DNA of 64,000 bases, from assembly GCA_002269645.1 (NCBI GenBank), contig NIVC01000819.1, positions 124,001 through 188,000 of the forward strand, in the 5' to 3' direction. Both the position numbers and the translations under genes were made by a program. The stretch's first letter is position 1. Every line of letters begins with the position of its first letter. Of this stretch, positions 1-64,000 are shown one piece after another. The notes under the pieces were generated by a model that was given only the letters and a program-made list of their open reading frames with translations, had not been told where the DNA came from and made no database searches. The stretch comes from Macrostomum lignano. Its lineage: Eukaryota.

Positions 1-3000
1 ATAAAATCATAGAAGCGTCATGTAAAAAATCATAGAAGCGTCATAAAACAATCATAGAAGCGTCATGTAAACAATCATAGAAGCGTCATGTAAAAAATCG
101 TAGAAGCGTCATATAAAAATCATAGAAGCGTCATGTAAAAAATAGAAGCGTCATAAAACAATCATAGAAGCGTCATGTAAAAATCATAGAAGCGTCATGT
201 AAAAAATCGTAGAAGCGTCATATAAAAATCATAGAAGCGTCATGTAAAAAATCATAGAAGCGTCATAAAACAATCATAGAAGCGTCATGTAAACAATCAT
301 AGAAGCGTCATGTAAAAAATCATAGAAGCGTCATGTAAACAATCATAGAAGCGTCATGTAAACAATCATAGAAGCGTCATGTAAACAATCATAGAAGCGT
401 CATGTAAACAATCATAGAAGCGTCATGTAAAAATCATAGAAGCGTCATGTAAAATCATAGAAGCGTCATGTAAACAATCATAGAAGCGTCATGTAAAAAT
501 CATAGAAGCGTCATATAAAAATCATAGAAGCGTCATGTAAACAATCATAGAAGCGTCATGTAAACAATCATAGAAGCGTCATGTAAACAATCATAGAAGC
601 GTCATGTAAACAATCATAGAAGCGTCATGTAAACAATCATAGAAGCGTCATGTAAAAATCATAGAAGCGTCATGTAAACAATCATAGAAGCGTCATGTAA
701 AAAATCATAGAAGCGTCATGTAAAAATCATAGAAGCGTCATGTAAAAATCATAGAAGCGTCATGTAAAAAATAGAAGCGTCATATAAAAATCATAGAAGC
801 GTCATGTAAAAAATCATAGAAGCGTCATGTAAAGATCATAGAAGCGTCATGTAAACAATCATAGAAGCGTCATGTAAAAAATCATAGAAGCGTCATGTAA
901 AAAATCATAGAAGCGTCATGTAAACAATCATAGAAGCGTCATATAAAAATCATAGAAGCGTCATGTAAACAATCATAGAAGCGTCATGTAAAAATCATAA
1001 AGCGTCATGTAAAATCATAGAAGCGTCATGTAAACAATCATAGAAGCGTCATGTAAAAAATCATAGAAGCGTCATATAAAAATCATAGAAGCGTCATGTA
1101 AACAATCATAGAAGCGTCATGTAAAGATCATAGAAGCGTCATGTAAACAATCATAGAAGCGTCATGTAAACAATCATAGAAGCGTCATGTAAAAAATCAT
1201 AGAAATCATGTAAACAATCATAGAAGCGTCATGTAAAAACATAGAAGCGTCATGTAAACAATCATAGAAGCGTCATGTAAACAATCATAGAAGCGTCATG
1301 TAAAAATCATAGAAGCGTCATGTAAAAATCATAGAAGCGTCATGTAAACAATCATAGAAGCGTCATGTAAACAATCATAGAAGCGTCATGTAAACAATCA
1401 TAGAAGCGTCATGTAAAAATCATAGAAGCGTCATGTAAAAATCATAGAAGCGTCATGTAAAAATCATAGAAGCGTCATGTAAAAAATCAGAAGCGTCATG
1501 TAAAAATCATAGAAGCGTCATGTAAAAATCGTAGAAGCGTCATAAAAATCATAGAAGCGTCATGTAAAAAATCATAGAAGCGTCATGTAAAAAATCATAG
1601 AAGCGTCATGTAAAAATCATAGAAGCGTCATGTAAAAAATCATAGAAGCGTCATGTAAACAATCATAGAAGCGTCATGTAAAAAATCATAGAAGCGTCAT
1701 GTAAAAAATCATAGAAGCGTCATGTAAAAATCGTAGAAGCGTCATATAAAAATCATAGAAGCGTCATGTAAAAATCATAGAAGCGTCATGTAAAAAATCA
1801 TAGAAGCGTCATGTAAAAATCATAGAAGCGTCATGTAAAAAATCGTAGAAGCGTCATATAAAATCATAGAAGCGTCATGTAAAAAATCGTAGAAGCGTCA
1901 TAATAACAATCATAGAAGCGTCATGTAAAAAATCATAGAAGCGTCATGTAAAAAATCGTAGAAGCGTCATATAAAATCATAGAAGCGTCATGTAAAAATC
2001 ATAGAAGCGTCATATAAAATCATAGAAGCGTCATGTAAACAATCATAGAAGCGTCATGTAAACAATCATAGAAGCGTCATGTAAACAATCATAGAAGCGT
2101 CATGTAAACAATCATAGAAGCGTCATGTAAACAATCATAGAAGCGTCATGTAAACAATCATAGAAGCGTCATGTAAACAATCATAGAAGCGTCATGTAAA
2201 CAATCATAGAAGCGTCATGTAAACAATCATAGAAGCGTCATGTAAAAAATCATAGAAGCGTCATGTAAAAAATCATAGAAGCGTCATGTAAAAATCATAG
2301 AAGCGTCATGTAAAAAATCGTAGAAGCGTCATATAAAAATCATAGAAGCGTCATGTAAAAATCATAGAAGCGTCATAAAAAATCGTAGAAGCGTCATGTA
2401 AAAAATCATAGAAGCGTCATGTAAAAAATCGTAGAAGCGTCATATAAAAATCATAGAAGCGTCATGTAAAAAATCGTAGAAGCGTCATAAAACAATCATA
2501 GAAGCGTCATGTAAAAATCATAGAAGCGTCATGTAAAAAATCGTAGAAGCGTCATATAAAAATCATAGAAGCGTCATGTAAAAATCGTAGAAGCGTCATA
2601 TAAAAATCATAGAAGCGTCATGTAAACAATCATAGAAGCGTCATGTAAAAAAATCATAGAAAGCGTCATGTAAACAATCATAGAAGCGTCATGTAAAAAT
2701 CATAGAAGCGTCATGTAAACAATCATAGAAGCGTCATGTAAACAATCATAGAAGCGTCATGTAAACAATCATAGAAGCGTCATGTAAACAATCATAGAAG
2801 CGTCATGTAAACAATCATAGAAGCGTCATGTAAAAATCATAGAAGCGTCATGTAAACAATCATAGAAGCGTCATGTAAACAATCATAGAAGCGTCATGTA
2901 AACAATCATAGAAGCGTCATGTAAACAATCGTAGAAGCGTCATATAAAAATCATAGAAGCGTCATGTAAAAAATCATAGAAGCGTCATAATAACAATCAT

Positions 3001-3487
3001 AGAAGCGTCATGTAAAAATCATAGAAGCGTCATGTAAAAAATCGTAGAAGCGTCATATAAAAATCATAGAAGCGTCATGTAAAAAATCGTAGAAGCGTCA
3101 TAAAAAATCATAGAAGCGTCATGTAAACAATCATAGAAGCGTCATGTAAAAAATCATAAAGCGTCATGTAAACAATCATAGAAGCGTCATGTAAACAATC
3201 ATAGAAGCGTCATGTAACAATCATAGAAGCGTCATGTAAACAATCGTAGAAGTGTCATGTAAAAACCCATAGAAGCGTCATGTAAATAATCATAGAAGCG
3301 TCATGTAAACAATCATAGAAGCGTCATGTAAACAATCATAGAAGCGTCATGTAAAAAATCATAGAAATGCCATGTAAAAAATCATAGAAGCGTCATGTAA
3401 AAAATCATAGAAGCGTCATGTAAAAACCCATAGAAGCGTCATGTAAAAAATCATAGAAGCGTCATGTAAACAATCATAGAAGCGTCA
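1..3487 (+). repeat. Satellite A, ~23-bp unit AATCATAGAAGCGTCATGTAAAC (variants in the A-run), left part
   Basis: Directly visible tandem array. It stops mid-unit at ...GAAGCGTCA|. Confidence 0.97.
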
Positions 3488-3629
3488 CTAGCAATCTTCG
3501 CCCCCCGATGGGGGACATCTGGATAGAATCCTTGTTCTTTACAAATAAAGACTCCAAGAGAAATAACAAATAGACAGGGTCATAAAGCCTTCATGAAAAA
3601 GCAACAGACATTTCCTCTAAAAACAAAAC

Positions 3630-4500
3630 ATCCCAAGACAGCAAGCATCCCCAGACAGCATTCAAGCATCGATACCTAAATAGCAAACATCACCCAGACT
3701 TCAAGCATCCCATAGATAGCAAGCATCCACCCGATAGCAAGAAACCCAGATAGCAAGCATCCCCAGATAGCAAGCATCCCCCAGACCCCAGATAGCAAGC
3801 ATCCGCCAGATAGCAAGCATCCCCCAGATAGCAAGCATCCGCCAGATAGCAAGCATCCCCCAGATAGCAAGCATCCCCCAGATAGCAAGCATCCCCCAGA
3901 TAGCAAGCATCCCCCAGATAGCAAGCATCCCCCAGATAGCAAGCATCCCCCAGATAGCAAGCATCCCCAAGATAGCAAGCATCCCCAGACCGCAAGCAAC
4001 CCCAGATAGCAAGCATCCACCCGATAACAAGAAACCCCAGATAGCAAGCATCCCCAGATAGCAAGCATCCCCAGACCCAGATAGCAAGCATCCGCCAGAT
4101 AGCAAGCATCCCCCAGATAGCAAGCATCCGCCAGATAGCAAGCATCCCCCAGATAGCAAGCATCCCCCAGATAGCAAGCATCCCCAGATAGCAAGCATCC
4201 CCAAGATAGCAAGCATCCCCAGACCGCAAGCAACCCCAGATAGCAAGCATAACCTGGATACAAAGAGACCTTATAGATATCTAGCAACCCCTCTCAAGAT
4301 AGCAAGTACCTCCACCCCCCAAGAGCAAGCATCTCCCAATAGCAAGTAACCCAGTAGCAAGCATCCTTCCGGTAGCAAGCATCCCACCAATAGCAAGCAT
4401 CCCTCAGATAGCAAGCATCCATCAGATAGCAAGCATCCCCCTGATAGCAAGTATCTATCCTTAAATAGCAATCATCCAACAGAGAACAAGTAGCTAGTGC
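3630..4500 (+). repeat. Satellite B, ~18-19-bp unit GATAGCAAGCATCCCCCA
   Basis: Visible tandem array. A second, shorter copy in the same orientation lies at about 10490-10700. Confidence 0.93.
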
Positions 4501-4544
4501 AACAATTTCCTTAGCTTTATAGTGCTCCGTTTTGTTTGGCATGA

Positions 4545-7510
4545 CACTTTTATGTTTGAAACGGTGTCTCTTTTATGTTTGAAACGGTGGCTCTTTTATG
4601 TTTGAAATTGTGGCTCTTCTATGTTTGACATGACGTCTCTTCTATGTTTGACATGGTGGCTCTTTAATGTTCGACATGATGGCTCTTCTATGTTTGCCAT
4701 GGCGGCCCTATTACGTTTAAAATGGTGTCTCTGTTATGTTTGACATGGTGGCTCAGTTGTTTGACATGGTGGCTCAGTTGTTTGACATGGTGGCTCAGTT
4801 GTTTGACATGGTGGCTCAGTTGTTTGACATGGTGGCTCAGTTGTTTGACATGGTGGCTCAGTTGTTTGACATGGTGGCTCAGTTGTTTGACATGGTGGCT
4901 CAGTTGTTTGACATGGTGGCTCAGTTGTTTGACATGGAGTTACGTATATGTTTGACATGGTGGCTCTTTTATGTTCGACATGGTGGCACTTTTATGTTTG
5001 GCATAGTGGCTCTTTTATATTTGACATGATGGCTATTTTATATTCGACATGTTGCTCTTTTATGTTTGACACGGAGTCACGTATATGTTTGACGAAATGG
5101 CTCTTTAATGTTCGCAATGTTGGCCCTCTTATGTTTGACATGGAGTCACATATATGTTTCACATGGTGGCGCTTTAATGTTTGACATGGAGTCACGTATA
5201 TGTTTGACATGGTGGCTCTTTTATGTTCGACATGGTGCTCTTTTATGTTTGGCATGGTGGCTCTGTTATGTTTGACATGGTGGCTCAGTTGTTTGACATG
5301 GTGGCTCTTTAATGTTTGACATGGAGTCACGTATATGTTTGACATGGTGGCTCTTTTATGTTTGACATAGTGGCTCTTTAATGTTCCCCATGGTGGCTCT
5401 TTTATGTTCGACATGGTGCTCTTTTATGTTTGACATGGTGGCACTTTAATGTTTGACATGGTGGCTCTTTAATGTTTGACATGGTAGCTCTTTAATGTTT
5501 GACATGGTGGCTCTTTAATGTTTGACATGGTGGCTCTTTAATGTTTGACATGGTGGCTCTTTAATGTTTGACATTGTGGCTCTTTAATGTTTGACATGGT
5601 GGCTCTTTAATGTTTAACATGGTGGCTCTTTTTTCGACATGGTGGCTCTTTAATGTTCGACATGGTGGCTCTTTTATGTTCGAAGTGGTGGCTCTTTTAT
5701 GTTTGACATGGTGGCTCTTTAATGTTTGACATGGTGGCTCTTTAATGTTAAATGTTAAATGTTTGACATGGTGGCTCATTAATGTTTGACATGGTGGCTC
5801 TTTAATGTTTGACATGGTAGCTCTTTAATGTTTGATATGGTGGCTCTTTAATGTTTGACATGGTGGCTCTTTAATGTTTCACATGGTGGCTCTTTAATGT
5901 TTGACATGGTGGCTCTTTAATGTTTGACATGATGGCTCTTTAATGTTTGACATGGTGGCTCTTTTATGTTTGACATGGTGGCTCTTTAATGTTTGACATG
6001 GTGGCTCTTTAATGTTTGACATGGTGGCTCTTTAATGTTTGACATGGTGGCTCTTTAATGTTTGAAATGGTGGCTCTTTATTGTTCGACATGGTGGCTCT
6101 TTTAGGTTCGACATAGTGGCTCTTTAGTGTTCGAAATAATGGCTCTTTTATGTTTGACATGGTGGCTCTTTAATGTTTGACATGGTGGCTCTTTAATGTT
6201 TGAAATGGTGGCTCTTTATTGTTCGACATGGTGGCTCTTTTAGGTTCGACATAGTGGCTCTTTAGTGTTTGAAATGGTGGCTCTTTTATGTTTGACATGG
6301 TGGCTCTTTAATGTTTGACATGGTGGCTCTTTAATGTTAAATGTTAAATGTTTGACATGGTGGCTCATTAATGTTTGACATGGTGGCTCTTTAATGTTTG
6401 ACATGGTAGCTCTTTAATGTTTGATATGGTGGCTCTTTAATGTTTGACATGGTGGCTCTTTAATGTTTGACATGGTGGCTCTTTAATGTTTGACATGGTG
6501 GCTCTTTAATGTTTGACATGATGGCTCTTTAATGTTTGACATGGTGGCTCTTTTATGTTTGACATGGTGGCTCTTTAATGTTTGACATGGTGGCTCTTTA
6601 ATGTTTGACATGGTGGCTCTTTAATGTTTGACATGGTGGCTCTTTAATGTTTGAAATGGTGGCTCTTTATTGTTCGACATGGTGGCTCTTTTAGGTTCGA
6701 CATAGTGGCTCTTTAGTGTTTGACAATGTGGCTCTTAATGTTTTACATGGTGGCTCTTTAATGTTCGACATGGTGGCTCTTTTATGTTCGACATGGTGGC
6801 TCTTTAATGTTTGACATGGTTTTTCTTTTATGTTTGACATGGTAGCTCATTTATGTTCGACATGGTGGCTCTTTAATGTTTGACATGGAGTCATGTATAT
6901 GTTTGACATGGTGGCTCTTTAATGTTTGACATGGTGGCTCTTTAATGTTTGACATGGTGGCTCTTTAATGTTTGACATGGTGGCTCTTTAATGTTTGACA
7001 TGGTGGCTCTTTAATGTTTGACATGGTGACTCGTTAATGTTAGACATGGTGGCTCTTTTATGTTTGACCTGGTGGCACCTTAATGTCTGTAATGATGGCT
7101 CTTTAATGTTCGACATGGTGCCTCTTTAATGTTTGACATGGTGGCTCTTTATTGTTAAACATGGTGGCTGTTTAATTTTTGACATGGTGGCTCTTTATTG
7201 TTCGACATGGTGGCTCTTTAATGTTCGAAATGGTGGCTCTTTAATGTTCGAAATAGTGGCTCTTTTATGTTCAACATGGTGGCTCTTTAATGTTCGAAAT
7301 GGTGGCTGTTTAATGTTCGAAATGGTGGCTCTTTTATGTTTGACATAAAGTCACTTATATGTTTTACATGGTGCCTCTTAAATATTAGACATGGTGGCTC
7401 ATTTAGGTTTGACATGGTGGCTCTTTTATGTTTGACCAGGTAACTCTTTTATGTTCGATATGTTGGCTCTTTAATGTTCGACATGGTGGCTCTTCTATGT
7501 TTGACATTGC
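4545..7510 (+). repeat. Satellite C, ~23-bp unit ATGTTTGACATGGTGGCTCTTTA
   Basis: Visible tandem array. It includes a homogeneous sub-run (GTTGTTTGACATGGTGGCTCA) at about 4740-4935. Confidence 0.95.
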
Positions 7511-7580
7511 ACTTCTTTTATGTTTAGCAGTTTTTTGTTTTTAAGGTGTTTTAATAAAAAAAATCTATTTTGCACTACTA

Positions 7581-7634
7581 AGATTCGAACCCAGGTCGCT
7601 ACATTAGCATTCCAGTCTGTTCGCATCAGGGCTA
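7581..7634 (-). promoter_or_regulatory. tRNA-like Pol III A/B-box block inside Helitron 1
   Basis: Minus strand: TAGCCCTGATGCG...GCTAATGTAGCGACCTGGGTTCGAATCT (B box GGTTCGAATC), followed downstream by a T-run. It is not a complete cloverleaf. Confidence 0.55.
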
Positions 7635-8686
7635 TCTTTTTTCAATTGGAGAACATGAATTGTGGCCCTTATAATTCAATTCTTACAGCAAGTCAATTGG
7701 AGCAAAAAGTTATGACATAATCAATTTCTCAGTCAGCCAGTATCAGTCTCAATTTAAGTTGGCAATATGGTTACGCAATTTCAATTCAAGTCGTGTGTGC
7801 ATTTCTTTGACAATGTTTTCAACTTGTTGTGATGCAATCTTTATCACAATCGGAATTCAGCCAGTCAGTTTTTTTCTCTAGCATTCTTACAATGCATTTC
7901 AAGTGGAAAATTTGGCTTGACCTTTGCAAAAAAGCATGTTTTTCGAATATTTAATCCCTTTAACATTGAGCAATTTCTTAGCCAAGATGCATGTACCGTC
8001 CCAGGAAAATTTCTGATCGAATGGTGCAAGTTTGAAGAAAATCGGTTGAGCCAATTTTTCTGAAATCTATCGCATACCCACAGACAACTCATTTTTAGTA
8101 TATAGGACTAGCTAAAGTTTTGCCCCCCTTCGGGGAGCAGAAATAATTAATATTCGTCTAATATAATATACCTTTTAGCAGGAGTACTTTAAGTGTTTTT
8201 CTTAAGCTTAAGCTTAAAATAGGAATTTTTGGAGATCGTTAATAACGCATTTTAGGTAAAACAAAACTATCAACTTTTTACAGTTTTTAGTTTAGAGCCC
8301 TGTATATGTCAACGTGTTTGATAAAAATTATTTTTATCATTTTTGATAAAAAATGGCCTTCGGGTGGCCAATAAGCAAGGGACGAATCCTTTTAAATGAA
8401 AAAAATTCTTAGGGAGGGGGGCTAGGAATCGAATTCTCATTTTAATTCCAGGCTTATGTACCAATAAAACATGTTTGTGCAGAATTTTATAACAGACATT
8501 GAAATTCAACCATACTTGCCTTCTTTCAGAGCTACTTCTACCAGTATGCTTCAGTACGCTACCAGTACCCTTGTAAGCCTTGACATGTCAGCAATCCCCC
8601 CCACAAGCCTTAACATATCAACTCCCCCCTTGACATCTCAGCAATGCTCCCACAAGCCTTGAAATCTTAAAAAATCTGTCTATTTT

Positions 8687-8720
8687 CTAACCCTAACCCT
8701 AACCCTAACCCTAACCCTAA
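8687..8720 (-). repeat. Interstitial telomeric repeat (CCCTAA)5+ in Helitron 2; degenerate second tract at ~9100-9150
   Basis: The sequence reads ctaa ccctaa x5. Confidence 0.9.
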
Positions 8721-9679
8721 AGCATTGAAATTTCAGTAATTCTCTCTAAGAGTCTATAGCACTACTACAGCATTATAGCGATTCCCTGCAAGCCTCGACA
8801 TCGTAGGGATTCCCAAATGAATCTCTTAACTTTGACATGAAGCTTCTTTTTTTTTACATTACGCTTTTTCTATCAGCGATCCCTCCCGTGAGGAGCCAAC
8901 AAATAATGTAATAACTTTTTTCCAATAAACTACATGTAGCTTCTGACATTAGCCTTGACATCTCATTTATTCCCCGTGAGCCTTGACATCTCAGCTATAG
9001 ATAGATAGATAGATTCCCCTCGTAAGCCTTGACATGTCAGCGATGCCCCCATAAACCTTGAAATCTAAAAAATCCCCTGTTAACCTTGAAACGCGCTAAA
9101 ATCTAACCCTCAACCCAAACCTGACGTAAACCTAACTTTCACCCAACCTAAAGCCTTGAAATCACAGCAATTCTTCTTCCCTAAGCCTTGGCATTTAAGT
9201 GATTCCTTCTTTAAGAATCACAGCACTATAACGATTCCCTCCAAGCTTTGACATCGTAGCAATTCCCAAATGAATCTTTTAACTTTGACATGACTTTTAT
9301 TTTATGTATACATAGTGCTCCTTTTATTTTTACATGACTCTTCTTCTATCAGCGCCCCCCCCACCGTGGCAAGCCAACAAAGAATGCAATAAAAAACTTA
9401 AGTAAAGTACATGTACTTTGAAGTAGCTTCTGACTTTTGCTTTAACATCTCAGAAACCCCCCTGTAATCTCAGTTATTCTCTGTGAGCCTTGACGTCTCA
9501 GTAATTCTCCCCAGCACAGCACTGTACTATAGCTTCATTTAATTTTTATATGACATTTCTTTCATGTCTGACATGACGCTTCTTTTGATTTTTACGTTAC
9601 GCTTCTTTTATTCTTCCATGATGCTTCTTAATTTTTTAAATGACACACTTTCATTAGTTTTTATATGAGGCTTCTATAA

Positions 9680-10330
9680 TTTTTTCATGACGCTTCTATG
9701 CTTGTTTACATGACGCTTGTATGATTTTTACATGACGCTTCTATGATTGTTTACATGACGCTTGTATGATTGTTTACATGACGCTTCTATGATTTTTTAC
9801 ATGACGCTTCTATGATTTTTACATGACGCTTCTATGATTTTTACATGACGCTTCTATGATTTTTACATGACGCTTCTATGATTTTTACATGACGCTTCTA
9901 TGATTGTTTACATGACGCTTCTATGATTGTTTACATGACGCTTCTATGATTTTAACATGACGCTTCTATGATTTTTTTACATGACGCTTCTATGATTGTT
10001 TACATGACGCTTGTATGATTGTTTACATGACGCTTGTATGATTTTAACATGACGCTTCTATGATTGTTTACATTACGCTTCTATGATTGCTTGCATGACG
10101 CTTCTATGATTTTTTATGACGTTTTTATGATTTTAACATGACGCTTCTATGATTTTTTTACATGACGCTTCTATGATTGTTTACATGACGCTTGTATGAT
10201 TGTTTACATGACGCTTTTATGATTTTAACATGACGCTTCTATGATTGTTTACATTACGCTTCTATGATTTTTACATGACGCTTCTATGATTTTTACATGA
10301 CGCTTCTATGATTGTTTACATGACGCTTCC
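9680..10330 (-). repeat. Satellite A copy inside Helitron 2 (inverted relative to the host array)
   Basis: Units CATGACGCTTCTATGATTGTTTA are the reverse complement of satellite A. Confidence 0.95.
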
Positions 10331-10389
10331 ATAATTTTTTTTGTCTTGGCGTTAAAAGGCTTTAATTAAAAAAACTCTACTCTCTAAAA

Positions 10390-10448
10390 ATTCGAACCAT
10401 CGTCCCTGCATTTAGCAGTTTAGTCTGTTTACCTCTAGGCTAGCTCTC
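10390..10448 (-). promoter_or_regulatory. Degenerate second tRNA-like block in Helitron 2
   Basis: It shares CTCTAGGCTAGCTCTC, TAGCAG and TTCGAACC with 11943-12002. Confidence 0.45.
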
Positions 10449-10489
10449 ATGAATTTTAGTCATTACACCTAAATAGAAAATATTCCCAA

Positions 10490-10700
10490 GACAGCAAGCA
10501 TCCCCCCAGTAGCAAGCATCCCCTAATACTCCTAGCAAGCATCCACCCAGATAGCAAGCATCTGCAGATAGCAAGCATCTTGCAGATAGCAAGCATCTTG
10601 CAGATAGCAAGCATACCCCAAATAATGTAGAAGCATCCTTCCAGATAGCAAGCATCCTGCACATAGCAAGAATCCCTAAATAGCAAGCATCCCTGGATAG
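10490..10700 (+). repeat. Satellite B, short copy in Helitron 2
   Basis: GATAGCAAGCATC units. It shares the boundary CCCAAGACAGCAAGCATCC with about 3632-3650. Confidence 0.85.
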
Positions 10701-10739
10701 AAATAATCCTATACATGTAGCCAAGCTTATCAAGCGCAG

Positions 10740-11870
10740 TAATCCTTGGCTATCGAGTGCAGTAATCCTTGGTTTATTAATAGCAATAATCCATGGCTTA
10801 TCGAGTGCAGTAATCCTTGGTTTATTAATAGCAATAATCCTTGGCTTATCGAGTGCAGTAATCCTTGGTTTATTAATAGCAATAATCCATGGCTTATCGA
10901 GTGCAGTAATCCTTGGTTTATTAATAGCAATAATCCATGCCTTATCGAGTGCAGTAATCCTTGGTTTATTAATAGCAATAATCCTTGGCTTATCGAGTGC
11001 AGTAATCCTTGGTTTATTAATAGCAATAATCCATGGCTTATCGAGTGCAGTAATCCTTGGTTTGCCAAGAGCAATAGTCCTTGGCTTATCGAGTGCAGTA
11101 ATCCTTGGTTTGCCAAGAGCAATAGTCCTTGGTTTATTGAGTGCAGTAATCCTTGGTTTATTAATAGCAATAGTCCTTGGTTTATTGAGTGCAGTAATCC
11201 TTGGTTTATTAATAGCAATAATCCTTGGCTTATCGAGTGCAGTAATCCTTGGTTTGCCAAGTGCATAATCCTTGGTTTATCGAGTGCAGTAATCCTTGGT
11301 TTATTAATAGCAATAATCCTTGGTTTATTGAGTGCAGTAATGCTTGGTTTATTAATAGCAATAATCCTTGGCTTATCGATTGCAGTAATCCTTAGTTTAT
11401 TAATAGCAATAATCCTTGGCTTATCGAGTGCAGTAATCCTTGGTTTATTAATAGCAATAATCCATGGCTTATCGAGTGCAGTAATCCTTGGTTTGCCAAG
11501 AGCAATAGTCCTTGGCTTATCGAGTGCAGTAATCCTTGGTTTGCCAAGAGCAATAGTCCTTGGTTTATTGAGTGCAGTAATCCTTGGTTTATTAATAGCA
11601 ATAGTCCTTGGCTTATCGAGTGCAGTAATCCTTGGTTTATTAATAGCAATAATCCTTGGTTTATCGAGTGCAGTAATTCATGGTTTATTAATAGCAATAA
11701 TCCTTGGCTTATCGAGTGCAGTAATCCTTGGTTTATTAATAGCAATAATCCATGGCTTATCGAGTGCAGTAATCCTTGGTTTGCCAAGAGCAATAATCCT
11801 TGGCTTATCGAGTGCAGTATTCCTTGGTTTGCCAAGAGCAATAATCCTTAGCTTATCGAGTGCAGTAATC
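10740..11870 (+). repeat. Satellite D, 48-bp dimer of 24-bp subunits (ATCCTTGGTTTATTAATAGCAATA / ATCCTTGGCTTATCGAGTGCAGTA)
   Basis: Visible tandem array. The 16-aa periodicity in the ORF track confirms the 48-bp period. Confidence 0.95.
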
Positions 11871-11942
11871 TAAGTGTTTTTATTTAGTCCTTTAATAAAA
11901 GCTTTTAATAAAAAATTTTACACTACTACTTTTAAACTACTT

Positions 11943-12002
11943 AGATTCGAACCCAGGTCGCTGCATTAGCAGTCTGGTCTGCTCAGCTCTAGGCTAGCTC
12001 TC
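11943..12002 (-). promoter_or_regulatory. tRNA-like Pol III block in Helitron 2
   Basis: Minus strand: GAGAGCTAGCCTAGAGCTGAGCAGACCAGACTGCTAATGCAGCGACCTGGGTTCGAATCT. GACTGCTAAT resembles the tRNA-Ser(GCU) anticodon arm and the B box is intact. A TTTTTT run follows about 30 nt downstream. Confidence 0.6.
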
Positions 12003-12543
12003 ATCGAAGTTATCAGTGAATTTGTACCACTTATATAATTAATTCAACACTCACACCAAGTCAGGTAGAGTAAAAAGTCACGCGAAGCAGTTATGACATA
12101 ATCAATTTCTTAGGCAAGTCAGTACCAGTGTCTATGAAAGTTAACAATATGGTTACGTAATATAAATTCAGTACTGCACTATACTTTCACCCTCAAAGCT
12201 GTGACGCAATTCAATTGAGTGTCTAATTCAGCCAGTACACAGACGATAAATAAAGTGTATTGTGATGCAATCTATTTCAGAATCAGAATTCAACCAGTCA
12301 GATTTTTCTCTAGCATTCTTACAATGCATTTCAGGTCGAAAGAGCTGCTTGACCTTTGCAAAAAATCATGTTTTTCGAATATTTAATCCCTTTAACATTG
12401 AGCAATTTCTTAGCCAATATGCATGTACCGTCCCGGGAAAATTTCTGATCGAATGGTGCAAGTTTGAAGAAAATCGGTTGAGCCGTTCGGGAGAAAATCA
12501 ATTACAAGCAAGCAACCAAGCATTTCATTTTTAGTATATTAGA

Positions 12544-14180
12544 TGTAAACAATCATAGAAGCGTCATGTAAACAATCATAGAAGCGTCATGTAAAAAATC
12601 ATAGAAATGCCATGTAAAAAATCATAGAAGCGTCATGTAAAAAATCATAGAAGCGTCATGTAAAAAATCGTAGAAGCGTTATATAAAAATCATAGAAGCG
12701 TCATGTAAAAAATCGTAGAAGCGTCATAATAACAATCATAGAAGCGTCATGTAAACAATCATAGAAGCGTCATGTAAAAAAATCATAAAAGCGTCATGTA
12801 AAAAATCATAGAAGCGTCATGTAAACAATCATAGAAGCGTCATATAAAAATCATAGAAGCGTCATGTAAACAATCATAGAAGCGTCATATAAAAATCATA
12901 AAAGCGTCATGTAAACAATCATAGAAGCGTCATGTAAACAATCATAGAAGCGTCATATAAAAATCATAGAAGCGTCATGTAAAAAATCATAGAAGCGTCA
13001 TGTAAAAAATCGTAGAAGCGTCATATAAAAATCATAGAAGCGTCATGTAAAAAATCGTAGAAGCGTCATAATAACAATCATAGAAGCGTCATGTAAACAA
13101 TCATAGAAGCGTCATGTAAAAAATCAGATAAGCGTCATGTAAACAATCATAGAAGCGTCATGTAAACAATCATAGAAGCGTCATATAAAAATCATAGAAG
13201 CGTCATGTAAAAAATCATAGAAGCGTCATGTAAAAAATCGTAGAAGCGTCATATAAAAATCATAGAAGCGTCATGTAAAAAATCGTAGAAGCGTCATAAT
13301 AACAATCATAGAAGCGTCACGTAAAAAATCATAGAAGCGTCATGTAAAAAATCGTAGAAGCGTCATATAAAAATCATAGAAGCGTCATGTAAACAATCAT
13401 AGAAGCGTCATGTAAACAATCATAGAAGCGTCATGTAAACAATCATAGAAGCGTCATGTAAACAATCATAGAAGCGTCATGTAAACAATCATAGAAGCGT
13501 CATGTAAACAATCATAGAAGCGTCATGTAAACAATCATAAAAGCGTCATGTAAAAAATCATAGAAATGCCATGTAAAAAATCATAGAAGCGTCATGTAAA
13601 AAATCATAGAAGCGTCATGTAAAAAATCGTAGAAGCGTCATATAAAAATCATAGAAGCGTCATGTAAAAAATCGTAGAAGCGTCATAATAACAATCATAG
13701 AAGCGTCATGTAAACAATCATAGAAGCGTCATGTAAAAAATCATAAAAGCGTCATGTAAAAAATCATAGAAGCGTCATGTAAACAATCATAGAAGCGTCA
13801 TATAAAAATCATAGAAGCGTCATGTAAACAATCATAGAAGCGTCATATAAAAATCATAAAAGCGTCATGTAAACAATCATAGAAGCGTCATGTAAAAAAT
13901 CATAGAAGCGTCATATAAAAATCATAGAAGCGTCATGTAAACAATCATAGAAGCGTCATGTAAAGATCATAGAAGCGTCATGTAAACAATCATAGAAGCG
14001 TCATATAAAAATCATAGAAGCGTCATGTAAAAAATCATAGAAGCGTCATGTAAAAAATCAGATAAGCGTCATGTAAACAATCATAGAAGCGTCATGTAAA
14101 CAATCATAGAAGCGTCATATAAAAATCATAGAAGCGTCATGTAAAAAATCATAGAAGCGTCAAGAAAAAATCATAGAAGC
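12544..14180 (+). repeat. Satellite A, right part
   Basis: It resumes with |TGTAAACAATC, exactly completing the unit interrupted at 3487. Confidence 0.97.
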
Positions 14181-14869
14181 CTTATTTAAAAACTAATGAA
14201 AGTGTCATTTAAAAAATTAAGAAGCATCATGGTAGAATGGTATATGGTAGAGTCATGTAAAAAATAAAAGTAGCACTACGTATACATAAAAGAAAAGTCA
14301 TGTCGAAGTTAAAAGATTCATTTGGGAATTGCTACGAGGTCAAAGCTTGGTGGAAATCGTTATAGTGCTGTGATTCTTAAAGAAGGAATCACTAAAATGT
14401 CAAGGCTTAGGGGAGAAGAATTGCTGAGATTTCAAGGCTTTAGGTTGGGTTAAAGTTAGGTTTAGGTCAGGTGTGGGTTGAGGGTTAGATTTTATCGGGT
14501 TTCAAGGTTAACAGAATAACAGGGGATTTTTTAGATTTCAAGGTTTATGGGGGCCATCGCTGACATGTTAAGGCTTACGGGGGAATAGCTGAGATGTCAA
14601 GGCTCACGGGGTATAAATGAGATTTCAAGGCTAAAGTCAGAAGCTACATGTAGTTTATTGAAAACTTTTTATTACATTATTTGATGCCTCCTCAGGGGAG
14701 GGATCGCTGATAGAAAAAGCATAATGTAAAAAATAAAAGAAGCTTCATGTCGAAGTTAAGAGATTCATTTGGGAATCCCTACGATGTCGAGGCTTGCAGG
14801 GAATCGCTATAATGCTGTAGTAGTGCTATAATGACTTTTAGAGAGAATTATTACTGAAATTTCAATGCT

Positions 14870-14944
14870 TTAGGGTTAGGTTAGGGTTAGGGTTAGGGTT
14901 AGGGTTAGGGTTAGGGCTAGGGTTAGGCTAGGGTTAGGGTTAGA
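14870..14944 (+). repeat. Interstitial telomeric repeat (TTAGGG)~12 with variants; degenerate tract at ~14440-14490
   Basis: Directly visible, about 200 bp before the host 3' CTAG. Confidence 0.92.
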
Positions 14945-15147
14945 AGGTTGACAGATTTTTTAAGATTTCAAGGCTTATGGGGCATAGCTAAGATGTCAAG
15001 GGGGTTGATATGCTTAGGCTTGTGGGGGGGATTTTCTGACATGTCAAGGCTTACAATGTACAATGCAAAGAGACGCTTTCATGTAGTTTATTAAAAAAAC
15101 TTGTACTGAATTTTTTTGGCTCCCCAACGGGGGGCGCTGATTGCTAG

Positions 15148-15430
15148 TTCTCTTCTCTACTCTCTCCTCTCCTTCTCCTCCCCTCCCCCCTCTTCTCTCC
15201 TTTTCTCCTCTCCTCTCCTCTCCTCCCTTCTCCTCTCTTCTCTTCTCTACTCTCTCCTCTCCTCTCCTCTCCTCCCTTCTGCTCTCTTCTCCTCTCCTCT
15301 ACTATCCTCTCCTCTCCTCTTCTCTTCTCCTCTCCTCTCCTTCTCCTCCCCTCTCCCCTCTTCTCTCCTTTTCTCCTCTCCTCTCCTCTTCTCTCGTCTC
15401 CTCTCTTCTCCTCTCCCCTCCTCCTTTCCT
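15148..15430 (+). repeat. CT-rich simple repeat (CTCTC/CTT)
   Basis: Polypyrimidine tract starting immediately after CTAG|T. Confidence 0.9.
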
Positions 15431-15569
15431 CCGGCCCGCAGTCATGCTCTAAGGTATTTTTTCGACCCTGAACCCTAGATTTTCTAAGAATTCTTTCAAT
15501 ATTACACTCGTATTTGAGAAGCTCCACCATTGTCTGTCAAGCAGTACTCAATGAATTCTCCCCGCCTCT

Positions 15570-16061
15570 GTGTCAGCCACCGCTTCCGGAATTTCACCAG
15601 ACGACGACCAGCTGGTGACACTGATTGACAGCGGCGGCCTGCTTCAAGGCAGCCGGCACTCGCTGCACGGCCTGGCGGAGCCATGCGAGCGGCACCCTCG
15701 CCAGTTCCAGCCGCAGCCGGGCAACGCAAATCGCACAACCTACCTGATCGTGTCCGTGCTCACCGCTGTGTTCATCAACCTGCCGTTCGGCCTGGCTGCC
15801 CTGGCCTGCTCAGTCCGCTCGCACTCCGAGCTGGTGACGGCGCTGGCGATGCAGCAGCAGCTGATCCTTCAAGAGCAGCAGCGCGGCCGCAGCTCGCAGG
15901 ACTCGGCTGGGCGAGCTCACCAGCAGAGGCGACGCCTCCGACGAGCTCGACTGTTGGGCAGAGCGGCTCTGTGCGTGAGCCTCACTGGCATTGTCGTGAG
16001 CATGACAACCGTCATCGCTATGTTCACGAGCGGCCTGATTAAGTCCACCCTCTATAGCTGA
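15570..16061 (+). CDS. CD225/dispanin (IFITM/PRRT-like) membrane protein, probably a terminal exon
   Basis: TYLIVSVLTAVFINLPFGLAALACSVRS ... RARLLGRAALCVSLTGIVV fits the two-hydrophobic-segment CD225 pattern. There is no ATG at the ORF start (GTG, with an in-frame TGA at 15552). Candidate acceptors are TGTCAG| (15576) and TTTCACCAG| (15600). Confidence 0.65.
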   Translation: MSATASGISPDDDQLVTLIDSGGLLQGSRHSLHGLAEPCERHPRQFQPQPGNANRTTYLIVSVLTAVFINLPFGLAALACSVRSHSELVTALAMQQQLILQEQQRGRSSQDSAGRAHQQRRRLRRARLLGRAALCVSLTGIVVSMTTVIAMFTSGLIKSTLYS

Positions 16062-16949
16062 ACAGGCCTGGATATCAACATCAGCCTAGACTCGTTTGTC
16101 AAAGAATGTCTCAAGAAAGCCATGATGCTGAAGCGGGAAATTTAGGCATAAAAAAACATTTCATAAACTTTCTTGCCAGCCTGTTATGCGTTTGAAATTC
16201 TGCGCGATGCGACTATTCTCTAATTCAATTTAACACTGTGTTGTAAAGTTTTCGTCCTACTATCAATAGTATAAATCGGTCTGTAATCAAAAATTTTTAT
16301 TGTTGCAAATGGTGCATCAAATTTGCATCTTTGAGAATCGGAGAGAGATTAGGCGATGCTTGAGTCTCCCAAAATTTTTAGATTGCCCGAAGCACCCTCA
16401 CCCCTCTGTGTCTTGGCTTCCTAGGTTTCAATGCTCAGTTGAGTAGCGACTGTCTCAGAAGGAGTGTCTGACTTGCCAACTTGAGACAAAGCTTCAATAA
16501 AGTCCTTATCTAAATCATCAAGTATTACTCAAGAATCCATAAGTTGTCCTGAGATCTTGCAGCGAGCCCAGTTGGTAACTCTGCATAATAGAGAGCTCAA
16601 TGCAGTGGCGGTTCTGAAGCTTTCCATGCATTTACAATACTTTTGCAAAATTTTCAAAGTGGGAACCATCCTGTTGAAGGTTCCGCAGCTTGCCTCGGAA
16701 AATTTTGGTGCGCGCTCAGACAAGGACTTCTAGATAATAGGATTATCTAAAAGTCCTTGGCTCAGGCACACAAGGCTGTCAATATAAGACAAGTAGCACA
16801 TGGGTTCTGCTCGACAACCCTCTCGTTAATTCGGTGCATTATGCTAAAACCCAACATTATTGGTGTATTGTATCAACAAGGGTCGCCGCTAGAAAGAAGT
16901 TCGTCGAGATAGCATTAAATGCTACCAATTTTGTGTTGCCGAAGGATAA

Positions 16950-19400
16950 ATACAAGGACTGGAAGAACTGCTGAGATGTCGAGGCTTACTGGGAGAACTG
17001 CTGAGATGTCGAGGCTTACTGGGAGAACTGCTGAGATGTCGAGGCTTACTGGGAGAACTGCTGAGATGTCGAGGCTTACTGGGAGAACTGCTGAGATGTC
17101 GAGGCTTACTGGGAGAACTGATGAGATGTCGAGGCTTACTGGAAGAACTGCTGAGATGTCGAGGCTTACTGGTACTGGGAGAACTGCTGAGATGTCGAGG
17201 CTTACTGGGAGAACTGCTGAGATGTCGAGGCTTACTGGGAGAACTGCTGAGATGTCGAGGCTTACTGGGAGAACTGATGAGATGTCGAGGCTTACTGGGA
17301 GAATTGCTGAGATGTCGAGGCTTACTGGTACTGGGAGAACTGCTGAGATGTCGAGGCTTACTGGGAGAACTGCTGAGATGTCGAGGCTTACTGGTACTGG
17401 GAGAACTGCTGAGATGTCGAGGCTTACTGGGAGAACTGCTGAGATGTCGAGGCTTACTGGTACTGGGAGAACTGCTGAGATGTCGAGGCTTACTGGGAGA
17501 ACTGCTGAGATGTCGAGGCTTACTGGGAGAATTGCTGAGATGTCGAGGCTTACTGGGAGAACTACTGAGATGTCGAGGCTTACTGGTACTGGGAGAACTG
17601 CTGAGATGTCGAGGCTTACTGGGAGAACTGCTGAGATGTCGAGGCTTACTGGGAGAACTGCTGAGATGTCGAGGCTTACTGGGAGAACTGCTGAGATGTC
17701 GAGGCTTACTGGGAGAACTGCTGAGATGTCGAGGCTTACTGGGAGAACTGATGAGATGTCGAGGCTTACTGGAAGAACTGCTGAGATGTCGAGGCTTACT
17801 GGTACTGGGAGAACTGCTGAGATGTCGAGGCTTACTGGGAGAACTGCTGAGATGTCGAGGCTTACTGGGAGAACTGCTGAGATGTCGAGGCTTACTGGTA
17901 CTGGGAGAACTGCTGAGATGTCGAGGCTTACTGGGAGAACTGCTGAGATGTCGAGGCTTACTGGGAGAATTGCTGAGATGTCGAGGCTTACTGGGAGAAC
18001 TGCTGAGATGTCGAGGCTTACTGGTACTGGGAGAACTGCTGAGATGTCGAGGCTTACTGGGAGAACTGCTGAGATGTCGAGGCTTACTGGGAGAACTGCT
18101 GAGATGTCGAGGCTTACTGGGAGAACTGCTGAGATGTCGAGGCTTACTGGGAGAACTGCTGAGATGTCGAGGCTTACTGGGAGAACTGATGAGATGTCGA
18201 GGCTTACTGGGAGAACTGATGAGATGTCGAGGCTTACTGGAAGAACTGCTGAGATGTCGAGGCTTACTGGTACTGGGAGAACTGCTGAGATGTCGAGGCT
18301 TACTGGGAGAACTGCTGAGATGTCGAGGCTTACTGGGAGAACTGCTGAGATGTCGAGGCTTACTGGGAGAACTGATGAGATGTCGAGGCTTACTGGGAGA
18401 ATTGCTGAGATGTCGAGGCTTACTGGTACTGGGAGAACTGCTGAGATGTCGAGGCTTACTGGGAGAACTGCTGAGATGTCGAGGCTTACTGGTACTGGGA
18501 GAACTGCTGAGATGTCGAGGCTTACTGGGAGAACTGCTGAGATGTCGAGGCTTACTGGTACTGGGAGAACTGCTGAGATGTCGAGGCTTACTGGGAGAAC
18601 TGCTGAGATGTCGAGGCTTACTGGGAGAATTGCTGAGATGTCGAGGCTTACTGGGAGAACTACTGAGATGTCGAGGCTTACTGGTACTGGAGAACTGCTG
18701 AGATGTCGAGGCTTACTGGGAGAACTGCTGAGATGTCGAGGCTTACTGGGAGAACTGCTGAGATGTCGAGGCTTACTGGGAGAACTGCTGAGATGTCGAG
18801 GCTTACTGGGAGAACTGCTGAGATGTCGAGGCTTACTGGGAGAACTGATGAGATGTCGAGGCTTACTGGAAGAACTGCTGAGATGTCGAGGCTTACTGGT
18901 ACTGGGAGAACTGCTGAGATGTCGAGGCTTACTGGGAGAACTGCTGAGATGTCGAGGCTTACTGGGAGAACTGCTGAGATGTCGAGGCTTACTGGGAGAA
19001 CTGATGAGATGTCGAGGCTTACTGGGAGAATTGCTGAGATGTCGAGGCTTACTGGTACTGGGAGAACTGCTGAGATGTCGAGGCTTACTGGGAGAACTGC
19101 TGAGATGTCGAGGCTTACTGGTACTGGGAGAACTGCTGAGATGTCGAGGCTTACTGGGAGAACTGCTGAGATGTCGAGGCTTACTGGTACTGGGAGAACT
19201 GCTGAGATGTCGAGGCTTACTGGGAGAACTGCTGAGATGTCGAGGCTTACTGGGAGAATTGCTGAGATGTCGAGGCTTACTGGGAGAACTACTGAGATGT
19301 CGAGGCTTACTGGTACTGGGAGAACTGCTGAGATGTCGAGGCTTACTGGGAGAACTGCTGAGATGTCGAGGCTTACTGGGAGAACTGCTGAGATGTCGAA
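16950..19400 (+). repeat. Satellite E, 30-bp unit GAGATGTCGAGGCTTACTGGGAGAACTGCT with 36-bp (+GGTACT) variants
   Basis: Visible array of about 80 units. Diagnostic variants recur in blocks. Confidence 0.97.
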
Positions 19401-19707
19401 CTGCCTGCATCTGTCCTCTCAACTCAACCTGTCGCTAAATCTATTTTTAGTCGGCCAAGTTTGAGCCTTGCAACTGGAGCAGCCAAGAAGTCTGTGAGCG
19501 GCGCTGTTTCTCCGACGCCACCCATAAGAATAAAGACAAATAGTCAGTCATCAATTTGCTCATCCACAATTCACGTTTTTCCCTAGTTGCAAACTTTAGA
19601 TTTGGTTACTGCGATTGACCTGTGTGAGTCGTACAGAATAGGGTAAGCTATATTGAGTGTACCGAGTACACTGACTCTTGAGTACGAATTGTTCTGCAGT
19701 GTAAGAC

Positions 19708-20145
19708 TTGTGGCATTACAATGGGTCGCCATCATAACCCGAAATATCACAAACCCGAAAACTAAAATAGCATTGAGAGCTGCTAGCACTTTCGGAATTA
19801 TGATTTTTCGGATTTATAATATTTCGGGCTCATAATGGAAAGTGCTTTTTTTGGAGTTGTGATATTTCGGCTTTGCGATATTTCGGGTTTGTTATATTTC
19901 GGCTTTGCGATATTTCAGGTTTGTGATATTTCGGGTTTGCGATATTTCGGGTTTGTGATATTTCGGGTTTGTGATATTTCGGGTTTGCGATATTTCGGGT
20001 TTGCGATATTTCGGGTTTGCGATATTTCGGGTTTGTGATATTTCGGGTTTGTGATATTTCGGGTTTGCGATATTTCGTTCATAATGGAAAGCGCTTTTTT
20101 GGACTTGTGATATTTCGGGCTTATGATGCCCGCCATTGCCACAAT
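19708..20145. mobile_element. Fold-back/MITE-like element with ~25-35-bp imperfect terminal inverted repeats and an internal 16-bp tandem repeat (GATATTTCGGGTTTGT)
   Basis: The left end CAATGGGTCGCCATCATAACCCGAAATATCAC mirrors the right end GTGATATTTCGGGCTTATGATGCCCGCCATTG. No clear TSD. Confidence 0.55.
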
Positions 20146-20192
20146 TACATTTGTGAAGTGATTGGTTTGTTCCAACGATCGCTTGTCCTGCC

Positions 20193-21024
20193 TCAGCCGT
20201 GCACTTTCGTCCAGATTGAACTCGCCTCGCTGGCGACCTCGCTGGGCACAGCGGCGAATCTCATGAGGTGGCACATCCGGCTGGACTGCACGAAGGCGCA
20301 GGCGAGGCAGTCCGGGCTGCGGTGGCAGGCGGCCGCGCACTCGATGGCGTTGGCGGTTTTCAGACTGGCCAGGGTGGCGTTTGATGAGGCTGGCGGGTCA
20401 ATCATCTTGTTGAAGATGCCAGCGGCTGACACTGGGAATTTGGATGAAGCAAAATCTTTTCCGCATAGATACCCATACATGTACGCTCGTATCATATAAC
20501 TAAATCTGTGGAAGTCAGTCAATCAGTCCGCGTGTATTCATGCGCTCACCAGGAGACGGCTTATCCGAAGTTGGATCTGCTGTCGGAGTCGCATAGACAT
20601 TCTCGTAGACGGAGTTCCGGGCCCCGCCGCCGCATTTCTCAGCAGAGTTTCCGGTGCACGGGAAGCTGCACTGCGACTCCGGCGCGGTGCCGTACAGTCC
20701 GTACTTGTTGTCGCAGCTGCAGTCGTGATAGTTCTGCAGAGCGAAGTAGCGGAAGCTGCCCAGCGAGCAGATGTGGCTGCACAGAGCCACCGTCAGGTCG
20801 GACATTCGCTTCACAAAAGCCTGGACAGAGTTCACCGTGTACTCTCCGATGCTGCTCATGCCAGACAGGCCGTCCAGGTCGCGGACTCCGAGCGGGTTGT
20901 CCACATAGCAGCCGATGTAGCTGGTGGAGGCCACGGTGCTGGCTTCGAGAGCGGCGGCCGAGGTGAACACCGCCACCAGCTTCAGCAGCAGCGATGTGGC
21001 TAGCAGCTGTCTCAGAGCGGTCAT
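20193..21024 (-). CDS. Secreted WSC-domain + PAN/Apple-domain protein (2 exons)
   Basis: Signal peptide MTALRQLLATSLLLKLVAVFTSAAA. WSC motifs YIGCY...LTVALCSHIC...FALQNYHDCSCDN...CSFPCTGNSAEKCGG..NSVY. PAN-like ECAAACHRSPDCLACAFVQSSRMCHL. Model: 21024-20550 / 20431-20193 (phase-1 intron, acceptor TTCCCAG). Confidence 0.8.
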
Positions 21025-21289
21025 ACTCACGTATCAGAAGATTTCAAGAGTTAAAATATGACTCAACAAGCTTTGAGAATTTTTAAACATTCCGTCTTAA
21101 ACTAAATCTCTCTGTCTGAAGGCATCTTGAGCAGAGGGATGATTGAGCTCTCAGCCAATCGCAGAGTGGGAGAGAGGAGAGTTAGAGAGGGGACTGGAAG
21201 ATTCGTCTCGGTTTCATCAAAACTAAGCACCTTTGAAGATGCGAGCATAGCTAGGTTTCGATACTATCGATTGTTGGCGTCATTTAACA

Positions 21290-21605
21290 TGTTACCATTT
21301 CATCTGCAGTTTACCATTTCATCTGCAGTTTACCATTTCATCTGCAGTTTACCATTTCATTTGCAGTTTACCATTTCATCTGCAGTTTACCATTTCATCT
21401 GCAGTTTACTATTTCATCTGCAGTTTACTATTTCATCTGCAGTTTACCATTTCATCTGCAGTTTACTATTTCATCTGCAGTTTACCATTTCATCTGCAGT
21501 TTACCATTTCATCTGCAGTTTACCATTTCATCTGCAGTTTATCATTTCATCTGCAGTTTACCATTTCATCTCCCGTTTACCATTTCATCTGCAGTTTACC
21601 ATTTC
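21290..21605 (+). repeat. 19-bp minisatellite CATTTCATCTGCAGTTTAC
   Basis: Visible tandem array. Confidence 0.93.
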
Positions 21606-22361
21606 ATTTCTAGTTTACCGATTACGTTACAAATGTAACTTTTTTGACGCTGTTTTTGTTTTTTGACGGAAGTGATCCCCATTAATTTGCTATTTTATAG
21701 ACGCAGAAGCACTGAATGCAGCTGCGCCACTCGCTCTCACCATCGCGACGCTAATGTCCAGTTAGGCACAATTCTGAGCCGCAACTGAGTCTCGAAGTTG
21801 GCCAGCTTCCACACCTGATTGGCCGGAAGAAGGCGCCGTAGAGCAGCCGGGTCACGTGACTGCCGGAGGACCGCGGCTCCTAGAGGCATCGTTGCACAGC
21901 CAGCAGACAGCGGCCGGCCGCCAATTTCACCACGGAAACAGCGAGGCGCTGGATGTGAGATCAGGGTCACCAATTCGGATGCCAGGGTCACTGCACCATG
22001 CTCCCAAGAACATCTTAAGAAGCCCTTGCATGCACCCCGCGGCCAGTGTACCTCGTACTCATATGTATTGTCAGCAAAGCGCAACATGTGTCGTAAACAT
22101 GCATGTATACAATTATGTAGACTGTATTTTTGTACATTTACACGTAGCGGATCGTCAGCTAGGCCACCAAGGGCATAGTCAAATATTGTTGGTTAATTGT
22201 GGAGTTCGGTATAGATGAAAACCCAAAAATACGAGCGTACTTACAAGGAGCAGGCGAAGCCTTCATGGAAGAGTTTTGATAATTTTTCCAAGCCTGAGAT
22301 TTCAAACAAGGCATCGCATGCAAAAAAGTCGATCCATGCTAACTTCCTCCCCGAACCAAGC

Positions 22362-22514
22362 CAAGGACCACTAAAAAAAGTTACCGCGGTAATTGCAACC
22401 CCCAGAGCCCCACCAGGGCTGATCCGCGGGAAGCTAGCTCTTTCCCCCCGTTTAATTAACAACTTTAACAATTGCAACACTAGACGATACAACGGAAACA
22501 TCTAGTGGTCCTTG
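22362..22514. mobile_element. 153-bp hAT-type MITE
   Basis: Perfect 12-bp TIRs CAAGGACCACTA (22362-22373) / TAGTGGTCCTTG (22503-22514), flanked by a perfect 8-bp TSD AACCAAGC (22354-22361, 22515-22522). Confidence 0.85.
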
Positions 22515-23395
22515 AACCAAGCTTTAGACTAAATATATATTTTGGAAACCGTAATTTTTAGCTTTTCCTGCCACCAAAATTAACAATTTTCTTTAACAAA
22601 AGAAAATGTTAGTTCATTAGTTGTTTTTTTATTCTTCGTGTTTGCATCGTATATTTTTGCAACTTTAAAAAATTAAGCAAAAACAAACAATATTTTTGCA
22701 TATTTGGCATAGCTTATTTGCATTTGGCAAAAATAAGCTATTAATCTACTAAATCAAAATTTTTAATTTATGATTCTATATAATTTTTATTAATAAGTTT
22801 AATAAAAAAATTAGTAATAGAGTTTAGCCTGTATTTTAACTTTGTGTATAAAAAACGATAATTAGTATAGAGCTGATTCGAAAACGTCAAACTCGACGTA
22901 TATCTAGAGGCTTTTCATATTACCGATTCCAGAATCAGAATCGGTTCGGATCTTCCAAGAAAAACAGCAGTATAACTATTTAATTCTGTTGAATGTTTGA
23001 TTGCCTTAACAACCTCACTTAGCACAATTTTTCGCTTTCTTCTTGGCGATTGTCATTCAATAATAAAAACTTTATAGCACGTATCTCCCTCTAGTTATGG
23101 AGACAAAAAGTTATACTTCACAAATTGGTTCTGGTTCTGGAACCAGAACAAGCAATATGAAAAGGCCCCTATTCGACACTAGACGTACGACATAGACAGT
23201 ATCAAATACTATGTACATCAAATACTATATGCATCATTTTTTAGCACAAGTGGTAAAGTAAATCATGTCGTCTTTAAATTTAAAACACTGCTGCTATTTT
23301 GTTTTTAAGATTATTTATTTGATATATCAAGCACAAGGTAACTATTTCGTATTTACTGGCTTTGCCTTTAACCCTAGGAAGTATTTGAAGGCCAT

Positions 23396-23745
23396 TTTTT
23401 TATTAGAGGCAGGGGGGTTGTGTGCACCCTGGCACAAGGCACAATGTTCACATAGGCGACATAGGCACACAACTGGCGAGAGGCATTACTGCCCATTCCG
23501 CCGACTCCCCTGAGCAGGCACACAAGCGCGCAGATATGTACGCAGGCACACACTCACACAGGAGTGTACAGTGGCATATACACTTTACTGCACCTTGGGG
23601 GGTTGGCTCTCAAGGCCGTTAATTGCACAAGCAGAGCCAAGCCGAGATTCCAATTCTGCCCCAAATTAATGTGACTGCACTTGGAATCGAGCCTGGGTCG
23701 CTGGCACACCAGAGCCTGCGATAGACTGCTGGGCTATAGCCCCCA
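23396..23745 (-). mobile_element. tRNA-derived SINE, copy 1 (~350 bp)
   Basis: Minus-strand head GGGGCTATAGCCCAGCAGTC...CAGCGACCCAGGCTCGATTCCAA. Tail CCTCTAATAAAAAAA. The 13-bp TSD ATTT(G/C)AAGGCCAT (23383-23395 / 23746-23758) has one mismatch. Closely similar to 52165-52531. Confidence 0.85.
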
Positions 23746-24859
23746 ATTTCAAGGCCATATATTACATTTAAAAGTATTTAGAATGTACCTTCATTTCCAT
23801 TTTTAATTATTATTTATTTTAGGTTTTGACTTGCTTACTATTCCAATTTTTACTGCTTGATAAAATATTTTTTGATTCTTGAGTAAGTCCTGGAGTCAAT
23901 TTAAATTTTAATCATCATCTGCTCAACTCTAGCCTCTAGGTACAAGATACTAAACTCAATAAATTTTGTACTTACTATACAGGCTTTTCTAGGCATTGTT
24001 TAGCCTAATTTTAGTATTATAATGAAATGATGAATGATATGATATAATATTGATAAATATGATATGACAAATGATATAAGTGTAGGGACTGATAATTGGC
24101 AGTTGTTATTTATTATTATTATAGTGACTATATAAACTATAAAAAATATTTCAAAGATATTTCAATTCCTAATTTAATTACATTAAAATTATTTCATTTG
24201 TATTTTAGACTTATAATATTTTCATTTAGTATATTAGAAGATAAGCAACTTGATAAATATCAAGAAATCAAGAAATGTATATTTTTTGTTTGTTTGCTGA
24301 AATTTACTCTAAAGTTTTTAATTTGTCCTTGGACCTTCCTAGCACCCTAGTCTATTCTTTATATTCCCCTTTGTCTTCTTTTTGATATGCCTATATTATA
24401 TGCTTTGCTTAGCCATAACAAGAGCCAGTTAGCATGACTTGCTATTTTCCTATTCAGTAAAGTGAGAAAAGGTATTGGCCTTATTGCCTATAGATATAGG
24501 CTATCAAGTTACATTTGTTTTGCTTTAATATAAATTAGAAAATAATAAATAATAATTTTATATAATAAGCAAATTTATTCAATTATCTTCATCTTACTGC
24601 TCCAATCATGTGATTGTGCAAGAACTTGATTGGACTTGACTATCCAAAGTCTTGAGTCTGACTGACTTTTATAGGCCTGTGCCAAAGCGCAATGTCTGGC
24701 ACTCATGGACTGTCAAGTCAGCTTGACAGAGAAATTCCAAACTGTTCTGACTCTCAGCGGCTAGGAACTGGCGATGGGAACCGGAAGAAGAGGTCAGTAA
24801 ATACCAGTATATTCATAGTTACATCATTTTCATTATATTATAAGTTTTTTCTTCTCTCC

Positions 24860-25015
24860 AGGATTCGAACCCCTGTCCACCCACTTAGACAATGGTTGCT
24901 GATACCAATGGGCTATTTTAATCTGGGTCTGTCAGAATTTATTTCCATCTGACTACGTCTCGAACCCCCGTCCTTCCGGGTGGAGGTCAAGCGCGGTTGG
25001 CAGTAGGCCATGCAA
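24860..25015 (-). other. Two short degenerate tRNA/SINE-head-like relics
   Basis: Minus strand: TAGCCCATTGG...GGGGTTCGAATCCTG (~24860-24915) and GGCCTACTG...CCTCCACCCGGAAGGACGGGGGTTCGAG (~24955-25010). The evidence is the B boxes only. Confidence 0.3.
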
Positions 25016-25079
25016 ATCCCCAGTCGTTCAGAGTTGCAGCCGCACTATAAACTATTAATTTGTTTTCGCCACCTTAAAG

Positions 25080-28000
25080 ACGGCAACTGCAGCGCCTGCG
25101 ACAAGCGGCGGACGCCGAAGAGGACGAGCTGAAACGGCGCGAGGCCGCCCTCGCTCTGCGCCGTCAACGGCTGCTGGAAGCCACTGAGGGCTTGCAAAGG
25201 CAGCAGCAGCGGGTGCGCAGCCTGTCGGATGTCGCCAGCGCCAGGAGCGACAATGCTGAGCACTGGGAGCTTTGTGAGTCTGTCTCAGTGCCTGTCTGCT
25301 GTTTTAGTGTCTGCCTGTCCTAGTGTGTGTCTGCCTGTCCTAGTGTGTGTCTGCCTGTCCTAGTGTGTGTCTGCCTGTCCTAGTGTGTGTCTGCCTGTCC
25401 TAGTGTGTGTCTGCCTGTCCTAGTGTGTGTCTGCCTGTCCTAGTGTGTGTCTGCCTGTCCTAGTGTGTGTCTGCCTGTCATACTGTGTGTCTGGCTGTCC
25501 TAGTTTCTGTCTGTCTGTCTGTCTGTCTGTTTAATTCCCATAGTTTTTCAGTTTCCCCAATCCCCACAATTTCGCAGGGCAACCCAACAACTTAAATTCG
25601 GTTGGCCTGTTAAATGCCGGTCGCCTGGAAGACACGTGGCGCCTACTTAAAGTAGCGCCCGCGGTCGCTAAGGCGTCTCCAAGGCGACAGCGGCAGCGCA
25701 GTCGCGGTCATTCACCTAAACAGCAGCAGCAGCGGAGGGTGCACTCCTCCGCGCCTACTCGAGTCGAAGCGGTCAGTTTTGCCGAGAAATATCGACCGAA
25801 AAAAATGCACAAAACCCGCTGTTGCCAGGGACGCGGCTTGCTTGGCAACAGTACACCTGTTGACAGTGGCAATGATTGGGTCGGTCTGCGCGACTGGGAA
25901 ACTCAGCAGACAGCGCTGGCTCGCGTTGCTATGGAAACGGCAGTCAATAGCAGCGCAGCATTGATAAAGCCGGTTACCATGGAAACTAAAGTTAAACCAG
26001 TGCAAACTAAGCCTCTTGCAGTGGCAGCTGATAAACGTTTCAGAGCCAAACAGGTCACCTTTGCAACTGAGAACGCTGAGCCTGAAAATAAAACGGACTT
26101 TGAGCCCCCCGTTTCCATGGTGATTGAGTACAAGCCGCTGTCACCGAGCTCTCAGGCTGAGGCTCAAGATGCCGATGAGTCTGCGCCGGTGACCGTCCAG
26201 CCGCTCAGTTCGGTACCTGCGGTATCGACCGTTGCTGACGAGGCCTCAGCTGATGCGCCCGATGAGGCGCCTGACGATGCAGCCCGGGACCTCAGCAGCT
26301 CCATAGAAACCGCGGCTGCTGCGCTTGCTAAGCTGCCAACAGGCTCGAACTCGAAGCCGTCTCCAGTGTACACAACTGTCCCGCTGTCGGTTGCTAAGGC
26401 TGTTGCTGCATTCGATCCGCAACCGGCTGAAATTGGACTGGTTAAGCAGCAGCCCGTTGGCATAGCAACCAGGGAAGCGGAACCTGCTGCTCCGCCGGAG
26501 CGCAGGCGCAGCATTCTGAGGACCCCCGGCCGGCAGCAGCGCAAGAGCGTCCGGTTCGCCGACTCGGCGCTCGTCTCCACCAGCCACCAGCCGGTTGGTG
26601 CCGATGCTCGCGATGGTGATGATGAAGCTGATGGTGATGTCGAGCAGTGGGATGCTGCGCCCACGAGTTCTCCGTTGATCCCACCGCCGCCGCCTCCGCT
26701 GCAGCGGCCTCAGAGCCAGCAACAGCGGCAGTCAGCATCGCAACCGTCTCGCAGCCTCCTGATGCGGCGCCGACTGCTGGAAGCGAACATCCCGATGCTC
26801 ACCGAGCAGCGGCCGGCCGCCTCCGCCATCCTGCTGGCCGAGCGGCGCCGCTTCCTGACCGTCGGCCGGGCGGCGTCGCCGAGTCCGCCGAGTTCGGGTC
26901 CAGGTGAGCCGCAGCCAGCCGTGCGGGTGGTGCACCATCACTTCGGGCACCGGCCTGCGGGGCTCCGGCAGCAGCAGCAGCAGCAGCACTTCCACTCCGT
27001 CAGCTCGCATCAGCAGCGAAGGCAAGCGACTGCGGCTATCGCGAGGAAGCTGGAGGACTCCACTGTGGCCGGGTCTGCCGGCTCCATCGTGTTTCCTGGT
27101 GGGTGCTCACCATGGTTCCTCTATCCATTGCTGTTGTTTTAAATCTTGAAACCGTACCTCACCGCCCTGAACCCGTAGCTCACAGCCCTGAACCCATAGC
27201 TCAAAGCCCTGAACCCATAGCTCAAAGCCCTGAGCCCATAGCTCAAAGCCCTGAACCCATAGCTCAAAGCCCTGAACCCGTAGCTCAAAGCCCTGAACCC
27301 TTATCTCAAAGCCCTGAACCCTTATCTCAAAGCCCTGAACCCGTAGCTCAAAGCCCTGAACCCTTATCTCAAAGCCCTGAACCTTATCTCAAAGCCCTGA
27401 ACCCGTAGCTCACAGCCCTGAACCCGTAGCTCAAAGCCCTGAACCCATAGCTCAAAGCCCTGAACCCTTATCTCAAAGCCCTGAACCCGTAGCTCAAAGC
27501 CCTGAACCCATAGCTCAAAGCCCTGAACCCTTATCTCAAAGCCCTGAACCCTTATCTCAAAGCCCTGAACCCTTATCTCAAAGCCCTGAACCCATAGCTC
27601 AAAGCCCTGAACCCGTAGCTCAAAGCCCTGAACCCATAGCTCAAAGCCCTGAACCCTTATCTCAAAGCCCTGAACCCGTAGCTCACAGCCCTGAACCCAT
27701 AGCTCAAAGCCCTGAACCCGTAGCTCAAAGCCCTGAACCCTTATCTCAAAGCCCTGAACCCATAGCTCAAAGCCCTGAACCCATAGCTCAAAGCCCTGAA
27801 CCCATAGCTCAAAGCCCTGAACCCATAGCTCAAAGCCCTGAGCCCATAGCTCAAAGCCATGAACCCATAGCTCAAAGCCCTGAGCCCATAGCTCAAAGCC
27901 CTGAACCCATAGCTCAAAGCCCTGAACCCATAGCTCAAAGCCCTGAACCCATAGCTCAAAGCCCTGAACCCATAGCTCAAAGCCCTGAACCCTTATCTCA

Positions 28001-29866
28001 AAGCCCTGAACCCGTAGCTCAAAGCCCAGAACTGTAGCTCAGTCCCAGCCCACTCTCCCATCAAATGCTCAAACTTTGTTTCTGTTCAGCCAGCATAAAC
28101 TCAAACTCGAATCCCAACTCGGATTGTTCACCAAACTCGCAGCCCCACAGCCGCAGAAGGAATTTCTCAGGGTATCGAATTTCAGTCCAAGTGATGCCGG
28201 CGACTCCAGCGGTAAAATGCCAAGTCTTGGAAGGCTTGCTGAAAAAATCAATAACTGCTTTGTGTGCCTGCAAAATTAGACTAATTCAGTCTTTAGTCTC
28301 CTAGCCGGCCGTGTAAACTGTCTGTTTATTCGATTTCTTCAATGTTTAATCTTCATTTTATTGTCGGTGGGATAATATCCCAATCCATATTATCACAATC
28401 CATCCCAATCCACACTCAGTGGGATAATATCCCAATCTACACCCAATGGGATCATATCCCAACCCACACCCAGTGGGATAATATCCCAAAAATCCACACC
28501 CAGTGGGATAATATCCCAAAAATCCACACCCAGTGGGATAATATCCCAAAAATCCACATCCAGTGGGATAATATCCCAATAATCCACACCCAGTGGGATA
28601 ATATCCCAAAAATCCACATCCAGTGGGATAATATCCCAAAAATCCACAGCCAGTGGGATAATATCCCAAAAATCCACACCCAGTGGGATAATATCCCAAA
28701 AATCACAGCCAGTGGGATAATATCCCAAAAATCCACACCCAGTGGGATAATATCCCAATCGAAAGCCAGATTCTTCAGTGGATTAACACTAATTCAAAAA
28801 AGAAACATGGGAATATTGTGACGTGTTCTAATCGTTAATCCGAACTTTTTCTGTCTTAAAAATTATAATTCTACATTTGCTATTCTTTAGTGCTTTTAGT
28901 CAAAACTATGTACTTGTTGAAAAAAATACTTACTATAATTCGCGTAATATCTATAGTCACTTAAAATATACAGTAATAATATTTCTAAATTATTGATTCA
29001 TTCGTAATGATCCAATTTGTGCAATCGGAAGCTAACTGTAAAATTTGGGATTTCATCAGTCATTCCTCCTTCCCTGCAGGCCTGTCACCCTCGGCCAGCC
29101 CACGCAGCGCGCAGTCACTGAGCCTTTCGCATCCCAGCATCCGGGTTCTGCATCAGCGAGAGCCCGCCGCCGCTGTTCGGGGTGAGTCTGCCCTTCCTTT
29201 CATCTCCCACCCTTCCCATTCCCTTCATCTCACATCCTTCATTCCCTTCATCTCTCACCCTTCCTTCTTTTCATCTCACACACTTCCAATTCCCTTCAAC
29301 TCCCACCCTTCCAATTCCCTTCATCTCACACCCTTCCCATTTCCTTCATCTCACACCCTTTCCATTCAATTCATCTCACACCCTTCCATTCCCTTCATTT
29401 CCCACCCTTTCCATTCCCTTCATCTCTCACCCTTCCATTCCCTTCATCACACCCTTCCCATTCCCTTCATCTCACATCCTTCATTCTTTCCATCTCACAC
29501 ACTTCCCACTCCCAAATCTCCCACCCTTCATCTCACACCCTTCCATTCCCTTCATATCACACCCTTTCCATTCCCTTCATCTCACACCCTTTATTTCCTT
29601 CATCTCACACCCTTCCTTCTTTCCATCTCACACCCTTCATTCCCTTTATCTTACACCCTTCCCATTCAATTCATCTCACACCCTTCCATTCCCTTCATTT
29701 CCCACCCTTTCCATTCCCTTCATCTCTCACCCTTCCCTTCCCTTCATCTCACACCTTCCATTCCCTTCATCTCACAGCCTTCTTATTCCCTTTATCTCAC
29801 AACTGCATCATGATCCCCTGTTGAATTGCAGCCGGCGCACCTCCGGCGGAGCTGTGCAATTTCTAA
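25080..29866 (+). CDS. Unknown protein with coiled-coil and long low-complexity region (5' exons not located)
   Basis: Phase-consistent exons: 25080-25273 (RQLQRLRQAADAEEDELKRREAALALRRQRLLE..), 25578-27098, 29080-29181, 29832-29866 (AGAPPAELCNF*). All have AG/GT borders. A possible extra exon starting at about 28091 is unresolved. No family recognised. Confidence 0.6.
25310..25530 (+). repeat. Intronic 20-bp minisatellite TAGTGTGTGTCTGCCTGTCC ending in (TCTG)n
   Basis: Visible array within intron 25274-25577. Confidence 0.9.
25925..26124. promoter_or_regulatory. Cluster of RFX X-box motifs inside a coding exon
   Basis: GTTGCTATGGAAAC (25925-25938) and GTTACCATGGAAAC (25973-25986) match the GTHNYY-AT-RRNAAC consensus. 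GTTTCCATGGTGAT (26111-26124) is a partial match. Half-sites lie near 25820-25850. Confidence 0.5.
27165..28030 (+). repeat. Intronic 21-bp minisatellite AGCTCAAAGCCCTGAACCCAT
   Basis: Visible array following donor 27099. Confidence 0.95.
28400..28760 (+). repeat. 30-bp minisatellite CAGTGGGATAATATCCCAAAAATCCACACC containing the palindrome GGGATA-A-TATCCC
   Basis: Visible array. Confidence 0.9.
29190..29800 (+). repeat. Intronic pyrimidine-rich degenerate repeat (CCCTTCCATT/CATCTCACA)
   Basis: Fills intron 29182-29831. Confidence 0.85.
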
Positions 29867-30911
29867 GAAACAAAAAACTCGCTCGTCAGCCTTTCAGTCC
29901 GAGAGAATTTCTTTTCTGCGCTAATTTTAAATTTTCTAAGATTTTTTTGTACTTTACACTTTCCCTATTCTGTCCTGTATTATCCTGTAACAATAGTCGA
30001 TGACCGCCGCCTCCTGCTTTGATACTCTAATTTCTTTGCCGCACACACTGGCTGTGACCGCCTCTGGTTTTAATTTTCCTAGTTTAGTGCAAGTCGAATT
30101 ATCATATCTCCCGATCTTCCTGTAATCTGATATCTAAAAGCAAACTGCTGACTGCTAATGCCGTTTTGATTTCATAGAGAAGCCACCTCTACCAGCTATC
30201 CTATCAGGTTTATTACTTGCATCGAATTTTCCAATTTTATTTTCGCCTAATTTGCTTTTTTCTTGAGCTTAGATTAGAAGCCGCCTTTTCTACAGAGATT
30301 TTTCCAGTGTTTTGCTGCATTTTCTGCTATTTTGATAAACTGCCTGTCCTCTTTGCTTTGCGCTCTCTACAACTGTTCGTTTTGATATGCTTAGCAGCAA
30401 ATTGTTGCAAATAGTTCGCAGTTTAGTGCTCCTTTAAACTCACAGATTTCACGGGCTTTGGAAACAAAAGCTTTTCATTCGATGTACACGTGTTTCTAAA
30501 AATAGAACGCAACTTATCATTCGGTGTACACGTGTTTCTAAAAATAGAACGCACAGGAGTCTCTGTTCTGCTCTGTCTCTGTTCGAGTCGCTTGTTTCTA
30601 AAAATAGAACCTGTGGAATTCCATATCAATGTACACATTCTGCTATAAATAGAACAACCTTGACAATACTTTTTGAAGACTGTTTATTTTATGAGGAAAC
30701 CATATTTCTTCCTACATGTTTCCTATCGGTTAAAATTAATAATGGTTAACAACGCGGTTAGAAAGCATCCACTGTTATAAAAAATACAAATTTTATGCTT
30801 GTTTGATATTCTATAGCCTTCAAATACAAATTCTTGATAGATTTTTTAGATAACGATTTTTGCTTTCAAATTCTTTTGCTTTCTGACGATATTTTAAGTT
30901 CGCTGGGATGA

Positions 30912-31234
30912 AATCATGTGACCAGAACCCCTGCGTATCACGTGACCTACAGTCCCTTGCTTTAGATTTGACTCACTTGTAATTAATCACGTGACAAATA
31001 TCCAATAGAGTCCGTATAGAAGTTTAATTAGTCACGTGACTAGAACCCAAACAGAGTTTTGTTAAAAAATCTAATTGGTCACGTGACTAGAACTCACTGC
31101 GTATCACGTGACCTAGCGTCCCTATTTTAGAATTGTTTGCAGATTTTAATTTAGTCACGTGATTTTTGAACTCGCTTGTAATCTGTTTGGTCCCCTGTCC
31201 AGTCTGGGGTCAGCAATCCAGGCAGTCACGTGAC
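30912..31234. promoter_or_regulatory. Cluster of 7 TCACGTGA E-boxes (CLEAR/USF-like) upstream of BBIP1
   Basis: GTCACGTGAC at 31031, 31078 and 31225. GTCACGTGAT at 31154. ATCACGTGAC at 30937, 30986 and 31103. CATGTG variant at 30915. Confidence 0.5.
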
Positions 31235-31304
31235 TGAGCGCGTGTCTCTTATCTTCAATCGCCACCTGATGCATGACAAACATAGCGCCCCGGCCTCTCA
31301 TGCA

Positions 31305-31553
31305 ATGATGGCCAGCAGCAAGCAGCAGCAGCAGCAGCAGTTGTCGCAGAAAGACGCTCTGAAGCCGGTCCTGCCGCAGCACGGAATGCTGTTCCAGGAG
31401 CACATTCCCTCCGCTGTGCTGTGCAAGCCCAAGCTGCTGCCATTGAAGTCTTTCACCCTTGAACGGCTGGAGTTGCTGCAGAGAGACGCGGAGGAGACTG
31501 TGAAACGGCTGCAGCTCGAGGAGACTGGAGGCGGGCCCGGCGATGGCCGGTGA
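31305..31553 (+). CDS. BBIP1: BBSome-interacting protein 1 (BBIP10/BBS18), single coding exon
   Basis: VLPQHGMLFQEHIPSAVLCKPKLLPLKSFTLERLELLQ matches the BBIP1 signature VLPKQG.LF.E.....VLCKPKLLPLKS.TLEKLE. The start is ATG 31305 or 31308. Confidence 0.88.
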   Translation: MMASSKQQQQQQLSQKDALKPVLPQHGMLFQEHIPSAVLCKPKLLPLKSFTLERLELLQRDAEETVKRLQLEETGGGPGDGR

Positions 31554-32234
31554 CAGACTGGGCTGTCAGCTTTCACATGCCAAAAATAGACTGCAATACT
31601 GCAATAATGCTACTAGTGGCTAGTTCTGTTAGTAGTATATTAAACACAAGTTCAAGCCCAGCTTTATCATTCCGGCACATTATATTCTGCTGATATTTTT
31701 CATTCGTGAGCACTCCACTTATTGAGAACGGCACTAACTGAAATAAATATTCCTGTTCATTTTGCTAAATATTGTACATTATTAGGCGTTGTGACTTTCT
31801 AATATGTTTTTCTGCATTTGAGAATATTTGACCGAATATTAGAGAACTGGTTTCCAATTTAGTTTGTGGGTCTGTTGGCACTGCCATTCGCTCACACGGG
31901 GTGTTCAGTTGTTTTGACAGTCTCATCGATAGACATGTACACAATTTTTACCATGATGTTGGCACTCAACACAAACACCAAGCCATTTTTTGAACAATTC
32001 CCAAATTAAATTGTATGGCTGCGTACCGAATCGAACTTTGGTTAGCATTTTTCTACGAGCAACCAACCAACCAATCGAGCAACGATACCCTATTTGCATA
32101 TTTGATCAACTGGGGCAGTAAGACAGGCGCTAAGTCTACTCACAGCTGTGTACATTGCAGTCACGTGACCCACGTCGCGCCGGTACATTGTGTCAGTAAA
32201 ATTGAGCAATTAGACCAACCAAAGCAATCCTTGG

Positions 32235-32630
32235 GCAGGCCCCGCGGAGTCGCCCCCTTCCTAAAGTGTACAGTGGCCCCGCGGAGTCGCCCCTACCCCA
32301 AAGTGTACAGTGGCCCCGCGGAGTCGCCCCTATCCCAAAGTGTACAGTGGCCCCGCGGAGTCGCCCCCACCCCAAAGTGTACAGTGGCCCCGCGGAGTCG
32401 CCCCCACCCCAAAGTGTACAGTGGCCCCGCGGAGTCGCCCCCACCCCAAGGATTTTTTTGGAATTTATTTAATTTTTTTGTTTTTTTTATTTTTGTTTGT
32501 TAAATCCACGGTACAGTGGCCCTGCGGAGTCGCCCCCACCCCAAAGTGTACAGTGGCCCCGCAGAGTCGCCCCCTCCCCAATGTACAGTGGCCCCGCGGA
32601 GTCGCTCCCACCCCAAAGTGTACACTGATA
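32235..32630 (+). repeat. 37-bp minisatellite CAGTGGCCCCGCGGAGTCGCCCCCACCCCAAAGTGTA (interrupted by an AT-rich spacer)
   Basis: Visible array upstream of the TRIM-NHL-like gene. Confidence 0.9.
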
Positions 32631-32856
32631 TTTCGCCCTTTTCGCGCATTGCATTGCAGCCTAAATGTAGTTAATGTTGATCGAATTTTATACAATGGTA
32701 CAATTTCAGATCAATGGTCACGCCAGTCGAAGCCATCTCCTGGTAGTCCAAGAGAGGGACCTGTGTGGGATGTCTTGGCGCCTCTAGTCGACCGGTTCGA
32801 TAATTTATCGCAGCTTTACTTCCGGTGGGTCAGCGCTGCAAACCGTCGAGTCTCGA

Positions 32857-33728
32857 ATGGCGTCGAGGCGTCTACGAGATCAGCGCCCGGTCTCTGACAG
32901 CAGCGACTCGGACAACAATGAGTCCGCCGATGCTGAGCAACCCGCCACGCCCGTCCAGTGCTCAGTGAAGCTGTGCCACGCTGCATCAGTCGGCCGTGGC
33001 CCGTACAACAAGCTGCTACTCTGCCAGCGGCATCTCGCCCCGGACATCGCTAAAGTGCGCCAGCTGAGGGCCTCGGTGCTGGAGCGGGCCGTGGCAGCCA
33101 TCGCTTCCGCTGAAGCCGTTCGTCCCAAGCAGCTGCGGCTGGCCACGGAGCTGCAGCAGCTCACCGACGTCTTTGACGAGCTGCACAGCGCCCTGGACAG
33201 CTGGCAGGAACGGCTGACGGCTCCCGTGAAGGCGCAGCATGATGCGCTGGTGGAGTCGCTGCAGGTTAGCGTTTGGCTGACTGACAGTCTGTTGTATCCC
33301 CGAACCCTGGGAATACGGTAGGGTGCACACGGTACAGGACAAGTAACACGGGCCATTGCTCGCTTGCAGATACGTAACTTCACTCGTAGGTCCGGAGGAT
33401 TTTGGTGCTGTATTTCTCATTATTGGACGGGGATAAATTGTGCCTTTGCAATTGGCGACCGTCCTTACGTCGAGCCGGCGAGAGTCAACCAATCACAGCA
33501 CGCAAAGCCAAACAAAGAGCGAGAGACAAGAGAGAGACTACCCGAATAGTCGGCGCTCGCGTAGGGGAGGCTGCAAGCCCTCCAAGCAACCACAACCCCC
33601 GGCAGCCAATCACATCGTGAGAAGAAGAGAGAGAAGCTGTGCCAGCTGCCCGACCCAGCCATCAGCCCCCCTCCCCGCAGACAGACAGGCAGACAGACAA
33701 ACAGGCAGGCAGGCAGACAGACAGACAC

Positions 33729-33787
<59 letters not shown>

Positions 33788-36116
33788 GCCCCACCGTGCC
33801 CCATCCAGATCGCCAGCGAGTGCCGCGCATTTCAACGCGACTTGGCAGCCGCCGACGCCGCCGGAGACCTCACCAAGGTGTTCGAACTTGCGAATTCTGT
33901 TGATCCGCTGCTGCCGAACCCGGACGCTGAAGCCGGTGCGGATGTCGCCGAAAGCTTTGCCGCCGCCGCCCCCGCGGTCGATGTCGACGCCAGCGGCTCG
34001 CTGAGGAACCTGCTGGTGCCGGTGGACTCTGAGCTCACTCACCTGACCGGCCTGCTGGAGGGCAGCCGGGAGCGGGCGGCTCGGGATCCCAGTTGCTATG
34101 CGGAGTTCGCGGGCTGCCTGGAGGGCTTCGAGGCCGCGCCAGTCTGGCTGGCCGTCTGCTGCAACACCGCCGGGTTCGGCGCCTCCCCCGACAGGCAGCG
34201 GCTGATGAAAGGCGGCGCGACGCCGCTTCCACGGCAGATGCTCTTCGTGTCGTTTGACGCCGACGAGCGCCTCGACTACATGGCAGCCGTGTCGCTTGAC
34301 GGCCGCCTGCGGCTGCGGCTGCACTCCGGCGGCGGCGTTGACTTTCAGCTGGGCGTCTCCGGCCTGCACTGCGACGACGGTCGGCAGCTGCTGTACATCT
34401 GCCTGACGCCCGAAGGCGTCTGCGTTACCAACTTGGCTGGTGAGCGACTGGGGAGCTTCGATGAGCTTTAGGATAAGTCACCGCCAGCCTCCCAGAGTGT
34501 CAGTTGTTGGGCCAGCCTCCCAGTGTCAGTTGCTGGGCCAGCCTCCCAGATCCTCAATTGCTGGGCCAGCCTCCCAGATCCCCAGTTTCTGGGCCAGCCT
34601 CCCAGTGTCAGTTGCTGGGCCAGCCTCCCAGATCCTCAGTTTTTGGGCCAGCCTCCTAGAGTGTCAGTTTCTGGACCAGTCTCTCAGCTCCTCAGTTGCT
34701 GGGCCAGCCTCCCAGATCCCCTCAGTTGCTGGGCCAGCTTCCCAGAGTGTCAGTTGCTGGGCCAGCCTCCCAGATCCTCAGTTTTTGGGCCAGCCTCCTA
34801 GAGTGTCAGTTTCTGGACCAGTCTCTCAGCTCCTCAGTTGCTGGGCCAGCCTCCCAGATCCCCTCAGTTGCTGGGCCAGCTTCCCAGAGTGTCAGTTGCT
34901 GGGCCAGCCTCCCAGATCCTCAGCCACAAGTCGCCACTCTCCTCTCCCAGGTGCGGTGCAGCAGAAAATCACGCCGGCCAGCCTCGGTCTGATTTCGCAG
35001 CCTCCTGCTGCAGGCGCCGCTGCCGCCGCTGCGGCTGCGTCAAACGCAGCCAACTTTCGATTCTCCGGGCCGGCCGGCACTCCCGACAAACTGTTTGTGA
35101 ACTGCTACCGGCAGCGGACTGTGCTGGTTGTGGGCAAGGAGGTGGGCGTCCCTACTGCCCTTTGTACTGTATTTCAGTATAGCGCATATTCCGACCAATG
35201 CGGTAACAGAAAACATTGATGCGGGGAAGGGAAGCTGGATTAAGTCGGAGGGAGGGTAGAGGGAGAGGGATGGAGGGTAGAGGGAGAGGGAGGGAGGGTA
35301 GAGGGAGAGGGAGGGAGGGTAGAGGGAGAGGAGGAGAAGGTAGAGGGAGAGAGGGGAAGGTAGTGGGAGAGGGGAGAGTAGAGTAGAGGGAGGGAGGGTA
35401 GTGGGAGAGGGAGGGAGAGTTGAGGGAGAGGGAGGAAGGGTAGAGGGAGAGGGAGGAAGGGTAGAGGGAGAGGGAGGGAAGGTAGAGTGAGACAAGATAC
35501 AGAGGAAAGGTAGCAGAAAAAGCAGACTTAAGTCGAAGGCAATTTTCAGAAGCATTTTTTCAGCAGCTGTCCTGCTAATCCCGCACTCTGCCCGCCCCTC
35601 TGCCTGCCTCTGCAGGACCTGGCGCTGCACGCCAAGCTGTCCCTGGGCCCCGGCAGCAGCACCTTCGACGGCGGCCTCGCCGTCACCAACGCTGTCGGCA
35701 GCGGCAGCTGTGGCACCGCGGCAGACGACCCGAGCCAGCGGCAGCAGCGGCAGCACAGTCTGCTTCTTGCCTGCGACTGGGCGGCCAAGTCCGTCCATCG
35801 AGTCTGCCCGGCCAGCGGCCGGCTTCTGTCGCCGCCGCTCTGCGCTCCACCGGTCATGGAGGCGCCGTTAGGCATCGCCGTCGACTGTCGGCGCGGCGTC
35901 GCCTTCGTCAGCGACTACCGCAAGGCCAGCGTGCGGGTGCTGCTGCTCGAGGGCGGCAGCGGCGGTGGCAGCGGCAGAGACTGGCAGCCGCAGCTGGCTG
36001 GGCCGCCCTTTGCCAATCCGGCCGGCTTGGCCGTGGCCGAGACTGGGGACGGCGGGGCCACCCTGTTTGTGGCCGACTCTGGCAGAAAATGCATTGTGAC
36101 CTACAGCCTGCTGTAG
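32857..36116 (+). CDS. TRIM-NHL-like protein: degenerate B-box-like Cys/His motif, coiled coil, C-terminal NHL-type beta-propeller; no RING seen
   Basis: Exons 32857-33264 / 33809-34439 / 34951-35141 / 35616-36116, phase-consistent. Motifs: CSVKLCH..LLLCQRH; [15 protein letters not shown]; [21 protein letters not shown] (NHL repeats). Confidence 0.65.
33680..33790 (+). repeat. Intronic (GACA)n microsatellite
   Basis: Visible. Confidence 0.95.
34480..34925 (+). repeat. Intronic ~27-bp degenerate minisatellite AGTTGCTGGGCCAGCCTCCCAGATCCTC
   Basis: Fills intron 34440-34950. Confidence 0.9.
35245..35490 (+). repeat. Intronic purine-rich repeat (GGAGGGTAGAGGGAGA)
   Basis: Within intron 35142-35615. 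Confidence 0.85.
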
Positions 36117-36124
36117 GGCTGCGG

Positions 36125-36174
36125 ACTGACGGACAGACACACAGACAGGCAGACAGACACACAGACAGACAGGC

Positions 36175-36215
<41 letters not shown>

Positions 36216-36216
36216 C

Positions 36217-36259
<43 letters not shown>

Positions 36260-36372
36260 CACAGACAGACAGACACACAGACAGACAGACACATAGACAG
36301 ACAGACACACAGACAGACAGACACACAGACAGACACACAGACAGACAGACAGACAGACACACAGACAGACAC

Positions 36373-36407
<35 letters not shown>

Positions 36408-36408
36408 C

Positions 36409-36471
<63 letters not shown>

Positions 36472-36480
36472 CACAGACAC

Positions 36481-36519
<39 letters not shown>

Positions 36520-36644
36520 CACAGACAGACAGACACACAGACAGACAGACACATAGACAGACACATAGACAGACAGACACACAGACAGACAGACACACAG
36601 ACAGACACACAGACAGACAGACAGACAGACACACAGACAGACAC

Positions 36645-36675
<31 letters not shown>

Positions 36676-36676
36676 C

Positions 36677-36739
<63 letters not shown>

Positions 36740-36770
36740 CACAGACAGACACACAGACAGACACACAGAC
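36125..36770 (+). repeat. (GACA/CACA)n microsatellite starting about 10 bp after the stop codon
   Basis: Visible. Confidence 0.97.
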
Positions 36771-37578
36771 AGATTTACAGTCGCAGGAAGTCTCAGCCTG
36801 GCATTCTTATTTCAATAATTATGAAATCACAAAATCCGCAATGCATGGCCCCTTGCGCATGAGCTGTGCCATCTTCCATTAATACCACTTGGCCTTTTAT
36901 CATAGAATTAATCAAATCTTCTCTGCCTTATTCGAATGTTTAAAGGAGATTGCTTCAATGCATGCTGTCTTATCCTAGTTACGAATGCTTGTTAACAGTT
37001 TTTAGCACTGCGCCTTAATCGGAGGTGCAAACAAATAAGCATTGCATTATTTCTGTGAAAGTACAGTATGTTTCGGCGCTTAATAAGAATGTTATTTGAC
37101 GAGCTAGTATATTTGTTTTAGTGCATATATAATCATTAATTTCATTCGCATACAAACATTATTTAAATACAAAGCATTGAAGCAGTTAATTTTTACAAAA
37201 GTGCTTCAGATTTGCTTCTGAATTTCTGTCAGGTTAGCGAGTTCTCTTGTTAATCTCTTGTTAATCTCTTGTTAATTTAGGCATATATACGCTCGTATGG
37301 CTTTGGAATAAACAATAAAAATATTAATAATGTGAAGCTGCACATCGAACCCGCGGGCACTTCTTCATTGTCGGCATGCACTGACTGTACTCCCTACATT
37401 GACAATGCCGTGGAGTTGCTGATCCTTAAGTCCTTTCGAGAATGTTAATATGCCTTAAACCTAGTCTTCGATTCTCCTAAAGATAGCGCACCGTTTTAAA
37501 GAAGTTGCCATGAGCACTCATAAAAGTGCATTTATTTATTTACACGAAGTTTTGCGACCGAGTTTCTCAGTCACCTAC

Positions 37579-39396
37579 TCAGCCTTCGGTCTCGTCAACA
37601 ACCGTAGCCAGCGAGTCTTTGTTCGGGGCTTCTTCCACGACCCGCGGCAGAGGCGGCGGCGCGGTGGCTTTCTTGAACACGTCGCAGCCGCCGCGCTCTC
37701 CGGCGGACTCGTCGGCGGAGGATGACGAAGCCGAAGACGGGTCGGCGATGGTGGCGCGCCTGCACCGAAGGCTCCACTCGACGCCTTGGTCTCTGGGCTC
37801 GCAGCTGTGCAGCTTGAGCACGCCGCTCAGGTCCTGCTGCGAATGGTCCAGGCCTTTGGAGTCGCGGTACAGAGTCCACAGCCGGTGCACGATCTCCGAG
37901 CAGACGATGTCGCCGCAGTTCAAGGCGATCATTTTCAGCACAAAGGTGCCGTCCTGTCGCAGAAAGGTGCGGCAGAAGGCCTGCACGTACTCGTTCTTCT
38001 TGGTCTCCTGGTAGTTATCGGACAGCTTGAGCATCCGGTTGACGAAGTGGTTGCCGCAGCTGGTGTGGCAGACTCTGAACAGCCAGGTCGCCAGGCTGAT
38101 GACTGTCGCAACCGAGACGAACACGAACCAGAACCAGAGGAAGATGTAGATCTTCTCGTTGATCATGTTCACCGGCAGGATGCACTGCGCGAACTGCCAG
38201 TTGGCACCGACAGCGGATTTCACCAGCACTGCGCAGCAGCCGATCCTCGGGAAGATTTTGCTCACCTGCCAGTCCCGGCCGTGAGAAATGTCCCACAGCA
38301 GCTGGGCGCCAAGGAAGTCGTAGCGCTTCGACTCAATGCCGAGGAATTTGCGCATCAGGCCCAGCTGGCTGAGCACGTTGGTCAGGTAGACAATCTTGAT
38401 GAGCAGGTAGCTGAGGATGAGCCAGCTGCCCGACGCTTTGGCGGGCATGGCAACAGAGAGCGCGCGCCAGGCCTTCGCAAAGGCGTTCCGCATCGTGTCC
38501 GGACCTCGGAGAGACCTGCGGGTCGCGGAGATTGCTCCGTCTGATAATTACATGGATAAACCCTCTGTCACAACTTCAATAGCTGTTGTAACCCGGTGTC
38601 CCGATTCCACTGGACTGTTGTGACCCTTTGTCCCGATTCCACTGGACTGTTGTGACCCTTTGTCCCGATTCCACTGGACTGTTGTGACCCTTTGTCCCGA
38701 TTCCACTGGACTGTTGTGACCCTTTGTCCCAATTCCACTGGACTGTTGTGACCCTTTGTCCCAATTCCACTGGACTGTTGTGACCCTTTGTCCCGATTCC
38801 ACTGGACTGTTGTGACCCTTTGTCCAACTGCAGAGTTTCTAAGTCACAAAAGTCACGCACTTTGCGCAGTTCTTGCGCATCATCTGATGCAACATCCGGC
38901 TAGCGTGGTTCACCATCTTCTCGTGCCGTTCCCCAGTCTCCCTGGCAGCGTCCCTGACAACGCGGACCACGTGACCAACGTCCGTGCCGGCCCTATCGTA
39001 GCTGATGACGTTCCAGAGCAGCCTGGGCAGGTAGAACAGCACGGCCTGCACCGCCAGCACGATGGGCACCCACTGGTAGTAGACGATCTTATCGCCCGCG
39101 TAGGCCGACACTCCACCGTCGTGCAAGTCGGCGTACAACGAGAAGTTCACTGGGTGCACGGCGTAGGTGCCCTCCGTCCAGCAGTAGCTGTTCACGTACT
39201 CCAGCTGGTTCTCCACCGTGAAGCCGATCGGGGTGGGCACGAAGCAGGCCACGGGCTCCAGGAAGTAGGTCTTCATGGTCACCAGGCTGCAGAGCACCGT
39301 GAGCAGGCAGCTGGTCCACTTGTAGCTCAGCTCGTCTGCGAAGTCTTCAACTCCGATGTAGTTGACGATGTCCATCTTGCGGAATTGCTCCAGCAT
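37579..39396 (-). CDS. inx: Innexin A (~490 aa, 2 coding exons)
   Basis: Motifs [80 protein letters not shown]. Exons 39396-38861 / 38515-37579 (phase 2; total divisible by 3). A probable 5'UTR intron spans 39730-39412. Confidence 0.93.
38590..38830 (+). repeat. Intronic 32-bp minisatellite TTCCACTGGACTGTTGTGACCCTTTGTCCCGA
   Basis: Visible array. Confidence 0.93.
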
Positions 39397-39439
39397 TCCC
39401 TCTGGACCCGCCTGTTATTGTTGGTTGGGGCGGAATTTA

Positions 39440-39700
39440 ATAACCCACAGCCAGATGAGGATTAACCCGTGAGTACATGATGAACCCACAGCCAGATGAG
39501 GATTAACCCGTGAGTACATGATGAATCCACAGCCAGATGAGGATTAACCCGTGAGTACATGATGAACCCACAGCCAGATGAGGATTAACCCGTGAGTACA
39601 TGATGAACCCACAGCCAGATGAGGATTAACCCGTGAGTACATGATGAACCCACAGCCAGGTGAGGATTAACCCACAGCCAGGTGAGGATTAACCTACAGC
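39440..39700 (+). repeat. 41-bp minisatellite AACCCACAGCCAGATGAGGATTAACCCGTGAGTACATGATG (probable 5'UTR intron)
   Basis: Visible array between the AG at 39412 and the GTAAGT donor at 39730 (minus strand). Confidence 0.9.
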
Positions 39701-41269
39701 CAGGTGAGCACACAGTTAAGATTAACTTACTGATTCCTCATTATCAGACCCCATACTGGTTGCCCAGCAAGCAGTTTGGCGACTTTCGAAAAATGACGAG
39801 CAGATCGAATAATTCGAATTCGAGATTCGACACAAATGAAAAATACGAACTCAGAACCGGCTCGGTCAGGCAAACCGCAAGGCTCGCCTTTCTCTTATTC
39901 TCTTTTCTCTCTGCCTCTTGAGCTCGCGGCAGGGCCAGCCCAGTCTGCTTCCACGCAAATTTGCTTTTGTGGGCAGCCAATTTTGGCATTTGTGTACTCG
40001 CAGCATTTTTTATTATTTGGCCAATGCAACACCGCGCTGCTGAGATGCTCTCAGAACTCTTCATCTCATCTCTTTCCCTTTCTAACTGCTGTTACCTCTC
40101 TCTCTCTCTCCTCTTCTGAGACCGCGGCTTGCGCTCAGCTCGCCCTGACGTGAAACTGCGACCCAAACGACTTGCCAACCGAAATTATTGCTTATACCCA
40201 GATTTCCATATCTGCCACAGGCTACTCGCAAGTAGAGAATAGATGGGAGATTTCTTAAACATTTTCGAGCATATCATCGAGAGCCAAACTCCGCTTTACT
40301 TGTAGAAATCCCACAAATGCTTTAACTATCCTATCTACTGACATTTCTAGAACTGAAACTACTAATAGTAGATTAAAAGCAAATCTCAGTTACCCATTTA
40401 TGCAGTCGATTCCCGGCTCATTAATGTCTACGGAAAGAGGTAAAAATGACATTGATGAAGGCCCTGGGGCCTTTTATATATTGGTAAATTAATTTCCATA
40501 GAAAACAGTTCTGCTTAAAAAATCGGTTCGGTAGCAGTGGAAATATTTACAGAAAGAATAACAATTTTCGATTGAGGTAGCGAACACGAAGCTACTCGTA
40601 AGTAGTACAGCAGAAAAATCACAACGGCGCACAACAGTCAGACAGCTGGGCTAACACAAAAATCAAAACGTGTATTGCACTAGGCAATAATTTTTTTTCA
40701 TGTTGGATATTGCTTATACATGTAAAATCAACAACTGGACTTTGCAGCTCAGAGCAAAGCTAATTAGTTAATTAGTTAATTAGTAGGCACGCAGATTATA
40801 CGCACTTTATTGCTCACTAGGTGAGACCCACAACTCGTGAAATTGCGGCTAACATTTGATGGCTTATTGAATACAGTAACTGCTTCGCGTGAGAGTTTTC
40901 AAATTCGAATAATGAGCACAGAAACGCCAAATAGCAACACGTACGAGCTTACTACTATTAGTACAGTAATTTCCAATACAGTAGGCACAACAAAAATTAT
41001 GTAAATTACAACAGCTTAGAAATCCATGCGATTTCTGTCGCATAGACAGAGCCTGAATGAATACTACTTGTCATCATCATCACATACTACTTTCAAGTAG
41101 TTTTCTACGCGTGCACAGAAAAACATGACTAGAATAAGTATATGTTATCGGGTGCAGACTTGCTGATAAACACGGGTTGTGCATTCAGTGTGCAATTGGA
41201 TCAAGCACTCGCTGGCTGAGAATGTATACAATGCACGGACAGTGAATGTAAATTGCACAGACTCTGCAC

Positions 41270-42765
41270 TGCCCATTCTGTAATCATGTGACTCTACACT
41301 GCTCATTCTGTAATCATGTGACTTTACACTGCTCATTCTGTAATCATGTGACTCTACACTGCTCATTCTGTAATCATGTGACTCTACACTGCTCATTCTG
41401 TAATCATGTGACTCTACACTGCTCATTCTGTAATCATGTGACTCTGCACTGCCCATTCTGTAATCATGTGACTCTACACTGCCCATTCTGTAATCATGTG
41501 ACTCTACACTGCTCATTCTGTAATCATGTGACTCTACACTGCTCATTCTGTAATCATGTGACTCTACACTGCTCATTCTGTAATCATGTGACTCTACACT
41601 GCTCATTCTGTAACCATGTGACTCTACACTGCTCATTCTGTAACCATGTGACTCTACACTGCTCATTCTGTAACCATGTGACTCTACACTGCTCATTCTG
41701 TAATCATGTGACTCTACACTGCTCATTCTGTAACCATGTGACTCTACACTGCTCATTCTGTAACCATGTGACTCTACACTGCTCATTCTGTAACCATGTG
41801 ACTCTACACTGCTCATTCTGTAATCATGTGACTCTACACTGCTCATTCTGTAACCATGTGACTCTACACTGCTCATTCTGTAATCACTAATCATGTGACT
41901 CTACGCTGCTCATTCTGTAATCATGTGACTCTACACTGCTCATTCTGTAATAATGTGACTCTACACTGCTCATTCTGTAATCATGCGACTCTACACTGCT
42001 CATTCTGTAATCATGTGACTCTACACTGCTCATTCTGTAATCATTTGACTCTACACTGCTCATTCTGTAATCACTAATCATGTGACTCTACACAGCTCAT
42101 TCTGTAATCACTAATCATGTGACTCTACACAGCTCATTCTGTAATCATGTGACTCTACACAGCTCATTCTGTAATCATGTGACTCTACACAGCTCATTCT
42201 GTAATCATGTGACTCTACACTGCTCATTCTGTAATAATGTGACTCTACACTGCTCATTCTGTAATCATGTGACTCTACACTGCTCATTCTGTAATAATGT
42301 GACTCTACACTGCTCATTCTGTAATCATGTGACTCTACACTGCTCATTCTGTAATCACTAATCATGTGACTCTACACTGCTCATTCTGTAATCATGTGAC
42401 TCTACACAGCTCATTCTGAAATCATGTGACTCTACACAGCTCATTCTGTAATCATGTGACTCTACACAGCTCATTCTGTAATCATGTGACTCTACACTGC
42501 TCATTCTGTAATAATGTGACTCTACACTGCTCATTCTGTAATCATGTGACTCTACACTGCTCATTCTGTAATAATGTGACTCTACACTGCTCATTCTGTA
42601 ATCATGTGACTCTACACTGCTCATTCTGTAATCACTAATCATGTGACTCTACACTGCTCATTCTGTAATCATGTGACTCTACACTGCTCATTCTGTAATA
42701 ATGTGACTCTACACTGCTCATTCTGTAATCATGCGACTCTACACTGCTCATTCTGTAATAATACT
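41270..42765 (+). repeat. 30-bp minisatellite AATCATGTGACTCTACACTGCTCATTCTGT between the innexins
   Basis: About 50 units, punctuated by AATCACT insertions. It begins about 45 bp after the innexin B stop. Confidence 0.97.
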
Positions 42766-42810
42766 GAGTTTGCCACTGGGTCTCCAAAGCCAGTCAAAGC
42801 TGCTTTAGTT

Positions 42811-45800
42811 TCAAATGGGTGCCTCGTAGGTCGCTGACTTCTTGCGCGCTCCGCCGATGGCCGCCTCCACCGTCACCGTGGTGGCCGACGGCCGCTGTCG
42901 CGTTTCGCCGCCGCTTGCCGGGTGCGAGACAAATCGCTGAAGCGCCGGGGGCGACTTCTCGAACTCGGCAACGGGAGCTGGCGGCTGCTGCTGCTCAAGC
43001 AGACGCTTCTCAGTCTCTTCCGCCTCAGCCTCGGGCTCCGGCGGCACGCAGACGACGCCCTCTGGTGCCGGCGGCTCACCGTAGCGTCTTCGTCGATAAA
43101 CCGACCAGAGGTTCTGCACCACCTCCGAGCAGATCACGTCGCCGGAGTTGAGCGCAATCATCCTCAGCAGGAAGGTGCCGTCCTGACGCAGGAAGTCGCG
43201 GATGAACCGGTGCAGGTCGCGCTTGTCCACGCCGCCCCTGGGGCCGTCCCAGGCTTCCGTCATCTGCAGGTAGCGCTTGACAAAGTCTGCCCGCTGCCTG
43301 ATCTGCACAAGGCGCCAGACCCACATCGGGACGCTGAACACGGTGACAATGGCCACGCCGAGCACCCAGAACCACAGGAACACGTAGATCTTCTCGTTGA
43401 TCATGTTGATCGGCAGGGTGCACTGCGAGAACACGAAGTTGCCGCCGCTCGACAGGCGATAGAAGACGGCACAGGCGCCAACCCTGGGGAACACCATCGT
43501 CTGCGTCCAGTCGCGGCCTCGGCGAAGGTTCTGAAAGACGGCGGCGCCGTACGCGAAGTAGGTGGAGTTGAAGCCCAGGAAGGCGTGCATGAAGTACAGC
43601 TGGCCGATCGCGTTGGCGGTGTAGCACAGCTTCATCGCAAAGTAGATGAAGATCAGCCAGTTGCCGAGCCGGCGCGATGGCAGCAGGAAATGGCGCTGAA
43701 TCCTGCGCTGCAGCTTCTGCGCCAGCGTCAGCTTGGAGAGCTGGGAAGGGGGGGGGCAGTTCGTTGAGCAAATCTCTGGGAATTAGGGTCTGCTAGCAGT
43801 CTTAGTCCCATTTGGGCTAAGAAGAAATTGAAGAAATGTTTTTTTTTAAAAACTATGAAAAGTATGTTACGAGTAAAACGCCTTGCATAGTCACTAAAGT
43901 CTAAAGCAGAAATAACAATATTCCTAATAGCGAGCTTTTCTGATTAAGATTCCAAATGACCCAAGGATTCCCTATCAGATATTCCCTGTGAGCCTTGGCG
44001 TCTCAGTCATTCTGCTAAAGAGCCTTGGCATCTCAGCAATTCCTTATGACGCTTGACATCTCAGCAATTCCCTGTGATCCTTGGCATCTCAGTAATTCCC
44101 CATGATCCTTGGCATCTCAGCAATTCCCTGTGAGCCTTGGCATCTCAGCAATTCCACATGATCCTTGGCATCTGAGCAATTCCCTGTGAGCCTTGGCATC
44201 TCAGCAATTCCTCATGATCCTTGGCATCTCAGTAATTCCCCATGATCCTTGGCATCTCAGCAATTCCTCATGATCCTTGGCATCTCAGCAATTCCCTGTG
44301 ATCCTTGGTATCTCAGCAATTCCCCATGATCCTTGGCATCTCAGCAATTCCCCATGATCCTTGGCATCTCAGCAATTCCACATGATCCTTGGCATCTCAG
44401 CAATTCCACATGATCCTTGGCATCTGAGCAATTCCCTGTGAGCCTTGGCATCTCAGCAATTCCTCATGATCCTTGGCATCTCAGTAATTCCCCATGATCC
44501 TTGGCATCTTAGCAATTCCCCATGATCCTTGACATCTCAGCCATTCCCCATAATCCTTGACATCTCAGCAATTCCCCATGATCCTTGGTATTTCAGCAAT
44601 TCCCCATGAGCCTTAGCATCTTAGCAACTCTTCTTGATCCTTTTATTTGAATTTTATCTACGCTTGTAATTCTAACAAATTTTGGCTACTTTTTATCGAT
44701 TTTATGAATGTTTTAAATTCTTATTTTATTTAAATCACGGATAGTATTGTTTATAATGCCTCATCATTTCCGGGTGGGCAAGAATTTTCTCGCTCGCAAG
44801 TTGGCTAACTCTAAGTATTGGCAAATTTTGCAAATGGAAGTCTAACAGTTCTGCTTGTTGTTCATTAGGCAAATGTTCTCTTTGACCGAACTTACACATC
44901 CTGTTTTATCTATTTTCAGCTATGTCTCTTTCCTACGCAAATAATATATTTGCAATTTTATTTTCTATAATTCTATCGATCTATTATTGTACAATTTGAT
45001 ATTTGATCTTATTTTGATTTTGGCGCCACTTCAACGCCGCGGACAATATTTTAGCGCCATTTTAGCGCCAAGACCCAGTCTAATACAGCGCCTCCATCCG
45101 CCAGCCCAGCAGCCTCACCCCAGAGTGCTCGCTCCTCTCCAGCTTCTCATTCTGAAAGAGCATCTGCTCCAGCCGTTTGCACACGTGCTGCACCAGCTTG
45201 GCGTGCTTCTCGGAGTCCGAGGTAACCGCATCGTTGGCCGCCCGGATGATGTGGCCGACATCCGTGCCAGCTCTGTTGTAGCTCATCATGCTCCACAGCA
45301 CCTTGGGCAGGTAGAATAGCAGGGATTGAAGGCCCAGCACGAACGGCACCCATTGGTAGTAGATTATCCGCCTGTCCTCGTACTTGGCTATCGGGTCTTT
45401 CAAAGTGTTGTCGATGTGGAACTCGGACAGAGGCACCGCAAATGTGCCTGAAAGTTGTGTATTATAATCATAATTCATATACCTAGTTGTCTATCTATCC
45501 CTGTGTCCACTCCCCAGTTACTTATCTATCCCCGTGTCTATACACCCAGGCTCTTATCTATCCAGGGAGCGCTGTGTCTGCATCCAGGCTCTTATCTATC
45601 CCTGTGTCCACTCCCCAGTATCCCACATCTATCCCTGTGTCCACTCCCCAGTATCCCACATCTATCCCTGTGTCCACTCCCCAGTATCCCACATCTATCC
45701 CTGTGTCCACTCCCCAGTATCCCACATCTATCCCTGTGTCCACTCCCCAGTATCCCACATCTATCCCTGTGTCCACTCCCCAGTATCCCACATCTATCCC

Positions 45801-47305
45801 TGTGTCCACTCCCCAGTATCCCACATCTATCCCTGTGTCTATACACCCAGACTCTTATCTATCCCTGTGTCTACATCCCAGACTCTTATCTACCCCTGTG
45901 TCTGCACCCCAGACTCTTATCTATCCCTGTGTCTACACCCTAGACTCTTATCTATCCCTGTGTCTATACCCCAGACTCTTATCTATCCCTGTGTCTACAT
46001 CCCAGACTCTTATCTATCCCTGTGTCTACACCCCAGACTCTTATCTATCCGTGTCTACATCCCAGACTCTTATGTCTTATCTATCCCTGTGTCTACACCC
46101 CAGACTCTTATCTATCCCTGTGTCTACATCCCAGACTCTTATCTATCCCTGTGTCTACACCCTAGACTCTTATCTATCCCTGTGTCTACATCCCAGACTC
46201 TTATCTATCCGTGTCTACACCCTAGACTCTTATCTATCCCTGTGTCTACATCCCAGACTCTTATCTATCCCTGTGTCTACACCCCAGACTCTTATCTATC
46301 CCTGTGTCTACACCCTAGACTCTTATCTATCCCTGTGTCTACATCCCAGACTCTTATCTATCCGTGTCTACACCCTAGACTCTTATCTATCCCTGTGTCT
46401 ACATCCCAGACTCTTATCTATCCGTGTCTACATCCCAGACTCTTATCTATCCCTGTGTCTACATCCCAGACTCTTATCTATCCCTGTGTCTACACCCAGA
46501 CTCTTATCTATCCCTGTGTCTACATCCCAGACTCTTATCTATCCCTGTGTCTATACCCCAGACTCTTATCTATCCCTGTGTCTACATCCCAGACTCTTAT
46601 CTATCCCTGTGTCTACACCCCAGACTCTTATCTATCCCTGTGTCTACACCCTAGACTCTTATCTATCCCTGTGTCTACATCCCAGACTCTTATCTATTCC
46701 TGTGTCTACACCCCAGACTCTTATCTATCCCTGTGTCTACATCCCAGACTCTTATCTATCCCTGTGTCTATACCCCAGACTGTTATCTATTCCTGTGTCT
46801 ACACCCAGACTCTTGTCTACACTTGTGTCTACACCCCAGACTCTTATCTATCCCTGTGTCTACACCTCAGACTTTTATGTTTTATCCATGACTGCATCTA
46901 CACCCAGCTTTTACCCCTTGGCCTTTGGTAGCTGGCTTGCTTGTATCTTGTTTTCATTTTTCGGTCTTAATAAACTTGATAATATCTTCTACTTGCATTC
47001 CATGATATTTAAACTTAAACCATTAAAAATAATATAAAAAATTGACAATCAGATTGGCACAATTTACCTTCGGTCCAACAATAATTATTCACGTATTGCT
47101 CCTGCCCGCTATGCGAGCCAACTTCGTTTGGTATGTAGCAAGCCACCGGCGACAGAACATAAGTCTTTAGCGTGACAGTTGTACAGCAGGCCAACAGCAA
47201 TACAACAGTGACTTGGAAATTGAGTCGATCAGAAAAGTCTTCTACTCCTGTGTAGGTGACTTGCTGGAATTTGCGAAACTTTTCAAATATATCAGCGGCT
47301 ACCAT
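42811..47305 (-). CDS. inx: Innexin B (~498 aa, 3 exons)
   Basis: Exons 47305-47068 / 45447-45119 / 43740-42811, phase-consistent. Motifs [69 protein letters not shown]. Confidence 0.93.
43985..44630 (+). repeat. Intronic 28-bp minisatellite CCTTGGCATCTCAGCAATTCCCCATGAT
   Basis: Visible. Its first units nearly match 9480-9510 in Helitron 2. Confidence 0.93.
45485..46880 (+). repeat. Intronic compound 33-bp/31-bp minisatellite (CTATCCCTGTGTC...)
   Basis: Two related unit types in succession fill intron 47067-45448. Confidence 0.93.
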
Positions 47306-48661
47306 TTTAATAAAGAATTATTTCACTGGCTGTGTTGATCAGCAAGCTGGCATCTATCCCTATCCACTATCCTTCAGGCTTTAGCGAATTGTATTTACGA
47401 CATGGATTATATTCTCCTTGGTAGTTTACGCCTGTACGTTGTCATGTGCTTTCCTTCGTTGTCCTCGCCACCCCCGTCCGGACTCCTCCACTCACTCCAG
47501 CCTGTTCCTCTCTCTTCGATCCAGAGTGGGCGGAAGGGTAGCGCTATTGGTAAAGCGAGGAAGGAGAGGGCTGAGAGGCGAGGACGAAAGACGACAGCCT
47601 AGGGAGTGTGAACTAATGTACATGGCCAATGTACATAAGCTCTTGCCAAAGTCATTCCGCCCAACCCCCCACCCCTCCAATTTCAGGACGCTTCTCTATT
47701 TGCCTCTCCCCATCTGCAGGCAGTTCCTCTCCGCAGCCGCCATGGCGCCATGCCCTTACCCCCCAAATTGGGCATTCCAATGTACATTAGGCGAGACATT
47801 ATGATAAGGATTATCTTTCAAGAGAACTAAACTTCAAGTGCCACCCACCAAGATAGACTATATATAAGGCTTGGCTAAATGTATAGAGTAAAAATATAAT
47901 TTAGTTAAGGCTATAATTAGTCAAAATAAATGTGACAATATAATTTGCGCGCCTTGCCGCAAATTGGTCAAGTATGCAATGCGCATCAGTGGGCTGCATA
48001 AGGGACGTGCAGGGCCGGAGAGAAATGCTGATTCATTTCTCTGATCACTCGCATCACTGTCGTCTCGTCACTTCCACAAAACTCCGATAGGCGTAGCGTA
48101 GGCGATAAGATTTTCAGAGATTTAAGACTTTGCTTACTAAAACTTTCACTCCTGCATGGAAGTGAATTGAGAAAAGACTGTGTATTGGTGCTTTAAATTT
48201 AATTTTATTGTATAATTATTATTTACTGCATAATTTGTCAGGTAATGCCAAGTGGGCAAGTTACTTGTGCCAAATCTAATAAGTGAAATAACGAAGGCAG
48301 GCTATTCAAGTAAAAACATAATGTTAACATTATTAGAACTACCCGAATATACTAGATGCCTATCAATCAAACGTCCCTAACAAATTCAATATCCAAAATT
48401 CCAAAGCAGTCTATGGGCCAAAGCTGCCAGAGCTTTGAAGTCCGCCTGAGTCGTTAGGCCTCGAGCCTGTACTAGGCGAAGCGCTTAAGAGACCCATAGC
48501 TACAGCTGTGGCCACTCATTATAATAAGTTAGGAAGGATTGTTGCAGCCGCTGATTCAACCAAGGAAATTCAACGCTTTGATTAAATTATTAATTTTACT
48601 AATCGCCTTCCTCAATAGCCGGATAACAACTGCTGCAGACTATTAAAAGCACTAAGGACGC

Positions 48662-51600
48662 ATGGAGACTGAAACCCTTGGCAGCTCGTGCGATGCCTGC
48701 GGCAAAGGCTGCCGCGGCTACAGGCCGCACACCTGGAGGGCGCTGTGCATCGAGTGCCAGTGCGCCAAGGCCAGTCACCTCATCTACGCCCCGGAGACGC
48801 CCAACCTGCTCAAGCGGCTGGGCTACAGCGACACCAGCCCGTTCATGAACGTGGTCGAGGAGCAGCTGAAGATCGCCGAGTCGGTCGGCTACGTGTGCTC
48901 GCCGCTCGGCCTTGAGAAGACTCAAATAGTCGAGTTCGCCAAGTACGTGGATCCGTCCGTGCTGCCGAGAATTCGCGACCGCAGCGCCTGCCTTGAACGG
49001 CTTCGGCGAGTCCACAAACAGGTGAGAGAGTCTGCTTGGAGTGGCTGCTGTTGCTGCTGAACAATTTCTGCTCCTGAGAGTATTTCTGGGCAATGGGTCA
49101 TTCAGTTAGACCCACCGCTACCGCATTTCCGGTCATTCAATGAGACCCACCGCTACCCCATTTCCTTTCATTCAATGAGACCCATCGCTACCGCATTTCC
49201 GGTCATTCAGTTAGACCCACCGCTACCCCATTTCCTTTCATTCAATGAGACCCATTGCTACCGCATTTCCGTTCATTCAATGAGACCCATCGCTACCGCA
49301 TTTCCGGTCATTCAGTTAGACCCACCGCTACCCCATTTCTGATCATTCAATGAGACCCATCGCTACCGCATTTCCGGTCATTCAATGAGACCCATCGCTA
49401 CCCCATTTCCGGTCATTCAATGAGACCCATCGCTACCCCATTTCCGATCATTCAATGAGACCCATCGCTACCCCATTTCTGATCATTCAATGAGACCCAT
49501 CGCTACCCCATTTCCGATCATTCAATGAGACCCATAGCTACCACATTTCTGATCATTCAATGAGACCCATCGCTACCCCATTTCCGATCATTCAATGAGA
49601 CTCATCGCTACCGCATTTCCGGTCATTCAATGAGACCCACCGCTACCCCTTTTCCGATAACTCAGTGAGACCAACTACTCTCGGTCAATCAGTTCTCCTA
49701 TGGATATGACAAAACTACTATGAGTAGCATGGCAAAATACTTGACAATTTTTACTTTCAACCGACTGGCCCAACCGCCTAAACATCCAGGTGCCACCGCA
49801 GGACGTGCTCCAGACGGCCTGCAAGTCACTGGAGAACTCGCAGAAGAATCAGTTCGAGCGACTCAAAGACCGGCGCAACCGGAAGGCGCTCGGTCTCGCC
49901 GAGGTGCACCAGGTGAGCAATGAGGACGCCAAGAAGAGCTGCCACGGCTGCGGCGAGAGAATCGTGAAGCCAGGCAAGAATGTCCAGGGCGACAGCGACC
50001 GCTTCGTGCTGAAGGCCTCCCACGCCGAGGGCATGCTGTGGCACCCATCCTGCTTCCAGTGCGCCGAGTGTAAGGACCATCTGGTGGACTTTTTCTATTG
50101 CTGGAGCGCCGACAAGAACGACATTCTGTGCGTGCGGGACTTTAACCAGAGCCTGCGCTCGCGCTGTCCCGCCTGCGACGAGGTGAGAGCGCTGTTAAGA
50201 TTGGGAGGGCTATAGGGAGATTCGAGGGGCAGTGAGGATATTTGGAGGGCAGTGGGGAGATCTGGAGGGCAGTGAGGAGATTGGGAGGGCAGTGGGGAGA
50301 TTTGGAGGGCAGTGAGGAGATTGGGAGGGCAGTGGGGAGATTGGGAGGGCAGTGAGGAGATTGGGAGGGCAGTGGGGAGATTGGGAGGGCAGTGGGGAGA
50401 TTGGGAGGGCAGTGAGGAGATTGGGAGGGCAGTGGGGAGATTGGGAGGGCAGTGGGGAGATTGGGAGGGCAGTGGGGAGATTGGGAGGGCAGTGGGGAGA
50501 TTGGGAGGGCAGTGGGGAGATTGGGAGGGCAGTGGGGAGATTGGGAGGGCAGTGGGGAGATTGGGAGGGCAGTGAGGAGATTGGGAGGGCAGTGGGGAGA
50601 TTGGGAGGGCAGTGGGGAGATTGGGAGGGCAGTGGGGAGATTGGGAGGGCAGTGGGGAGATTGGGAGGGCAGTGGGGAGATTGGGAGGGCAGTGGGGAGA
50701 TTGGGAGGGCAGTGGGGAGATTGGGAGGGCAGTGGGGATATTGGGAGGACAGTGGGGAGATTGGGAGGGCAGTGGGGATATTGGGAGGACAGTGGGGAGA
50801 TTGGGAGGGCAGTGGGGAGATTGGGAGGGCAGTGGGGAGATTCGGAGAGCAGTGACTCGCTCGTCTCGAACTTGCATCGGGAGGATCTAAGAAACGCACT
50901 CTCCCCATCGATTCAAGCTTATCTTCTCGGTGGAGCTGACCCGCTCCATGGAGGGCGACCATCACACGGGCCACTTCGCCTGCTCGAACTGCGACAAGTC
51001 GCTCACAGGGCATCGGTACATTCTGCGCGAGGAGAAACCGTTTTGCATTCAGTGCTACGAGGACATCTTTGCCAACACCTGCGAACAGTGCAAGGACAAA
51101 ATAGGCTGCGATTCTAAGGTGAGAGGCTGTGGTCGGTTTCTAAGTTCATGAGTTAATGAGTTTTGTGAGTCCGTGAGTGGGTGAGTTTGTGAGCTCAGAC
51201 TGCCCCCCCATGAAACCCACCGCACCCGCAGGACCTGTCCTACAAGGACCGCCACTGGCACGAGCGCTGTTTTAAGTGCAGCTCCTGCAGCACCAGCCTG
51301 GTTGACAAGCCATTTGCCACCAAGGAGGAGGCTCTGTTCTGTTCTGACTGTCACGACGAGAAGTTCGCCGCCCGCTGCGACGGTTGCAGCAAGGTGAGAT
51401 TGACATTGGCGCTTTACCTGCAGACTTATCAGTGCCACGAGTTAAGCGGCATCTGCCAGCAGCTAAGATGTATAGAATGCCATGTGCTGAGATGTCAAAA
51501 CTTATGGGGGGGATTGCTGTGGCTCATGGGAAGGGTTGCTCAGATGCCAAGGGTCCATTGGGAGTTTTTGGTAGACCAAGGATTAAAGGGATAGTTAGGG

Positions 51601-53901
51601 TTCAGCCATGGCAGCTGCGACTCAAGGTCAGAGCATCACCACGGCCAGATCCTACAACAACCCGCAGGTGTTCCGCGCCGGCATGCGCAAGTACGAGTAC
51701 CGCGGCAAGCAGTGGCACGAAGAGTGCTTCCTCTGCCTGGAGTGCCGCCTGCCCATCGGCACCAAGTCCTTCATCCCGCGCGACCAGGACGTCTGCTGCG
51801 TGCCCTGCTACGAGGAGAAGTACGCGCAGCGCTGCTCCAAGTGCACCCAGGTGATTAAACGGGGAGGAGTCACCTACAAAGGCGATCCGTACCACAAGGA
51901 GTGCCTAGTGTGCGCCAATTGCACCACCCAGCTGGCGGGGGTGAAGTTCACCAGCAAGGACGAGAAGCCCTACTGCGCCGAGTGCTACGGGCAGCTGTTT
52001 GCTAAGAAGTGCTGCAGGTGCACCCAGCCAATAACTGGTGAGTATCACGCGTGCTTATGCATGTAAAGGCTTGTATAATTTTCTAGTTGGAGTCGCTAGT
52101 CGAGTGTTGCCAGCGGATTTTTCACCGGCGCTGCAGGTAAGCATAGTACGTCGTGTACTTTGTACAGTAGTTTTTTTATTAGAGGCAGGGGGGTTGGTGC
52201 ACCCTGGCGCACTTTATGCGACATAGGCACACAACCGGCGAGAGGCATTATTGCCCATTCCGCCGACTCCTCTGAGCAGGCATACAAACGCGCGGATACG
52301 TACGCAGGCACACACTCACACAGGAGTGTACAGCGGCCCAAACTTTATATTATCGTTAGGCATGTACACTTCACTGCGCCTTGGGGGGTTGGCCCTCAAG
52401 GCCGTTAATTGCACGAGCAGAGCCAAGCCGAGATTCCAATTCAGCCCCAAATCAATGTGACTGCACTTGGAATCGAGCCTGGGTCGCTGGCACACCAGAG
52501 CAGCTGCACTACCGCTGGGCTACGGCCCCCCGTACTTTGTAGTTATTACGCCGATATGAAAAGGCTCGCTAAGACTGCCTAAGCAAATTTAGCTCTGAGC
52601 TGCAGTTCACCCCTGGTGGGACAAGATGGCAGCTCTGAGCTGCAGTTCACCCCTGGTGGGACAAGATGGCAGCTCTGAGCTGCAGTTCACCCCTGGCGGG
52701 ACAAGATGGCAGCTCTGAGCTGCAGTTCACCCCTGGTGGGACAAGATGGCAGCTCTGAGCTGCAGTTCACCCCTGGTGGGACAAGATGGCAGCTCTGAGC
52801 TGCAGTTCACCCCTGGTGGGACAAGATGACAGCTCTGAGCTGCAGTTCACACCTGGTGGGACAAGATGACAGCTCTGAGCTGCAGTTCACCCCTGGTGGG
52901 ACAAGATGACAGCTCTGAGCTGCAGATCACCCCTGCTGAGACAAGATGGCAGCTCTGAGCTGCAGTTCACACCTGGTGGGACAAGATGGCAGCTCTGAGC
53001 TGCAGTTCACCCCTGGTGGGACAAGATGGCAGCTCTGAGCTGCAGTTCACCCCTGGTGGGACAAGATGACAGCTCTGAGCTGCAGTTCACCCCTGCTGAG
53101 ACAAGATGGCAGCTCTGAGCTGCAGTTCACACCTGGTGGGACAAGATGGCAGCTCTGAGCTGCAGTTCACCCCTGGTGGGACAAGATGGCAGCTCTGAGC
53201 TGCAGTTCACCCCTGGTGGGACAAGATGACAGCTCTGAGCTGCAGTTCACCCCTGGTGGGACAAGATGACAGCTCTGAGCTGCAGTTCACCCCTGCTGAG
53301 ACAAGATGGCAGCTCTGAGCTGCAGTTCACCCCTGGTGGGACAAGATGGCAGCTCTGAGCTGCGGTAGAACAACCCGCGCGCAATTACAGAGACTGCGCC
53401 ATTGGCTGTACACCTGACTATCTGCACATCTGGCTAGATAGAGTGGCTTTTTAGCAATGCCGAGAATCAAGGCGACATTCGATTCACAGAATGCGATGAG
53501 GCAAGCAGTCATACTCGTTCCGCTGACCCATTAGTGATCACACATGGACATAACATGTAGGCGGATGTCAAGTAGTGCACGCAGTCGCCTTCGGGTTGGG
53601 TTGTTGATATTCGTGGCGTGAATCGCAGCAGTCATTCCTGAGTTTCCGAGAGAAACTCTCAGAGGCAATATGCATGTTGTGCCAACAGACTGGCGCAGCT
53701 GAGTCGCCAATGTAGCGCCATGGATCAAGCAAATATTTATCGCACACACACGCAGGTTTCGGAGGCTGCAAGTTCATCTCGTTCGAGGAGCGGCACTGGC
53801 ACTCGGAGTGCTTCGTGTGCTACAAGTGCGACATCAACCTGGTTGGCAAGGGCTTCCTCACTGATGGAGACGAGATTCTGTGCCCGGAGTGCGGCCGCTG
53901 A
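48662..53901 (+). CDS. lmpt: LIMPETin / Limpet / LIM-9-type protein (PET domain + six LIM domains; FHL2-related)
   Basis: Exons 48662-49021 / 49790-50182 / 50918-51118 / 51232-51393 / 51668-52037 / 53756-53901, phase-consistent. PET-like SPLGL..Q..VPPQD. Six LIM domains (CxxC..WHxxCFxCxxC..CxxC), ending LCPECGR*. Confidence 0.92.
49100..49670 (+). repeat. Intronic 35-bp minisatellite CATTCAATGAGACCCATCGCTACCCCATTTCCGAT
   Basis: Visible. Confidence 0.93.
50197..50850 (+). repeat. Intronic 20-bp G-rich minisatellite TTGGGAGGGCAGTGGGGAGA
   Basis: Visible. It starts about 15 nt after the donor. Confidence 0.95.
52165..52531 (-). mobile_element. tRNA-derived SINE, copy 2, antisense in LIMPETin intron 5
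   Basis: Head GGGGCCGTAGCCCAGCGGTAGTGCAG...CAGCGACCCAGGCTCGATTCCAA (A and B boxes). Tail AATAAAAAAA. 10-bp TSD GTACTTTGTA (52155-52164 / 52532-52541). Confidence 0.87.
52590..53365 (+). repeat. Intronic 40-bp minisatellite AGCTCTGAGCTGCAGTTCACCCCTGGTGGGACAAGATGGC
   Basis: Visible, about 19 units. Confidence 0.95.
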
Positions 53902-54569
53902 CTGCGGTGAGCAGCTGCGAAGGACTGTCGGGAACGAACGCGTATTAATTATTTGCTCATCAAAGTGCATGCGTACTAATGAGATCAGATTTTTTATTTC
54001 AACAAATAATTTTTCTGCTTACGGCATGCCCGCTGCCTGTAACCCGCCTCCTACCCATGCAGTAAGGCAAACGCCACTAACTGTAGTGATTCTACTGGAG
54101 CCTGTTGCAAATCAACAGAGCTCCAACTCGGTTACCGTACCAGCACAAGCAGCCAATACTTATTTTTTACCTGCCAGCCAGGAGCTGCAGAAACCGCTAG
54201 TCTGTGATTTAAAAAAACCTGAGGCTCCTGAACTGCTGTAACTGCACGCTGCCTCAACCGATGGCATAATTTACTCCTCCTACATTACTCCCAGCAACCG
54301 AATGCTTGAACCGCATGCAGCATCATTTTTTTGTTCAAACCGACTCACCCGTCTGCTCACCCTGCGCCTCATTGCTTAAATCCGAATGACCCGCTTTGAC
54401 CTGAAGTTAATTTAACCCAAAGTGCAGCTGATGCGCAAATACACAACAGCTCGGAATCAATTTGACTGCTAATAAGACATCCCGCTTGCTGCACTTGTGC
54501 TCGTTTTTTATTGCCAAAAACTCTGCATTCTTGTCACCAGTCTTGGCTTTTGCGATGGCCAAAACAGTA

Positions 54570-55570
54570 GGCTAAACCACAGCCCACACAGCCGACACTA
54601 TGACCCAAACCACGGCCCACTAGCACAGCCTAAACCACAGCCCAAACCACGGCCCACCAGCACAGCCTAAACCCCAGCCCAAACCACAGCCCACACCACA
54701 GCCTAAATCACAGTCCACACCACAGCCTAAATCACAGTCCACACCACAGCCTAAATCACAGTCCACACCATGATCCAAACCACGGCCCACCAGCACAGCC
54801 TAAACCCCAGCCCAAACCACAGCCCACACCACAGCCTAAATCACAGTCCACACCACAGCCTAAATCACAGTCCACACCACAGCCTAAATCACAGTCCACA
54901 CCATGATCCAAACCACGGCCCACTAGCACAACCTAAACCACAGCCCAAACCACGGCCCACTAGCACAACCTAAACCACAGCCCAAACCACAGCCCACACA
55001 ACAGCCTAAATCACAGTCCACACCATGACCCAAACCACGGCCCACCAGCACAGCCTAAACCACAGCCCAAACCACAGCCCACACAACAGCCTAAATCACA
55101 GTCCACACCATGATCCAAACCACGGCCCACTAGCACAACCTAAACCACAGCCCAAACCACGGCCCACAGCACAGCCTAAACTACAGCCCAAACCACAGCC
55201 CACACCACAGCCCACACAACGGCCTAAATCACAGTCCACACCACGATCCAAACCACGGCCCACTAGCACAAACTAAACCACAGCCCAAACCACGGCCCAC
55301 ACCACAGCCTAAATCACAGTCCACACCACGATCCAAACCACGGCCCACAGCACAGCCTAAACTACAGCCTAAACCACAGCCCAAACCACAGCCCACACAA
55401 CGGCCCACACAACGGCTCACTCCACAGCCCACACCACAGCCCACACAACGGCCCACACCACAGCCGACACAACGGCCCACACCACAGCCGACACAACGGC
55501 CCACACCACAGCCCACACAACGGCCCACACCGGAATAAACCAGAAGCCACACCCCAGAGTAAACCAAAGC
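54570..55570 (+). repeat. Compound AC-rich repeat (AAACCACAGCCC / ACACCACAGCC / TAAATCACAGTCC)
   Basis: Lies between the convergent LIMPETin and PSMD7 3' ends. Confidence 0.9.
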
Positions 55571-56037
55571 ACACACGACATAATATGCAAAAATTAAACT
55601 TTAATTCGCAGGCAGTTTCAGGAAAAAATTGCAAGCTTGGTAATTATATAATAAGCGAAACTTGTCTGCTCGTGTATTTGTGTGCCGGCATACCAATTAG
55701 TAGATTTATATTTAGTATAGGAAAGCTACCCGGATGTCTTACATAGCTGGATAATAATTAAACCTTCAGAATGTTCCATCACTAGTGAAATATTATCAAA
55801 GTTTTACTACTTCAAGTAGGACGTCAATGTCGCAGGTTATGTGCTGTAGATTAAAAAACTGTTTAACTGCAGCAGGTGGGCATGAAATTCACTGACAAGC
55901 AATCAATTTCTTGTCCAAAATAAGACGAACCCGCGGCAGGCGGGAGGAGAAGCAGAGCCTGGAGAGAGAGACAGTGAGGAACAAAGTACACAATGTTCTT
56001 TTGACGGAGAGGCGACCGATGACTCGCGGCGGCTGCT

Positions 56038-57682
56038 TCATCGCTTTTTCTCGCCGGAGTCGGGCTTGTCGGACGAAGGCGGCTGGTCCTCGGCCGGCTT
56101 CTTGCCGTCTGGCGCAGCGGCCGCTGAGGCAGCGGCGGCGGCGGCTTTGGCCCGGGCCGCCTGCAGCTGGTCGGTCTCCTCTTTCTCTGTCTCCCGGTTC
56201 TGCAGCTTGTTGTCGATGAGGTCGTCCAGAGCCAGAATGGAGCGCAGCATGGAGGACAGGTAGATCACCAGGGCCTGGTCGTTGGTCTGCATGTACAGCG
56301 CGCGGACGAACTCTGGCAGGGATATGTCGGGCAGCAGGTTCACCGTGTCCTGCGGGCGGCAGGGGAACAGGGGGGCACCGGTGTCTGATGGGGACTCACG
56401 GGCGGTGATCACTCAAATAGCATTTGAAATGGCCGCTTCTACGATTAATAATGACGCCGGTCCACCCAAAGAGTCGAGGCATACTAAATCAGTCAACTAA
56501 AATTTATGACCTTTTGTAGGATGACCCTTCCTAGGACACCTTAATGACCCTTCCTAGGACACCTTAATGACCCTTCCTAGGACACCCTAATGACCCTTCC
56601 TAGGACACCCTTAATGACCCTTCCTAAGACACCCTTAATGACACTTCCTAGGACACCCTTAATGACCCTTCCTAAGACACCCTTAATGACACTTCCTAGG
56701 ACACCTTAATGACCCTTCCTAAGACACCCTTAATGACACTTCCTAGGACACCCTAATGACCCTTCCTAGGACACCCTTAATGACCCTTCCTAGGACACCT
56801 TCATGACCCTAGGACACCCTTAATGACACCAATTTCATGACCTTAGATGACCTCTCTAAAGACAGCAAAACATGAATTCAAAGAGGCCGCTGCCCCAGGC
56901 CTCACCTGCAGTCGATAGGCAATCTGGTGATTGATTGGTAGCCGACCGGAGATGACGTCCTCCAAGTAGGCGTTGATCTCCTTCAGCTGGGCGTGGAAAC
57001 CGCGAAGGCCGCTGCGCTGCGAGCCGATCCTCTGGGACAGGGTGCCAACCGTGGAGTCTTTAATGTCGCGGAGCAGGTGCTCCACGCCGACCTCCTCGGC
57101 CTCCTCGGCGCCGATCTCGCTAGCCAGGTGATTCCAAGTCTTCGACGGCGGCCGGCCATCGTCGTGGACCTCCTCGATGGCCGTGTAGGCCTCGGTTGGC
57201 AGACCCTCGGTCTCCTTGATGCTGACGATGACCAGCACGGGGCTGCCGCTGACGCAGAATTTGCCAATCAGCTCGTTGATGCCGATGTCGTTCTGGCAGA
57301 GCCGCGGGCCGCTGTGGTACCAGCCGACGATGCGCTCCTTGGCGTTGACCTTCTTGAACATGCCGAACATGGTCTCCAGGTAGTCGTGGTCCAGGAACCA
57401 CACGGACCGGTCGCGCGGGTCCTCCTCGAACGGGATGGCGAAGCTGTTGCTGATGTCCAGTACGTCGCCTTGGCGACTGCCCAGCAACACGCCGATGCAG
57501 CGGCGATGCCCGACGCTGACCTTCTCCAGGCGGTTGTAGTGATCCACCACGGACAGCAGCACCAGCGGGTGGACGATCACCTTCGTGATGGGAGGCGGCC
57601 CGGGGTTCAGGGAAGGCGGCAGCGCCTGCGAGTCGTCAGCGGCTGCGCCAGCCGCGGCTGTGGCATCGGCGGCCTGGGACAT
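56038..57682 (-). CDS. PSMD7: 26S proteasome lid subunit Rpn8 (MPN- domain), ~362 aa
   Basis: [106 protein letters not shown]. Exons 57682-56906 / 56349-56038. Confidence 0.96.
56515..56830 (+). repeat. Intronic ~23-bp minisatellite AATGACCCTTCCTAGGACACCCT
   Basis: Visible. Confidence 0.92.
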
Positions 57683-57854
57683 TGCGGCGATGAGGATTTG
57701 GGATTTTTCTGGCGCTTCGGCAATGGGATTCAGACAGCTATTGGGGCTGGGAGGCTGCTGGGCAGCAAAGTTGGATGATGGGAACGATGACGGGCGAGTG
57801 AAATAATCACATAGACCAGCGATAATCACTTGCTGGAACTATAATCATTTTTCA

Positions 57855-58110
57855 CTAGCATGATAATCACTTCCTAGGTAGCATGATAATCACTTCCTAG
57901 GTAGCATGATAATCACTTCCTAGGTAGCATGATAATCACTTCCTAGGTAGCATGATAATCACTTCCTAGGTAGCATGATAATCACTTCCTAAGTAGCATG
58001 ATAATCACTTCCTAGGTAGCATGATAATCACTTCCTAGGTAGCATGATAATCACTTCCTAGGTAGCATGATAATCACTTTCTAGGTAGCATGATAATCAT
58101 TTCCTAGAAG
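57855..58110 (+). repeat. 23-bp minisatellite TAGCATGATAATCACTTCCTAGG upstream of the PSMD7 ATG
   Basis: Visible. Confidence 0.92.
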
Positions 58111-58606
58111 CATGATCATTACTTCCTACGAGCTGACAAATAATAATCATTTTCTAGACAGTTGACAGTCATCCCCTAGACAGGTGACAGTTGATATACC
58201 TATGATATGCCCTTTTATAGAACAGATAATCACCTCTCAGACCAGAGACGAAGATTTCCTACACAAACGAGTCTGTGACAATTAATTAATACCTGTTAAT
58301 TAAGCGACAAAAACAGAATTCCAAAGCTTCAAACAATGCCGATCGCAGATCGTGGTTCACGCGATAGACGGGCAACATTTTATTAATCCAACAGGCAACA
58401 AAAATTGACAAGCAAAACCAATAGAAGAAAATGCATACGAAAGATATCTAATTGCATTTATTAGTTTTTTTATGTCAACGCTTCCACGAAAGTGCAAACC
58501 CCAAAGGGGGGCTGTGCGTGTAGTCACACTTTCTAACACAGATGCTGGGCATAGAGCACAAATACTAGACTTACTAGATGGGCAACTCAGCAAATTTGCA
58601 TGCAAG

Positions 58607-58926
58607 CTACTTTCAGTTCAGTAGTAAGTTAAACTGAAGCATTTTAATTTATTTCTAGACAAGGCTCTTACCCCCCAAGCTTAAACCCCCAAAGTCCACA
58701 CAGAACCTCTACCCCTGCCCGCCACCCAATTTTTATTGCCTTCCTCGGTTGTTCCAGCCAAATTCTGCCATGTACATTTCAGTGGCCAATGTACATTATT
58801 GCTAAACCGATTAGCAAGCTGTTTACGCCTGCAAGCTTGGCTTCTAAACTTATCAAAGTCATCTCGGCTGCCTTTATTTTTATAAAATAGCTTATGTATT
58901 CTTCTTTGCTACTGAACTGAAAGTAG
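58607..58926. mobile_element. Candidate ~320-bp MITE
   Basis: Perfect 18-bp inverted repeat CTACTTTCAGTTCAGTAG (58607-58624) / CTACTGAACTGAAAGTAG (58909-58926). It can be read as a TA TSD plus a 15-bp TIR. Single copy in the window. Confidence 0.45.
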
Positions 58927-59011
58927 GAAGCTTTTTGCTAGGTATACCCTAATGGGTAAAATAAAAACTTGCAGGCACGCGCGCCTGTCTACTGTGAGTA
59001 GTTGGCTATGC

Positions 59012-62000
59012 CTATTTCCCTTTGACAATATCGGCGCTGGTCCGCTGGGCCCGCTTCCTGCGCAGGATGGCGTCCTTGGGCACGGGACCGATGCGCCGGC
59101 CCATCAGCACGGACACCCGCGGCGCGGTCAGCCGCTTGTGCGCCTGGATGGAGTTGAACTCGCGGCAGACCGGGGCTCGCATCGCGCCCTCGAATTGCTC
59201 AGCGTTGGCGTAAGGGAACGGCACGCCTTTGACCAGATGGCGGCGCAGCGCCTGGCCTGCGCCCAGCCGCTCCCGGATGATCACGTGACCGTGGGCTGCG
59301 TCCCGGCGCTTCCGGCGAGGCGCCTTGATGACGAATTTCTGGCGGCGCTCCTCGGACACTGGCCGGGTGCCGGGGCCTGTCCAGGTGTTCCAGCCGGGCA
59401 GGAACAGGTCCACGTCTTTTGGCTGCTCCTGGAATCGAGTGGGGTGGACTGGAATGGACTCGGCTGGATTGCTTTGAGCAGCTTTGGGCAGTAGCTATGA
59501 GCAGAGTAGCTATGAGCAGAGTAGCTATGAGCAGAGTAGCTTTGGGCAGAGTAGCTATGAGCAGAGTAGCTTTGAGCAGAGTTTCTATGAGCAGAGTAGC
59601 TGTGAGCAAAGTAGCTATGAGCAGAGTAGCTTTGAGCAGAGTTTCTATGAGCAGAGTAGCTATGAGCAGAGTTTCTATGAGCAGAGTAGCTTTGAGCAGA
59701 GTAGCTTTGAGCAGAGTTTCTATGAGCAGAGTAGCTTTGAGCAGAGTTTCTATGAGCAGAGTAGCTATGAGCAGAGTAGCGGGGTTACAGCGATCGCACC
59801 TCGTCAGCCACGGCGGCCTTCTCCCGCTCAAAGTCGGCCTTGGCGTCGGCTTCGGTCTCGGCCACCTCCTCGGCCAGCAGTTCGTCGGTGCGCAGGCGGG
59901 CCAAGCTCCGCCTGGACGAGGCGGCCTCCAGGGCGTCGCCGTCTTCGTCTCCGGCGGCGTCGACGGTTGGCAGAGAGGGCATGTGGCTGAGGTCGAGTTC
60001 CAGACTGCGCTGCTGCTGCTGCCGCTTCTGTCCGGCTGATGAGGCAAGAGTTGATGAGGCCGCGCTGAGTCTGGAGGGGAAGCGTCAATATGATAGACAG
60101 TCAAACAGAAGAATAAAAGCTCAATATATAATTATCCGCTGTCTATTGTCCCATCTACTCCATACCATCCTATCTAATCAATACCTTGCCATCAACTCCC
60201 TACTCTCTCATCTTCTCCCCTCTACTCTCCTATCTACTCCATACCCTCCCATCAACTCCCTACTCTCCCATTCACTCCCTACTGTCCCATCTACTCCCTA
60301 CTCTCCCATTCACTCCCTACTGTCCCATCTACTCCCTACTGTCCCATCTACTCCCTACTCTCCCATCTACTCCCTACTGTCCCATCTACTCCCTACTGTC
60401 CCATCTACTCCCTACTGTCCCATCTACTCCCTACTGTCCCATCTACTCCCTACTGTCCCATCTACTCCCTACTGTTCCATCTACTCCCTACTGTCCCATC
60501 TACTCCCTACTGTCCCATCTACTCCCTACTGTCCCATCTACTCCCTACTGTCCCATCTACTCCATACCTCCCATCTACTCCATACCCTCCCATCTACTCC
60601 CTACTCTCCCATCTACTCCCTACTGTCCCATCTACTCCCTTCTCTCTCTACCTACTCCCTACTCTCCCAGCCTACTCACTACTCTCCCCTCTACTCCCAC
60701 CCTACCAGCCACTCACCCCGTGGACCTGGCGGGCCGCAGGCTGGCTGGCACAGTCTCGTCCTTGTCCTCCTCCGCGGTGCCGTCATTCCAATCGTCAACA
60801 AGATCCTCGGGAAGCTGGACGGCGGCCTCATCGCCGCTAGATTTGGCATCGCTATCCTCGCCGCTGCTGTCGCCATTGGCATCGCCGTCGGTCTTCTCGG
60901 TGAGCTCCTTGCCCCGCTGGATCATGTCCTGCACCGCCTGCCTGGCCGCGTCGTCAAACTTGGCCCGCAACTTCTGCTGCCTGGCGAACTTGCTGCCGCC
61001 CCGGTGCCGCTGGCTGATCCGCTCGTCTGCGCGCGCCCGCTCCAGCGCCGCCATCCGCTCGGCGAACGCGGCCGGGTCCGAGTCCTTCAGAGCGGTCAGC
61101 TCGGCCTCCTCCTGCTTGAGCTTGGCCCGGCGAGCGTGCTTCCTGTAGGATTTGGATTTAATCCGCGACTGGCGCTTCAGCTTCTCTTCTAAGAAATGGC
61201 GCCGAGCTATTAGGCGCCGGTTTGAGGCCAGGCGCTCGCGAACTTTGGCGCCATCGAGCTGATTTGGATTCTTCTGCTGCTGCTGCTGCGGATTCCCGGC
61301 GGCCAGGCCGGCAGCCTCGGCGATGGCCGTCTGGTTGTACAGCCGGCGGTACAGCCGACTCTCGAGGTCGTCGACGACTGGCGCCGACGTCGTGGGAGCA
61401 GCGCCAGATTCGCCTTTGGCGCTGTCAGGATCGGCGCTCATTGCAACGGCGATGTCGACGCGGGCCCGCTGGCGATAGTCGGAGACGGACTGCGGCCGCG
61501 GGGCGCCGGTGGCGGGCAGCGGGAAGCTCACCTCCTCGGACAGGCGATTTCGCTCGACGTAGCCGTACCAGCGGCCGAGGTCCTGGGAGGTCACACGCAA
61601 ATCTTGGTAAGGAGCTTTGGCGCTGGGCGCACCGATCTTGGAGGGACTTGGAGGGCGATTCTCAATGGGAGGAGAAGGAGATTCTCAATGGGAGGAGAAG
61701 GAGATTCTCAATGGGAGGAGAAGGAGATTCTCAATGGGAGGAGAAGGAGATTCTCAATGGGAGGAGAAGGAGATTCTCAATGGGAGGAGAAGGAGATTCT
61801 CAATGGGAGGAGAAGGAGATTCTCAATGGGAGGAGAAGGAGATTCTCAATGGGAGGAGAAGGAGATTCTCAATGGGAGGAGAAGGAGATTCTCAATGGGA
61901 GGAGAAGGAGATTCTCAATGGGAGGAGAAGGAGATTCTAAATTGGAGAAGAGGGCCATTCTCAATGAGGGTAGAGTCTAGTAGGCGAGTTTCAAGTGCCG

Positions 62001-62434
62001 CCTCGAACGGCTAATGCAATTCTCAAAGATCCGAGCCTCACCTTATTCGCTCTCTCATATGCCGCGATCCGCTGCGACTTGGCCTCCGTCAGCTTCGCTG
62101 GTGCCTCCAGCACCCGGTGCCGCCGTTTGGCCGCCCGCAGCTCCTGGCCGACCGCCCGTTTAGCGGCCTGGCCGCCCAGCGCCGTGGCCAGAATCTGCCG
62201 CATCGAGGACGCCGCGCCACCGGCCGAGCGCAGTCCGTGGACGTCCATGGCCGATGACGGAGGTCGGCGCTCCGAACGTCGGCGTCCATCCACTTTGAGG
62301 GTGCGGCGCAGGCCGCTCAGCAGGGCCGCGTGATCCTCCTCTGGTACATCCGCACTGGCCTCTTCTCCGGCAGACATTGTTGCTTCTGCTTCTTCTTCTA
62401 GAGGGTCATCGTCGCTGTCTTCACGATTTTTCAT
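59012..62434 (-). CDS. UTP14: U3 snoRNP-associated protein 14 (~648 aa, 4 exons)
   Basis: AAYERANK|DLGRWYGYVERNRLSEEVSFPL, QSRIKSKSYRKHARR, RADERISQRHRGGSKFAR, PKDVDLFLPGWNTWTGPG, VPFPY..EQFE..MRAPVCREFN. Exons 62434-62042 / 61582-60717 / 60070-59800 / 59428-59012. The start codon is uncertain. Confidence 0.92.
59490..59780 (+). repeat. Intronic 15-bp minisatellite TATGAGCAGAGTAGC
   Basis: Visible. Confidence 0.95.
60140..60700 (+). repeat. Intronic 19-bp minisatellite TGTCCCATCTACTCCCTAC
   Basis: Visible, with degenerate edges. Confidence 0.92.
61650..61960 (+). repeat. Intronic 23-bp minisatellite GATTCTCAATGGGAGGAGAAGGA
   Basis: Visible. Confidence 0.95.
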
Positions 62435-62504
62435 CTGGGATTTCGTTCTGGAGAGTGCGTTTGAGTCCAATTAGAGCTGAAGCAGATTGCTTTGAATTGA
62501 GTTG

Positions 62505-63700
62505 ACGATTCTGAATGGGATAGAGAGCGATTCTGAATGGGATAGAGAGCGATTCTGAATGGGATAGAGAGCGATTCTGAATGGGATAGAGAGCGATTCT
62601 GAATGGGATAGAGAGCGATTCTGAATGGGATAGAGAGCGATTCTGAATGGGAAAGAGAGCGATTCTGAATGGGATAGAGAGCGATTCTGAATGGGATAGA
62701 GAGCGATTCTGAATGGGATAGAGAGCGATTCTGAATGGGATAGAGAGCGATTCTGAATGGAATAGAGAGCGATTCTGAATGGGAAAGAGAGCGATTCTGA
62801 ATGGGATAGAGAGCGATTCTGAATGGGATAGAGAGCGATTCTGAATGGAATAGAGAGTGATTCTGAATGGGATAGAGAGCGAGTCTGAATGGGATAGAGA
62901 GCGATTTTGAATGAGATAGAGGGAGATTCTGAATGGGATAGAGAGCGATTCTGAATGGGATAGAGAGCGATTCTGAATGGGATAGAGAGCGATTCTGAAT
63001 GGGATAGAGAGCGATTCTAAATGGGATAGAGGGCTATTCTGAATGGGATAGAGAGCGATTCTAAATGGGATAGAGAGCGATTCTGAATGGGATAGAGAGC
63101 GATTCTGAATGGGATAGAGAGCGATTTTGAATGAGATAGAGGGAGATTCTGAATGGGATAGAGAGCGATTTTGAATGAGATAGAGGGAGATTCTGAATGG
63201 GATAGAGAGCGATTCTGAATGGGATAGAGAGCGATTCTGAATGGGATAGAGAGCGATTCTGAATGGGATAGAGAGCGATTCTAAATGGGATAGAGGGCTA
63301 TTCTGAATGGGATAGAGAGCGATTCTAAATGGGATAGAGAGCGATTCTGAATGGGATAGAGAGCGATTCTGAATGGGATAGAGAGCGATTCTGAATGGGA
63401 TAGAGAGCGATTTTGAATGAGATAGAGGGAGATTCTGAATGGGATAGAGAGCGATTCTGAATGGGATAGAGAGCGATTCTGAATGGGATAGAGAGCGATT
63501 CTGAATGGGATAGAGAGCGATTCTAAATGGGATAGAGGGCTATTCTGAATGGGATAGAGAGCGATTCTAAATGGGATAGAGAGCGATTCTGAATGGGATA
63601 GAGAGCGATTCTGAATGGGATAGAGAGCGATTTTGAATGAGATAGGGAGCGATTTTGAATGAGATAGAGGGCTATTCTGAATGGGTTATAGGGGGATTTT
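62505..63700 (+). repeat. 22-bp minisatellite GATTCTGAATGGGATAGAGAGC (probable 5'UTR intron of UTP14)
   Basis: Visible. A minus-strand acceptor CTTCAG sits at 62477, just downstream of the array. Confidence 0.93.
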
Positions 63701-64000
63701 TAATTGGTTAGAGGGGCGATTCTGAGAATAAGAAATGAATGAACGACAAAATAACGATTCCCTGTACTGTTAAGCCCTCGATAACACTGAAACATTAACA
63801 AGTTTACTTAACGAACAATACACTGTACATACTACTGAACACGCATTTAAGTAGATAAAATGCTCATATATTGTTTATTTGGATAATATACCCTAAATTA
63901 AATTATTAGAAAACGTTCAATTTTAAATTATACAAAATCAACTCATTGAAATTAAAGCAAATACAATGGATACATTTTCAATTTTTTTAATTCCCTACAA

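What the first reader, a model, noticed from the sequence alone, without database searches (positions are those of the whole stretch)
3487..12544. What looks like satellite soup is a Helitron dimer inserted precisely into the satellite of a third Helitron
Seen in sequence: (1) Satellite A breaks at ...GAAGCGTCA| (3487) and resumes at |TGTAAAC (12544). Removing 3488-12543 (9056 bp) restores an exact unit with no TSD, i.e. an A|T insertion. (2) The insert consists of two minus-strand units, each starting TC(C)TA(A)TATACTAAAAATGA and ending in a CCCC-N3-GGGG hairpin 8-10 nt before CTAG. (3) The CTAG of unit 2 is fused directly to the TC of unit 1 at 8108/8107. (4) The host array runs on to its own hairpin-CTAG|T at 15147. 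Established: TC...hairpin-CTRR termini, A|T targets and no TSD define canonical Helitrons. Inference: the two units differ internally, so this is not a simple rolling-circle concatemer. Either they moved as one composite after 3'-end bypass, or unit 2 inserted exactly at the A|TC junction of unit 1. Both imply a family that nests in its own AT-containing satellite and so builds multi-kb repeat islands.
Basis: partly seen in the sequence, partly recalled or inferred. Interest (0 to 1): 0.88.

Follow-up and report, generated by a model that had tools for sequence, protein, structure and literature searches.

The report
Nested Helitron pair inside sibling's satellite
A 9-kb block that interrupts a 23-bp satellite in the flatworm Macrostomum lignano is two non-coding rolling-circle transposons (Helitrons) joined head to tail and inserted cleanly into the repeat array carried by a third, related Helitron; the reading is correct, but the same arrangement is already known from maize and bats.

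Summary
Satellite A stops at 3487 and resumes in phase at 12544. The 9,056-bp insert consists of two minus-strand units. Each starts TC(C/T)(T/A)ATATACTAAAAATGA and ends in a G/C hairpin followed by GCTAG. CTAG of unit 2 abuts TC of unit 1 at 8108/8107. The host array runs into its own hairpin-GCTAG|T at 15147. Both terminal motifs have a chance expectation of 0 in the window.

The three elements are one family of non-autonomous elements with Helitron1-type ends: TC...CTAG, an A|T target and no TSD. They share a 600-bp 5' core, related 23-bp satellites and a 3' tail containing TTAGGG repeats. The organism is Macrostomum lignano.

Abutment by chance is about 4e-4. It therefore reflects either insertion at the resident element's A|TC junction or movement as a composite after terminator bypass. 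The window cannot separate these two.

Head-to-tail heterologous Helitrons with a CTAG|TC junction were described in maize (2008) and Myotis, with the same two explanations. Repeat-carrying Helitron and Helentron derivatives are also known. The claimed preference for nesting in its own satellite is not supported: satellite A makes up 85% of the visible host. RepHel, genome-wide copies and the host 5' end could not be tested.

Verdict: real, correctly parsed, and a new member of a known kind.

The parts
3..3487 (+). Host Helitron, left part of its 23-bp satellite A array (the array runs off the window start)
   Evidence: TRF; sequence; monomer catalogue
3488..8107 (-). Unit 1, a complete non-autonomous Helitron of 4,620 bp (5' TC at 8107, 3' CTAG at 3488)
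8089..8107 (-). Unit 1 5' terminus, TCCTATATACTAAAAATGA, preceded by the CTAG of unit 2
7508..8107 (-). Unit 1 5' core (600 bp), homologous to the unit 2 5' core
   Evidence: alignment A1; self-BLAST (7827-8052 vs 12260-12484, 93%)
7540..7640 (-). tRNA-like module (A box, B box GGTTCGAATCT, then a T-run) just upstream of the satellite B array
   Evidence: not called as tRNA by ARAGORN or Rfam
4547..7507 (-). Unit 1 satellite B (23 bp; 15/23 identical to satellite A in the same orientation)
   Evidence: TRF
3680..4455 (-). Unit 1 18-bp repeat (ATAGCAAGCATCCCCCAG on the + strand), also present in unit 2
   Evidence: TRF
3488..3514 (-). Unit 1 3' terminus: hairpin CCCCCATCGGGGGG, then CGAAGATTG, then CTAG, followed by host T
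8108..12543 (-). Unit 2, a complete non-autonomous Helitron of 4,436 bp (5' TC at 12543 after host A; 3' CTAG at 8108)
12525..12543 (-). Unit 2 5' terminus, TCTAATATACTAAAAATGA, flanked by host A (GTTTACA|TC)
11871..12543 (-). Unit 2 5' core, including a tRNA-like module at 11890-11990
10736..11870 (-). Unit 2 48-bp (2 x 24) satellite
   Evidence: TRF
10533..10709 (-). Unit 2 short run of the 18-bp repeat shared with unit 1
   Evidence: TRF
10360..10460 (-). Second tRNA-like module of unit 2, just upstream of its satellite A array
9542..10339 (-). Unit 2 satellite A array (35 copies), in the same orientation relative to the element as in the host
   Evidence: TRF
8571..9541 (-). Unit 2 3' tail, about 90% identical to the host tail; contains (TTAGGG)5.7 at 8687-8720 and an internal terminus-like hairpin near 8868-8900
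   Evidence: self-BLAST; alignment A4
8108..8570 (-). Unit 2 private 3' segment (463 bp, absent from the host), ending in the hairpin GCTCCCCGAAGGGGGGC, then AAAACTTTAG, then CTAG
8157..8170 (+). Subterminal inverted copy of the unit 2 5' terminus (TCTAATATAATATA), 50-63 nt from its 3' end and upstream of the hairpin
   Evidence: 11/12, shuffle p = 0.0004
12544..14231 (+). Host Helitron, right part of the satellite A array
   Evidence: TRF
14232..15147 (+). Host 3' tail: two tandem subunits of about 450 bp. The first ends in an internal hairpin-CTGAT (about 14680-14712). The second holds (TTAGGG)12.7 at 14870-14943 and ends in the true terminus.
   Evidence: alignment A4; TRF
15122..15147 (+). 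Host 3' terminus: CCCCAACGGGGGG, then CGCTGATTG, then CTAG, followed by T of a CT-rich tract

Best explanation
Window 1-15147 is a stack of three non-autonomous rolling-circle transposons of one Macrostomum lignano family with Helitron1-type ends (5' TC, 3' hairpin-GCTAG). Each element has three parts: a 5' core of about 600 bp, one or more blocks of 'tRNA-like module + T-run + short-period tandem array', and a 3' end.

Shown: the host element (+ strand, 5' end off the window) carries at least 5.2 kb of satellite A. A 9,056-bp insert sits between an A and a T of one satellite A monomer, without TSD. The insert is unit 2 followed directly by unit 1, with CTAG|TC at the join.

Inferred mechanism: a RepHel transposase supplied in trans nicks at A|TC, unwinds one strand up to the hairpin-CTAG terminator, circularises it and pastes it into an A|T. 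My preferred history is two steps at this locus. Unit 1 first entered the host satellite at ACA|TGA. [quoted passage not shown] That position is the natural cleavage site of the transposase at a resident left end, which would explain why the abutment is exact. Both steps are canonical A|T events. The order of events is inferred, not shown. The confidence given (0.5) is for this full statement including the two-step history; that the locus is three nested and abutting Helitron-type elements I hold at about 0.85-0.9.
For: The ends exceed chance: 3 RTS motifs and 2 LTS 19-mers against 0 expected. The satellite is restored in phase to its commonest monomer, with only a 1-nt ambiguity. Rare monomer variants keep a spacing of 7-8 monomers across the junction: GAAATGCCA at 3364 and 12604, which is 184 bp apart after excision, compared with the CCC variant at 3263 and 3424, 161 bp apart. 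The array was therefore continuous before the insertion.

Family relationship: the 5' cores are 93% identical over 227 bp and alignable over about 600 bp. The unit 2 tail and satellite A match the host at about 90%. Satellites A and B share 15/23 positions in the same orientation. No Pfam domain is found in any ORF, so the elements are non-autonomous. The 3' hairpins fold.

Exact abutment in the same orientation has a chance of about 1/(2 x 1184) within this locus. Independent consecutive insertion giving the same CTAG|TC junction was shown by presence/absence polymorphism in maize (PMC2267711). [quoted passage not shown]
Against: No copy outside the window could be retrieved. As a result, there is no true empty site, no copy count and no autonomous RepHel partner. 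The host 5' end was not seen. Nothing in the window dates unit 1 relative to unit 2. The unit 2 terminator looks intact (8-bp stem), which favours neither history. Unit 2 and the host carry a subterminal inverted repeat that textbook Helitron1 elements lack.
Confidence: 0.5

Rival explanations
1. Composite mobilisation. Unit 2 and unit 1 were already abutting at another locus. The transposase started at the unit 2 5' TC, read through the unit 2 hairpin-CTAG, terminated at the unit 1 CTAG, and inserted the 9,056-bp composite into satellite A in a single A|T event.
For: A single canonical A|TC...CTAG|T event explains both outer junctions. Helraiser reads through an intact 3' end in about 11.7% of events, and natural bypass products exist in Myotis (PMC4778049). 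This family shows other signs of terminus reshuffling. The host tail is a tandem pair of units, each ending in a terminus-like hairpin. Unit 2 also has a private 463-bp 3' end replacing the host-type end.
Against: The dimer must still have formed once elsewhere by abutting insertion, so this history needs at least one more event. The unit 2 terminator is not visibly defective. No second copy of the dimer is available to show it moves as a unit.
Confidence: 0.33
2. Reverse order with a non-canonical target. Unit 2 entered satellite A first, and unit 1 then inserted at the G|T between the unit 2 CTAG and the host T.
For: This was one of the two orders considered for the maize pair (PMC2267711). 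Helraiser uses non-AT dinucleotides in 46 of 1,751 insertions.
Against: GT is not among the prominent alternative targets, which are TT, AC and AA. The canonical alternative explains the same sequence without an exception.
Confidence: 0.05
3. Not transposition. The block is an assembly chimera, or a product of recombination between satellite A arrays of different copies in a repeat-rich, hard-to-assemble genome.
For: The M. lignano assemblies are known to be difficult because of simple repeats and duplicated chromosomes (PMC5730564). Satellite A also occurs inside unit 2 in inverted orientation. Read support cannot be checked here.
Against: A misjoin or crossover would break inside repeats. 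It would not break exactly at a TC 5' end and a CTAG 3' end while also restoring the 23-bp phase and the commonest monomer. Neither outer junction lies in the unit 2 satellite A array.
Confidence: 0.04
4. The elements are Helentron-associated (HINE/DINE-1-like) or Helitron2 non-autonomous elements rather than Helitron1, as in the repeat-carrying elements of oysters and Drosophila. This concerns classification only and is compatible with any of the insertion histories above.
For: They have central tandem repeats, as in Cg_HINE and DINE-1 (PMC7492417; PMC4067079). A subterminal inverted repeat lies 50-64 nt from the 3' end in unit 2 and the host, within the 38-60 bp range given for HINE subTIRs.
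Against: The target is A|T, not TT. The ends are TC...CTAG, with no T-runs at the boundaries. Unit 1 has no subTIR (7/12, p = 0.77). There is no 5' hairpin, which Helitron2 requires (PMC3627910).
Confidence: 0.1

Closest known systems
[quoted passage not shown] 2008, BMC Genomics 9:51; PMC2267711)
   Same: Two internally different Helitrons lie in the same orientation, with the CTAG of one joined directly to the TC of the next, giving a G/T junction in place of A/T. The same two explanations were offered there: consecutive insertion at the A|T made by host A and the 5' T, or a tandem or rolling-circle product.
   Different: The maize elements carry gene fragments, not satellites, and are not nested in a third Helitron. 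In maize the two-event origin was demonstrated by presence/absence polymorphism among inbred lines. Here it is only inferred.
Helibat / Helraiser (Myotis lucifugus): tandem and abutting Helitrons, terminator bypass and joined-end circles (PMC4778049, PMC5876387)
   Same: The elements have 5' TC, 3' CTAG, a palindrome about 11 nt from the 3' end, an A|T target and no TSD. Abutting insertions and read-through generate new 3' ends. The CTAG-TC junction is also the circle junction.
   Different: The bat elements have a known RepHel and experimental proof of mechanism. They carry promoters and gene fragments rather than multi-kb minisatellite arrays.
Cg_HINE of Crassostrea gigas and DINE-1/HINE of Drosophila and mites: non-autonomous Helentrons with central tandem repeats (PMC7492417, PMC4067079)
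   Same: These are non-coding rolling-circle elements whose bulk is a family-specific tandem array between conserved flanks. The arrays keep a fixed orientation relative to the flanks, and flank and array modules are exchanged between elements.
   Different: Those elements insert at TT in T-rich DNA, have 12-15 bp subTIRs and lack the CTRR end. Their monomers are mostly 100-500 bp. Here the target is A|T, the ends are TC...CTAG, the monomers are 18-48 bp, and a subTIR is present in only two of three 3' ends.
Helitron2 (Bao and Jurka 2013; PMC3627910)
   Same: A 3' subterminal inverted copy of the 5' terminus lies upstream of the 3' hairpin (unit 2 and the host).
   Different: Helitron2 also needs a 5' hairpin involving the 5' ATIR, and its 3' ATIR is 20-30 bp from the end. 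No 5' hairpin folds here, the repeat is 50-64 nt from the end, and unit 1 lacks it.
Subtelomeric Helitron-like tandem repeats of Hydractinia symbiolongicarpus (PMC11934779)
   Same: Helitron derivatives build multi-kb repeat islands in an invertebrate genome.
   Different: There the Helitron-derived unit itself (372 bp) is amplified locally into megabase subtelomeric arrays. Here discrete bounded elements with internal minisatellites are nested and abutted by transposition.

Membership tests
Canonical Helitron (Helitron1), non-autonomous | 5' terminus TC | tested here: met
   Both visible 5' ends start with TC (8107 and 12543, minus strand) and share 17/19 nt. The host 5' end is off the window.
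Canonical Helitron (Helitron1), non-autonomous | 3' terminus CTRR | tested here: met
   All three 3' ends are GCTAG (3488 -, 8108 -, 15147 +), 3 hits against 0 expected.
Canonical Helitron (Helitron1), non-autonomous | 16-20 nt palindrome about 11 bp from the 3' end | tested here: met
   G/C hairpins with 5-8 bp stems and 3-4 nt loops lie 9-11 nt before CTAG. The definition is taken from PMC4067079.
Canonical Helitron (Helitron1), non-autonomous | Insertion between A and T with no target-site duplication | tested here: met
   The composite sits in GTTTACA|TGACGC of a satellite A monomer. Excision restores the commonest monomer with a 1-nt ambiguity only. The host 3' flank is T. The 'empty site' is reconstructed from the satellite period and is not an observed paralogous empty site.
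Canonical Helitron (Helitron1), non-autonomous | No terminal inverted repeats | tested here: inconclusive
   Unit 1 has none (7/12, p = 0.77). Unit 2 has an 11/12 subterminal inverted copy of its 5' end (p = 0.0004). The host has 10/12 against the unit 2-type 5' end (p = 0.017).
Canonical Helitron (Helitron1), non-autonomous | Autonomous partner encoding RepHel (HUH Rep + Pif1-like helicase) with the same termini | not testable with these tools
   There is no coding capacity in 1-15147 and no RepHel in the window. No M. lignano genome was reachable.
Canonical Helitron (Helitron1), non-autonomous | Multiple dispersed copies bounded by the same ends at unrelated loci | not testable with these tools
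   Only three adjacent or nested copies are visible, plus a solitary exact 14-nt 5' terminus at 24225-24238 (-) without a partner 3' end.
Helentron-associated elements (HINE / DINE-1-like) | Insertion at TT in T-rich sequence, with T-runs at the element boundaries | tested here: not met
   The flanks are A|TC and CTAG|T, with no terminal T-runs. The criterion is from PMC4067079 and PMC7492417.
Helentron-associated elements (HINE / DINE-1-like) | 12-15 bp subterminal inverted repeats, 2-4 nt from the 5' end and 38-60 bp from the 3' end | tested here: inconclusive
   Such a repeat is present in unit 2 (starting at nt 1, and 50-61 nt from the 3' end) and weakly in the host, but absent in unit 1.
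Helitron2 | 5' terminal hairpin formed by the 5' ATIR with downstream bases | tested here: not met
   The first 60 nt of both units fold no better than shuffles (-0.1 and -0.5 kcal/mol, z = +1.1). The criterion is from PMC3627910.
Homodimeric rolling-circle concatemer (tandem Helitron copies) | The two abutting units are copies of the same element | tested here: not met
   Self-BLAST finds only the 5' core shared at high identity. The arrays and 3' parts differ.

The most novel reading that the evidence does not exclude
This Helitron-N family, built from repeated 'tRNA-like module + T-run + minisatellite' blocks with swappable arrays and duplicated or replaced 3' termini, may be a major carrier and seeder of the short-period tandem arrays that make up about 13% of the M. 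lignano genome, a fraction published only as unclassified 'tandem repeats'. Transposase-guided integration at resident A|TC junctions would then routinely fuse siblings into larger composite elements. If so, Helitron activity rather than replication slippage alone would explain the 'satellite soup' that made this genome hard to assemble.
Probability: 0.2. Interest if true: 0.55.

Novelty: new member of a known kind. Interest (0 to 1): 0.3.

Why it matters
For Helitron biology this is one more clean natural example of abutting and nested rolling-circle elements, with an unusually sharp 'virtual empty site' supplied by the satellite period. It adds no new principle.

For Macrostomum lignano it is more useful. 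The published annotation lists 13.1% tandem repeats and only 3.05% DNA transposons, without mentioning Helitrons (PMC5730564 supplement). In this window about 11 of about 28 kb of tandem arrays are cargo of three Helitron-type elements. If that holds genome-wide, part of the 'tandem repeat' fraction should be re-annotated as mobile-element cargo. That would matter for assembly, for repeat masking and for choosing transgene landing sites in this model flatworm.

The mixed terminal features (Helitron1 ends and target, plus a subterminal inverted repeat in some copies) are a small data point on the Helitron-Helentron continuum.

Tried and rejected
1. Copies from outside the window. A protein search with the 90-aa ORF across the 5' core found nothing. 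Two metagenome scans, one with a 5' core 22-mer and one with a satellite A 32-mer, gave 0 hits. A scan of bacterial and archaeal genomes gave 0 hits. An exact-protein look-up of the neighbouring CD225-like ORF, meant to fetch an allelic or paralogous locus, found nothing on record. Genome-wide tabulation was therefore impossible.

2. tRNA or known RNA in the 5' cores. ARAGORN and Rfam (gathering score, and E up to 1 on the two cores) found nothing. The module is tRNA-like only through its A and B boxes.

3. A fuzzy regex with indels for further 5' ends behaved inconsistently: it gave fewer hits than the shuffles. I discarded it in favour of the DNA search.

4. A partner 3' end for the solitary 5' 14-mer at 24238 was sought and none was found.

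5. A 184-bp target duplication was considered, because 12544-12669 best matches 3304-3429. I rejected it. The similarity stops after 126 bp, and a comparable variant spacing of 7-8 monomers occurs just to the left, independently of the insert. It is ordinary local higher-order structure.

6. An oyster or bivalve origin, suggested by the resemblance to Cg_HINE, was rejected. The PSMD7 exon is 100% identical to Macrostomum lignano.

7. Helitron2 and HINE classification were tested and not met.

8. Other arrays at 15-64 kb show no termini or tRNA-like modules of this family.


Full report
**Observation.**
Satellite A (23 bp) occupies 3-3487 and 12544-14231 (TRF). At 3487/3488 the sequence reads ...AGAAGCGTCA|CTAGCAATCTTCGCCCCCCGATGGGGG. 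At 12543/12544 it reads ...TTTTTAGTATATTAGA|TGTAAACAATCATAGAAGCGTC. Deleting 3488-12543 (9,056 bp) recreates GAAGCGTCATGTAAACAATCATA, the commonest monomer variant on both sides. The junction is ambiguous by a single nucleotide, so there is no TSD.

Read on the minus strand, the insert is unit 2 (12543..8108, 4,436 bp) followed by unit 1 (8107..3488, 4,620 bp). Their 5' ends are TCTAATATACTAAAAATGA and TCCTATATACTAAAAATGA. The 3' ends of both units and of the host fit CCCC-N3-GGGGGGC-N7-10-GCTAG|T. Dinucleotide shuffles of the window give 0 expected matches for either motif, against 2 and 3 observed. The hairpins fold as single-stranded DNA. The unit 2 CTAG is followed directly by the unit 1 TC at 8108/8107. 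The host ends ...CCCCAACGGGGGGCGCTGATTGCTAG|T at 15147.

Two corrections are minor. The spacer before CTAG is 9-11 nt rather than 8-10. Satellite A ends at 14231, and a 916-bp tail lies between it and the host terminus.

**Was the array continuous before the insertion?**
Rare monomer variants answer this. GAAATGCCA occurs at 3364 and 12604, which is 184 bp (8 monomers) apart once the insert is removed. The right flank 12544-12669 matches 3304-3429 better than any other register: 126 bp with at most 2 mismatches, against about 65 bp elsewhere. A second rare variant (AAACCCATA at 3263 and 3424) shows a similar 7-monomer spacing entirely on the left. This is ordinary local higher-order structure that runs across the insertion point. 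It is not a long TSD, because the similarity stops after 126 bp. It supports a clean insertion into a pre-existing array.

**Organism and context.**
The window encodes innexin exons, a CD225-like ORF and a JAB/MPN exon. The JAB/MPN exon is 100% identical to a Macrostomum lignano PSMD7 protein, with the next hits at 68% or less. About 28 kb of the 64-kb window is tandem arrays.

**Anatomy of the three elements.**
- Self-BLAST and alignments show one family. The two 5' regions align over about 600 bp and are 93% identical over 227 bp.
- The unit 2 tail (8571-9341) matches the host tail (15056-14249) at about 90%. Unit 2 carries its own satellite A array (9542-10339) in the same element-relative orientation.
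- Satellite B of unit 1 is a 23-bp relative of satellite A: 15/23 identical in the same orientation, against 10/23 in the reverse control.
- Both units share an 18-bp repeat.
- No ORF in 1-15147 has a Pfam domain, so all three elements are non-autonomous.

Three further features emerged.
(i) Each array is immediately preceded by an 85-100 bp tRNA-like module with an A box (TAGCCYAGAGG), a B box (GGTTCGAATCT) and a T-run. The modules lie at 7640-7540, 11990-11890 and 10460-10360. ARAGORN and Rfam do not call them tRNAs.
(ii) Unit 2 is itself a mosaic. It has a unit 1-like 5' half (core, 48-bp array, 18-bp repeat), then a host-like 3' half (module, satellite A, tail), then a private 463-bp 3' end.
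(iii) The host tail is a tandem pair of subunits of about 450 bp. Each ends in a homologous hairpin motif: the internal one is GCCTCCTCAGGGGAGGGATCGCTGAT and the terminal one is GGCTCCCCAACGGGGGGCGCTGATTGCTAG. This is a duplicated 3' terminus.

Together these features show a family that frequently reshuffles modules and 3' ends.

**Classification.**
I used the published definitions. For Helitron1 these are 5' TC, 3' CTRR, a palindrome about 11 bp from the end, an A|T target and no TSD (PMC4067079). For HINE/Helentron they are a TT target and subTIRs 38-60 bp from the 3' end. For Helitron2 they are ATIRs plus a 5' hairpin (PMC3627910).

All testable Helitron1 features are met. The HINE target rule and the Helitron2 5' hairpin are not met. 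One wrinkle remains. Unit 2 has an 11/12 inverted copy of its own 5' terminus 50-61 nt from its 3' end (shuffle p = 0.0004). The host has a 10/12 match at the equivalent place (p = 0.017). Unit 1 has none. I therefore file the family as having Helitron1-type ends and target, with an inconsistent subTIR. RepHel and dispersed copies remain untested.

**How the dimer arose.**
The two units are not copies of each other, so a homodimeric rolling-circle concatemer is excluded. Within the locus as it stood before unit 2 arrived there are 1,184 AT dinucleotides. Random A|T choice would produce this exact same-orientation abutment about 4 times in 10,000. Some mechanism is therefore required.

Two documented mechanisms fit, and both keep every event canonical.
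(a) Unit 1 inserted first. Unit 2 then inserted into the A|T formed by host A and the unit 1 5' T. That position is the transposase's own cleavage site at a resident left end.
(b) The pair formed elsewhere and moved as one element after the unit 2 terminator was bypassed.

Consecutive independent insertion producing exactly this G/T junction was shown in maize by presence/absence among inbred lines (PMC2267711). Abutting insertions and about 11.7% read-through are documented for Helibat/Helraiser (PMC4778049). The CTAG-TC junction is also the circle junction (PMC5876387).

I prefer (a), at roughly 0.5 against 0.33, because (b) still needs (a) to have happened once. The window cannot decide between them. 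Insertion of unit 1 at G|T is possible but non-canonical (about 0.05). An assembly or recombination artefact is unlikely (about 0.04), because both outer breaks coincide with transposon termini and restore the satellite phase. Independently of the order of events, I hold the structural reading (three nested and abutting Helitron-type elements) at about 0.85-0.9.

**What is not supported.**
The inference that the family 'nests in its own AT-containing satellite' rests on one event. Satellite A is 85% of the visible host, so a random hit would land there anyway. The other 28 or so arrays at 15-64 kb carry no termini or modules of this family. The 'soup' is therefore only partly explained: about 11 of about 28 kb of arrays.

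**Novelty.**
Repeat-carrying rolling-circle elements are well known: DINE-1/HINE, oyster Cg_HINE and Hydractinia. Head-to-tail heterologous Helitrons are also known. I found no paper linking Helitrons to tandem repeats in Macrostomum. The genome paper lists 13.1% tandem repeats and 3.05% DNA transposons without naming Helitrons. The finding is a new member of a known kind. Its local value is for annotating the M. lignano genome.

**Limits.**
No M. lignano genomic sequence beyond the window was reachable. Copy number, real empty sites, the host 5' end, the autonomous partner and read-level support all remain open.

Noticed in passing
window 7540-7640 (-), 11890-11990 (-), 10360-10460 (-): Each tandem array inside the Helitrons is directly preceded by a conserved tRNA-like module (A box TAGCCYAGAGG, B box GGTTCGAATCT) followed by a T-run. 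This resembles a pol III unit or a SINE head. ARAGORN and Rfam do not call it a tRNA.
   Followed up: partly
window 23395-23745 (-) and 52171-52531 (-): There are two copies (about 85% identical) of a tRNA-derived SINE of about 350 bp. It has a GGGGGCYRTAGCCCAGC head with a GGCTCGATTCC B box and ends in CTCTAATAAAAAAA. The flanks of the two copies are unrelated.
   Followed up: partly
window 24225-24238 (-): A third exact copy of the Helitron 5'-terminal 14-mer TCTAATATACTAAA lies here (4 hits at up to 2 mismatches against 0.5 expected). It is flanked by T instead of A, shows no similarity to the 5' core beyond about 20 nt, and has no matching hairpin-CTAG end downstream. It may be a truncated or different-subfamily left end.
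   Followed up: partly
window 14232-15147 (+); 8571-9345 (-): The Helitron 3' tail is a tandem duplication of a unit of about 450 bp. The internal copy still ends in a terminus-like hairpin plus CTGAT (about 14680-14712, and about 8868-8900 in unit 2). This amounts to a duplicated or alternative 3' terminus.
   Followed up: yes
window 14870-14943 (+), 8687-8720 (-), degenerate copies near 14440-14500 and 9080-9140: Interstitial telomere-type repeats (TTAGGG)n are carried inside the Helitron tails. Copy number differs between elements (12.7 against 5.7).
   Followed up: no
window 8157-8170 (+); 15084-15095 (+): A subterminal inverted copy of the 5' terminus lies 50-64 nt from the 3' end in unit 2 (11/12, p = 0.0004) and in the host (10/12, p = 0.017), but not in unit 1. 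This is a Helentron/Helitron2-like trait on elements that otherwise have Helitron1 ends.
   Followed up: yes
window 3304-3429 vs 12544-12669: A 126-bp stretch of satellite A, including the rare GAAATGCCA monomer, is repeated 184 bp (8 monomers) apart across the insertion site. I interpret it as local higher-order repeat structure and not as a TSD.
   Followed up: yes
window 16958-19399 (+): This is a 2.4-kb array of a 30-bp unit (ACTGGGAGAACTGCTGAGATGTCGAGGCTT). Its core, GCTGAGATGTCGAGGCTTAC, closely resembles the short motif repeated in the Helitron tails (GCTGAGATGTCAAGGCTCAC). It lies outside any recognisable Helitron boundary, beyond a CD225-like ORF.
   Followed up: no
window 15150-15432: A CT-rich low-complexity tract of about 280 bp begins immediately after the host Helitron's 3' CTAG|T.
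   Followed up: no
window 37579-38493 (-), 42811-43635 (-), 56843-57829 (-), 15570-16061 (+): GC-rich host exons are interleaved with the arrays: two innexin paralogues, a PSMD7/Rpn8 exon (100% identical to M. lignano) and a CD225-like ORF. About 28 further minisatellite arrays at 15-64 kb show no ends of this Helitron family.
   Followed up: partly
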